Below are positions 1 to 64,000 of a DNA stretch of 64,000 nucleotides, piece by piece. Within the stretch, counting starts at the first letter, position 1, and each line of letters starts with the position of its first letter. The notes under the pieces were generated by a model. The model had not been told where the DNA came from. It saw only the letters and a list, made by a program, of their open reading frames with translations, and searched no databases. Source of the stretch: Mustelus asterias (taxonomy: Eukaryota); NCBI RefSeq assembly GCF_964213995.1, contig NC_135803.1, positions 26,288,001 to 26,352,000 on the forward strand, in the 5' to 3' direction. A program made the position numbers and the translations under genes.

Positions 1-84
1 TGCTACTGAAAGCTTCAGCCATATCTCCACATTTCAGCAATTCTCCTCTGGACTGTGTGCACCAGCGCAGAACATTGGGCATTT
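1..84 (-). CDS. MELTF: Melanotransferrin exon 9, partial (start of C-lobe: MPNVLRWCTQSRGELLKCGDMAEAFSS); runs off the window
   Basis: LRWC....E..KCGDMA.AF matches the melanotransferrin C-lobe start; cttttcttcacacag acceptor in phase 1, compatible with exon 8. Confidence 0.92.
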
Positions 85-837
85 CTGTGTGAAGAAAAGC
101 AGCACAAAACTTACGGCTTTTCTGTACGGTGCTGATACAATCTCAATAGCACAATTGTCTTTTTTACATAACAAATGTAAAATACTTCCATTTTACAGCA
201 CAGAAGAGCACTGGAATTAGCTTCAATTCAAGCACAGCGCTTGCAAAGACCTAACACCTAATGGGCCGAATGCCTACCCCTGCACTCCAGATTGTTGCTC
301 AAGCTCATCAAGCGAAATGCCAAGGATGGACTGATAAACTGCTTCACAAGGAAGAAGGGAAAACAATTGGCTAAATAATGCAGAGGCATTGCCTTGGTAA
401 ATCTCAGGAAATTGACACTCAATTGACGTCCATGGCATGCCTGTGCACACTGCCACCCCCTGTTTACCTGAAGCATCGCTACAGTTAAACCCCACCTGCA
501 ACCAGAGACTCTCAATTCCCATGCCAGGGGAAATGCAGCTCCATGGTTCAAACTTGGAGACCTAGGGTAGGATTCTGTAGTGAAAATCCACAAGTCCTAT
601 GAAAATGTGGCTTTCTACTATTATCTGTTCTGCAAAAATCCTTTGTCTCAACTGAGGGAGTACCACATGTCTGCAATTAATAGCAGTCAACTAATACACT
701 GATTATTAAAACAAACTAAAACAAAATATACAGATATAAAACAGCCAACACGCTTTATTTAAAATCTGCTGGGCAGAGAACAACAAGCAGTTTATAAATC
801 CATCCTTCGCATTTCATGTTTTGTTGTGACCAAACGG

Positions 838-3000
838 AGGAGAATAGAAGATTGGGGAAATAATGGACAAATTTCAGAAAAGGAAATCTTACGTCAGACA
901 CTTAGTACTCAATATTGAAGAAAGCAGAAAGGAGTATGGAAAGTGGAAAGGAGAAATTCAAAAGGAAATTAGGAAGGCAAAGAGAGGGCTTGAAAGAATA
1001 TTGGCAAGCAAATCAAAGAGAACCGAAAGATATTTTATCAATACATCAAGAGTAATCGGATAGCTAAGGAAAGAGTAGAGTTCATAAAAGACCAAAAAGG
1101 TAATCAACATGTGGAGACAGAGGGTGTGGGTATGGTTCTGAATGAATACTTTGCATCCATCTTCAAAAGGAGGGGGATAGTTAAGGAAGAAGCATGTGCA
1201 GTATTGGATGTGACAAACGTAGGGAGAGACAAGGTACGAAGAGGGTTAACAGTCACAGTCTGAGCATTTGGGGTAGATCATTTAGGATGGAGGTGAGGAG
1301 ACATTTCTTCACCCATAGAGTGGTGAGCCTGTGGAATTCATTACCACAGGAAGTATTTGATGCCAAAACAATGAATGCATTCAAGAAGCAGCTAGATATA
1401 GCACTTGGGGCGAATGGGATTAAATGTTATGGGGAGAAAGCAGGATCAGGCTACTGAGTTGGACAATCAGCCATGATTGTAATGATTGGCGGAGCAACAT
1501 CCTTGAAAACGGATAAATTACCAGGACCAGATGAAATGTACTCCAGGCTGCTAAAAGTAGAAGCCAGGGAGGAAATAGTGGAGGTTCTGACCATCATTTT
1601 CCAATCCCCATTGGATACAGGTGTGGTGCTGGAGGATTGGAGGTCTGCCAAAGTTTGTACCTTTGTTTAAAAGGGGAGTGAGGGATAGACAAATAACTAC
1701 AGACCAGTCAGTCTAACCTCAGTGGTGGGCAAATTATTGGAATCAATTCTGAGGGACAGGATAAACTGTCAATTAGAAAGATGTGGATTAAATCAAGGAC
1801 AGTCAGCATGGGTGTGTTAAGGGCTAATGTGATTGAATTTTTGAGGTAGTAACATGGAGGATTGATGAGGCTGGTGGAGTTGATATGGTTTACATGATTT
1901 TAGCAAGGCTTTTGATAAGGACCCACATGGCAGACTGGTTGAAAATAAAAGCCCATGGGATCCAGGGAAATATGACAAGCTGGATACAAAATTAGCTTAA
2001 TGGCAGGAAACAAAGGGTAATTGTCAGAACGTTTTTGCGACTGGAAGAGTGTTTCCAGTGGGATTCCACAAGGCTCAATACTAGGTACCCTGCTTTTTGT
2101 GTTTTAGATAAACTTTTTGGATATAAATGTAAGGGGAATGATCAAGAAGTTTGCAGAGGACACAAAAATTGGCCTTCTGAGTGATAGCAAGCTGTAGACT
2201 GCATGAAGATATCAATGGACTGGTCAGGTGTGTGGAAAAGTGGCAAACCTAATTCAACCTAGAGAAAAGTGAGGTAATGCACCTGGGGAGGTCAAACAAA
2301 GCCAAGGATCACACAATAAATAGGAGGGTTATGAGAGGTGTAGAGGAAGTGAGGGGCCATGGAGTGAATATCCACAGATCCCTGAAAGTAGAAAGATGGA
2401 TCAAAAAGGTGGTTAAGCAAGGTTATGCTGGAACTATTTAAAACATTAGTTAAGCCACAACTGGAGTACTGTGTGCAATTCTGGTCACCTCATTACAGAA
2501 AGGGTGTAATTAACTGGAGAGGGTACAGAGAAGATTTCGGAGATTGTTGCCAGGACTGGAAAATTGTAACTAGGACGAAAGATTGGAAAGGTTGGGTTGT
2601 TCTCCTTGGAACAGAGGAGGTTGAGGAGAGATTTGATTGAAATGTATAAAATTGTGAGGGGTCTCAATAGAGTGGATGGGAAGGGCCTATTTACTTTAGC
2701 AGAGATGTCAGACACTCGGGGGCATAAATTTCAAGTGATTGGTAGAAGGATTGGAGGGGAGGAAAAATGTTTTCACCCAGAGGGTTGTGGGGGTCTGGAA
2801 CTCACTGCCTGAAAGGGTAATAGAGGCAGAAACCATCAGCTCATTTAAAAGGTGTCTGAATATGCGCCCCAAGTACCATAGCCTGTCGGGCCATGGACCA
2901 AATGCTGGAAAGTGGGAGTAGGCCGAGTGGCTTGTTTTTCTGCAGGCACAATGGGCCAAGTGGGCTCTTTCAGTGCTGCAAACCTTTTATGAGTCCATGA
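838..3000 (+). mobile_element. CR1/HER1-type LINE RT and 3' end, decayed, with a nested CR1 3' fragment at about 1250-1495
   Basis: PGPD..Y.RLLK, LV.PQLEYCVQFWSP, FSLE.RRLR.DLIE and FTQRVV..WNSLP motifs. Confidence 0.9.
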
Positions 3001-3099
3001 AATTTTCACTGCTGGTAAACTTGTTGCCACTCAGTAACAATAATATCCAGTTCTGTGTTAATGAGTCTGAGATATCCACAACTGAAATGTATTACTTAC

Positions 3100-3274
3100 T
3101 GTAGCAGTCAAGTCCATTCAAGGATTGGAGATATTCTGAGCCTAACCAGGCCTGATAGGTTTGATTCTTGATGAGCATGAATTCTTTGGTGGAGTCCTGG
3201 AACAGCAAGTCTTTGCTATCGTATGAAGCAGAATCAAACATCTTAAAGCCAGTGGAAGTAATGCCAAACTTTTT
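3100..3274 (-). CDS. MELTF: Melanotransferrin exon 8 (KKFGITSTGFKMFDSASYDSKDLLFQDSTKE...YQAWLGSEYLQSLNGLDCY)
   Basis: F.MF.S..Y..KDLLF.DST and WLG.EYL motifs typical of melanotransferrin; ttacag acceptor and A|gtaagt donor; 175 bp, phase 0 to 1. Confidence 0.95.
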
Positions 3275-3732
3275 CTGTAAGTAAAGGATTTTTGTTTCAA
3301 ATGAATTGTTCGATGTAATTGCCTTTCTTCAGAGTTACCTAATTCACTACCATCACAGGAAAGAGGTGAGCTTGCCTGCATGTTGGTTCAGGGTCTATGA
3401 CAACCAGTGAGATTGAAGAGTTACATTTTTTGTTTTAACACAGGCTAACTTAAAACTATACAATTGTATTGCTTTGTGTGTGCTATGCAGTTAATAGTTC
3501 ATTTTATTGTGCTGTTAACTCTCAAGGTGAAACATCACTCCCAAACTTATTTTCTCAGCCTAAATGCAAATAGATCTCACTTGTACTCCACATGGGGATT
3601 TACAAATGACAATAAAGCATAATCCCTGCCACAGGACAGCCAAACCTGCCTCACCTACTTCTGAAGTGCAGTATTGACTGAATGCGAGTTGTCGCACCCT
3701 GTGTGTGGTGTTCCAAACACCTGGAGGCACTT

Positions 3733-5140
3733 AAGAACATAAGAACATAAGAAATAGGAGCAGGAGTAGGCCATCTAGCCCCTCGAGCCTGCCCCGCCAT
3801 TCAATAAGATCATGGCTGATCTGACGTGGATCAGTACCACTTACCCGCCTGATCCCCATAACCCTTAATTCCCTTACCGATCAGGAATCCATCCATCCGC
3901 GCTTTAAACATATTCAGCGAGGTAGCCTCCACCACCTCAGTGGGCAGAGAATTCCAGAGATTCACCACCCTCTGGGAGAAGAAGTTCCTCCTCCTCAACT
4001 CTGTCTTAAACCGACCCCCCTTTATTTTGAGGCTGTGTCCTCTAGTTTTAACTTCCTTATTAAGTGGAAAGAATCTCTCCGCCTCCACCCTATCCAGCCC
4101 CCGCATTATCTTATAAGTCTCCATAAGATCCCCCCTCATCCTTCTAAACTCCAACGAGTACAAACCCAATCTCCTCAGCCTCTCCTCATAATCCAAACCC
4201 CTCATCTCCGGTATCAACCTGGTGAACCTTCTCTGCACTCCCTCCAATGCCAATATATCCTTCCTCATATAAGGGGACCAATACTGCACACAGTATTCCA
4301 GCTGCGGCCTCACCAATGCCCTGTACAGGTGCATCAAGACATCCCTGCTTTTATATTCTATGCCCTTCGCAATATAGGCCAACATCCCATTTGCCTTCTT
4401 GATCACCTGTTGTACCTGCAGACTGGGCTTTTGCGTCTCATGCACAAGGACCCCCTTTGCACGGTAGCATGTTTTAATTTGTTTCCATTGAGATAGTAAT
4501 CCCATTTGTTATTATTTCCTCCAAAGTGTATAACCTCGCATTTCTCAACGTTATACTCCATTTGCCATATCCTCGCCCACTCACTCAGCCTGTCCAAATC
4601 TCTCTGCAGATCTTCTCCGTCCTCCACACGATTCACTTTTCCACTTATCTTTGTGTCGTCTGCAAACTTCGTTACCCTACACTCCGTCCCCTCCTCCAGA
4701 TCATCTATATAAATGGTAAACAGTTGCGGCCCGAGTACCGATCCCTGCGGCACGCCACTAGTTACCTTCCTCCAACCGGAAAAACACCCATTTATTCCGA
4801 CTCTTTGCTTCCTGTCGGATAGCCAGTCCCCAATCCACTTTAACACACTACCCCCAACTCCGTGTGCCCTAATCTTCTTCAGCAGCCTTTTATGGGGCAC
4901 CTTATCAAACGCCTTTTGGAAATCCAAAAACACCGCATCCACCGGTTCTCCTCCATCAACCGCCCTAGTCACATCTTCATAAAAATCCAACATGTTCGTC
5001 AAGCACGACTTTCCCCTCATGAATCCATGCTGCGTCTGATTGATCGAACCATTTCTATCCAGATGCCCTGCTATCTCCTCTTTAATAATGGATTCCAGCA
5101 TTTTCCCTACTACAGACGTTAAGCTGACCGGCCTATAGTC
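3733..5140 (-). mobile_element. Young CR1 LINE 3' fragment (RT near intact, one frameshift)
   Basis: ORFs 4403-5188 and 3831-4505 with YRPVSLTS, LDFQKAFDKVPH, GVPQGSVLGP and FADD; (TTCTTATG)n tail. Confidence 0.95.
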
Positions 5141-5656
5141 ACTTCTCCCAATTCTTTCACAAACTGTCACGTAAATCAAATGACCCAACTCTTTGGCATG
5201 AATTCTATTGTCTAGATTAATAAAGATTTAAAACTTGATGCAAAGCCCTAACCCTTTAAGAAAAATTGGATAATCCCTGAGGGAAGCCACAGAGAAACAA
5301 TGGGGTTGAATCCATGCTACCATGAAGCTTTATTTTCATCCCACCCTACAATGAGTCCTGATTCTATGAATCACCATTTCCCCTCAACTACCAATTCTAT
5401 TGATTCTATTAACCCATGTAAACTTGCTGCTGTATTTTGAAAAATGCATGAATCTGCTGATATGAATCAGGACTGGAATTCTATCACAAGAAGGTTTCAG
5501 TTTACCGATTATTTTCAGATACACATTCTTTCTTGCAGCTAAGCTTTCTGGAGTTTTTTTGCTCTACCGTCACCTCTCAGACAGTCTTTTCTTTTGTCAT
5601 TTGTATGTGAGACTGTTGAGCCAGTCCTCTCCACAATTCCACAACGAGAACTTGAA

Positions 5657-5960
5657 ATCATAGAATCATACAGTGCAGAAGGAGGCCATTCGGCCCATCG
5701 AGTCTGCACCAACCACAATCCCACCCAGGCCCTATCCCCATAACCCCATGCATTTACCTTAACTAGTCCCCTCGACACTATGGGGCAATTTAACATGGCC
5801 AATCCAACTAACCTGCACATCTTTGGACTGTGGGAGGAAACCGGAGCATGCAGACATGGGGAGAACGTGCAGACTCTGCACAGACAGTGACCCAAGCCGG
5901 GAATCAAACTCGGATCCCTGACGCTGTGAGGCAGCAGTGCTAACTACTGTGCCACTGTGT
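5657..5960 (-). mobile_element. HE1-type tRNA-derived V-SINE with CR1-like tail (other copies: about 6178-6353 +, 20350-20561 -, 29363-29660 +, 41262-41573 -, 50401-50700 -)
   Basis: A-box TGGCACAGTGG and B-box GGTTCGATTCC head, central GGGTTTCCTCCGGGTGCTCCGGTTTCCTCCCAC domain, (TTCTATGA)n tail. Confidence 0.9.
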
Positions 5961-6587
5961 TCTGGCCCAGTTTCATGAACTTTACCAGAAGCTCAATCAT
6001 TCTTTCCTGCGATCCCAAGCGGGATTTAAATCTCTGGTTTGAATGACAATTCATCCCACATTTCTTAAATGTTTTTGGGTCTTAAATTTGTTCATTGACA
6101 TCTGGTACATCCCAGCCTCAGAGCACCAGAAACTGTCAATGCATTCTGCATTATCCAATTCCTCAGTAATCTAATCACGTTAGGTGGATTGGCCAGGCTA
6201 AAATTGCCCCTTAGTGTCCTGAGATGCGTAGGTTAGAGGGATTAGCGGGTAAATATGTAGGAATATGGGGGTAGGGCCTGGGTGGGATTGTGGTTGGTGC
6301 AGACTCGATGGCTTAATGGCCTCTTTCTGCACTGTAGGATTTCTATGATTCTAGTCAAAAAGAAATGTGTTCACTTTCCAGGCTAGCTAGTCGAAATCCT
6401 TCAGGCCAGATCTTCCTTCCAGGAATATCATATACAGTAATTGACAAGACACCCTCAAGTGTAGGTATAACTAATATATCGCCAGAAAGGCTACAGTAAA
6501 TCAATGAGATGTTTCAGAGAATTATATATTTATCTCTGTTTACTATGCGTGATGATTACTTGAACCATCTTTCACTTCTAGGAATAG

Positions 6588-6779
6588 TGAGAAGTCTCAC
6601 AACACCAGGTTAAAGTCCAACAAGTTTATTTGGAATCACGAGCTTTCAGAGACTCATCTGATAAAGGAACAGCGCTCTGAAAACTCGTGATTCCAAATAA
6701 ACCTGTTGGATTTTAACCTGGTGCTGTGAGACTTCTCACGGTGCCCTCCCCAGTCCAATGGTGGTATCTCCACCTCATG
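6588..6779. mobile_element. Miniature fold-back Penelope-derived element with about 14-bp TSD
   Basis: About 62-bp inverted arms made of the same Penelope terminus, with a degenerate hammerhead core in the loop. ACTTCTAGGAATAG is present at 6574-6587 and 6780-6793. Confidence 0.85.
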
Positions 6780-7510
6780 ACTTCTAGGAATAGCACTCCC
6801 GAAATCCCAATTACTGGCCTTGTTAACACATGGAAACTAGTTCCAAACAGTACAAATATCTGATACTTTGGGAAATAAGGCACTGAGAAACACTATTGGA
6901 ATTAACTATTGGTTTAAGCAATAACTAGGTGAGTTTCTGGAATGCGAAGGGATTTAATTCAAGATGATTGGCAAAAGATCCAGAGGCTTCAGAGTGTAGA
7001 ACTTATTTAGCTAACAGGTGGTTAGGATTTGGAATCCACCGCTTGATTGGGTGGTGGAAACAGATAGAATAGTCGCGTTTAAAAGAGAATTGGACAAGCA
7101 CATGAAGGATAGAAATTGTAAGGATATTGCGAGAATGGAACTGAACCACTGTTCAACACAAAATGGCCTCCTTCTGTGCTGTACTATTCTACAATAAGAT
7201 GAGTGGAGCTAATTTATGAAAACAGAACAGCTTTGTCAGCCAAGTTGCCTTTACTTAAACGCTAATTCTTGTGGTATATGTCCAAATCCAAGAATAAGTT
7301 TATAATACTAAGGTTTACAGTCTTAACTTAATACAGTAATTAACTCCACAATTTCTGAAGTACTGTATTACTTCTGCACTTTTCATATTCTTGATTCAAA
7401 AGGCATTTCAACTAAATAAATAGATTAATTTTCTCTTGTCCATAAATATCCTTCGAAGTTTTTTTTAAAGGCTCTTTTATAATTGCTCTGTCAGCAGGAA
7501 ATCTCCATAC

Positions 7511-7698
7511 CTGAGCAGCATCCAGAGCATTGAAGACAGCTGTGCCATCAGTATCCAATCTGACTACAACTGCACGGGCAGGCACTCTGGCAAGATGGCA
7601 TGCCTTCCAATCTGTTACTTCAGCACGGCTTCCATTTCGGCACAGAAGCTGATAGTCGCTTGAATGAAGGTCTTTTGCCCATGCCATGGGATTATTTC
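7511..7698 (-). CDS. MELTF: Melanotransferrin exon 7 ([23 protein letters not shown]...[14 protein letters not shown]...AAQ)
   Basis: LLC..G.R and CHLA.VP..AVV motifs; ttttacag acceptor and CAG|gtatgg donor; 188 bp. Confidence 0.95.
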
Positions 7699-9751
7699 CT
7701 GTAAAACAGTTTATTGACGTCTTTGGCCAAATCAGACTATTTTTCTGATTCACATAATTCACATTTCTCAAGTACCAATGCAATTATAATTTACAGCAGC
7801 CTAGTAAAAATTGCAGCTGCGATTGTTACGTTTACAGAGTCTGTGATACAAAAAGCGACAGCTTATCAGTGCTGCCTCATTCAGTATTTACTTCATCATA
7901 CTTTGGGGCAATGCCTAGCATTCATAGACACTATATGCCTAACACTGGCTCAACTGAGGACATGGCAAATGTATCCTAATCTGGAGCAAGCAAACGTGAT
8001 TGACTTGAGCTCAAGTGCTCTACCACTTGAGCTGAGAGATTACATCAGTCCCAAATCTGTTGTTAAAAAGCAAAATCAAGCATTTCACTGGCATGGGGAA
8101 CAAAACACAGTCAGGAGTGGGGGGAAGGAAGAGGAAGAACAAGTAACCCTTGAACAAACTCACAGCTGTCATAGTGACACAATTACAAACAGTCATTCTC
8201 CAGTACCACAGAGTGCCATGCCTCTCAGCCAGTCACAGCTCCAGTGTTCTTGTGTATGTTACACAAGGGCTTATATCATCCCTGCCATACATCAGATCTG
8301 CAGGCTGTGCTAACGTAGATTCTGAATGTGTTGGCTAACTGCTTTTCTTTCAAGAACTCTACAAGCAGGTACAACCCAGATAGTCCTTCACTGAGAGTAA
8401 CAAATGTTAGAACTCATGGAACACACTTGCAGATAAGGAACCCACATAATTAAAATGGGACTAGCATAATGCTTTTGATGCAGATTTATAAAGCAAAGTA
8501 CTCCAATGATAACTGCATCAGGACATGAACATCCCATGATTTGTCCTTACTCTAGAAGACTGCTTGTGCTTAGGGAACTAATAATTATACCTTTCCTGGC
8601 ATCCAACCATCGAACACAGAAATTGCTCTTTGCTCCCTAGACGTGAATTTTAACCTAGTGAGACTGACGAGATAATCTATCTGTCTCTCCTTTTACGTAA
8701 GATACAAGATTTGATCACATGAAAAGTCTGACCATGTGATGATGCCTGTAACTGTTATTTAATTGACCTTTTTATAGATTGGGTCCCTGTGGTTGAGTTT
8801 GGTTTGTGGTTTTGTGCCAACGGCAGTTGTGTGCAAAGTCACAACAACCAGGGGGCCATCAGTGAGCAGGCAAAGAGGTGAAACCCAGAGTGGGGAAGAG
8901 GGAAAACCAAAGTTGGAGGGGGTCATTCACAAAGGGAAAATCAGAGATGAGTGAAACATGGGATCCACCAGTAATTAATAATAGTTCACAGAAATTGTGC
9001 CGATAAGTAAGACTGAAAGGACTCAAATTTCCCCTGAAATCGGCACTAACGTAATAGATCACTAAAAATGCCCATATTCTGTTTGTAGCAGGTGCAATGC
9101 CCCAATATTCTATCTATATCTAGAACACACAAGAAATAAAAGCAGGAGTTGGCCACCAGGCCCTTCAAGCCTGCTCCACCACTCAATACCATCATGGCTA
9201 ATCTATGTCGCCCTCAGCTCCTTTGCTGTGCCATTTCCCCATAGCCCTCTATTCCGTTATCTATTAAGAACACAAGAAATACTAAATCGGAACCCTATGA
9301 TCCACTGATATTCATCAGAAACTCCCTGCATTGCATAAAGTGCAATCAGGCTGCCTAGCGGAGAACACTTTTAACAGGTCTGATCTCCCTCGCTATCCTT
9401 TGTTTGGATTCAGTTTGTGCGTGGAAGTAGTGGAAGCTTCAATTAGCGATGATTTGTACATAGGCTTCACTCCTCAAAACGGTGCCAGCACAAAGGAATC
9501 TGAACCATAGAGCTGTGTGTTTGACGTTCAGGAGAGCACACAGAGGGCCCATTGTCCTAAATCACATTCCACGTGTAAGACAGTCAGTGAGAAAGGCCAT
9601 GGGTTTTTTTTTTAAACCACCAGTGCCACAATTAGCAAAGGGAAGACAAGTAAACTAAACCAATCCAGTTTGCATATCATAATATGACAGTATTCCTTTA
9701 ACAGATCAAACATAAATGGGACAGGATGTAGAAAGTTACACTGTTACTCAC

Positions 9752-9819
9752 CATCCGTATTCTCTGGCACAGTCGAATGTTTAACAAAAGCAATATCACC
9801 CGCTTGTTTAGCTAGGCAC
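9752..9819 (-). CDS. MELTF: Melanotransferrin exon 6 (CLAKQAGDIAFVKHSTVPENTDG)
   Basis: CL...GD.AFVKH motif; cttcag acceptor and ATG|gtgagt donor; 68 bp. Confidence 0.95.
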
Positions 9820-11295
9820 CTGAAGCGAAAGAGAGGTATGTTTAAATAGCCAGGTACAGGTAAAATGTATGTTGATTGTAAGATGTCAAAGCAGTGCCAA
9901 ATGATACAGCTGTATGTTGTTATTCCCCCAGCTACCCCACCCTTCTATCTCCAATCCTAAACAGCAAAGCAAAGCCAAACCATCCACAAAATGTAACAAT
10001 CAGCATCCAGAACAAAACACGATGCGAACGTTTTTTTGCCAAATTGGGATCAAATATCCAAGAACTTGTGGGTTATGTGTTTACGTTTAATAACTTTTTC
10101 CATCAGTGCCATTTGCTGCCAATTACACAACTGTAACCCGTGGAGTAAGGAGTGGAGTTCTACACGTATGCAATTCCAGTGGGGAGAAAAGTTTGTATTT
10201 CAAAAACTCATGTACCCTTGGTGGCACAGCATACAACAGCAGGGTGCACTGAAGCAGAAAGCTTCAATCTCCACCTCTCCGTTGAGTTCCTGACCTCAGC
10301 CTCATTATTATGAAGAGAACCAGTAGTTCACAGAATCATTATCGAGCCACCAAGAAACTCATTAAAGAGAAGTACTGGCAAAGCTGACACTAGATCATCC
10401 AGAGGTTCATTGATGCTTGTATGATCCCTGGGAAAAATAAAGGAATTTTAACCAACTTTTATCGAGGCTAAGTTTCTCAATGATGTACTTGGGGCTGGTA
10501 AATCGCTTCAAAATATTTATGCCGTGTCTCATGTTTTGAGGGTCTGGTGAATCAGAACACTCAAAATTACTCAACCAACTAAAGTATCTCACAGGTCAGC
10601 AGCATGGTATTCCATGCAACGGAACACAAGTGTGTATAGAACAGGAAAATATAGTGGCTGCTAAAGGTCCTCTGAGGTAGCCAAGAAGAAAGCCGGTTTT
10701 ACTCGCCATTTTGGTAACTGGAGTTGAAGCGCACATTTGGGTCAGCTACCAGGAGGATCACTTAAATGCTGATTACCATTTAAACTGCCTGCTGCTGTTG
10801 TCAAGGAGAGTGCCTACTACTTTGGTCACAAGTTCTTGGCTGAACAGTAACCAGCTATTTGGGAACTAACAAGACACTGATTTCAAGCACTACTTAAAAG
10901 GATACTCACCACTTCATGTTTACTTGCTGTGGATGCTGTGAAAAGGACCTCAGGAGCATGTCTAGGACGCTTTGTGAAGACTTCACTAGCACTCTAAGAA
11001 TATTTATTCTGCTAATTCCATAGGACTTTCTCAAATGATTGAATGCTGTCCTACTCCATTTTATAGGATCACCAGAATGCTTGGTCATCAGCATCTGGCT
11101 ATGGGGTCCCCCTGGGTTTGCAGGAGGGATAGAAGAAGGGCACGAAGCAAGGCAGAGCAGCAGCAGAGGAGAAAAGGAGGGTGAGATGGCATCCTTCCCC
11201 TCTGCATTGACAGGACATCCCCTCTTCTCTGGATGGCCTCTCACCGTAAGAAGTCTCACAACACCAGGTTAAAGTCCAACAGGATTATTTGGCAG

Positions 11296-11330
11296 CACGA
11301 GCTTTCGGAGTCTCGCTCCTTCATCAGGTG
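11296..11330 (-). ncRNA. Minimal hammerhead ribozyme motif in the Penelope-like element, sense to MELTF intron 5
   Basis: RNA reads CAC-CUGAUGA-A-GGAG(cgaga)CUCC-GAAAGCU-C-GUG: core boxes, stem I CAC/GUG, stem II and palindromic AGCU stem III. Confidence 0.65.
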
Positions 11331-13516
11331 AGTGAAGGCTTGTGTTCCCAAACAGGTCATATAAAGACACAAACTCAATTTACAAGATAATGGTTGGAAT
11401 GCAAGTCTTTACAGGTAATCAAGTCTTAAGGGTACAGACAATATGAGTGGAGAGAGGGCCAAGCACAAGTTAAAGAGATGTGTATTGTCTCCAGGACAGC
11501 TAGTGAGATTTTGCAAGCCCAGGCAAGTCGTGGGGGTTACAGAAAGTGTGACATGAACCCAAGATCCCAGTTGAGGCTGTCCTCATGTGTGCAGAACCTG
11601 GCTATCAGTTTCTGCTCAGCGATTCTGCATTGTGTGTTGTAAAGGCCGCCTTGGAGAACGCTTACCCGAAGATCAGAGGCTGAATGCCCGTGACTGCTGA
11701 AGTGTGAACTGGAAGGGAACACTCCTGCCTGGTGACTGTCGAGCGGTGTTCATTCATCCATTGTGGTAGCGTCTGCATGGTCTCTCCAATGTACCATGCC
11801 TCAGGATATCCTTTGGGTGGAAGCTGGAGAAGTGGAGCATCGTGAGGTTATCCGTGGGCTTGCAGTACAGTGAAGTGCAGCGTATCAGGTAGACAATGTT
11901 GGCTGAGTCGCAAGAGTATGTACCGTGTACCTGGTGGATGGTGCTCTCACGTGCAATGATGGCATCCGTGTCGATGATCCGGCACGTCCTGCAGAGGTTG
12001 CTGTGGCAGGATTGTGTGGTGTTGTGGACAATGGTCTGTTTGAACTTGTGCGGTTGGTTTGAAGGCAAGAAGTGGGGGTGTGACAATGACCTGGGCGAGA
12101 TGTCGTAGCTTCTCCGCTCCGGGAAAGTATTGGACGACGAAGGGTACTCTGTCCGCCGTGTCCCGTGTTTGTCTTCTGAGGAGGTCGGTGCGGTTTTTCG
12201 CTGTGGCACGTTGGAACTGTTGATCGATGAGTATGCCAATATCTTTATGCACAGGTTTGAACAAGACCTCTTCACCGCACAGGACCTCCAACCGAAGCTA
12301 TACACTAAATACATCGATGACATTTTCTTCCTTTGGACTCATGGCGAACAATCATTGAAACAACTATATGATGACATCAACAAGTTCTATCCCACCATCA
12401 GACTCACCATAGACTACTCTCCGGAATCGGTTGCATTCTTGGACACACGTATCTCCATCAAGGATGGTCACCTCAGCACCTCACTGTACTGCAAGCCCAC
12501 GGATAACCTCACGATGCTCCACTTCTCCAGCTTCCACCCTAAACACGTTAAAGAAGCCATCCCCTACGGACAAGCCCTCCGTATACACAGGATTTTCTCA
12601 GATGAGGAGGATCGCAACGGACACCTACAGACGTTGAAAGATGCCCTCATAAGTACAAGATATGGCGCTCGACTCATCGATCGACAGTTTCGACGTGCCA
12701 CAGCGAAAAACTGCACCGACCTCCTCTGAAGACAAACATGGGACACGGCGGATAGAGTACCCTTCATCGTCCAGTACTTCCCCAGAGCGGAGAAGCTATG
12801 ACATCTTCTCTGGAGCCTTCAAACAGACCATTGTCCACAGCAAACTACCCAGCCTTCAGGAGAACAATGACCACGACACCACACAATCCTGCCACAGCAA
12901 GCTCTGCAAGATGTGCCGGATCATTGACACGGATGCCATCATCTCACGTGGGAACACCATCCACCAGGTACACGGTACATACTCTTGCAACTCGGCCAAC
13001 GTTGTCTACCTGATATGCTGCAGGAAAGGATGTCCTGAGGCATGGTACACTGGGGAGACTATGCATATACTACCACAACAGATGAATGAACACCACTTGA
13101 CAATCACTGGGTAGGAGTGTTCCCTTCCAGTCGGGGAACACTTCAGCAGTCACGGGCATTCAGCCTCTGATCTTCGGGTAAGCGTTCTCCAAGGCGGCCT
13201 TCACGACACACAACGCAGGATCGCTGAGCAGAAACTGATAGCCAAGTTCTGCACACATGAGGACGGCCTCAACCAGGATCTTGGGTTCATGTCACACTAT
13301 CTGTAACCCCCACGACTTGCCTGGGTTTGCAAAATCTCACTAACTGTCCTGGCAGGAGACAATACACACCTCTTTAACCTGTACTTAACTCTCTCTCCAC
13401 TCACATTGTCTGTACTTTTAAGACTTGATTACCTGTAAAGACTCGCATTCCAACCATTATCTTGTAAATTGAGTTGGTGTCTGTATATGCCCTGTTTGTG
13501 AACACAAGTCCTCACT

Positions 13517-13551
13517 CACCTGATGAAGGAGCAAGACTCCGAAAGCTAGTG
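13517..13551 (+). ncRNA. Minimal hammerhead ribozyme motif (Penelope-like element)
   Basis: CAC-CUGAUGA-A-GGAG(caaga)CUCC-GAAAGCU-A-GUG. Confidence 0.65.
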
Positions 13552-14754
13552 CTGCCAAATAAATCTGTTGGACTTTAACCTGGTGTGGTGAGACTTCTTA
13601 CTGTGTGCTTACCCCAGTCCAACACCGGCATCTCCACATCATGGCCTCTCACCACCAGTGTCATATCCAATAATCTGTTAGCACTGTTCCTTTAAACCAC
13701 CCTGTCGACTGCCAATGTTCACTAGCCAGCGCACTCTGCACCTTTAATGGAAGTATGTGGGAGGAGCCCATGTATGCGCTATGGAAATTGCATCTAATTA
13801 ACACTTGAGTGCTCAACCTTCAAGTTTCTGGTTTAGCACCTGCAGTTAAATTCAAATGATGGTAATCAGTGGTTAGGACCAAAACTACAAGCTAAACCAT
13901 TTTCAGAAGCCTTGATTTATTATCACAGCACTCACTTACTGCCTGTTTTCACCCTCGGGTACTTCTCATTCCACAACATAAAACATTTTGTAATCCCACA
14001 TTACTGTTTCTCTTGTTCAGAGAATTATGAATGCAAATTTCTTGTTGTAGTAACCCTCCAATAACTGAGCTACAGTCATTAAACCAAAGGCTTATTATAT
14101 ATTTAAGTTTTTTTTGTTAGTGTCACAAGTAGGCTCACATTAACACTACAATGAAGTTACTGTGAAAATCCTCCAGTTGCCACACTCCGGCGTCTGTTCC
14201 CGTACACTGAGGGAGAATTTAGCGTGGCCAATGCACCTAACCAGCACGTCTTTCAGACTGTGGGAGGAACCCGGAGGAAACCCACACAGTGTAGAGGGAT
14301 ATGGTCCCCAGAAGGGTAGGTGGTTTTAGTTCAGTCGGGCAGTATGGTCGGTGCAGGCTTGGAGGGCCGAAGGACCTGTACAGCACCTGTTGCTGTAATT
14401 TTCTTTGTTCAGACAAGGGGAGAACATGCAGACTCCGCACAGACAGTGACCCAAGCCGGAAATTGAACCTGAGTCCCTGGCGTTGTGAGGCAGCAGAGCT
14501 AATCACAGTGCCACCGTGCCGCTATTTATCAAGACTTTTTTTGCCATCATCATTCCACAACAGTTTTGTGGTGCGCTACAGAGAAGGGACTGAACCTGGG
14601 AACTTGCAGCTGTAAGAATTGGGACTACACCCATTAGGCCAGTAAAAGGGATCATTCATGTGATCTTTATATTACATACTGTAAAGTGCTTTAAATGGTT
14701 GTGAAACTATTTGTTACAATTTACAATAAAAGGTCAGATGTTGAAATGTTATAC

Positions 14755-14911
14755 CTGAATGCCCCACTGTCGCTATAATACCTCTCTCCAGCATTGTCTG
14801 CACATTTATTTTCACTTTTTTCATCACCGATACACAACTGGCAAAGGCTTGATGGAAAATTTATATGTTGAGCTCCAGGGATGCAACTTTGACTGAAAAA
14901 CTCACTCACAG
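14755..14911 (-). CDS. MELTF: Melanotransferrin exon 5 ([13 protein letters not shown]...LCQLC...[11 protein letters not shown])
   Basis: FF..SC.PG, LC.LC and SGAFR motifs; canonical AG/GT boundaries; 157 bp. Confidence 0.95.
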
Positions 14912-15231
14912 CTGGAAAGAAGCAAAATAAATAATTAAGCAGCAGTGATCAGACTTGTAAGGGCATCTTGTTGATAGTCCACCTTGAATCAGAAGCTTCT
15001 GTCATTAATTAAAATTGGACTCAGAATTCGTTTGCACAAACTTCAGTTTGGATTACTGAATAAAGTTGTGAGACAAAGACTTAAAAAAAATTCCAGGGAA
15101 TTTTAACTGTTAACACAAGGTGGGAGATAAACAATAGAAAATTAGTTTATACTAAGCCTGATGGTCTCTTTTATCCTTAGTCCCTAATTTACTGAGGATC
15201 AATGTCAAGTTCCTGGATGCATTACAATTGT

Positions 15232-15571
15232 TTTATTATTCATTCGTGGGACATGGATGTTGCTGACTGGCCAGCATTTATTGCCCATCCCTAGTTGCCC
15301 TGGAGGGCAGTTGAGAGTCAACCACATTGTTGTGGCTCTGGAGTCACATGTAGGCCAGACCAGTTAAGGACGGCAGATTTCCTTCCCTAAAGGACATGAG
15401 TGAACCAGATGGGTTTTTCCGACAATTGACAATGGTTTCACGGTCATCAGTGATCCATCAATTCAAATTCCACCATCTGCCATGGTGGGATTCAAACACG
15501 GGTCCTCAGAACATTAGCTGAGTTTCTGGATTAATAGTCTGGTGATAATACCACTAGGCCATCGCCTCCCC
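15232..15571 (-). mobile_element. Second tRNA-derived SINE family (decayed copies at about 15700-16050, 19420-19730, 22030-22540, 27045-27400 and 36125-36340)
   Basis: tRNA-like head GGGGAGGCGATGGCCTAGTGGTATTATC...GTTTGAATCCC; tail GGGATGGGCAATAAATGCTGGCC...CCCACGAATGAAT. Confidence 0.8.
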
Positions 15572-16949
15572 TCTGCCCAGCTTTACACTCAAAAAAGCTT
15601 TTGATTACCCACTGTCCAAATAAAATGGGTGTCCTTAAAAGGTCTGTTATTTTGTGGTTCTTCTCAGCTGTCTGCAATTTTCCACCCACTCAGCTGAAAG
15701 GCTAGGGTAGCAGAGTGGTTATCTTACTGGACTACTGGCCCAAAACTAATAGTCTAGGGATAATGAGTTTAAATCCAGTGTGGCAGCTTGAGAATTGGAT
15801 TTTGGTTTTTAAAATAATTGCTATCATTAAAAGTGATAGTGAAGCTGCCAGATTTTTTTTTAAACCTAGCTGGTTCATTGATATATGTATAAAGTTGTCC
15901 CAGCCTAAATGAGATTCCAGTCCCACACCAATGTGGGATTGAACTCCCTTCTGCAGTAGCCCAACAAGCCACTTAGTTACATCACTAAGATGAGAAACAA
16001 ATAGCATCCTTACCAACAGTGCTCATGTCCTGAGAGTCAATGTTTTAAAATGAATCAGGCTGGCAAGTGTCAAAATAGAATACTCTGGATGTGTTTATAG
16101 GAGTGGTTCTAAACAATAAGATCTGTAAATTGTACAATCTTTAACTTCTTCCCATTCTGATGTAAGATTATTGACCTGAAATGTTAACCCTGAGCATTTT
16201 CTATTTTAAGTCTTGCAGCAGTAATTTGAGAGCATGTTTGAAGCTTTTCTCTTGCTATTGCTATTTTGTTTCTTTCCACCTTTTTGGTCAAGGCGCTGTG
16301 TGTTCTGGGACTATCATATTTTTGGTATATTCACCATACTGGGATAGTGATTTTTCCACTGGGGTTTCCCACCTGTCCTTGTGTTTGTCAAAGGAAAAAG
16401 AGGAGAGATGCCAAGCCTGTCAGCTTGCTTCAGAGGTGAGCTGTGCTGACTCACTGCTAACCTCATACCCAGTTTAGGGCCTAGCGACCTGACAGTGAAT
16501 GTTCAGAACTGGCTCCTCAGCAAAAAGAAAGAACATTTGAATCATCTGTACAAGTAAGGACCCTTACAGTTAACATGCGTTATAAAGCCAACACTGTCTG
16601 TGGCTGTGCTCTCAGTTGCACCTTCAGTTATTCTCTGTCATGTCTAAGGCATGTTGAAATGTTTTCCTATGGTGAAAGTGCCCTAAAGTGACAAAGAGGG
16701 TCCCTCTTGTTTCTACTACATCATTGCCAGACATCAAATAGGAATTTCATGTACTTTATCACACTATCATTTGGCCAGAGACTGTTTCCTACCTTCACAT
16801 TTGTCATGACAACTACTGGATACTTTGTTGAAACATATCCAGTTGAAAAATATGAGCAGCCGTTCCAAATGCTGCGAACATTTTTGCTCCATATGTGGCC
16901 CTGTACCTTTAAGGATTCTTTTAAATCTAGTCATCAGCTCTTGTAAGTA

Positions 16950-17940
16950 ATCGGTTCTGGGTCCACTGTTATTTGTCATTTATATTAATGATTTGGATGA
17001 GAATTTAGGGGGCATGGTTAGTAAGTTTGCAGATGACACCAAGGTTGGTGGCATAGTGGACAGTGAAGAAGGTTATCTCGGATTGCAACGGGATCTTGAT
17101 CAATTGGGCCAGTGGGCTGACAAATGGCAGTTGGAGCTTAATTTAGATAAATGCGAGGTAATGCATTTTGGTAGATTGAACCAGGGCAGGACTTACTCAG
17201 TTAATGGTAGGGCGTTGGGGAGAGTTCCAGAACAAAGAGATCTAGGGGTACAGGTTCATAGCTCCTTTAAAGTGGAGTCACAGGTGGACAGAGTGGTGAA
17301 GAAGGCATTCGGCATGCTTGGTTTCATTGGTCAGAACATTGAATACAGGAGTTGGGATGTCTTGTTGAAGTTGTACAAGACATTGGTATGGCCACATTGG
17401 AATACTGTGTACAGTTCTGATCACCCTGTTATAGAAAGGATATTATTAAACTAGAAAGAGTGCAGAAAAGATTTACTAGGATGCTACCAGGACTTGATGG
17501 TTTGAGTTACAAGGAGAGGCTGGATAGACTGGGACTTTTTTCTCTGGAGCGTCGGAGGCTGAGGGGCGATCTTATAGAGGTCTATAAAATAATGAGGGGC
17601 ATAGGTCAGTTAGATAGTCAATATCTTTTTCCAAAAGTAGAGGAGTCTAAAACTAGAGGGCTGAGGTTTAAGGTGAGAGGGGAGAGTTGCAAAGGGTCCA
17701 GAGGGGCAATTTTTTCACACACAGGGTGGTGAGTGTCTGGAACAAACTGCCAGAGGTAGTCGTAGAGGCGGGCACAATTTTGTCTTTTAAAAAGCATTTA
17801 GACAGTTACATGGGTACGATGGGTAAAATGGGATATGGGCCAAATGCGGGCAATTGGGACTAGCTTAGGGGTTTACAAAAAAGGGCGGCTTAGACAAGTT
17901 GGGCCAAAGGGCCTGTTTCCATGCTGTAAACCTCTATGAC
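16950..17940 (+). mobile_element. CR1 LINE 3' fragment
   Basis: SKFADDTK and LFSLERRRLRGDLIEVYKI motifs, then the 3' UTR. Confidence 0.92.
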
Positions 17941-18807
17941 TTTAATCTTTAAGGACAGTTTACATGCAAGTTCCTGATCTGCTTTGTGATGAGCTCCTAA
18001 GGTAAGGCTTGATCTGGGCCAAGAACTCACCTATATTGTATGACAGAAGTCAAAGCTGCAAAATCAGACAATGCCAGTATGCTCACATCCCAATTAGTGA
18101 CCAGAGGCCTGATCATCTACTTAATGTGTTACTGACCAATCACTGAGAAAGGTATCAACAATGATAGAGAAATTCTTCTTTACCCCAATGACGTAAAGGC
18201 TACTGAAGCCAAGTCCTAAGACGTTTTATGAATAGTTTTTCCTATATTAAAATAAATCATCATGTTATATAAGAGGATTTTTCATATCTGAAGATTTGGA
18301 TCTCCGCCAAAGCCGGTGTAATATTTACAAGGAATTCAGAAGTATGATGAAATTCTCTCCTGTGGCCTGGATGAGTGCAGCTCCAATCACACTCAAGAAG
18401 CTCAACACTATCCAGGATAAAGCAGCCCGCAATGGGTAAATGACTGTGCCTAAAGTGGAAACTGTGAGAAAATGTAATTGTAGGAAATTGGACAAAATGG
18501 AATAGATGATAACAGAAATAGGAAGTGTATGTACATATGCAGAGCAAGAGTGGATAATGGAGAGGCAGAGAAAATTACACAAAAGATTGACAGAAAGATA
18601 AACAGATGAGACAGGGAGCAAGACACATAGAATGAAGGAGGCAGATTGACAGAGACAGAAAGTGACGGATGAGAGACAGAAATAGCAACAAATGGTTATA
18701 GAGTGGTTGATGAGGGAGAGAGAGGTAGACACAGCAAGAAAGACAGAAACAGACAGAAAATGCAATCCACAGACACTGCCGTTAAGAATCAGTTACTTCA
18801 GCTTTAC

Positions 18808-18993
18808 CTTGTGGAATGTTACAACCCATTACGGACATCTTCCCTGTGTTAATCAGATAGCCAATAGGAGCACTCCATCCTGCTGCCTCATCATATCCAG
18901 TGTGACAGGATTTTAATGCTTTCAGATTGTTGATAGTGATTGAAGAGTTTGATTTTTTGACAACAGCTACTGCATAATAAAGGGTTCCAGCTT
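18808..18993 (-). CDS. MELTF: Melanotransferrin exon 4 ([13 protein letters not shown]...[20 protein letters not shown]...MGCNIPQ)
   Basis: YYAVAVVKK and SCHTG....GW transferrin signatures; ttctttag acceptor and AAG|gtaaag donor; 186 bp, phase 1 to 1. Confidence 0.95.
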
Positions 18994-19764
18994 CTAAAGA
19001 AGCAAGAAAGAAACAGAAAATGTAATAGCGCCAAATTAGTCAAAATAAATCAAACAGACCAGTTGAATGTATCAGAATTTCAACAGTACAACTCAATGCC
19101 ACACCAGACATTGTTTCTACCCACAGAACTGTTAGGAGATCTCAAACACGCTTAAAATATCCTTCAGTCTCCACCCCTCCTCCACCCAACATATAAATGA
19201 CTTTATAAACTAACCCAATTCCCTTTGCAGATTCTCCTACAAATCTCAAGATTTTTTTTCACAGGAGAAAAAGATGGAGGAGCATTTTTGCTCCTGATCC
19301 TTAAGTTATTCCGAACAGTCAGCCGTCCACTTCAACTTTTAAAACAGGAGCGTGGGGACGGGCAACCAAACCACCACAGGGAGGCAGGTTGCCCATTCAA
19401 ATATTTGAATTAATCCCAGACATCAAGAAACCCGTCGGCTAAAGGGAGGTGAAGACTGCTTGTGGGCCAGCAGGGACTGGAGTACCTGTTTGACCACTTG
19501 AGAGGGAAGATGGGAATCAACTTTGTTGGTATGGGCTTGAGTCACCGTTGGAACAGACTGGTTAAGGTCGCCAAGGTTCCTTACATGAAAGACATTAGGG
19601 AACCAGCCGTAATATTTATGGTGACCCACGGATTCACAATCACTGTTACTGATTTCCAGGTTTACTGCCATAGTGGGGTTTGAACTCAGGTTTGCTGGAT
19701 TATAAACCCACACTGTCAGATTGTTAATCCTATAACATGGCCCTGTGTGGCCAGGCGCACCCAG

Positions 19765-21170
19765 CTCATTTCAGTACAGCCTTAGTCCAAACATAGACAA
19801 AAGTGCTGAACTCAAGAGGTGAGGTGAAAGTCACTACTCTTGACATCAACGTAGCATTTGACTGGGTGTGGTATCAAGGAGCCCCAGCAAAACAGGAATC
19901 AATGGGAATTAGTGGTTGCGGTCATAATTAGCATAAAGAAAGATGGTTGTGGTTGTTGGAGGTTACTCCCAGGACATCACTGCAGGAGTTCCTCAGGGTA
20001 GTGTCCTAGGCCCAACCATCTTCAGTTGCTTCATCAATAATCTTCCCTCCATCATTAAGTCAGAAGTGGGAATGTTTGCTGGTGATTGCACAATGTTGAA
20101 CACCATTTGCGATTCCTCAGATACAGAAACAGTTCATTACAAATGCAGCAAGACCTGGACAACATTTAGGCTTGGATTGATAACTGGCAAGTAACATTTA
20201 CATCACACAAGTGCCCGGTAATGACGATCTCCAGCAAGAGAAAATCCAACCATCTCCCTTTGACATTCAATGGCATTACCGCCGCTGAATCCCCCCATTA
20301 TCAACATCCTAAGAATTTCCATTGACTATAACTGAACTGGACTAGCCATATAGAATCATAGAATCCTACAGTGCAGAAGGAGACCATTCGGCCCATCGAG
20401 TCTGCATCAACCAGAGGGAGGCCATTCGGCCCATCGAGTCTGCACCGACCACAATCCCACCCAGGCCCTATCCCTGTAACCCCACATATTTACCCTGCTA
20501 ATCCCCCTGACACTGGGGTCAATTTAGCATTGCCAATCCACCTAACCTGCACATCTTTGGACTATATAAATACTGTGGCTACAAGAGCAGGTCAGAGGCT
20601 GGGAATTCTGTAGTGAATAACTCACTTCCTGACTTCTCCAAAGCCAGTGCAATATCCACAAGGAAGAATTCAGAAGTGTGATGGAATTCTCACCACTTGC
20701 CTGGATGGGTGTAGCTCCAACAACACTCAAGAAGCTCAACACCATCCAGGATAAAACAGCCCACTTGATTGGAACCCCATCCCCCACTTTCAACATCCAC
20801 TTCCTTCAATCTCAATGGACTGTGGCAGTAGTGTCTACCATTTACAAGATGCACTGCAGCAACTCACCAAGGCTCCTTGGGCAGCATCTTCTATACCCAC
20901 GATTATTACCACCTAGAAGGATAAGGGCAGCAGATACATGGGAACACCAGCACCTGCAAGTTCCCTCCAAGTAACACTCCATCCTGACTGATAAATATAT
21001 CGGCATTCCTTCACTGTCGCTGGGTCAAAATCCTGGGACTCCTTCCCTAACAGCACCGTGTGTGTACCTACATATATGGTGCAAGAAGCCAACCCACCTT
21101 CTCAAAGGCATCTAGAGATGAGCAACAAATGCTGGCTTAGCCAACGATAGTCACATCCCATGAAAGAAAT
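19765..21170 (+). mobile_element. CR1-clade LINE (distinct family) 3' fragment, interrupted by a SINE at about 20350-20561
   Basis: AGVPQGSVLGPTIFSCFIN.L..MFA.D motifs; its 3' tail is shared with the SINE family at 15232-15571. Confidence 0.85.
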
Positions 21171-21236
21171 TGAAAAGAACTACACTACCATACCCATTAT
21201 TAATGGTAATAATCGCTGGGTCTCTATGTGTTGTAC

Positions 21237-21336
21237 CTTGATCAGAGGTCTCACCAATGACAGGCTTTAGCTTATGCTCCTTTGCCGCCTGATAGAGAGT
21301 CCCAGCATCCAACGACATTGCATCTGCTTCTTTGTT
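21237..21336 (-). CDS. MELTF: Melanotransferrin exon 3 (NKEADAMSLDAGTLYQAAKEHKLKPVIGETSDQ)
   Basis: ADA..LD motif with the Asp63-equivalent; cag acceptor and AAG|gtacaa donor; 100 bp, phase 0 to 1. Confidence 0.95.
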
Positions 21337-22711
21337 CTGATAAATGTTTGAAGAAAGTTACTAGTTAATTAATTAATTTTGAAGACACAGTTTTAATATT
21401 TTCAACAGCAACACTGTGTAATAGAAGAGTTAGTATTCATAAAGCACTTTTCAGAACATCCCCAAGCACTTTTGAAGTGTATTCACTATTGTAATATAGA
21501 ATGCACATCAGCCAAACTGCCCCCGGCAAGGTCGCACAGTGAGCGGATGTGTGTTTTCAGACGATAGTTGAGAGATAAATGTTGGCTCGGATCTTCTTCA
21601 GAATTGTGCTGTGAAATATTATCACACCCATTCTAGAAGACAGGCCTCACTCCAACATTTAATTGTGCATCACAATCCGCTGGCCTGAATTCATTGGCCA
21701 TCCAATTTAGCCCCTAATAATTCTAGGAGGCAAGGTCCTTCAATTTTTAGCGATTTGGTCTCAAATCCACCCCAGATTAATGAAAATAAAAGTATTTTTT
21801 GGTTAGCTGTGGGGCTGCTGTGTGAAAAGCATTTGGCCAATTTTGACGTAATCCCTTAAAGTTACAAAACTGAATATAATTTTGTACTGATTGGCACTAA
21901 ACCAGCAATCTTATTCAGAGTGCCCAAAAAATAGCAAGCGTAAGAAATTGAAACTAATATCATATTGCAGTGCAGCTCCTTTGAGAGTGCAGTCAACGGA
22001 CATTGTTGGGACAGTAAATTATCTTTAGGGAAGATGGTGCCATAATGGTAATGTCACTGGGCTAGTAATCTAGAAGACCAGGGATAAAAACAAATTACTG
22101 AAGATGCTGGAATCTGGAACAAAAACAGAAAATGCCAGAAAACCTCAGCAGGTCTGACAGCATCTGTGGAGAGAGGACAGAACTTCAGAGTCATCCAGGC
22201 TTGAAACATTGTGTAATACTCTGGGGATAGCAACTATTAGAATTTAAATTCAGTTATAAAATTCTGGAATTAAAAGCTAGTCTCAGTAATAGTGGCCATG
22301 AAACTATCAAATTTTGTAAAAACCCATCTGGTTCACTAATGTTCTTTAGGAGGGAAACCTGCCATCCTTACTTGGTCTGGCCTACATGGGACTCCAGATC
22401 CACAGCAACATGGTTGATTCTTAACTGCCCTATGAAATGGCCTAGCAAGCTTCTCTGTTAACAGGCAATTATGGATAGGTAAGAATGCAGGCCATGCCAG
22501 CGATGCCCACATCCTATGAAAGAATTAATTAAAAAAATAGTAGAGGAAGCTTTGTTCTGTATCTTGCCATACGTTTTGTGATCTGACCATGATCCTGATG
22601 GACGGAATAAATGTTTCAACCAAATTATTAATGTTCCTTATTTAAATAAGCATTTTTAAAATCATCTCATTCGCGGCCTCAATGACCAATTGCTCACTTG
22701 CCACTGATTTG

Positions 22712-23935
22712 AATCATAGAATGACTGCAGTAGAGAAGAAAACCATTCGTCCCATCATGTCCGTGCCATCTCTCTGCGAGAGCAATTGAGATAGTCCCAT
22801 TCCTCCATCCTTTCATTGTAACCCTTCAATGTTTTATCTTCAGGTGCTTACCGAATTCTCTTTCAAAAGCCGCAACTGAAACTGCCACGACCACTGTCCC
22901 AAACAGTGCATTCTAGATTCTAACCACTCACTGCATAAAAGGTTTTGTCGCATGTTTCCTTTGCTTCTTTTGCCAAATCACCTTAAATCCGTGTGCTTTG
23001 ATTCTTAGCCCCTCTGCCAAAAGGAACAGTTTTCTCTCTATCTACTCTGTCTAGACCTCTCATGATTTTGAACACTCTTGTCAAATCTCTTCACAATCCT
23101 CTATTCTTTCAGGAAAACAGACCCAGCTGGTCCAATTTGTAACTTAAGTCACTCATCCCTGTAAACCTGTCGGCACTCTCTGCAAAGTCTTCATATCTTT
23201 CTTAAAGTGCAGTGCCCAGAATTGGACGCAATATTCCAACTAATGCCAAACTAGAGTTTTATAAAGATTCAGTATAACTGTCCTGCTCCTGTATTTTGAT
23301 GCATTTGTTTGTTAAGCTCAGAATTCCATGTCTTTTTAACTACTCTCTCAACTTGCCCTGCTATTTTCAATGATTTATGCACATATTCATAGCCCCAGGT
23401 TTCTGTGTTCCTGCAGCCCCTTTAGAAATGAACCTTCATCTTCCTACCAAAATGTATCACTTCACACTTACCTACCTTAAATTCAATCAGCCACATGTTC
23501 ACCCATTCCACCAGCCTATCTATATCCTCTTGACGTCTATCCCTATCCTACTCAGTTCAAAACACATTCAAGTTTTGTGTCATCTGTAAATGCTGAAATT
23601 GTGCCCTCAACACCCAAGTATGTGTCATTGATAAAAATCAAGAAAAGCATTGGCCCTCATACTGACTACTGGAAACCTCACAGTATACCTGCCTCCAGTC
23701 CAAGAAACAACAATTCACCATTCTCTGTTTCCTATCACTCAGCCAACTTCATTTTCATGTTGTCACTATCCTTTTTTATTCCCTGGATTTCAACATTGCC
23801 GACACGTCCATTGTTTGCCACTTTATCAAACACCATTTCCACACCACTACACTACCCTTCTCAACCCTCTCTGTGATCTCATCAAAAAAGCTCAACCAAG
23901 TTAGTTAACCACAAATTTTCCTCTTCCATGCTGGC
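22712..23935 (-). mobile_element. Old CR1 LINE fragment
   Basis: Decayed similarity to the other CR1 copies, including the 3' tail ..ttctatgattc. Confidence 0.75.
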
Positions 23936-24029
23936 TCTCCTTAATTAATTCACATTTTAAATTAAGTCAACTGATTACAATTACACAATCAGCTGATTTT
24001 AGGATACCTGACTAAAGCAGTCAGTTTTT

Positions 24030-24495
24030 TAAGGAGGAGGACCTCCTCGTGAACCTGCTCCTGGGCCTGGCAACATTTCCACTCCATCTGACGAAGGAGC
24101 AGCGCTCCGAAAGCTTATGGTATTTGCTACCAAATAAACCTGTTGGACTTTAACCTGGTGTTGTGAGACTTCTTACAAGCTTGCCACCTACAGGGCAAGG
24201 CAACGGCGACTGAGAGTGTCATTTGACCCAACTGTCTGCCCCTCTACCGCAGCTATATTCGCGGCCGGGTATCGCCGGAGAGGGAGCATGTGGTGTCCGA
24301 GGGTACAGTTAAAACCTTCCATGCCCGCTGGGCACCGCAGGGATTGGGGTGCATTACTGACCCCTTTAATCACATTTTGATTTGATGTTTTAAGTTTCCT
24401 TTCCACTTTGTCTTTTGTTCCCTTCCTTTTTGGGAGCTGCCCCTTTTAATTTGTCCCTGAGTTAATTTGAGTTAGTTTACTTGGTTAGTCAGAAA
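24030..24495 (+). mobile_element. Tx1/L1-clade LINE ORF2 C-terminus and 3' UTR, interrupted by a Penelope fragment
   Basis: Translates as KEEDLLVNLLLGLA/KLATYRAR...CLPLYRSYIRGRVSPEREHVVSEGTVKTFHARWAPQGLGCITDPFNHILI*, resembling Tx1-type ORF2 ends. Confidence 0.65.
24084..24120 (+). ncRNA. Minimal hammerhead ribozyme motif in a short Penelope terminal fragment (about 24074-24176)
   Basis: CCAU-CUGACGA-A-GGAGC(agc)GCUCC-GAAAGCU-U-AUGG. Confidence 0.65.
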
Positions 24496-25948
24496 GATTA
24501 GCAGAGAATTTTGTGGGTAGTGCTGATGAATTAAACAGTTGAGCCAAAACTGGCCCCTTCCTGTGTGTGTGACTCAAGTGAACACTGTTTAGTTGGGTTG
24601 AGGGTTGTCTGAGTAACATAGAAATTATGAGCTGCAGGACAAGCTGTTTATTACAACAAGTAAACTTTTCATGTTTTTTCTCTGGTTCGTGGTTTCTGCT
24701 GACTTGTCTGTTGTACTGCGAAAGTCTTTGTGGTTAGCTATTTGAATAATGTGGTTAGCTGGAGAATCCGTGTCATCCTGTTTTTTTTCCCCACCAGGTG
24801 TTTGTGAAAGGAATGATCAGTCAGCTGTATTTCTTCGGTGCAGATTTTGCAACAACAAAGGGACTTCAACTCTGGTTATTTTTGTTTCTTTCCTGTTGGG
24901 GATAGCTGGGGGATATCTATAGTGGAAAATAAATAACTACGCACAGCCATACAAATATCTAGAGAGAACTTGAAACCCCCCAATAATGGGTGAGGTGCGA
25001 TGTAAAAAAAAATGTAAACCCCAAATCAATCAGCTCAGGTCCAGTTTTTTTTATAGAACTGGGATGGGAGGAGGGGATGGAGCAAGCAATGAACTTGCTC
25101 TGAGGAGGTGGGTAGCTCATTTAAATGTTTAACTAAGGCTGGATTGCCTCAGGTTTTATTTTAAACCGAATTGCCTGGATTTCCTAAGTCTCACCAATCC
25201 TGGCACTCATCCTGCCTCCCCAACTCCCCGCCAATGGACCATGGAGAGTGGACTGATTAACGGCAGGACAACAAGTTGCATGGCACCAAACCCAATGCAT
25301 CTCATCAAATCGATGCCTGCTCCAGCCCGCAGTGTGCCGTTGGATCACAGGCGACAGAAGGAGACAAGGGCACCAGTGATTCAGATTATTTCAATGGAGT
25401 CTGGAAGAGCACACCTCAACTGCTGGCCCCAGAAAAATAATACTTAAATTACCTTTATTGCCCATGGAAATCAGAGGAGCATACACAGTGCACATCCTGG
25501 CCGCTCCCAACTGATTATGGTCCTGAAATCCAGATTTTCATATTGAATGGCACCTACTACCAGAAGCAGACAAGTTTTTTAAATGCCCAGTGGTATGCCT
25601 TTTCAAAGTGGTGCTGGTCGCATCTCAGATTTAGGACTGTAAGACGACTGATCAAATTTTGAGGTTGTTAATACCAGGCCATACAAGTTAAAATCAACCC
25701 CACCACATGCATTGTTACTTGGCAAAAGTCTCTGCCAGTAGTGCAATTTAATCAATTTCTAGAACTTGTATTTCAACAAAGGAAAATAATGAGAAAGTCA
25801 TGGAAAATCAGTGAGGCCAAATTATTACTTTAGTAAAACATAGCTGTACAGACAAATATTACAGAGATTAAATATGCCTCAAAAAAACAAATGAGGCAAA
25901 TCCATTATTTTGGCAAAAGTAGGAATGGGGAAAATGACCAAAACATAC

Positions 25949-26103
25949 CGCTATCTTTTTCGCACAGTCCAATGCTGAGGTTGCTATAACACAGGATATT
26001 GAAGGATGTATTTTAGCAGATTCAAAAGCTTCCTTCATTTGGTTGCACTTGATCAACTCAAGATTGGAAATAACGCACCATCGAATCTCCTTTAACCCAC
26101 ATG
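25949..26103 (-). CDS. MELTF: Melanotransferrin exon 2 (CGLKEIRWCVISNLELIKC...LDCAKKIA)
   Basis: Transferrin lobe start motif RWC...E..KC; ttcctgcag acceptor and GCG|gtatgt donor; 155 bp, phase 1 to 0. Confidence 0.93.
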
Positions 26104-28037
26104 CTGCAGGAAAGAAATGACAACTGATCAACTCATATGAGGTTCAGGCTGTTCTTAACTATGTATGTTTCACTGCTGGTGAAAAGTCATTCTTGCACTG
26201 ACAATGTGTAATTGCAAGTTCTGGTTTACAGAGAGAACCACCATTTATTAGAAGACAATTAAAATATTTTGATTTTTTTCCCTAATACATAATCCTCTGG
26301 TTGTGAATACGCTACTTCAATAGAAGCAGCCTGAATCAGCCGTTAGAAGTCGATTTACCTCCTACTCTTTCCTTTGTCTCCTTATCCATAATGTGGCAAC
26401 CCAAATTGACAGGTAAGTGAATTATGGTTTTTTTATTCACATTTGACAAGTAAATCCAGGAATTAACTGCTTGCAGGACAACACCTTCATCAAAAGGCAT
26501 GTGGGAGTGAGCAAGGGCTCAAATATCAAACTTGGGTCACACCCAAATTCAGACAGAATGAGGGCACAGATTTGACGGATGGTGCAATTGATGCTTTCAG
26601 TTGTAGTGCTTCCATTCTTTTCCAAAGAGATTAACCTTACATAGTATTAATATTAGCCACTGTTTCTTCCAATATATGTTCCCCCCATAAAGTTTAGTCT
26701 TCAACAAGTCCTGTTCACAGGAATAAACGAATGTCACTAAGCTAGGGATGTTGATGATTGTTGATTGTTTTTAACAAATCTATTTTAGTGTTTTAGCTAA
26801 CTTTGCATTTACTCCCATTGCAACAAATGCCTTTCCTGATAAACTACTGACCAATCTTGGAATGTGTAAATGACAAAGCCATAAAGTTACTTCAACTCCC
26901 AAACCAGATAGCAATGCAGCAGTGGCCCTGGAGGCTGTAAATTATGCTATCAAATAATTCAAAGTTCAAGTCTCTAGCAACTTAGCACTGCTCAGGGATT
27001 TCAAAACTTGAGAAAGTTTAACAATGAGTCTGGCCTGCATCTATTTTTATTCATTCACAGGATGAGGTGCCACTGGCAAGGCCACATTTATCACTCATCC
27101 AGATTGTTCTTGAGAAGATGGTGGTTACAACTGAGTGGATCACCAGGCCATTTCAGAGGGCACTTGGGAGTAAGTCACATTGCTGCAGGGCTGGAATCAC
27201 ATGGAGGCCAGACTGAGCAAAAACTTCCTGCTGTAAAGGACACAAGTGAACAAAATGAAGCTTTATAACATTTAAGTTGTCTCACTATTACTAATATTAG
27301 CTTTTTCCAGATTTATTTAACTCATTGACATAAATTCACAAACTATGTTGGGAGTTTAACACACCTCTGGTTACTAGTGCAGCCGGATAATCACTTTCTA
27401 CAAACCTTGACAAAGACCCTGAACTGGCAGCTAGATGATAAATAATGTTCTAAGTTTGCTACATTCTAAATTCTTAGTAGCCTTGCAGTGAACTGTGGGC
27501 CTTAATTTCCATCAGCCTAATTGTAATGCTTTTAATTCTTTGATAGACTAGTGTTGGCTATGAATCTGAATCCCTTACAGCAGTAGTTCTCAAATTTCTC
27601 CGGTCATGTACCCTTAACTCAGATTTATCAACTTTTTGTATAACCCTACAGGCAGTTTCTGTTTGATGCCATGTTGTATGATCACTGGGTGCAAACAGTG
27701 CGATCTGCGTTCACTGTATTTTCCTTGGTGCATTTGGAAATCATTTAAATACTCCAGCTACATTTTTAATATATATGAAGCAAATTACAAAAAATATTTG
27801 CTAGCTTCTAGATATATCAATAAACCGCCCTCGCTCCTCAGAATCACTCACTCAGCAGCCCTTCTATCCAAACCCCCTCTCCCACTCATTCAGCAGCCCC
27901 CGATCCTCATTCACTCCTTTGTGAGAGAGCTCCACCAGGGTGGTGATCTTGGCCAAGCAGGCCATGTCCACCTAGCAGTCTGGGTGAAGCAGCCAACTCT
28001 CCCACTCAGACAGTGTTTTGGCAGCAGTTCTAGCATC

Positions 28038-29165
28038 ACCACCCTATTACAGAAAGGATATTATTAAACTAGAAAGAGTGCAGAAAAGATTTACTAGGAT
28101 GCTACTGGGACTTGATGGTTTGAGTTACAAGGAGAGCCTGGATGGACTGGGACTTTTTCCCTGGAGCGTAGGAGACATAGGGGTGATCTTATAGAGGCCT
28201 ATAAAATAATGAGGGGCCTAGAAAAGGTAGATAATCAACATCTTTTCCCAAAGGTAGGGGAGTCTAAAATAAGAGGGTATAGATTTATGGTAAGAGGGGA
28301 GAGATACAAAAGGGTCTAGAGGGACAATTTTTTCCCTCAGAGGGTGGTGAGTGTCTGGTATGAGCTGCCAGAGGCAGTAGTAGAGGCAGATAGAATTTTG
28401 TCTTTTAAAAAGCGTATAGACCGTTACATGGGTAAGATGGGTATAGAGGGATATGGGCCAAATGCAGGCAATTTTGAAAAAACTGGGCGGCATGGACACC
28501 TATCTCAAACTCTTATTTACTGACTATAGCTCAGCCTTCAACACCATTATTCCCAAGAAACTCATCTCCAGACTCTGTGGCCTGGGCCTCGGCACCTCCC
28601 TCTGTGAGTGGATCCTGAACTTCCTAACTCACAGACCACAATCAGTAAGGATAGGCACCTCTTCCACGATCATCCTCAACACTGGTGCCCCACAAGGCTG
28701 TGTTCTCAGCCCCCTATTATGACTCCTTATAAACCTATGCATCACGCAAACCAGACTCACACCCATTGACTCTGTCTACACTTCCCGCTGCCTCGGCAAA
28801 GCAGCCAGCATAACTAAGGATCCCATGCACCCCAGATATTCTCTCTTCCACCTTTTTCCATCGGGAAAAAGATACAAAAGTCTGAGGTCACGGACCAACC
28901 AACTCAAGAACAGCTTCTTCCCTGCTGCTATCAGACTTTTGAATGGACCTACCTTTCATTAAGTTGATCTTTCTCTACACCCTAGCTATGACTGTAACAT
29001 TACATTCTGCACTCTCTTGTTTCCTTCTCTATGAATGGTATGCTTTGTCTGTATAGCGTGCAAGAAACAATACTTTTCACTGTATCTTAATACATGTTAC
29101 AATAATAAATCAAATCAAGTTGGGCCAAAGGGCCTGCTTCCATGCTGTAAACCTCTGACTCTGAC
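28038..29165 (+). mobile_element. CR1 3' fragment with a nested Rex1/Babar insertion
   Basis: Closely similar to 17420-17940; the 3' UTR is split at catggaca|..|gttgggccaaagggcc. Confidence 0.85.
28499..29117 (+). mobile_element. Rex1/Babar-type LINE, internally deleted
   Basis: [31 protein letters not shown] and [13 protein letters not shown] motifs; (AAATC)n tail. Further copies on the minus strand at about 31665-31830 and 51485-51985. Confidence 0.85.
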
Positions 29166-30553
29166 CACACTGTTGCTTAGGCTCAAGGACCACCTTCTTA
29201 TTAGGGTGCCTTTTGACACGGAAAAGAAAGATTTGGGATTGAAGGAGCAGCGAGCAGCAGAAGGTGAGTGACAGCAGATGAGCTTGAGGACCAGAGACAT
29301 TTTCACTTGGGAACTCCTGGACTACAAAGAGGAGGAAGTTGAGGTTGGAAAAAAAACATTACTCTTGCCTCACAGTGCCAGTGACCTGGATTCAATTACG
29401 GCCTTGGGAGACTGTCTGTGTGGAGTTTGCACATTCTCCCTGTGTCTGTGTGGGTTTCCTTCGGGTGCTCCGGTTTCCTCCCACAGTCCAAAGACGTGCA
29501 GATTAGGTGGATTGGCCATGGTAAATTGCCCCTTTGCGTCAGAGGATTAGCAGATTAAATATGTGGGGTTACAGGGATAGGGCCTGGGTGGGATTGTTGT
29601 TGGTGCAGGCTCGATGGGCTGAATGACCTTCTGCACTGTTGGGATTCTATGATTCTATGAAAATCTGCTATTGCAAAATTAAGAGAAAGGTACTACCTAG
29701 AAACATCTGATGTACCCTCAGGGGTATGCATACCCCACAATGGTAACCACTGTCTTACTGTGAGCATGTCTTATTCTCAAGCAAAATACTGCTAGAGATT
29801 TGAAGCTTTAACAGCCTTGTCCTGCATCAGGTTCAACAAACTCAAACTTTACAATTATCTCATCCATCACCCATTCTTCAAAGAATTCTACCACAACCAC
29901 GAAGAATGAGCCAATTATTCACATGATGCTCTGCACTTAAAAATTACAAAGAGAACAGGAAAACTAAAGTCAAATATGTGACCACAATGTTCTGTTTGGG
30001 TGACTTAACTCTGTTTATACAGAAATAGCAATTTTCTGTTCATCAGTTCACCTTCCAATTCTGCATGGAGCTATATTGAATTTTCATGTATGCATTATTT
30101 CTAAATGTAATAGCTTCTTTATGTAAATGAGGTCCACCAAACAATCCATTCAATGTAAATGTCAAAAGTAGTTAATTCAGGATGCATGTTCCTGGCAAAT
30201 GTTCATGCTGATTTTTAAAAAATTAATCTAATTAAATTGCGTGTGCAATATTAGCACATGAGCAGTTAACACATCTGTGTGAAATTTCTTTGTTCATTAT
30301 TTTAGCAGAGGCATGAATTTGTTTATATTGAAGGTTTCACACAAATAAATTTGTATGAATGCGTTACATGTTCATATGCAAACATCACACCACATGATAC
30401 AATTTGCAAAGATGTGGAATCCTATTCTGCCCCTGCCTGTCATGGCCTCATTGTATCTTGGCATTTTAGGCATATATTTCCTTCAATGATTCTTCAGAAA
30501 GTAAACACTTGGAAAGTCTTGCCGATCAGATAAAAGGTGCTTTCTCTAACCTC

Positions 30554-30572
30554 GTGTGTGTGTGTGTGTGTG
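30554..30572. repeat. (GT)n microsatellite
   Basis: About 9 GT units. Confidence 0.9.
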
Positions 30573-30782
30573 AGTGTTTGCGGGGTTATGCAGGGACGAG
30601 GAGGAATGCTGAATTATTGTAGTGCATTGATGTGAATCTTCCAACAACCAGCCAACAGAGACATGGACAGGATCCCTCTGAGCCAGCCTCTCATCATGTT
30701 GTCAAAAAAAGTCCATGTTTCAACTTGCTGCCTGGTCATGAAACCGGCATTGTGGAACAATTGCCCGATTTTCATTTTCATT

Positions 30783-31065
30783 AGGGCAGCACGGTGGCAC
30801 AGTGGTTGGCACTGCTGCCTCACAGCGCCAGGGATGTGGGTTCGATTCCCGGCTTGGGTCACTGTCTGTGCGGAGTCCGCACGTTCTCCCCGTGTCTGCG
30901 TGGCTTTCCTCCAGGAGCTCCAGTTTCCTCCCGCAGAAGGATGTGCAGGTTAGGTGCTTTGGCCATGGTAAATTCTCTCTCAGTGTACCCGGGTGTGGTG
31001 ACTCGGATATTTTCACTTCATTGCAGTGTTAATGTAAGCCTACTTACACTAATACTTAAACTTAT
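30783..31065 (+). mobile_element. V-SINE with the same head but a different tail (other copies: about 14115-14521 -, 33003-33290 +, 36750-36856 -, 39205-39500 -, 58320-58600 +, 59640-59920 -)
   Basis: Same tRNA head and central domain, then AAATTCTCCCTCAGTGTACC...TTTTCACAGTAACTTCATTGCAGTGTTAATGTAAGCCTACTTGTGACACTAATAAA. Confidence 0.88.
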
Positions 31066-32131
31066 AAATCTCATTGAAATCAATGTGGAAAGATTTCATC
31101 AGCTGGATTTGGCTGTACATTGAATCGATCGGGAATTAACCAACAGAAAGCATCAATATGAATCAGCAATGTGGAATTCTGAAGGTGCAGACCCAAAGTT
31201 GGTTTTGAGAAGCTTTTTTGTCTGATTCTTTAGTTTTTATCTTCAAGTCTGGAGTACCATAAAAGTTAACGGCTGGGAATTTAATGATGAATAGGGTCCA
31301 CGTTTTAAGCAGTTTAGTGACAGTGATAGCTTGGATTCTAGATGGTCACGAAATAGAATTTGGACTAACAACCTATCAGTTTACTGATGGCTATCTGTCC
31401 AAGTTCCTCATCTGCTACTCATGCTGTAATGTGACTCCTACTAATTGAGTGGTGGCTACGTGTGGGACTCCTTGACAGTCTATATGAATCAATGTCTGTC
31501 AATCTAACGGTAGGCGTGAGTCTGTGTCGGAGTCCCAGTCAATCTCATTGAGGGTCTCCCCTCAATTGTATTATTTTTCTGCTTCGACTGCACATTCACA
31601 GACTTTGGATTTAGTATGGTGATTCCAAATCTGAATTTACTCCTGCGCTGGTCTTGAATGTTTGATTTGATTTATTATTGTCACATGTATTGGTATACAG
31701 CGAAAAATATTGTTTCTTGCGTGCTATACAGACAAATCATACCGTTCATAGAGAAGGAAAGGAGAGGGTGCAGAATGTTAGTGTTACAATCATAGCTGGG
31801 GTGTAAAGAAAGAATATGCGGGTACCCCTGTGCGAAAGCAGTCTAAAATTAAAGAGCCATGTAGTACAAAGGACAGAAAGTTTAGCAATACATTTCTTTT
31901 TTTACAACAAACACAGAATTCAAATGATGGGCATTCACTAATATTTCTACTTGTCATTTGCAAAACATTTAGACTACAGGCAAGGCGCGTTGACTATTTT
32001 GAAACTGCCCCCTTGAATTCGTCCCCACACACCTTCTCCATACAGACTGAACATTATCCACTTTCCTTGCCTTTAGCCTCAGATTACATGCCTACAGTTT
32101 GCCCAGAAATGAAAGACTTTTTTGTACTTGC

Positions 32132-32210
32132 CCAAATTGAAAATGCCGACTAAAATGCACACAGCCCACAGAGCGGAACCCTGCCTGGTCCGTCCCATGA
32201 TAAAACCCAT
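32132..32210 (-). CDS. MELTF: Melanotransferrin exon 1 (signal peptide MGFIMGRTRQGSALWAVCILVGIFNL-A)
   Basis: First in-frame ATG after an upstream in-frame TAA, with an alternative ATG at 32198. Basic N-region followed by a hydrophobic core. Ends in phase 1 at G|gcaagt, which joins exon 2 in frame (..NL A CGLKEIRWC). Confidence 0.75.
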
Positions 32211-32439
32211 CGAAGACGTCCTCACCACCTTGATTCCTTCAGCTCCCTTTGTACCTTACGGCGTTGTCCCGGTTCCTTTTGTCAAGTTAATGATTGTAAT
32301 AAGAGGCAACCGCCGAGGTTAAGAATCGGACTTCACCCGAGTCATATTGCAAGTTGCAAAATGCCCTTCAGAGTTTTTTACTTTACTTATCGCTCCAAGA
32401 AAAATTGTGCAAATTTTCTCTCTCTCTCCGTATTCCTTC

Positions 32440-32500
32440 CAACCCAAGGATACCGCCCAGAGCGTGATTTTTCAAACGGCTTATAAAATGAGGACGCCCA
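32440..32500 (-). promoter_or_regulatory. Putative MELTF core promoter (TATA-like TTTATAAG and GC-box-like motifs)
   Basis: Locally CpG-enriched stretch about 270 bp upstream of the ATG, with TTATAA at about 32481 and CCGCCC at about 32453. Motif-level evidence only. Confidence 0.3.
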
Positions 32501-33609
32501 GCTAAACACATCCATGTACCGTGATCATAGCGTGTCTTTCAGATTCTGATACACTGTGGACTTTGTGTTTCACAGATTTTTTTTTAGAAGGGGTATGACC
32601 TAGTTCCTCGCAATTTTTACTGGGTATATAATACCAAGAACAACTATTTAGAAAAGAAATCCTGCTGGATAAACCAAAGTTGTAATAGAAATAATTCATA
32701 AATTATACATTGGTGAAAATAGTTTAACAGCATTGTAAAAAGAGGCATCATTTAATAAGGAGTATTTTCAAACTTTTACCTAAATATCAAGTGTTTGCTT
32801 TAGAAATGCCTCATAACACAAATATTCGCAAATGTCATTACTTCATTTATTTATAAGCTTAACATACGGACCTGACTGTTTTTGTTTTCTGTTCTACCCC
32901 AAACAATAAATGGTCTTTTTAGGACTTCTCTTTTTTTTGGGGGGGAGGGGGCCTGGGGGTAATTGGGAAGTCGTCTTGCTGCAAATAACTTATACACCCT
33001 CTGGGCAGCACAGTGGTTAGCATTGCTGCCTCACTGTGCCAGGGACCCAGGTTCGATTCCCGGCTTGGGTCACTGTCTATGCGGAGTCTGCATGTTTTCC
33101 CTGTGTCTGTGTGGGTTTCCTCCGGGTGCTCTGGTTTCCTCACACAGTCCAAAAGACATGCTGGTTAGGTGCATTGGCCATGCTAAATTCTCCCTCAGTG
33201 TACCTGACCAGGCGCCAGAGTGTGGCAACGAGGGGGTTTTCACAATAACTTCATTGCAGTAAGCCGACATATGACACTAATAAATAAGTTTAAACTATGG
33301 ACCGCCTGTAAATATGATACACTTACAGGGACCATCAGCAAATCCCAGGATCCCTCGTACAACCTTCAGAAATACAGTGCCAGGTGTCTCAGGGAAAAGA
33401 GAAATGCAACAAAAATAATGCGTCAATAGATCAGCAAATATAGAAAATCACAGAAATCTCTTAGCCTCACAGATCACCTGACTTCCCTTCACCAGCACTT
33501 TGGGATTGACTAAGTTTGAGAACCTATGATAATGCCAATCCTCCCTCTCGCCAATGATAACATTCTATTTGTCAGGAAACCACTTCTTGTATGTGTTGTT
33601 GGTATCAAG

Positions 33610-35745
33610 GAACATAGGAGCAGGAGCAAGCTATTTGGCCCCTCAAGCCTACTCAGTCACTCAAGTAGATCATGACGGTTAGGATTATATTCACTGGAGT
33701 TTAGAAGAGTGAGAGGAGATCTCATAGAAACTTATAAACTTCTAACAGGGTTAGACAGGGTAGGTTCAGAAAGAATGTTCTCAATGGTGGGGGAATCCAG
33801 AACTAGTTTGAGGTTAGTCATAGAATCATAAAATCCCTACAGTACAGAAGGAGGCCAGTTGGCTCATTGAGTCTGTACAGACCACAATCCCACCCAGGAC
33901 CTATTCCCGTAACTCCATACATTTACCTTGCTAATCCCCCTGACACTAGGGTCAATTTACCATGGCAAATCAACCTAACCGGCACATCTTTGGACTGTGG
34001 GAGGAAACCGGAGCACCCAGAGGAAACCCACGCAGACGCAGGGAGAACCTGCAGACTCCGCACAGACAGTGACCTGAGGCCGGAATTGAACCCGGTCCCC
34101 GGCGCTGTGAGGTAGCAGTGCTAACCACTGTGCCACCGTGCCGCCCATAAGGGGTAAACCTTTTAGAACTGAGGTGAAGAGAAATTTCTTCACCCAGAGG
34201 GTGGTGAATGTGTGGAATCCACTATGACAGAAAGTAGTTGAGGCCAAAACGTCTGATTTCAAGAAGAAATTAGATATAGCTCTTGAGGCTATAGGGATCA
34301 AGGGATATCGGGGGAAAGGGGGATCAGGATATTGAATTTGATGATCAGTCATGATCAAAATGAATGGTGGAAAAGACTCAAAGGGCCGAATAGCCTATTC
34401 CTGCTTCTAATTTCTATGTTTCTATGACTGTTCTTCTACCGCAACACCATTTTTTTGCACCATCCCCATTTTCCTGCACCATCCCTACACCCCTTAATGC
34501 CTTTAATATCAAAAAGATGTGTCAATCTTTGTCATGAACATACTCAATGGCTGAGCCTCCATAGCCCTCTGGAGTAGAGAATTCCAAATATTCACCATGC
34601 TCTGAGTGAAGAAATTCCTTCTCATCTGAGTTATAAATAGCCTGCCCCCTATTCTGAAACTATGTCCCCTGGTTGTAGACCTCCCATCACACTCAGCCAG
34701 GGGAAACATTCTTCCTGCATCCACCCTGTTGAGCTCTGTGAGAATTTTGCATGTTTCAATCAGGTCATCTCTCATTCTTCTAAGCTCTAGAGAACATAGA
34801 CTCAGTCTCTTCAATCGCTCCTCACAGGACAATCCTGCCATCTCAGGAATCAGTCTGGTGAACCTTCACTGCACAGCTTCTATGGCAAATATATTCTTCC
34901 TTAAGTAAGGAGACCAAAACTGCACATATACTCTAGGTGCCGTCTCCCCAAGACACTATAGAATTACATCCCAGACCTCTTTAGGGCGGCACGGTGGCAC
35001 AGTGATTAGCACTGCTGCCTCATAGCGCCAGGGTCACTATCTCTGTGGAGTTTGCACATTCTCCCTGTGTTTGTGTGGATTTTCCCTGGGTGCTCTGGCT
35101 TCCTCCCAAGTCCAAAGATGTGTGGGATAGGTTGATTGGCCATGCTAAATTGACCTTAGTGTCAGGGAGATTAGCAGGGTAAATGCGTGGGTTTCCGGGA
35201 ATGGGACCTGGGTTGGATTATGGTCGGTGCAGACTCAATGGGCCGAGTGGCCTCCTTCTGTGCAATGAGGATTCTATGATTCTTTACTTCTGTGCTGAAA
35301 TCTTTTTATAATAGAGGCCAACATACCATTTGCCTTGCTAATTGCTTGCTGCACCTGCATGTTAGCTTTCAGCGACACTTGGACAATGGCATCCAGGTTC
35401 CATTGGACATCAACACTTACCAATCTCTCACTATTTAAGAAATATTCTGTACTTCTGTTTTTTCCTTCCAAAGTGGATAACTTCACATTTTTCCACATTA
35501 TATTACATCTGTCATGTTTGTTGTCCACTCAAATCATCTTGAAATTTCTTTGCATCTTCCTTACAACTCACATTCCCAACTAATATGTGCCATCAGCAGA
35601 TTTGGAAATATTATAATTGATCCCCACACCCAAATCATTGATATAAATTGTGAATAGTTGGGACCCAAGCAGTGATTCTTGTGGTACCCCACTCACCATA
35701 GTCTGCCAACCTGAGAATGACCCATTTATTCCGACTCAATTTTCA
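33610..35745. mobile_element. Nested cluster: old minus-strand CR1 containing a plus-strand CR1 3' fragment (about 33677-34427) and two HE1-type SINEs (about 33818-34148 minus; 34983-35285 plus)
   Basis: CR1 motifs in ORFs 34509-34841 and 35274-35528; each host sequence resumes after the insert. Confidence 0.8.
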
Positions 35746-36859
35746 GAATTTTTGGATGAGCTATCTTTATAAATCCAAATCCCAGAAGAACATCCACTTT
35801 AGTAAGTTCACCAGCTAGCTTCACAGGGAGTTTCAGGTTAGTATCAATTCAGTCTAAGCTTCTCTCTATAAGCATCAAATCTATTCCAATAGCATCTCAA
35901 AGCACATCATTGGAGCATTGTCGAACAAAGTTTGACACGGAGCGACAGAGATATGAGGATGGGTAACCAAAAACCTGATCAGAGGAAGGAGTGTCTTAAA
36001 GGAGGTGAAAGAGGAAGAAACAAGGATGAGTTTAGGGAAGAGAATTTTAGAACTTCAGGCAGCTGAAGACTCGGCCGGTAACCAGGTGATTTTTCTTTTT
36101 TTTTACACAGCTTTTGTTTTTTTTTTCATTAATTGGTGGGACATGGGCATCGCTGGTTGGCTAGCATTTATTGCCCATCCCTAGTTGCCCTTGATTGATA
36201 CAACTGAGTGGCTTTCTAGGCCATTTCAGAGGGCAGTTGAGAATCAACCACATTGCTGTGGCTCTGGAGTCACATGTAAGTCAGACCAGGTAAAGAGGGC
36301 AGATTTCCTTCCCTAAAGGACATTAGTGAACATTAGTGAATTTGTGGGCCAGCAGGAGCTGGAATTTCCCCCAGGCCCCAGAAAGAAGCCATGGGCCTCC
36401 TTTGCCCTGGCCATCCCTTTCCGCAAACTGGATTTCCTTCTGGGAACCGTTCCTACTTTTTACTCACAGTAACATTTTGGCTAATATTAGCACAGTGAAA
36501 CCAACCTTTTGACACAGGCTCAGGTCAAAGTCCAGTATTCACAGATAAGGTAAAAACTGCTCTGCTGGAGATCTGCAAGGATTCCTACCGAAACAACAAA
36601 CAATCTCAACTTAATCCAATCACAAAACTGTCTACGACTCAGCATTATTATTAGCAGTCTTTCTTGGGAAAACTCAAAGACAAGGAAACATGGAAGGCAC
36701 AACAGAGCTTAATCTTCTGAAGGGGCCTAAAGCTAAATGTTGGCGCTTTTGTTTGTGTCACAAGTAGGCTTATATTACACTGCAATGAAGTTACTGTGAA
36801 AATCCCCTAGTCGCCACACTCCTGCACCTATTCGGGTACACTGAGGGAGAATTTAGATA

Positions 36860-37850
36860 AAAGTAAAATACTGCGGATGCTGGAGTCTGAAGCAAAAACA
36901 GAAAATGCTGGAAAATCTCAGCAGGTCTGACAGTCTGTAGGGAGAGAATAGAACCAATGTTTTGAGTCTACATGACCCTTCGTCAGTGCTGAGAGCAAAG
37001 AGAATCAGCAGAGATTTATACTATTAGGGTGGGGGGGGGGGGGTGTAGACAAAGGGAGTGTAAATGAGAATACAGAAGGCTGAGAAGGTGCTAAAAGTGT
37101 CCATTAAGTGATAAGAATGTGAGAATGGCAGAACAGAGGTACAAATGGTTAAAGGACAGCCTGAAGAATGTGACAGTTGCACTGAAGGTGGGAGGGGAGG
37201 GGGAGAGGGGGCAGGAGAGAGGGGGCAAGAAGGAGAGCTGGAATGGAGAAGTGTAAAAATAGAAGTGAAAAAGAAGAATGATAAAATGGATGAATGAGAT
37301 TAAATGAAATGAAATAAAATAAATGGAAATGGGGTGAAAGTGGAGGAGAGAGTTCATCCTCTGAAGTTGTTGAACTCAATGTTCAGTCCGGAAGGCTGTA
37401 AAGTGCCCAGACAGAAAATGAGGTGCTGTCCTTCCAGTTTGCTTTGGGACAAACGTGTGGACAGGAGAGCAAGATGGTGCATTGAAATGGCAAGTGACAG
37501 GAAGGTCTGGGTCCTGCTTGTGGATGGACCAAAGGTGTTCAGCAAAGCGGTCACCCAGTCTACATTTGGTCTCTCCGATGTAGAGTAGACTGTATTGGGA
37601 GCAGCAAATGCAATAGATCAGATTGAAGAGGGTGCATGTGAAATGCTGTTTTGGAGATAAAGGAGCAGGTGTTACACCTTCTATGATTGCATAGGAAGGT
37701 GCTGTGGGCAGGGGGTGAGGGGTTGGGTGTGATGGAGGAGTGGATCAGGGTGTCCCAGAGAGAGCGGCCCCTGCAGAATCCTTACAACGGGGGTGAGGGG
37801 TACAAGTGCTGGGTAGTGGCATCATGCTGGAGTTGGTGGAAATGGTTTAG
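36860..37850 (-). mobile_element. Penelope-like element, second family, decayed
   Basis: KLEGQHLIFCLGTLQPSGLNIEFNNFR GIY-YIG C-terminus; terminal sequence shared with copies at about 22085, 47160-47290, 60020 and 62730; degenerate hammerhead at about 36955-36990. Confidence 0.8.
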
Positions 37851-38124
37851 GAATGGCACCGAAATAGTCATCAATGTACCGATAAAGGAATTGGGCTGGA
37901 GTAGGACTATCATACATGGCCCAGCTAGCCCTCAATATTGAAATTCTCATCCTTATTTTCAAAGCCCTCTATGGCCTCAGCTCTCCCCATCTCTGAAAAC
38001 GTCTTCAATCTAATAACATACTCTTCCAATTCTGCCCTCTTGCTGATTTTCTTAGCTCCACAGTTGACAGTCATGTCTTTACCTGCCTAGGTCCTAAGCT
38101 CTGAAATTTCCTCCATCTCCAGCT

Positions 38125-38707
38125 TTGGAGAACGCTTACGGATGAATGAACACCGCTCGACAATCACCAGGCAAGACTGTTCTCTTCCTGTGGGGGAGCA
38201 CTTCAGCAGTCACGGGCATTCAGCCTTGGATCTTCAGGTAAGCGTTCTCCAAGGCGGCCTTCACGACACACGACAGCGCAGAGTCACTGAGCAGAAACTG
38301 ATAGCCCAGTTCCGCACACATGAGGACGGTCTAAACCGGGATGTTGGATTTATGTCACATTATCAGTAACCCCCACAGCTTGACTCCTGGACTTGCACAA
38401 TTTCACAAGCTGTACTGTCTGGAGACAATACACATCTCTTTAACCTGAGTTGAATGCTCCCTCCACCCACATTGTCTGTGCATTTAAGACCTGGCTGGCT
38501 GTAGAGATTTGCATTCTAATCAGTATTCTGTAATTTGATTTCTGTGTCTGTGCCCTGTTTGAGAACAGAGACCACTCCATCTGACGAAGGAGCATTGCTC
38601 CGAAAGCTTATGGTATTTGCTACCAAATAAACTTGTTGGACTTTAACCTGGTGTTGTGAGACTTCTTACTGTGCTTACCCCAGTCCAACGCCGGCATCTC
38701 CACATCA
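38125..38707 (+). mobile_element. Penelope-like element 3' fragment (GIY-YIG C-terminus plus terminal repeat)
   Basis: ORF 38142-38369 (LPVGEHFS..GHS..D..VSVL...R...EQKLI..F.T...GLN) and the same terminus as the element ending at 13640. Confidence 0.88.
38577..38613 (+). ncRNA. Minimal hammerhead ribozyme motif (Penelope-like element)
   Basis: CCAU-CUGACGA-A-GGAGC(auu)GCUCC-GAAAGCU-U-AUGG. Confidence 0.65.
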
Positions 38708-40539
38708 TTTCTTTACTACACCATTAACAGTCATGACTTCAACTGTGAAATTCCCTCCCTAAATCTCTACCTCTCCATCTCTCTTTTCTCCTTCATGACA
38801 CTTCATAAAACCTAGGTCATGGACTAAACTTTTGGCTACCTATCCCAATATCTCCTCTGTATGTGGCTCCATCGTAAATTTTGTTTGATAAGGCTTCTGT
38901 GAAGTGCCCTGGGATATTTTACTACATTGATGGCACTATATAAATACTAATTGTTGAAAACTGACAAGAAACTGTTAATTAATTCACTTCATACTTTGAG
39001 AGGATCCTGACAGGAATTCAGCAGTGTTAATGAGAATATACTCCATTGGTTGATCTACGATGGTTCAGTGAGTCAAATTGAAACATCATTGGTTCCTAGG
39101 CTTAGACTGGGTGGTAAACTCTTGACAAGGTGTTGATGTGAAGGAGTTATGGATTCATCAATCCCAGTGTTCTTAAATTAATTTCCCATACCATTATAAA
39201 AGTTTCTTTATTAGTATCACAAGTAGCCTTACACTAATACTGCAATGAAGTTACTGTGAAAATCCCCTAGTAGCCACACCCCGGCGCCTGTTCAGGTACA
39301 CTGAGGGAAAATTGAGCATGGCCAGTGCACCTAAACAGCACATCTTTCGGACTGTGGGAGGGAACTGGAGCACCCGCAGGAAACCCACGCTGACGCGAGG
39401 AGAATGTGCAGGCTTCGCACAGTGACCCAAGCCAGGAATCAAATTGGACTCCCTGGCGCTCTGAGGCAGAAGTGCGGACCACCCTGCCAACCTGCCCATT
39501 TAAATGTTATCAACATAAGATTTTGTGGCGCAGGCTTTCATCATAATCCAAGTAATAATATGAAAAGTATAGCTTAACATTCATCATATTTGATATTAAT
39601 TGTTGTTAAAATATAAGTTAGATTTATCTATATCTATTGGAACACATAATTCTTTAGACTGACTTCTCTTAACTGCATAATAAATGTTTAAATGATATTA
39701 TATTACATTGATTGAAAGTGCACAGTATGCAAATCTAAATTCACAGACCGGTAATTACACCACCAGAGCAATGGCAACTCAGCTACTGCATCCAAAGAGC
39801 AGTGTTTGAATTTCAATCATAGCTATTCATAATCTGGTCATTGAGTGCAATTCATTGCACAATGGTTGAATGTAACTCTTGACAGTTTGACCAAGGAACA
39901 ATACTGATGTCATGTAGGTGCTGGACTGTTAACCTCCTTTGATTGAGAATGAAACTTGGGAGTGATTGGGAGGAGAAAACAATGGAAAAATGTTCAAAAA
40001 TATTAAGCATATGCGTGCTTCCAATCCAACTTTAAAAGAATTATCTGGTATGTTCTTATCTGGTATTTGCTTTGGACTTACAATTTTGCTTGTTTAGGAA
40101 TATATTAATCAAGATATTCAAGGGTCATTTTTCCAACGTTTCAGTAGCTTTAACTATGGAAAGAATAAGTGCTTTGTCTTTCTGGGAGCAGGCTGCAAGG
40201 CAGAGTAATTAAAGTGAGAATGACAAGATGACATACTGAACAGAACATCTATTGTATCAACGCTCCATATATCAATTTAATAATAATGTTCATTAAAAAT
40301 AAAGACATTCAAAGTGAAAATCTGTTGAAAACACTGGAGGTGACTTTGATCCCAATTATATTAGACTGGATAGGTTTACTGTTTCAAATGGAATCTCGTG
40401 AAATTATTTTAATTATTTTTAGCAATGGCTTGTGTTATTTTTGTAGTAATTATTCATTTCAAAATATTGAAAACAGCTCATAAAAATTATAGACAAAACT
40501 ATAAACTTAATAATTACGTCTGTTCCATTGACAACATAT

Positions 40540-43500
40540 ATAATAACTCCAGGAGTCAGCTGTAAAGGAACAGTGCTTTATTGCACAAAATAAAGTAAAG
40601 TAAAACCACATGCCTGTGGTGAACACAAAAAGATCCCAACTGGGACAATACAATAATGGACCATTCGGGGGTGTGCTTTATACAGGACTCGTTATACGAG
40701 CTCCACCTGGTTGGGACTGGGCTGATGTGAAGGGAGGAAACGCCTTGTCTTCCTTGAAGAGGCCCAGTCGAGGTTTGTGATTGGTTACTATGGTGAAATG
40801 CCAGCCGTAGACATACTGGTGGGGTGGAACATTTTCACCGCAAACACCATGGCCAAACCTTCTTTTTTCGACCTGAGCTTACTTCCTCTCTGCATTTGCA
40901 AGGATTTGTAATGCGTATGTGATTGGACGTTCTGTCCCATCATCCCAACAGTGCAATAATACTGCTCCTATCCCATAGGGGGAGGCGTCCTTGATTACAA
41001 TGAGTGATCTCAGGGAGTCATAGTGGGCTGGTATATTTGTTGACAGCAATTGTTGTTTGACATTTGCAAAGGCCTTCCCTCGTGGCATTTGCCATGACCA
41101 TTTCTGATTTTTCTTTAACAGTACATGGAGAGGTACCAGTAGGGTCACCAAGTTCAGTATGAATTTTCCATAGTAATTTATGAGACCTTGGAAAGGTCTG
41201 TTGTGTTCCTTAGAGTCAGAGCCTCTTTTATGACTTTCACCTTCTCTTCGACAGGATGTAAATCATAGAATCCCAAGTGCAGGAGGCCATTCAGCCCATT
41301 GAATCTGCACCGACAACAATCCCACTCTATCCCCATAACCTCACGTATTTACCCTTCTAATCCCCCTGACACTAAGGGACAATTTAGCATGGCCAATCCA
41401 CCTAACCCGCACATCTTTGGACTGTGGGAGGAAACTGGAGCACCGGGAGGAAACCCAAGCAGACACGGGGAGAACTTGCAAACTCCACACAGACAGTCCC
41501 CCGAGGCCGGAATCAAACCCGGGTCCCTGGTGCTGTGAGGCAGCAGTGCTAACCACTGTGCCACCGTGCCACCCTTGTCCATCTTGTAATCCATCCTTGT
41601 CAACTCTGTACCCAATGTTCGTTACTTCATTGACCTGGAACACATATTTTTCCCTTTTTAATCGGATGCCTTCATCAGAAAAAAACTGTAAGACAGCCTC
41701 CAAACTCTCCAAATGTTCTTTTGCAGCAGCTCCTGAGATTAAAACATCATCCAGATAGACTGCCATTCTGGGCAGCCCTTGAAGGATGTTCTCCATTACT
41801 CTTTGAAAAATGGCGCAAGCCGAAGACACCCCAAAGGGAAACGAGTATACTCATACAGTCCTTTGTGAGTATCTATGGTGACATCCTTCCTGGATGACAC
41901 CACAAGCTCCAGTTGGAGGTAGGCATGGCTCATGTCTAATTTGGAAAAGATGTGACTCCCAGCCAACAATGCATGCAAGTCTTCTAAGTGTGGATCAGGA
42001 TATCTTCTAAGTGTGAGGCTCTATTGACTGTCAACTTATAATCCCAACAGAGGTGGATCGAATTGTCAGGCTTTAAAACTGGGACAACTAGGGTGGCCCA
42101 TTCAGCAAATTGCACTGGGTGTATAATGCCAAGATCCTCTGGATGTTCCAATTTGGCCTCTACTTTGGCACGTAGGACTTAGGGGACTGGTTGTGCCTTG
42201 AAGTGTTTAGGTTGGGCCTCTGGGTCCACATAGATCTTGGCCTTAGCGCCTCTAATCTTCCCAAGGTCTTCTTGGAACACTTCGGGATACTTCCCAGTTA
42301 CTTTGTATAAATTGCCAGTATCCATTTTAAAGATCTATTGCCAATCCACGTGGATTTTCTGTAACCGGTCCCTTCTAAAAGGTTGGGCCCTAGTCCTTGC
42401 ACTACTATTAGGGGGAGTCAGACTATCTGTTGCCCTTGCGTATCTAGGTTACAGTGGTCCCAACAAAACGCAAGAGCTCCCCAGCATATGTGGCTAATCT
42501 AGCATTGGTGCCCTATAGGCTTAAAGGCAAGATGTGCAATTGGAGTCACCTAAAGGTTTGCTCCTCAATAATAGATACAGCGGCTCTTGTGTCTACCTTC
42601 ATATCAAGGGGGTGGCCATTTACCTAGAGTTTAATCTTGATTGGAACCACTTTGGGTGTGGCAGTGCAATTTAGCTGCATCAATTCCTCATCCTCGGGTT
42701 GGTTTATTTGTAAAGCCCTGTCCTGAGGTAACTTTGTCCTTCAGCCTGGATGGTACGCATTTTGCCTATTTCAGCAGCCTTCCTTGGGGTGGACCCTATG
42801 ACTACAAGTGCAGCACGGATGTGCTCACTCCTCACTTAATTATGGAGAGTCTTCCCGTCTCGTTCTGGAATCTTGAAGCCTCTGATTCCAATCACCCTTT
42901 CTTGACAACAAATGGGAGATGCGAGCGTTATTCGCTGGTGGCTTGGTTCTGCAATATGGGACTCGCCCAAGGCTGAGAATGGTACTATGGATCCCTGAAG
43001 CTCCTGGGTCTCTTTTTCCATGTTTTCTTGAGAAAGGGCCAGTTCTACGGCTTTTTTGAGGTTCAGAGTTGGTTCAGTCAGTAGCTTCCTTTTGTCGCTA
43101 TATATTCCACATACTAAACGATCCCTTTACATTTCCGGAAGTGCTGATCCGTACTCACAGTGTTCCACCAATTTTTGCAGTCTCATCAAGAATCCAGTGA
43201 CTGGTTCCCCAGGGAATTTATTTGCCATGTTAAACATGTAGCATTGCAATATAACAGACTGTTTAGGGTCATAGTGGTCCAATACCATATCCACCAATTC
43301 GACCAAAGGTTTTGAATCTGGGGCTGCCAGGTGGGTTAAACTTTTTATGATGCTGAAAGCCAGGGATGCCCAAGCAGTCAGGAAAATGACTTGTTGCTGG
43401 TCGTCCCCTTCTATCCCATTTGCCCAGAAGAAATATTGCATTCTTTTGATGTACTGGGGTCAATACTCCACACCCACATCATAAGTTTCCAGTTTCCCAA

Positions 43501-43820
43501 ACAGCACGATTTTGAATATCTCCCTGTACTGTCTTACTGGGCTCATTGAAACTGTCTGAAACTTTTCTTCTTCCTCGTTGCCAATGTAATGACTCAGGAA
43601 GACCAATTGAAAAGGAACATAGTTTAATATAGAATGCAAAGGAAAACCACTACATATACTAGACCCTGTCTGGGACTACCGTTCAGCTGGTCCTGTCTTG
43701 GGCCTGCCTTATAAAAACTCAGGTAATGGGTTCCAGCTGAGCAGGCTGTTACCAGGGGAACTTATACTCCCGATAGGGAGATCAATCAGTGATTCCCCGT
43801 GGACCTCATGGGGGTTATCA
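40540..43820 (-). mobile_element. Gypsy/Ty3 LTR retrotransposon, decayed, integrase deleted
   Basis: 5' LTR 43585-43820 (TG...CA); PBS TGGCAACGAGGA at 43572-43583 (tRNA-Ser(GCU)-type); gag (ORF 43127-43441); protease VDT(R)AAVS at about 42590; RT YLDD (ORF 41341-41829); RNase H DASPYGIGAVL (ORF 40879-41151). Confidence 0.88.
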
Positions 43821-44210
43821 TTGGAATTAAGAAGAACGAGACGTGATCTTATTGAAACATTTAAGATCCCAAGATGACTTGAGAGGATGCTCAGATTATA
43901 TTTCCCTTTGTGAGAGAGACTAGAACAAGGGACATAGTTTAAAAATACGGGGTCTCCAATTTAAGACAGATAAAAGAAGGAATTTCTTCTCTCAGAGGGT
44001 TACTAGTCTTTGGAATTCCCTTCCACAGAGAGCAATGGAGGCTGGGTCATTGAATATATTCACGGTTGAGTTAGGCAATGGAGTTAAGAGTCATGGGGAA
44101 CAGGCAGGAAAGGAGTTAAGACCATAGTTCTCTCAATCCTGATCTTGTCAAATGGTCAAGCAGGCTTGATGGGCCAAATGGTTTACTCCTCCTCCTATTT
44201 CTCATGAATC
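43820..44210 (+). mobile_element. CR1 3' fragment
   Basis: Decayed ..GDLIETFKI..FFSQRV..LWNSLP coding similarity and the 3' UTR. Confidence 0.75.
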
Positions 44211-45503
44211 TTTTTTATTCATTAAAGGGGATGTAGGCTTCACTGGCTAGGCCCATCCACAATTGCCCTTGGGAAGGTGGTGGTGAGTTGCCTTCTGGAA
44301 TTGTTGCTTATGATCATGGTGTGAATTTAGAATAATTACCTACCATTCTCTTGCTCAAAGAGGTTGCAAAGTTTAGGGCTGGGTCCACTGAAACGTAAGT
44401 GAGTTTTTAAGGGCACAATAAAGTGATAATTGTGATAAGCAACTTCTCAAGGCCTGAAAATGTAATTATACAAATGTGGAGTCGCATTCACTTTGAAGAA
44501 AATTAATGTTGCAGATTTTTGAAAACTATATTTTTTGTTATAGTTTTCGTATTTTGCTCTTTTATGTCTTTCCCTTAACCTATTGTGCATGTATGTCATA
44601 ATCTTTACATTACTTTCAGTACAATGAATTAAATGTAATCAGCCAATCAAACATTAAGACTGTCATATAATTTGCTACTTTTGTTCATGTCCCATACTAA
44701 TGCTCGGCTAAGCCAAGACCTGAAGAGCCTCTAAAACATTATCATGAACTGCCAAATAGATGAGTGAACAGGATGGTGGCGCCCCTCGGAGGACATAGTC
44801 TTATGTTGCCTTTGTATGCTCAAGCACGGTTATTCGCTTTCAACTACAAATGAATGCGTGTATCCAGGGGAGCAGATGATCAGAACCCTGCTGACTGAGA
44901 AATTACAGGTATTCATCTTTTTGATTCAGTTTAATTGAACTGTGATTACATTTTATTGACATCAATCTTAAAGTTCCTCAGTGGTGCTCCTATTTAACTA
45001 TTGGTTAAAATAACCCATGATTAAATGTACATTTTAATCTCTTTTTGTTTATTTCACGTTTTGAACATTATCAGAATTCACTAGGAATAAGCATTGACCT
45101 CAATAAAGAAGGTAATTGAATAAAATGCTGGGCTGTCTTTGTTTGTTTGGGGAGGAAGCGGATTGAATAAAGGAAACAGTGGATACATATTAAAGAAGTG
45201 ATGACATTCTAAATGGAGCATCCCACGTATTGGCAGTCGGATCTCTTCTGTTTCGAAAGCATACTAGAATATGCTTCCTGAAACTCAATGCCACATTTGC
45301 AGATGCAAAGATTGAGAGATGAAAATGTCAAAAACAACTATTTATATTTGTATTGCTCATTTAATAGAACAAAACACCACAATGTGCTTTATAGGAGTCT
45401 TGCAAAGCAAAATTAGACACCAAGCCACACAAAGAGATGTTAGGGCTGGTGGGTGAAAGTTTGGCAAAAAAGGTAGAGTACCTTAAGGAAAAAAGAAAGA
45501 TAT

Positions 45504-45861
45504 GGGGTGGAATTTTCCCATCCTACCCACCACTGGATTCGTCGCAGGCGGGACACGGACCTTAAGAACATAAGAACTAGGAGCAGGAGTAGGCCATCTG
45601 GCCCCTCGAGCCCGCTCCGCCATTCAATAAGGTCATGGCTGATCTTGTCATGGACTCAGCTCCACTTACCCGCCCGCTCACCATAACCTTTAATTCCTTT
45701 ACTGTTCAAAAATTTATCTATGCTTGCCTTAAAAACATTCACTGAGATAGCCTCAACTGCTTCACTGGGCAGGGAATTCCACAGATTCCATGCAAAGATC
45801 CGTTGACCTCGGGTGGGATTTTCCAGCCTTGGGGCGAGAGCGGCCAGGAAGTCCCACCCCC
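45504..45861. mobile_element. MITE-like element with imperfect TIRs, containing a CR1 3' fragment (about 45564-45788, minus), inserted in an L2-like remnant
   Basis: GGGGTGGAATTTTCC ... GGAAGTCCCACCCC termini; the internal CR1 tail matches 3733-3960. Confidence 0.5.
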
Positions 45862-46420
45862 TGAGTCAGAAAAATTTAGGGAGGGAATTCCAAAGCTTAC
45901 AATCTGGGCAGCTGAAGGCATGGTCAGCAATTATGGAACAATTAAAACTAGGGATACCTTCAGATACCTAGCATCAATGTCACTGTGGGGCTCAAGGAGA
46001 TTACAGCGATGAGCAGGGGAAAAATCAAAGAGGAATTTGAAAATAAGGATGCGAATTTTGAAATCAAGTCATTGCTTGGCTTGGAGCCAATGCAAATTAG
46101 CAAGCTTAAGGGTGCAAGTAAGGGTATGGGCAGGAGAGCTTTGGATGACCTCAGCTTCACGGAAGGTAGAATGTGGGAGGCCAGCCTGTAGTGTGTTGAA
46201 ATAGTCAAGTCTACAGGTAACAATGGCATGAATGAGAGTTTCAATAGCAGATAAGCTGAGGGAGGGGCATAAACAGGCAATGTTACAGAGGTGGAAATAA
46301 GTGGTTTTAATAATGGCATAGATATTTGGTCAGAAACTCATCTCAGGCTCAAATATGATACCAAGGTTGTAAACAGTCTGGTTTGCTCTCAGACAATTGC
46401 CAGGGAGAATGGTGGAATCA

Positions 46421-47006
46421 GTAGCTAGTGAACTGAGTTTGGGTTGTGGAGTCGGTATCTAGTGAACTGAGTTTGGGTGGTGGAGTCGGTAGTTAGTGAA
46501 CTGAGTTTGGGTGGTGGAGTTGGTAGTTAGTGAACTGAGTTTGGGTGGTGGAGTTGGTAGCTAGTGAACTGAGTTTGGGTGGTGGAGTCGTTAGCTGGTG
46601 AACTGAGTTTGGGTGGTGGAGTCGTTAGCTAGTGAACTGAGTTTGGGTGGTGGAGTCGGTAGTTAGTGAACTGAGTTTGGGTGGTGGAGTCGGTAGTTAG
46701 TGAACTGAGTTTGGGTGGTGGAGTCGGTAGCTAGTGAACTGAGTTTGGGTGGTGGAGTCGGTAGTTAGTGAACTGAGTTTGGGTGGTGGAGTCGGTAGTT
46801 AGTGAACTGAGTTTGGGTGGCGGAGTCGGTAGCTAGTGAACTGCGTTTGGGTGGTGGAGTCGGTAGCTAGTGAACTGAGTTTGGGTGGTGGAGTCGGTAG
46901 TTAGTGAACTGAGTTTGGGTGGTGGAGTCGGTAGCTAGTGAACTGAGTTTGGGTGGTGGAGTCAGTAGCTAGTGAACTGCGTTTGGGTGGTGGAGTCGGT
47001 AGCTAG
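46421..47006. repeat. Minisatellite, 34-bp unit x about 17 (GTAGCTAGTGAACTGAGTTTGGGTGGTGGAGTCG)
   Basis: Head-to-tail copies with 0-2 substitutions each and no spacers. Confidence 0.97.
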
Positions 47007-47379
47007 CAGCAGGGACAATAATTTCAATCTTCCCAAAATTTAACTGGAGGAAATTTCTGCTTATCCTGTGCTGAATTTGGGACAAAAAGTCTGATTATTT
47101 AAAGACAGCGGGGAAACCGAAAAAGAGCTGGTGGTTCAAAAAAGCAATCAATGATCTGCAGAAGGGCCATCGAGATTCGAAACATTGGCTTTATTCTCTC
47201 CCCACAGACGCTGTCAGACCTGCAGAGATTTTCCAGCATTTTCTGTTTTTGTTTCAGATTCCAGCATCCGTAGTAATTTGCTTTTATCCAAATCTAATGC
47301 TGAATCATTTGGTAAATATCCAAACTGAAAACCAGACAGATCTAATATTTATTGTCCACCGGGAACAAAATACTCCTTG

Positions 47380-47511
47380 CGGAAAGCGCGCGGTCCTGCG
47401 CCTTTAAGGAAAAGAATCGTTGGCCGTCACCTTGGCAACGACGCCACCCCCGACGTCATGACGCGGGAGCAAGCAGCCAATCGGCAGCCGCCAGATTTGA
47501 ACCCGGCAGTC
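47380..47511 (+). promoter_or_regulatory. PIGZ CpG-island promoter: RFX X-box-like 47426-47439, CRE-like 47452-47458, CCAAT 47477-47481, CHR-like TTTGAA 47496-47501
   Basis: Abrupt CpG/GC enrichment in an AT-rich background, with clustered motifs immediately 5' of an ATG and a strong splice donor. Confidence 0.7.
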
Positions 47512-47547
47512 ATGGCGGCGCTGTGGGTCAGGGCGGCTCTGATACAG
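47512..47547 (+). CDS. PIGZ: PIGZ exon 1 coding part (MAALWVRAALIQ)
   Basis: gtcATGG Kozak context in the CpG island; CAG|gtaaca donor in phase 0; splices in frame to the acceptor ending at 49500. Confidence 0.6.
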
Positions 47548-47550
47548 GTA

Positions 47551-47700
47551 ACAGCCGCGGGGGACGGCACCGGGCCCCTCAGCTCCAGCCCGGGGGAATG
47601 GCAGCGGGCTCTTCAACCCCAGCCCGGGGGAATGGCAGCGGGCTCTTCAACCCCAGCCCGGGGAATGGCATCGGGCCACTCAGCCCCAGCCCAGGGAAAT
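47551..47700. repeat. GC-rich tandem repeat, about 34-bp unit x about 4 (CCAGCCCGGGGGAATGGCAGCGGGCTCTTCAACC), at the start of PIGZ intron 1
   Basis: Two identical copies from 47585 and 47619, with degenerate flanking copies. Confidence 0.88.
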
Positions 47701-49500
47701 CGCTCAAGTGGTGCTGCCTTTACCACTATGTGTGAAATATTTTTCTGTACAATACCTCATTTTCCACTGTTTCTCCTCAAGGTTCATTTATTTATTAGTG
47801 ATCTGGTTGAAACACTTCTTAGTAAATATATTTTTGGGTTTTAGTGATTCATATATACCCAAGTTGTTAAGGATTGTAGAGCAGTCACCCTGAGTATACA
47901 TGGTTGGAGTTCTATAGATTGTTAATCGCAGAATTTAACAATGTTGTCTATACTGAATCACTTGGGGCTGTCATCGTACCAGACGTGGAGATGCCGGCGT
48001 TGGACTGGGTTTACTTCTTACTGTATCATACCAGACAGCATATTTAAGTTTATGATGGAGCTTTTTGCTTTTTGCGTGTGTGTTATTCAGGTGGGACTGA
48101 TTGATGTTGCCTGTGTGATTCTGCTGAGATCATAACTCAAGCTCAAAAAAAAGAGCGGGCCTGGGATGTGCAAGAGCCAGATTTCAAAGAGCATAATGCA
48201 GTTATCTTGGAGAGTTCTGGGACCGCAGGAGGTTACCGAATTTGGAGGAGCTATGCCATGGAGGATTTGAATACAGGTATGGCAGTTATCCACGATCCGT
48301 GAGGGACCAATAGGCATCTTTCTGTTAGAGAGAATTGGCAGTTTTATAGTTTGAGGGGCACAACTCTGCATCAAACATGGGGCAAGGTGAACTCCCACAT
48401 TTGCTCTGGGGATTGGACCTGTGCTGTCGGTGTGATTCTGCAGCACATGCCAGCCAACTGAACCAACTGGCACCCACATTTAAAAACAAGGATGAGAGTA
48501 TTTAATTTAAGCTTTTGCAGTACTGGGAGCAACTGTAAGTCAGCGAGCACAGGGTTGGTTGATGGATAAACAGGATTTGGTATCTGTTAAAGAGAGGGGA
48601 ACAGAGGTTTGGACAAGTTCAAGTTGGTGGAGAGTGGAAGGTTGTAAGCCAGTCAGGAGAGGATTGTAGTAGTCAAGTTTAGAAGTAACCAAGGCATGGA
48701 TGAGGATATCAGTGGCAGATAAGCAATGTTACAGAGGTGGATATAGATGGTTGTTGTTGAGGTGTTATAATGTAGAAAAGAGAGAACCTGGCAAAAGGAC
48801 CCCGCCCTGCCCAATCCAGGCAAGTGCCTACAGTTTGTGAGCAATATTCTGTGGAAAGCAAAATAACTAGGTGTGGACATCACCAAGAAAAGTTTTTGTC
48901 ACTGAATTTAACTTGTTCTTAAAATTCTAATGTCCTGGCCAATATTTATCCCTCAACCATCATCACTAAAACATATCATCATGTCATTATTTCCTGGCTG
49001 TTTATGGGATCCTGCTGTCTGCAAATTGGTAGCCATATTTCCTACGTAACAATAATTACTCCTTAATGTACTTCATTCGCTGTAAAGCGTTTTGAGATGG
49101 ACTGAGGCGATGGAAGGTATATAAATGCAAATTCTTTCTTCTTTTGTGTAATGTGCTATTATTCAGAGATGACATTGTTATTTTGATGTTAAGACCTACC
49201 TATTTTCACAGATATTGTAAAGATAAAGACAGTACCTTACTTTGAAAATAAAACAGAAAACACTAAACGTGCACAAGTCCATCAGAATTTGAAAAACAGA
49301 TAGATTAAAGCTTCAAGGTAGGGACCTTTGGTTACACCTTATTTTTGTCTTTAAAGATCATGAATTACCTGTTACATCAGTCGTAATATTTGTTCTTGTA
49401 TAATTAAGTATTTTAAATATTTTAATTTTTTTTTTTTACAAATTGATTCATCTGCTATTTCTGTTATAAAAAATCTAATTAGAATTTTTGTTTTGAACAG

Positions 49501-49642
49501 TTGTGTGAAGTTTTGATGCTGAGGATGGGATTCAAGTTAATGTGGTTGGTACTTGGAGGAGTCAGGGTGCTCTGGTGCCTAGCACCACAAACAGGCTACA
49601 TACATCCTGATGAATTTTTTCAGTCTCCAGAGGTTATGGCAG
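49501..49642 (+). CDS. PIGZ: PIGZ exon 2 (..[40 protein letters not shown])
   Basis: [18 protein letters not shown] is the PIGZ/Smp3 (GT22 family) signature; ttttgaacag acceptor and G|gtaaaa donor; alternative ATGs at 49516 and 49525. Confidence 0.93.
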
Positions 49643-51484
49643 GTAAAACACCTAATAACTTTTTTAAAATCTGTTTTTCAGAAAAAATTTTTCCTTTGTT
49701 TGCTTTTAAAACAAACCTCTTCATCCCATGCTCATAAATGTTGTTTGTAAGGAACTAATTTAGAGGATGACATGATTCAACCCAACCTACTGACATCTGC
49801 ATAAACTTAGAAGTGTCCAGACCAAATTCTTTAGTATGTTACTTGGCCGTAATCTATTGAGCATCATTGGCTACATTAAAAAAACAAATGAGACACTGAT
49901 TGCGAGAGATTCATGGATGAGTGTACAACCAAAATAAGCCGAATACTTCAAAAACAAACACAATAAATGAACTTTTTAATTAAATGGTTATCAATGAAAA
50001 TATTTCTCTGTACAATTTCAGTTAAAACACCTCTTGACCGAATAATAATCTTGCAGTAAAATGCTGCTTCACAACAAAAACAAAGCGCTGTTAATGTAGT
50101 AAAACATTCCAAGGCACTGCAAAAGAGTGGCAACAAACAAAATTTGACATTGAGCCACATGAAGATATATCAGGACAGCTGACTAAGAGCTTGGCCAAAA
50201 GGGTAAGGTTTAAGGATCATCTTAAAGGAGCAAAGAGAAGTGGAGAGGTTCAGGGATGGAATTCTAGAGCTTAGGGCTCAGGCAGCTGGAAGCATGGCCT
50301 CCAATGGTGGGTATTTACAATTGGGGCTGCAAAAAGACCAACATCTGAGGAGCGCTAAGATCCCGGAGCATTGTAAGGTTCTAGATGAGTGAGTTCATTG
50401 AATAGAATTCATAGGATCCCTACTGTACAGGAGGCCATTCAGCCCATCAAGTTTGTACCGACCACAATCCCACCCAGGCCCTATTCCTGTAACCCCACAT
50501 ATTTACCTTGCACTAGGGTCAATTTAGCACGGCCAGTCAACCTAACGCACATCTTTGAAGTGTGGGAGGAAACCGGAGCACCCGGAGGAAACCCACACCG
50601 ACGTGGAGAATGCGCAAACTCCACACACACTGACCGAGGCCAGAATTGAACCTGGGTCTCTGGCGCTGTGAGGCAGCAGTGCTAGCCACCGTGCCACCCC
50701 TAGTTAGGGAGGGATTTGAAAACAAGGATGAAAATTTTAAATTGTGACACTGAAGGGCCAGATGTGAATGTAGATCAGTGAGCTCGGGTGATGGGTGAAT
50801 GGAATTTTGTGAGAAATAGGATAAGGACAGCTGAGGTTTGAATGAGGTCAAATTTATGTAGGGAGCACAGACAGGAAAGCATTGGAAAGTCAAATCTAGT
50901 GGTGGTAAAGACATAGATTAGGGTTTCAGCAGCAGATCAGCTGAGGCAGAGCAAAAATAGGCAATGTTACACTGGTGGAAGTAGACAGTCTTGTTGATCA
51001 ATGGGTGATGGGATTGAAAGCTTATCTCTGGGTCAGATTGGATACTAAGGTTGTGAATGATCTGGGTCAGCCTCTGATATTAACCCTGGAGAGGGGTGAC
51101 TGGGAATGGAGTTTGTGGGGTGAACTCAAGCTAACAGCTTCCTTATATTTAGTTAGCGGTTTTTTGCTTATCCAGGACTGAAGGTCTGATGAGCGACATG
51201 ACAATTCAGATGATGGAGTGGTCAACAGAGGTGATGGTGGAGTAGAGCTGGGTGTTGTCGGCATACATGTGGTTTTTGATATGATTGATATAGCTGAGGA
51301 GCAACACGTAAATGAAAACTATTCAAAAGCATTTGTATGTTTTATTGACAGGTTCTATGCCTCATTTAGGCAAGGTACATATTCACAGGGAACAATGGAG
51401 TTCAGCTTTTTTTTCACTTTTCTATCTGGAAGCAACCTGTCTCCTGAACTGTAACCAAGTACCTGTTTATGAAGGGGATCACTG

Positions 51485-51985
51485 ATTTGATTTATTATTG
51501 TCACATGTATTAGTATACAGTGAAAAGTATTGTTTCTTGTGCACTATACAGACAAAGCATATCGTTCATAGAGAAGGAAAGGAGTGCAGAATGTAGTTAC
51601 AGTCATAGCTAGGGTGTAGAGAAAGATCAATTTAATATGAGGCACATCCATTCAAAAGTCTGATGGCAGTAGAAAAGAAGCTGTTCTCAAGTCGGTTGGT
51701 ACGTGGCCTCTGACGTTTGTATCTTTTCCCCAACGGAAGAAGGTGGAAGTGAGTATGTCCGGAGTGCGTGGGGTCCTTGATTATGCTGGCTGCTTTTCCG
51801 AGGCAGTGGGAAGTGTAGATAGAGTCATTGGATGGGAGGCTGGTTTGCATGATGGACTGGGATTCGTTCATGACCCTTTGTCGTTTCTTGTGGTCCTGGA
51901 CAGATCAGGAGCCATACCAAGCTGTGATACAACCAGAAAGAATGCTTTCTATGGTGCATCTGTGAAAGGTAGTGAGAGTCGTCGC
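51485..51985 (-). mobile_element. Rex1/Babar-type LINE 3' fragment in PIGZ intron 2
   Basis: Reverse-complement match to 28725-29117; SIY..HCL.KAASIIKDPTH.GH..F.LLP.GKRY motif. Confidence 0.85.
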
Positions 51986-53052
51986 AGAAATCCAATAGAA
52001 GATAAATGTCAGATTGCATCAGGATGTTTTTTTATCAGCAAAGCGCATGTAATCTCACTAAAATACTGGCAAGACATTTGTACAAGATCAACCTTTATGA
52101 CCAGGGGTTGTTTGTGGGAACCGGGTAGGTGGAGGTATTTGTATTGAGTTTGCATTTTGTGGATGCTGTCTTATAAAACAAGCTTTCACAAAACTATCCT
52201 ATGGCAAAGTATCAGGTTTTTCTTCAGTCTCTGTTTCACATCCACATTTGTTAGCTCTGTTTATAACTCCATCTTCATGGTGGGACAAGAGGAAATTATA
52301 GAGTTAAAAGGTAGTTGGCAGTTTCCAGGAATGGTCTAGTAACTCTTGCTTTCTTGATTAAAATGCTTCAGAGATTTGTTACTTTCGTTCCCTGATGTTT
52401 TTAAGAAGCTGGAATATGGTTTTTCTTTATTAGGATGAAACCTCAGTGAAGTATTCTACCGTGACCAAAAACAATAGCCCAGAAGAGGAGTTCAATCAGG
52501 AAACAATGATTAGATGATCCCAAATATGTGTTTTGAAAGCTTAGGGATTGTAGGAGTAATTGAAGACTGAAGGGGTAAGAATTTTTAATAGATTTTAAGT
52601 TTTGGAAAGGAATGATTTTGAGCACAAATTAAAGTAGCAAGTCACACTGAGAACACAAGGAAGACAGTGTAATTGTCATTTGAGAGGAAAAGAGTAATGA
52701 CCATATTAGTTTTTGATTATATTGATAAAGGTTGTCCATGAGGGAGCTTGGAGCCCAGAGGTGAGAGAAGGATCATCAATCAAATTTCTTGTATCTCATC
52801 AATGAGTAAAAGAGGAAAAGAAGTGTTTACCGCAGGGAAAAAAATCTTGTTCCCTTCAGCCAGCTTTAGCAATACAAGAGATGCAGTTCTATTAGAGATC
52901 AGTGGAGATAGTGAGATCAAGAATTGGAGGAGACTAAGATGAAATGAACAAAGGTAAGAGATACTAATTTGATGGCAGGATTTTGTAGCATTTATAATAC
53001 TTAAATATAGTTTGCTTTTGTCATTTCAGATGCATCTTTGTTTTCTTTACAG

Positions 53053-54689
53053 GTGACATTTTGAACCTCAAAACTTTCCGTACTTGGGAATTCAATGCAA
53101 GCCACCCCAGCAGATCAGTTCTGTTCCCGTTGGTCACAACTGGATTTTCATTCACAATACTTAAAGTTTTACACAATTCTGACCTTTTTGGCAGCATTCT
53201 AAACAGCTACAGTTTGTTGGTTTTCCCAAGATTCTACCTGACATGCCTGTCCTTTATACTAGACTATTCTGTATACCATTTAGCCTGTCTCTGGGGAACA
53301 GATCCATGGCATGCTTTAACACTGCTGAGTGGGTCACACGTGATGCTGGTTTTTTACACCAGGACATTTTCAAATGTTATAGAAGCAGCTCTTTTTGCAT
53401 TACTGCTGCTGTTGGTGGCCATGGACATAAAGCGAGCAAGCGTGGCACCGCATCCTGGGAAAAAGGAAAGAAAGAACAATAAACATCTTATCGGGATTGT
53501 TTTGGTTTCAGGTTTTTTTAACAGACCCACATTCATTGGTTATGCTTTAGTACCAATGCTCCTGTGGCTTTCTCATGATCAGAAAGGCACATTTCAATTC
53601 TGTTTAACACAAATTGTGAAGAATTTGTTTGGTCTTTTGTCTTCTGTAATTGCAACCAGCTTTCTTTTCATTGTGACAGATGCCTTGTATTTTGGTTCAT
53701 TGTTGTCTGGAACGGATTGGCTTTTGAAAGACGGGAATACCATGTATTCACTATTTGTCAACATAAGCCAATGTCTAGTTTTAACCCCTGTCAATCTCAT
53801 TTTGTATAACTTGGACCGAAAAAGCCTTATTGCACATGGTAGTCATCCCTGGTTTACACATCTGACTGTGAATGGCTTGCTGCTGTTTGGTGCTCTTCAT
53901 GTATCTGCTGTTGTAACTGGTGTCAAAACAATGGTCAGCAAACTTGCCTGCAAAGCCAACTGTCATATTTCTCGCAATGACAATTTGAAAAAGGAATTGC
54001 CAGCGCAATGTCCTGCTGCTACTCAAATTACTGAATACTTATTGTTGGTTTATTTTATCCCTATCATCATTCTGTCAATGTTTAGTCATCAGGAACCACG
54101 CTATATTAGCCCACTCATTGTGCCACTTGTTATTCTCAGTGCTCCAAAGTGTGAAATGCTGAAGTGGAAAGTTGTAATAGTCCTGTTTAATGTCTTGGGG
54201 TCAGTGCATTTTGGTTGTCTGCACCAGGGTGGATTAATTCCTTGTCTGTCCTATTTAGAAAAAACACTTCACTCAAAGAATCCTCTGGCTAACCCACTTG
54301 AGCATAGTTTGGTATTTTACCACACCTACATGCCTCCTAGGTATCTCCTGAATGTTAAATCGGACCAGGAGTTTACTCGAATCATTGACCTGGCAGGGTC
54401 CGATGTGTCTATGCTCAATAACACAGTGAATGGGCTATTTGACAATTTCTCTTCTAAACACATGGGCAATAATCAGGAAATGAATATCTACATCATCGCA
54501 CCTGGCACTGTTCAGGATGATATTGATAACTGTGGTTTACAGTGGAAAACTGTTGCATCATTCTTCCCTCATTTAACTATGGAAGATCCTCCTGACATTC
54601 CTTCTCTTCTTTCTGAAGATGGATTGAACCAATTGAGTCTTTACATTTTCAAAGTGCATACAAAGTCAAAGAAATCAGAAACTGAATAG
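53053..54689 (+). CDS. PIGZ: PIGZ exon 3, GPI mannosyltransferase 4 (large terminal exon)
   Basis: Long multi-transmembrane ORF with WEF, RTFSN..E, G.FNRPTF, HG.HP, HQEPR, HQGG, HTYMPP and FPHL..E.PP motifs; ttttctttacag acceptor in phase 1 continues exon 2 (G-DILNLK); TAG stop. Confidence 0.95.
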
Positions 54690-55205
54690 GACTCTGTTTG
54701 GTTTTGGTGTCTTCCTGTTCTCTATTTCTGTAGTATGTTTGTGGGTATTTTGGTGCAGGGTCGAACTGTTAAAGCATCAAGGTCCTTTTATAGAACTTGT
54801 GTAAGTATTTGCAGTAGTTGAAACCTGAACACAATGGAATAAGACATCTTTAAACATGATTTTAACAAACATAATCATGGGATTTCAGTCAAAGAAACAC
54901 ACAGAAATAATGTACCTAAATATTGTAGTTTAGTTTCTCATCTGGAGAACAGTTATCATGTAACCAAAGTCTTCAGAAAACTGGATTAAAATTATTAGAT
55001 GGTGATCCTGGGCAGTATATTGAAATGGGTTTATGGCCTCTAGTTTCCCTTCTCTGAGCTACTAATTTGGGTGTTCTTAGGCAGATCCCCATTGCCTATA
55101 CGAGTAGTCTATTAATTCATGACATTGGTGAAAAAGACTAAAGAAACTTTATATTTTGCTATGTAATGATGTGGGGCAAATGGGTGGAGGAATCCTTAAG
55201 AAAGG

Positions 55206-55261
55206 AATAAAACTTGATATTTATGAGAACAAATGTATTGTTTTGTGTTTTGGGAAATAAA
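55206..55261 (+). terminator. Candidate PIGZ polyadenylation signals (AATAAA at 55206 and 55256)
   Basis: Two AATAAA hexamers about 520-570 bp after the stop; a GT/T-rich tract follows the first. Confidence 0.45.
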
Positions 55262-56936
55262 ATGTTACATTACAAAGCCTCTTTGTAATGCTGGGTGCGT
55301 CATAATATCATAGTTCTCGTGATCACGTTACAACAATTGTAATATAGAGAAAATGAGACATATCAATTGTACCATCTATTTCCCTTCCAACCTTATGTTT
55401 CTTGTTGCTGATATTAAATGACGTATCTAAAGGTGTGCACACCAGGTAAGATAATTTTTCAGTTTTTTTTTCATATAGTGAATGTGATCCATTTCCCCTT
55501 TTTGTCTTATAATGTATCAGTTAGCATTTGGAACACTTTGACCTACATGTGATGATGGAAGATTTATATTCATTTTGCAATACTTGTGCTAGATCGAAGA
55601 GAAATGGTCAAACTGAACACAAGGTGCATCTCATCTTTTCAGATCAAGTTGTGCTCCAATTTTATGGATGAAGACATTGTGCAATTTGAGAGGAGCTGCC
55701 TTTTCTTCCATGTTAGGGTATACGTGTGTAAAGTAGATAAGTATAATTTTAAATGGTGAAGGGAGACACTTTCCTTCCTACTGAACTAATAATGGATAGC
55801 TATTCCATTATACTTGACAAGATTAATTTAGTCCAATGATGTTATTCCCAGAAAGAAAGCACCAATTATTTTCCCTTTTCAGGAAAGTGGCTGACATTTG
55901 CAAAAAAAAAATCATGCATTGGAAGTGATCCAGTTATTAATGTAACATGCAATGAGATGGAAAACAAAAATTAAATGATGCGGGGAGGAGAGAAAATGAA
56001 AATGTTGTAATGTACAAGTGACAACATTGAAAGAGGAATTAAATTCGTTGATTACTTTAGCAAGTGTTAAATTTTATTTAGGGAAATCTGCAGAACAGAA
56101 TAGTCATAAAGACCAAACATTAGTGATTATTCTAGAGCCTAAGATTTTCAAAACTTTACACAATTTCAGGACAGAGAATATCCTCATTTAATCCTATTAG
56201 AACATTCTCATTCAATAAGGAGCCCTTTTAGGCAATTAGAGGGGAAAACAAATTGGTAACCCCCATGTTGTAAAGGGATGGAGATGATAATTCACAAATT
56301 TTAGAAATGTTTTGGTAATTAATTCCTTTGACTACAGGAAATGATGCTTATGCACAATTCAAGTGACAACAGATGGGATGTAAATTCTGCCCTTGCCAGC
56401 AATGCTCTCATCTTATGAAGGAATAAAAAAGATTGTGAGCAGAATACCAGTTTTAGGAAAACATTGCCAGCTCATGCTGGGGGTGAAAAATGAATAATTA
56501 TAAGTACATCAGTAAGGTCTGTACTAGACAGAAAAAGTAGTCTTGATTTTACATTAAGGGATAGATGTTAAAGCAGGCTCATCCAGCCTGTAAACCGAGG
56601 GCCATAATGTGACCTGTGAAGCTCCTTTTTGCGGTCCCTGGATCCACTAATCAAAATGTTGGTAAGACCAGTCAAATAATTCTGCAAAGGGCTGCCCCCT
56701 CAAATCACAGCCTGTTTCTCTACTATGTTTGCTGCTGATATGTGGAGAGACTATGGAGCACACCAGGCCAAACGGACCCCTGGCTCTCTCTCCACCTCCA
56801 CCCGGCACACTTGTGCCACTTCCTCCCTCAGCTTTTCCTGCACCTCTCCTCGCAGCCCCCCCCCCCCCCCCCCAGCTCTTGCTGCTTTCTTCCCACTCTC
56901 TCCAGTTTTTCCCTAGCTCTTACTGCATTCCTCCCA

Positions 56937-57099
56937 GTCTTTGAGCGTATCACAGGCAAGGCTTCCCACCTGGCCCATTATAATACGTGGCAGACCATTA
57001 GCTCCTGGGAGATCCAGACTGCTGCTGCCTGAGGAACTGGCCAAGCACGCTGTGTTTGAGGGGACAAAGGTGGTGACCAAGTACACCAGCTCCAAGTAA
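56937..57099 (+). pseudogene. Histone H2B C-terminal pseudogene fragment
   Basis: Translates as [29 protein letters not shown], then a frameshift, then [25 protein letters not shown]. This matches the H2B C-terminal half; the N-terminus is missing and no 3' stem-loop is seen. Confidence 0.9.
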
Positions 57100-58021
57100 A
57101 ACTGTGCTGTAGTGAAAAACACACCCACCTCTTGATGCCATACCTCCTGATTGACTATAAATATCATCACACGCGATCTGGTAACAGGCCCAAGTGGTGA
57201 TGTCCCAGATCTCAACTTTCCATGCAAAATCTGGACAACCCACAACCACTTGATAGATTGCTCCACGTGAGGAATGGCTCAAATTTGACTCGCCATCCAA
57301 GTTAGACCATTGCCCATATGCTGAACTTCTGTCTTGAAAGATCCTTTTTTAGTGGCTTGACAATTCACACTGCATCAGCTGAAGCCATTGAATGGAATAT
57401 TAACATCGACATCAACTGCTTCTCCAGCCATTTCAATTTTTAAAAATCCCAATGGACAAAATTTGTGTGTCAGGATAGTTTTCCTTATAACAAACCATGA
57501 TTTAATGGTTCATCTGAAAGAAGACACCTCTGACAATGCTGCACTCCCTCACTACTACACTGCGGTGTCAATCTAGATTTGTGCCCCAGTCTCTCAAGTG
57601 GGAATTGAAGCTACAAGCTTCTAATTCATAAGTGAGAGGAGGGAAATGTGATACATTAATAATGCCAGATGTAATGAACTTACAAGTGATGAGAATCACT
57701 CAAAGAGCTTTAAGACAGTTTGGAGATGTGAGTTTGGCAAATTTAAACCTCAACCTAGACTTCTTGCTATAACAAAGTCAGAAATGCTGGAAATAGTAAT
57801 TGGTGGAGAAAGAATTAATGTTTCAGATGGATGATTCATCATAACTCATTTTTGAGCATATCACTTTTGTACTAAATTTATAGCTACTTAAATTTCTGAA
57901 AATTGCTTGACATCATTTTGTGCCCACTCAACAGTGTGTGGATACTATATTATTTGTAAAGAGCTAGGAACTAATTGTTTATGCAGATGTACATCCACAG
58001 TACTTCATTTACTGCTGCAAT

Positions 58022-58215
58022 TGGGGAGTTGGTTAGCTTAGTTGGCTGGGTGGCTGGTTAGTGATGGAGAGTTCAATTCCCATACCAGCTGAGGTTATTC
58101 ACAGAGGCCCCGTCTTCTCAACATTACTGCTCGTCTGAGGTGTGGTGATCCACTGGTTAAATCACCACCAGTTAGCGCTCTCTCATGGTAATCTGAGACT
58201 ATGGTGACTTTAGTG
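58022..58215 (+). mobile_element. Third tRNA-derived SINE family copy
   Basis: GGTTAGCTTAGTTGG A-box-like and GTTCAATTCC B-box-like motifs followed by a unique body; assigned by pattern only. Confidence 0.5.
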
Positions 58216-58799
58216 ACTATGGTGAACAACAGTCTGTCCAGCAGCCACGTGGGGAGCTGTAAGAAACATAGTTGGTGAAGTTCCAACATTTTCAATGTTA
58301 GTAAAAGTATGATTATTTTGGTTAGCACTGCTACCTCACAATGCCAGGGACCCAGGTTCGATTCCCAGCTTGGGTCACTGTGCGGAGTCTGCAAGTTCTC
58401 CCTGTGTCTGCGTGGGTTTCCACCGGGTGCTCCAGTTTCCTCCCACGGTCCGAAAGACGTGCTGGTTAGGTGCACTGGCCATGCTGAATTCTCCCTCAGT
58501 GTACTCGAACAGGTGTCAGAGCGTGGCGACTAGGGGATTTTCACAGTAACTTCATTGCAGTGTTAATGTAAGCCTACTTGTGACACTAATAAATAAACTT
58601 TTTTAAAAACGTAAAAGAAACATGAATGTAGAAAAAAAAGCAGCAGTCGATCATTTGGCCCTTCGAGCCTGCTTTGCCATTCATTTTGATAATCAAAATC
58701 AATATCCTGATTCTTCTGAGAGTTAGAAGGCATAACCCACACATCCTAAGCCTTTAAATATGAGCTCATGTATTTATTTTCGGAGGACACGATATATGT

Positions 58800-59310
58800 T
58801 TAAGGGAAACCTGCGCCTTTAACACTGGCCAGCCCTCATTGGCTGCTTGACTAGCCAATCAAATCCGGCTGGTTGCCGTTGAGCGCGCGACGATTTGAAT
58901 TGGCGGCCGGAGCGGCTTCACCGCCCGGGGTGAGGCAGCGGGCAGCGGCGCCAGGATGATCACCAGTAAGGTGGAGATGGACATTCCGCCTTTGCCCCTG
59001 CTCAGCCAAGACCACTCGCTGCTCCTGAATGCCCACGAGGAAAAAAAAACACTCTGTTGCCCCCACCCCTCTTTCCCCCCCCCCCCCCCCCAATTCCAAT
59101 TGCTGGCCCTGGACTATCTGCCGCGCTCTTTATCCTGGCCAACACTCTACCCATGATGGAGCCCAGCCCAGAGCTCGCGGTGCTGAGGAGGGGGGTGTCA
59201 TACAGCGTGCCGGGACGTGAAAGCCCCGGGACGTCTGACGTCATAAAGGTTCGTCATTGGACTACAATCCCCAGAGTGCCCTGCGGCGTCCATTGGGATT
59301 GTGGGTCACT
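58800..59310 (+). promoter_or_regulatory. CpG-island promoter of an unidentified gene: ATTGG 58838, CCAAT 58855, CDE GCGCG 58885-58889, CHR TTTGAA 58894-58899, donor GGG|gtgagg at 58929/58930, CRE 59236-59243, ZNF143/THAP11-type motif 59261-59284
   Basis: CpG island with canonical CDE-4 nt-CHR spacing, two NF-Y boxes, a perfect TGACGTCA and ACTACAATCCCCAGAGTGCCCTGC. Confidence 0.7.
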
Positions 59311-60019
59311 TGCATGCCAGCTGCCAACCCTCCAGTATTGACCCAGAGGTGGGCAATTAATCTCCAGCACACTGCTGCTGTAGCCCATTATTGGATCATT
59401 AAAGAGAAAGCGTATTTTTTTTTTAAAAAGTGCTCTTGGAATATTTTCAATTGTTACTGGTAAAGATATTGGATGTACGTAAAAAAAACTGTCAAATAAT
59501 CTGTCCAGATTGATTTAGTTTTATTTGCCGGGGGAGGTGGGGGGGGAAACACAGTCTTATGGTCCAGGTGGGCAGTGCGCTTGGACAAATGGTATGAGTG
59601 AGACTGTGGGATGGTTCAAGCAGGGTTAAGTTTTAAATTTATTTATTAATGGCACAAGTAGGCTTACCTTGACACTGCAATGAAGTTACTGTGAACATCA
59701 CCACTTCGACGCCTGTTTGGGTACACTGAAGGAGAATTTTTCATGGCCAATGCACCTAACCAGCACATTGTTCAGACTGTGGGAGGAAACTGGAGGAAAC
59801 CCACGCAGACATGGGGAAAAAGTGCAAACTCCGCACAGACAGTGACCCAAGCTGGGAATCGAACGCGGGTTCAAGGTGCTGTGAGCCAGCAGTGCTAACC
59901 ACTGTGCTACCTTGCCGCCCAAGTTAGTGAGAAACTGTCCCTTTTTTAAAAAGAGTTTATCCCTTAAGGGATGCCTTTCATCCCATGTTTCTAGGACAAG
60001 CTTTTTGGGAGACTAAATC

Positions 60020-60390
60020 AAAAGCACAGAATGCTGGAAAAGCTGAGCAGGCCTGATAGTATCTGTAGGAAGAGAACAACGCATTAGTGTTTCAGGTCCG
60101 TATCAGAATTAAAGAGAGGGAAAGTGTAATGGATATTATAGTGTAGTTGAGACAGATTGCAACAAGATCCAAAAAACTTAAGAAATAGGGTCAGGTAGCC
60201 CCATGGAGAAGTTGAGGGGGGGGGGGGGTGGGGGGGTGGAGAGAGGTTGCAGTGAAACAATAAATGTATAGGATAGAAAAAAAATTGAGATGGAGGAGGA
60301 AGGTCACAGTATAAAAATATTGAACTTAACGTTGAGCCTGAGGGCTGTGACATGTCTAATTGGAAGATGAAGTGTTGGTCCTCCACCTTC
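60020..60390 (-). mobile_element. Penelope-like second-family 3' remnant
   Basis: EDQHFIFQL..SQPSG remnant and the family terminal motif. Confidence 0.6.
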
Positions 60391-60981
60391 CAGATAGACA
60401 GAAAAAAAAGTTAAAAGTTTATTTATTAGTCACAAGTAAGGCTTAGTAAGGACTAGGTCGGAGGATACAGTGAATAAATGGCGAGGGTTTGGATGAAATT
60501 AAGGAATGGTATCTGATGGACTGGAAGAGATGGAGAGTCCCACACGGACATTGCTATCCATAAGAAATAGGAGCTTGTGTTCCTGAGTACCTGAAGAGAA
60601 GAGGAAAAGCTTCTTGTTAAAGCATTGTATGAAACGAGGAATAAGATGGAGCTGGGGATAAGGCCACTGATGCGGAGATGCGCAGATTGAAAAATAACAT
60701 TGCTTTAGTCTTCTGTTAGAAGTTTCATTACGTAATATATGGTTGTCCTGCAGCTATTGAAACAGATCACTCATAATTATGGGACTAGAGGTGCTGTGCT
60801 CTCATTGAATTCAGGAACTTACAGGCAGATATCACATGTAGGCAACTGCATGGCGTCACTATGAGGAGCTGGCCAGAATCCTCAAGGGAGCTTCCTCATG
60901 AGCTCCGCATATTCTTCACCATCAGAGATAAACTAACTACAGGATGGACTAATACTGCGTGGCCTGCGATTTGTCATCCCT

Positions 60982-61167
60982 ACTGCTCTCTAGAGGTACT
61001 ACACACAATAACTGCATCAAAGGCACCCCAGGTTGGAAGCAACCAGATACGGTTATAGCTCTTTTGCTACTTGTCCAGAAGGTTCCGGAAAAAAAAAAAC
61101 TGCTCTCTAGAGGTACTACACACAATAACTGCATCAAAGGCACCCCAGGTTGGAAGCAACCAGATAC
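60982..61167 (+). repeat. Perfect 69-bp direct repeat (60982-61050 and 61099-61167)
   Basis: Two identical copies of ACTGCTCTCTAGAGG...GCAACCAGATAC around a 48-bp insert. Confidence 0.95.
61051..61098 (+). pseudogene. U7 snRNA-like retrocopy, 3'-truncated with an oligo(A) tail
   Basis: GGTTATAGCTCTTTTGCTACTTGTCCAGAAGGTTCCGG-A(n) aligns without gaps to vertebrate U7 as I recall it (GTTACAGCTCTTTT...ATTTGTCTAG..GG). Flanked by a 69-bp direct repeat. Confidence 0.7.
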
Positions 61168-62729
61168 AGGGCCAAAAAATCACCGTACTGGCTCCCCATG
61201 TACATGGAGATGAAAAGGAAAATCTCCAAATGCACACTGTGCAATGTACTCAAGCGCATCCAGCGTAGGAAGCTGCTTTACACGAGGTCCCAGACCTCCC
61301 ATGGTCATTTACAGCAGCTGGCATCTTTGAGTGGAATAGTAAACAACACATTTAGTCTTAGTTGATTTGTATTCTGGGTGGTTTGAACGTGACTACCTGT
61401 CAAACATGACGAGTGAAACAGTCATAAAGCTTAAAAGACATGGCATCCGACAGAGACTCATGACAGACAACATTTGCCAATTTGTCTGCTGAATTTTGCA
61501 ACTTTGCACACACGTGACTTTGAGCATATCAGGAGCAGCCCCCATATCTACAGTCAAACGGCCTAGCGGAATGGATGATACGCTCAGCCAAACATTTTCC
61601 AGAGAAATGTGCAAGGAATTGAACAGACTACTATGCTGCACTCCTTAGCCTGCAAAATCTACCATGGCAGAATCTGCCTTCGTCAGCACAATAACTCTTC
61701 CAGGCGCAACAGGACCACAGTCGCTACTGCCAAGGCTCTGCTGTAGCTCAAACTTGAAAACAACGGGAATGATGCTCTCCTGCAACGCAGATTGAGAAGC
61801 AAAACGCACTATGATCGAGATGCCCACAGACTTGGCCATGACAAGTTGGCAGTGTACACAGCAATGCCCTGCAATCGAAGTCGCGTGGCAGCCTCAGGCG
61901 GAGACCACTATGTACACAATTACCGTCATCTCCTGCATGTATCAGACCCACCACAAACACCTAACATGGCACTTAAGTCATCCGGGCCCCCTGCACCAGC
62001 AGACATGCTGATAGTTACAGAGGCCGATGCAGTGAACCTTTGATGGAACATACAGATGAAACATCCCATGTGCCTAGCAATGAGGACACTGGCCACAGAA
62101 AGACTACAACACCACCAACTAGTGTAACGACAGTCTCAGGACTTCTGAGCAGGCCAAACACAAGATTCCAGGACTTTATTACCACTGTTTTTTCAATTTC
62201 AGTTTTCTTTCCAGCAGAAAAAGGGAGAGAGAAGGAGATGTGATGGCTATGCACCAATTGCTACAATCCGTACCTCAATATATATATGTTACATATATGT
62301 AAGTAATATGCGCTCGTTTGATTATATGTCACGCAGTGGTCTATACATGGTTTCCTGTTGCGCCCACTTATACCTCAAGTCACCTGGTGTTCCAACTAAA
62401 CAGGAAAGAAGTAGACCGAATGGTCACATGAGAACGTGATGACACGGCTATGAAAAGAAGTCACGAGGGCAGAAAGAGGAGGTTATATCCGGGAGAGCGG
62501 ACAGAGCACAAATGTTTAAGCAGTGAAAAAAGCTATCTTGTTAAAAGTCCTCTTGTCAGTGATTCAGGGAACCTACAACATCTACAACCTTGTCAAACAT
62601 CCGTGGGGAAATGGAAAGCAATGAAGCAAAGTTGGTAAAATAAACAAGCGGAAATCCTGTCAGAGAGAAAAGTAATAATTCTTCAAGGTAGGCATTCCTG
62701 TAAAAGAAGTGGCAATGGATTAAAGAGTA

Positions 62730-64000
62730 AAATAAGCAAAATATTGTGGTTACTGGAATCTGAAACGAAAGCAGAGAATACCAGAAACACTCAGGAAATC
62801 TGGTAGCATCTGGGGCCCGATAAAGGTTTTGGGAGGAAGGGGAAGGCAGAGGTGCAGGAAATGGATCGAATGCAGTTGCGAGCTCTTTCAACCACGGGGT
62901 TGGGGGGAACTTGGTTCAGGAAAAAGGCAGACATGTCAAAAGTGCCATTTTTAACTGTGGTGTCATCATAACACTTGCGACAGAGGTGGAGAAAATGGGA
63001 GAATGGGATGGAGTCCTTACAGGAAGCAGGTTGCAAGGACCTGTAGTCGAGGTAGCTGTGGGAGACGGTGGATTTGTAATTAATGTTGGTGGTCAGTCTA
63101 TCATCAGAAATGAAGACAGGTCAAGGAAGGGAAGGCAATGGAAATATTGGCGATGAACTGTTTGAAGGTGAGGGACGGCTGGAAATTCGAAGCAAAATCG
63201 ATAAATTTTCCCAGGTCCAGATGGAACCACAAAGCAACACCAATACAGTCATTGATGTAATGTAAAAAGAATTGCAGGACTGGGCCTGAGCAGGACTGGA
63301 ACAAGGAATGTTCCACAAAATCCACAAAAAGGCAGGCATAACTGTGGCCCATATGGCTACACATAGCCATACCATTTATTTGCAGGAAGTGAGCCAAGTT
63401 AAAGTGGAATTAGTGGCAGAAGAGGTTCAGCCAGGCAGATGAGAGTGTTGGTGGACTGGGATTTTTAGACCTCTCCTCAAGCAAGAAGTGTGGAGCCCTC
63501 AGACCCTCCTGTCGGGGGATATAGATGCAGACGGATTAGACATCCATGATGAAAAGGAGGCGGTTAGCACCAGGGAATTGGAGATTGTTTCTGTGACATA
63601 GACCATCAGAGGAATCTCGAATGTGAGTGGGAAGAGATTGAAAAAAGGAAGGGGATGGAGTCAAGATGGCAAGAATTAGTTCTGTGGGCAGGAGCAGGCT
63701 GATACAATGGGTTTGCCAGGGCAGTTCTATTTGTGGATTTTGGGAAGGAGATAGAAGCATGCTGTGCGGGGTTTGGGGATTATGATGTTGGAGATTATGG
63801 AGGGAAGATCCTCAGAGGCGATGAGGTCAGTGACAGTCCTGGAGACAATGGTTTATGTTTAACGGTGATGTCACGGTCCAGGGCAATTTAGGAGAACGTG
63901 TCTGAGAGTTGGTGCTCAGCCTCAGAGGTCAGTACAGCAGATATCAGTGCCACCGCCAATGTCAGCAGTTTGATCACAAGGTCAGGGTTAGGACCTAAGA
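62730..64000 (-). mobile_element. Penelope-like second-family RT region, decayed; runs off the window
   Basis: HFLQINGMAMCSHMGHSYACLFV...YINDCIG corresponds to PLE RT motifs QxxGxAMG and YIDD. Confidence 0.8.

Follow-up and report, generated by a model that had tools for sequence, protein, structure and literature searches.

A predicted iron site in the C-lobe, opposite to the human arrangement, in the melanotransferrin of Mustelus asterias and other elasmobranchs

Melanotransferrin (MELTF) is classically portrayed as carrying iron in its N-lobe, and saxiphilin and ICA each have another, non-iron ligand; we know of no such ligand for shark MELTF. Parts of PMC7804310 report that human MELTF (p97, CD228) binds iron in the N-lobe only and that single changes of the carbonate-holding residues impair, but do not abolish, binding; in parts of PMC13505439, Y95F/Y188F costs a human transferrin lobe its iron binding with no misfolding. 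Published work on fish includes a sequence-based proposal of C-lobe-only iron binding for cod MELTF (parts of PMC3125230), and N-lobe H249R has been tabulated for teleosts and chicken (PMC3603312). The substitutions described below, which a sequence-only reading of this locus had held to be less novel if documented across fish melanotransferrins, are thus precedented in part: H249R and a C-lobe-only reading are in print for teleosts, and the elasmobranch replacement of Tyr188 by Asp or Glu was not found in the literature searched; the Lambert 2005 and 2012 reviews may tabulate relevant fish data.

The MELTF gene of the shark Mustelus asterias was analysed from a window of 64,000 nucleotides. 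It comprises 16 exons that translate exactly, in an intact frame, into the 738 aa of protein P0001, which is identical to the NCBI protein named melanotransferrin from this species; 14 introns are GT–AG and intron 1 is GC–AG (Table 1). The gene overruns the interval 3100..21336, for which an N-lobe frame with preserved splice sites had been reported, as the exact translation bears out; exons 1 and 2 lie beyond one end and the C-lobe exons beyond the other. A single-lobe gene ending at exon 8 was rejected, the apparent stop being intronic and past the GT donor. A pseudogene or an assembly error is excluded by the exact 16-exon frame and by substitutions common to other species; D188, R249 and E124 are each found in other sharks or rays and are therefore not assembly errors. 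The exons with the Gln and Arg codons show 0 differing letters in the contigs of run X1, which is possibly the source sample and hence not independent.

Pfam PF00405 (Transferrin) matches the protein in two stretches (E 2.5e-213), and the AlphaFold2 model (pLDDT 93), whose best fold match is human MELTF (6xr0), predicts that the MELTF fold is intact. In a FastTree phylogeny of 51 lobes the shark N-lobe falls within the MELTF N-lobes (support 0.96) and the C-lobe within the MELTF C-lobes, away from serum transferrin and otolith-protein-like sequences, which contradicts an otolith-protein identity or the conversion of a whole lobe from a paralogue. The C-terminus carries a small-residue stretch followed by a hydrophobic tail, alignable with other MELTFs, which may be a GPI-anchor signal. 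Both neighbours expected from the human gene order, PIGZ and DLG1, were found: a Glyco_transf_22 frame that is presumably PIGZ-like, and, some 42–44 kb before the window, exons that match the DLG1-like part of P0090 at 84–90% identity.

Table 1. Coordinates of the MELTF exons, the substituted N-lobe codons and the neighbouring frame (window positions unless otherwise indicated)
Feature	Position	Strand	Remarks
MELTF exon 1	32132..32210	-	start codon, hydrophobic signal-peptide-like stretch; GC-AG intron next
MELTF exon 2	25949..26103	-	N-lobe begins
MELTF exon 3	21237..21336	-	D88 = Asp63-equivalent, kept; D in 21/21 elasmobranch sequences
MELTF exon 4	18808..18993	-	Y95 (Y118) and T120 (T143) kept; contains Glu codon
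Glu codon GAG, E147	18887..18889	-	replaces carbonate-holding Arg124
MELTF exon 5	14755..14911	-	contains Asp codon
Asp codon GAC, D221	14769..14771	-	replaces iron ligand Tyr188
MELTF exon 6	9752..9819	-	K206 (K239) kept
MELTF exon 7	7511..7698	-	contains Arg codon
Arg codon CGT, R290	7574..7576	-	replaces iron ligand His249
MELTF exon 8	3100..3274	-	N-lobe ends; 3' boundary = GT donor, no stop
Gln codon CAG, Q337	3197..3199	-	replaces Lys296
MELTF exon 9	1..84	-	C-lobe begins
MELTF exons 9-16	window base 84 out to G000:C3:26263217	-	C-lobe, complete ligand set
PIGZ-like open frame, synteny neighbour	52998..54686	+	Pfam Glyco_transf_22

The four substituted codons and their motifs read as first reported, SLDAG and LYYAV are present, and Asp63, Tyr95 and Thr120 are retained. 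Multiple alignments and 6xr0, to which the Glu-bearing exon aligns, place the substitutions at the canonical R124, Y188, H249 and K296 columns. In the order D63, Y95, T120, R124, Y188, H249, the N-lobe residues are D Y T E D R, with 3/6 canonical ligands kept, and those of the C-lobe are D Y T R Y H, a complete set (D430, Y461, T487, R491, Y565, H633). Loss of three of the six ligands makes it very probable that, as had been argued, the N-lobe does not bind Fe3+ and carbonate canonically; since the C-lobe keeps all six, iron is likely held in the lobe opposite to that of the human protein, the predicted C-lobe site being the mirror image of the mammalian one. A swap of the active lobe, which the sequence-only reading had left open, is favoured by a C-lobe that is complete here and in 21/21 elasmobranch sequences. 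We put at roughly 0.7 the probability that shark MELTF binds one Fe3+ with carbonate in its C-lobe and none canonically in its N-lobe, whose ligands drift.

Among the same 21 sequences the full ligand set occurs in one N-lobe, that of the sawshark. Column 124 holds R (5), E (5), K (2), T (6) or S (3); column 188 holds D (17), E (3) or Y (1), and is thus acidic in 20/21; column 249 holds R (11), H (7) or N (3). Y188 is the sole N-lobe ligand replaced in Heterodontus and Carcharodon, bamboo and epaulette sharks have Glu at 188 and Asn at 249, and skates show Y95F and T120G/S as further changes, Y95 being missing in 3 skate sequences. The N-lobe losses form a natural series, from 0 in the sawshark through Y188D only in horn and white sharks and three in Mustelus asterias to five in skates. 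Mapped on a hand-written species tree, the six ligand columns need a minimum of 17 changes in the N-lobe and 0 in the C-lobe, while six random N-lobe columns average 9.1; P is 0.026 for the 0 changes of the C-lobe ligands and 0.061, above 0.05, for at least 17 changes of the N-lobe ligands. By these counts the C-lobe ligands appear to be protected and the N-lobe ligands not. Column 124 is among the most changeable of the N-lobe (8 changes of R124, matched by 4/319 N-lobe columns). Invariant columns make up 41% of the N-lobe and 55% of the C-lobe in elasmobranchs, and the N/C divergence ratio is 1.30 in elasmobranchs compared to 0.81 in mammals (n=9). Squalomorphs are represented by one shark, the sawshark; a search for further squalomorph MELTF among short proteins turned up no example within the best 120 of 237.

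The degeneration may have begun with Tyr188 to Asp, a change that would have put the N-lobe site out of action in most sharks and rays. With that site gone, the remaining N-lobe ligands could have diverged separately in each lineage (R124 to K, E, T or S; H249 to R or N; in skates also Y95 and T120), the N-lobe still being retained as a folded domain. Arg249 was perhaps tolerated by replacing the missing metal charge beside D63 and D188.

A survey of 68 vertebrate MELTF sequences places this arrangement in a wider context. Complete sets are present in the N-lobe of 9/9 mammals, 7/13 sauropsids, 3/17 amphibians and 0/5 ray-finned fish, and in the C-lobe of 0/9, 0/13, 12/17 and 3/5, respectively. 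These sequences suggest that one complete site is often kept per vertebrate MELTF, with the lobe varying: it is the N-lobe in mammals and most reptiles and the C-lobe in elasmobranchs, as in many other non-amniotes. The rule has exceptions, in that both lobes are changed in chimaeras (2/2), bichirs, most birds and 5/17 amphibian sequences, and neither in the sawshark, the coelacanth, Ascaphus and caecilians. Where column 249 of the 68 N-lobes lacks His it holds R (30), N (3) or Q (2), and never Tyr, Asp or Leu, which suggests that Arg is favoured there; H249R is frequent where MELTF keeps Y188 and R124, as in birds, frogs, teleosts and chimaeras.

Against pure drift of the elasmobranch N-lobe stands the constancy of the acidic residue at 188 (20/21, against 0/47 non-elasmobranch N-lobes) and of D63, although 41% of the columns of this lobe show no variation in any case; the constancy at 188 lends some weight, though less, to a new acidic metal site. 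The N-lobe might have been repurposed, D63, D/E188 and Y95 forming a carbonate-free, carboxylate-rich site for Ca2+, Mn2+, Zn2+ or an amine, and because such a site needs no carbonate R124 and H249 would be free to change. The Tyr of the sawshark implies that Asp was gained twice (in rays and in galeomorph sharks) or reverted once, and two gains would suggest selection; moreover, Glu and Asn occupy 188/249 in teleost otolith matrix protein-1 (PMC3603312 Table 1), as they do in the bamboo and epaulette sharks, and a second gene of the Mustelus asterias genome (C13) likewise has Glu at 188. We nevertheless consider repurposing unlikely: Y95 is lost in skates, many N-lobe columns are equally invariant, Tyr to Asp needs a single base change and is found at the same position in the C-lobe of rabbit MELTF (PMC3603312 Table 1), and D63 is also kept in a transferrin clade read as probably non-binding (PMC3603312). 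A shade less probable again would be a two-metal membrane protein, with iron in the C-lobe and an N-lobe divalent-cation site (e.g. Ca2+) gained twice, paralleling otolith matrix protein-1 and possibly linked to mineralised cartilage.

It is considerably harder to credit a weak, fast-release N-lobe site in which D63, Y95 and D188 would bind Fe3+ non-canonically with E124 in place of carbonate; three carboxylates and one phenolate are left, and some binding survives single carbonate-site mutations (parts of PMC7804310), but the histidine and one tyrosinate are lost, an Arg sits at a metal position and E124 occurs in only 5/21 species. Least probable of all is the concerted charge swap proposed by the sequence-only reading, in which E124, D188 and R249 would lock the cleft by salt bridges or bind a new ligand in the style of saxiphilin and ICA: all three residues occur in Mustelus asterias and Arg predominates among non-His residues at 249, but E124 and R249 coincide in this species alone (1/21 elasmobranchs; 1/5 E124 and 1/11 R249 sequences), column 124 is highly changeable, K296Q is private to it (1/68), H249R is common in MELTFs that retain Y188 and R124, and the other lobe has a complete iron site, which saxiphilin does not, so that on this comparison the N-lobe substitutions are not one concerted design.

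Of the known systems, the orthologue, human MELTF, is the best match in both sequence and fold (56% identity). Both proteins are bilobed, pair a complete site with a degenerate one and have a hydrophobic C-terminal tail; however, the human C-lobe is without Asp, Thr and Arg and iron is in the N-lobe (parts of PMC7804310), whereas the complete set of the shark is in the C-lobe, the reverse of the mammalian type (N complete, C degenerate). Teleost MELTF shares with the shark a complete C-lobe and an N-lobe His249 to Arg change (parts of PMC3603312 and PMC3125230). It loses His but keeps Tyr188 and Arg124, with Asp63 also lost in cod and arowana (for cod, parts of PMC3125230 and PMC3603312 conflict on Asp63), whereas elasmobranchs have lost Tyr188 and often Arg124 and kept Asp63; as both lobes are complete in the sawshark and the coelacanth, the losses in teleosts and elasmobranchs probably arose independently. 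Otolith matrix protein-1 resembles elasmobranch MELTF in its acidic residue at Tyr188 and, for bamboo and epaulette sharks, its Asn at His249, but it is a single lobe without Asp63 on a branch (named from a database label) separate from the MELTF lobes, where single-lobe proteins of lungfish and coelacanth keep all six ligands. Saxiphilin and ICA have, like the shark N-lobe, a transferrin fold with iron ligands lost, but are changed in both lobes (PMC3603312 Tables 1-2), whereas shark MELTF has one complete site left and thus does not belong with proteins that have none. The lobe-swap idea being in print for cod, the gain is moderate, and the Y188D/E route is the elasmobranch addition. By the vertebrate survey, N-lobe iron binding in MELTF would be an amniote state; two complete sites are seen in the ancestor-like forms (sawshark, coelacanth, tailed frog, caecilians), and lineages appear to have lost either via different residues. 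This pattern is an argument that MELTF requires no more than one iron site, along with a second folded lobe that has another job, and it bears on what the function of MELTF is.

The substitutions that a sequence-only reading had placed in the N-lobe metal site of Mustelus asterias melanotransferrin (MELTF), R124E, Y188D and H249R plus K296Q in canonical transferrin numbering, were all recovered as minus-strand codons within the motifs it had quoted. They belong to a gene of 16 exons (14 GT-AG introns, one GC-AG) whose spliced translation, assembled from the window and 50 kb of adjoining genome sequence, equals exactly the 738-residue protein P0001; this protein, identical along an exon 7 query, is named melanotransferrin of Mustelus asterias by NCBI. 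Contigs of sequencing run X1, possibly the source sample, have zero differing letters over the Gln and Arg exons. Retroelement remnants lie within or near the gene, three frames matching Pfam RVT_1, and the region at 3.7-6.7 kb of the window has a very high copy number in the read contigs.

Features of the MELTF locus and of related genes (window coordinates unless a contig, C3 or C13, is named)
Feature	Position	Strand	Basis
Glu codon GAG	18887-18889	-	read from sequence
Asp codon GAC	14769-14771	-	read from sequence
Arg codon CGT	7574-7576	-	read from sequence
Gln codon CAG	3197-3199	-	read from sequence
MELTF intron 1, GC donor (GC-AG)	32131-26104	-	side observation
Glyco_transf_22 frame (PIGZ-like), MELTF neighbour	52998-54686	+	Pfam
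DLG1-like exons, opposite side of MELTF	G000 (M. asterias genome):C3 about 26243600-26245950	+	sequence match
Retroelement remnant	3834-5227	-	side observation
Retroelement remnant	16951-17451	+	side observation
Retroelement remnant	41344-41850	-	side observation
Retroelement remnant	11757-13111		side observation
Three tandem transferrin-like genes (loci L002-L029)	C3:71.62-71.84 Mb		
Further transferrin-family gene (loci L014, L025, L030)	C13:56.87-56.95 Mb		Pfam

The PIGZ-like and DLG1-like genes, neighbours of human MELTF as well, both lie on the plus strand with MELTF between them on the minus. P0090, a bird gene model fusing DLG1 to MELTF, implies a shared strand in bird, and MELTF thus looks locally inverted in M. 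asterias relative to birds and to human. Pfam finds two Transferrin stretches in the protein, the Glu exon has human melanotransferrin (6xr0) as its top match among solved structures, and a tree built from 51 lobes and short proteins puts each of its lobes with the corresponding lobe of other MELTFs. An AlphaFold2 model built from 124 sequences (pLDDT 93) resembles 6xr0 best (TM-score 0.68; other listed transferrins about 0.40), a preference that fits the report in PMC7804310 that the two lobes of MELTF pack in an unusual way.

The C-lobe carries the full canonical set (D430, Y461, T487, R491, Y565 and H633). The sequence-only reading had named these ligands as its unknown, and their completeness in the adjacent sequence settles which reading holds. 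Among 21 elasmobranch sequences (20 from named species, one apiece, plus a skate-like record, with isoforms and near-identical records left out), all six iron and carbonate residues are present in every C-lobe and in a single N-lobe, that of the sawshark Pristiophorus. N-lobe position 188 is D in 17, E in 3 and Y in 1; position 124 is R in 5, E in 5, K in 2, T in 6 and S in 3; position 249 is R in 11, H in 7 and N in 3; and three skate sequences additionally have Y95F and T120G or S. Minimum change counts on a hand-written species tree give at least 17 for the six N-lobe ligand columns and 0 for those of the C-lobe; six random N-lobe columns average 9.1 changes (P(>=17) = 0.061), and C-lobe ligand columns without any change have P = 0.026. 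The R124 column alone takes 8 changes, a level met by 4 of 319 N-lobe columns. Invariant columns make up 41% of the N-lobe and 55% of the C-lobe. Elasmobranchs have an N/C divergence ratio of 1.30, compared with 1.23 for nine amphibians, 1.04 for seven sauropsids and 0.81 for nine mammals. Since the N-lobe cysteine motifs all align, these statistics point to a lobe maintained as a fold with its metal ligands unprotected; on such residue comparisons, N-lobe ligand loss and C-lobe ligand retention are real and well supported.

In the whole survey of 68 hand-picked vertebrate MELTF sequences, the complete set occurs in the N-lobe and in the C-lobe, in that order, of 0/2 and 0/2 chimaeras, 1/1 and 1/1 coelacanth, 0/5 and 3/5 ray-finned fish, 3/17 and 12/17 amphibians, 7/13 and 0/13 sauropsids, and 9/9 and 0/9 mammals. 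H249R is widespread (30/68 N-lobes), an acidic residue at 188 is confined to elasmobranchs (20/68) and K296Q is private to M. asterias (1/68). Because several lineages are altered in both lobes, MELTFs tend towards a single site but do not follow this as a rule. Chimaera (P0096, P0098), bichir (P0109, P0455) and bird MELTFs have lost canonical ligands from both lobes, so that they may bind little or no iron.

We infer, with a probability of about 0.72, that the M. asterias MELTF is a surface or shed transferrin binding one iron through its C-lobe, and that loss of Tyr188 came first, the metal site of the still folded N-lobe decaying afterwards. The one squalomorph sampled, the sawshark, is compatible with two origins of Asp188 or with a sawshark reversion. 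The constant acid at 188 would also suit an N-lobe repurposed as a putative cation site, which we consider unlikely. Weak, non-canonical iron binding by the N-lobe is very improbable. Where 249 is not His it is Arg in 30 sequences, Asn in 3 and Gln in 2 and never Tyr; this leaning towards Arg is a hint of a positive charge filling the empty metal position, but E124 and R249 are combined only in M. asterias among the 21 elasmobranchs, and the concerted salt-bridge design envisaged by the sequence-only reading is very unlikely as a selected unit.

Elsewhere in the genome, the motifs read in tandem genes 1 and 2 are canonical except at the anion site, which is Lys in both first lobes and Gly in the second lobe of gene 2, giving M. 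asterias other candidates for serum iron transport. In the first lobe of gene 3, Arg replaces His249; in the similar shark proteins P0361 and P0380, Asp63 is replaced by His, and His249 by Arg or Gln. P0188 from Stegostoma (1030 residues, labelled serotransferrin-like, three matched stretches) is possibly a three-lobe or a fused gene model. The C13 gene, with Pfam matches worth a single lobe, carries Glu in place of Tyr188 and Asn in place of Thr120, which recalls otolith matrix protein-1.

The open PMC and bioRxiv text searched, which does not extend to subscription papers such as Lambert's reviews, yielded no report of the elasmobranch Y188D state. PMC13213057 and PMC6826671 say nothing further about ligands in sharks; PMC6826671 cites high MELTF expression in rabbit cartilage. 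PMC13701976 describes melanotransferrin in Greenland shark plasma, identified through a bamboo shark entry, and does not analyse its ligands. The word 'shark' is absent from PMC3603312, which gives the N-lobe His to Arg change in five teleost MELTFs with complete C-lobes and in chicken, Tyr to Asp at the 188-equivalent of the rabbit C-lobe, and Glu and Asn in otolith matrix protein-1 at the Tyr188 and His249 sites. Human MELTF has a ferric N-lobe and an open C-lobe in PMC7804310, according to which binding is impaired when one carbonate-site residue is changed and abolished when two are. PMC13505439 describes Y95F/Y188F as folded and non-binding. For cod MELTF, PMC3125230 already states the swap to a C-lobe that alone binds iron. 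Judged by its ligand residues, the shark protein would be an independent route to the lobe swap that was proposed before for bony fish.
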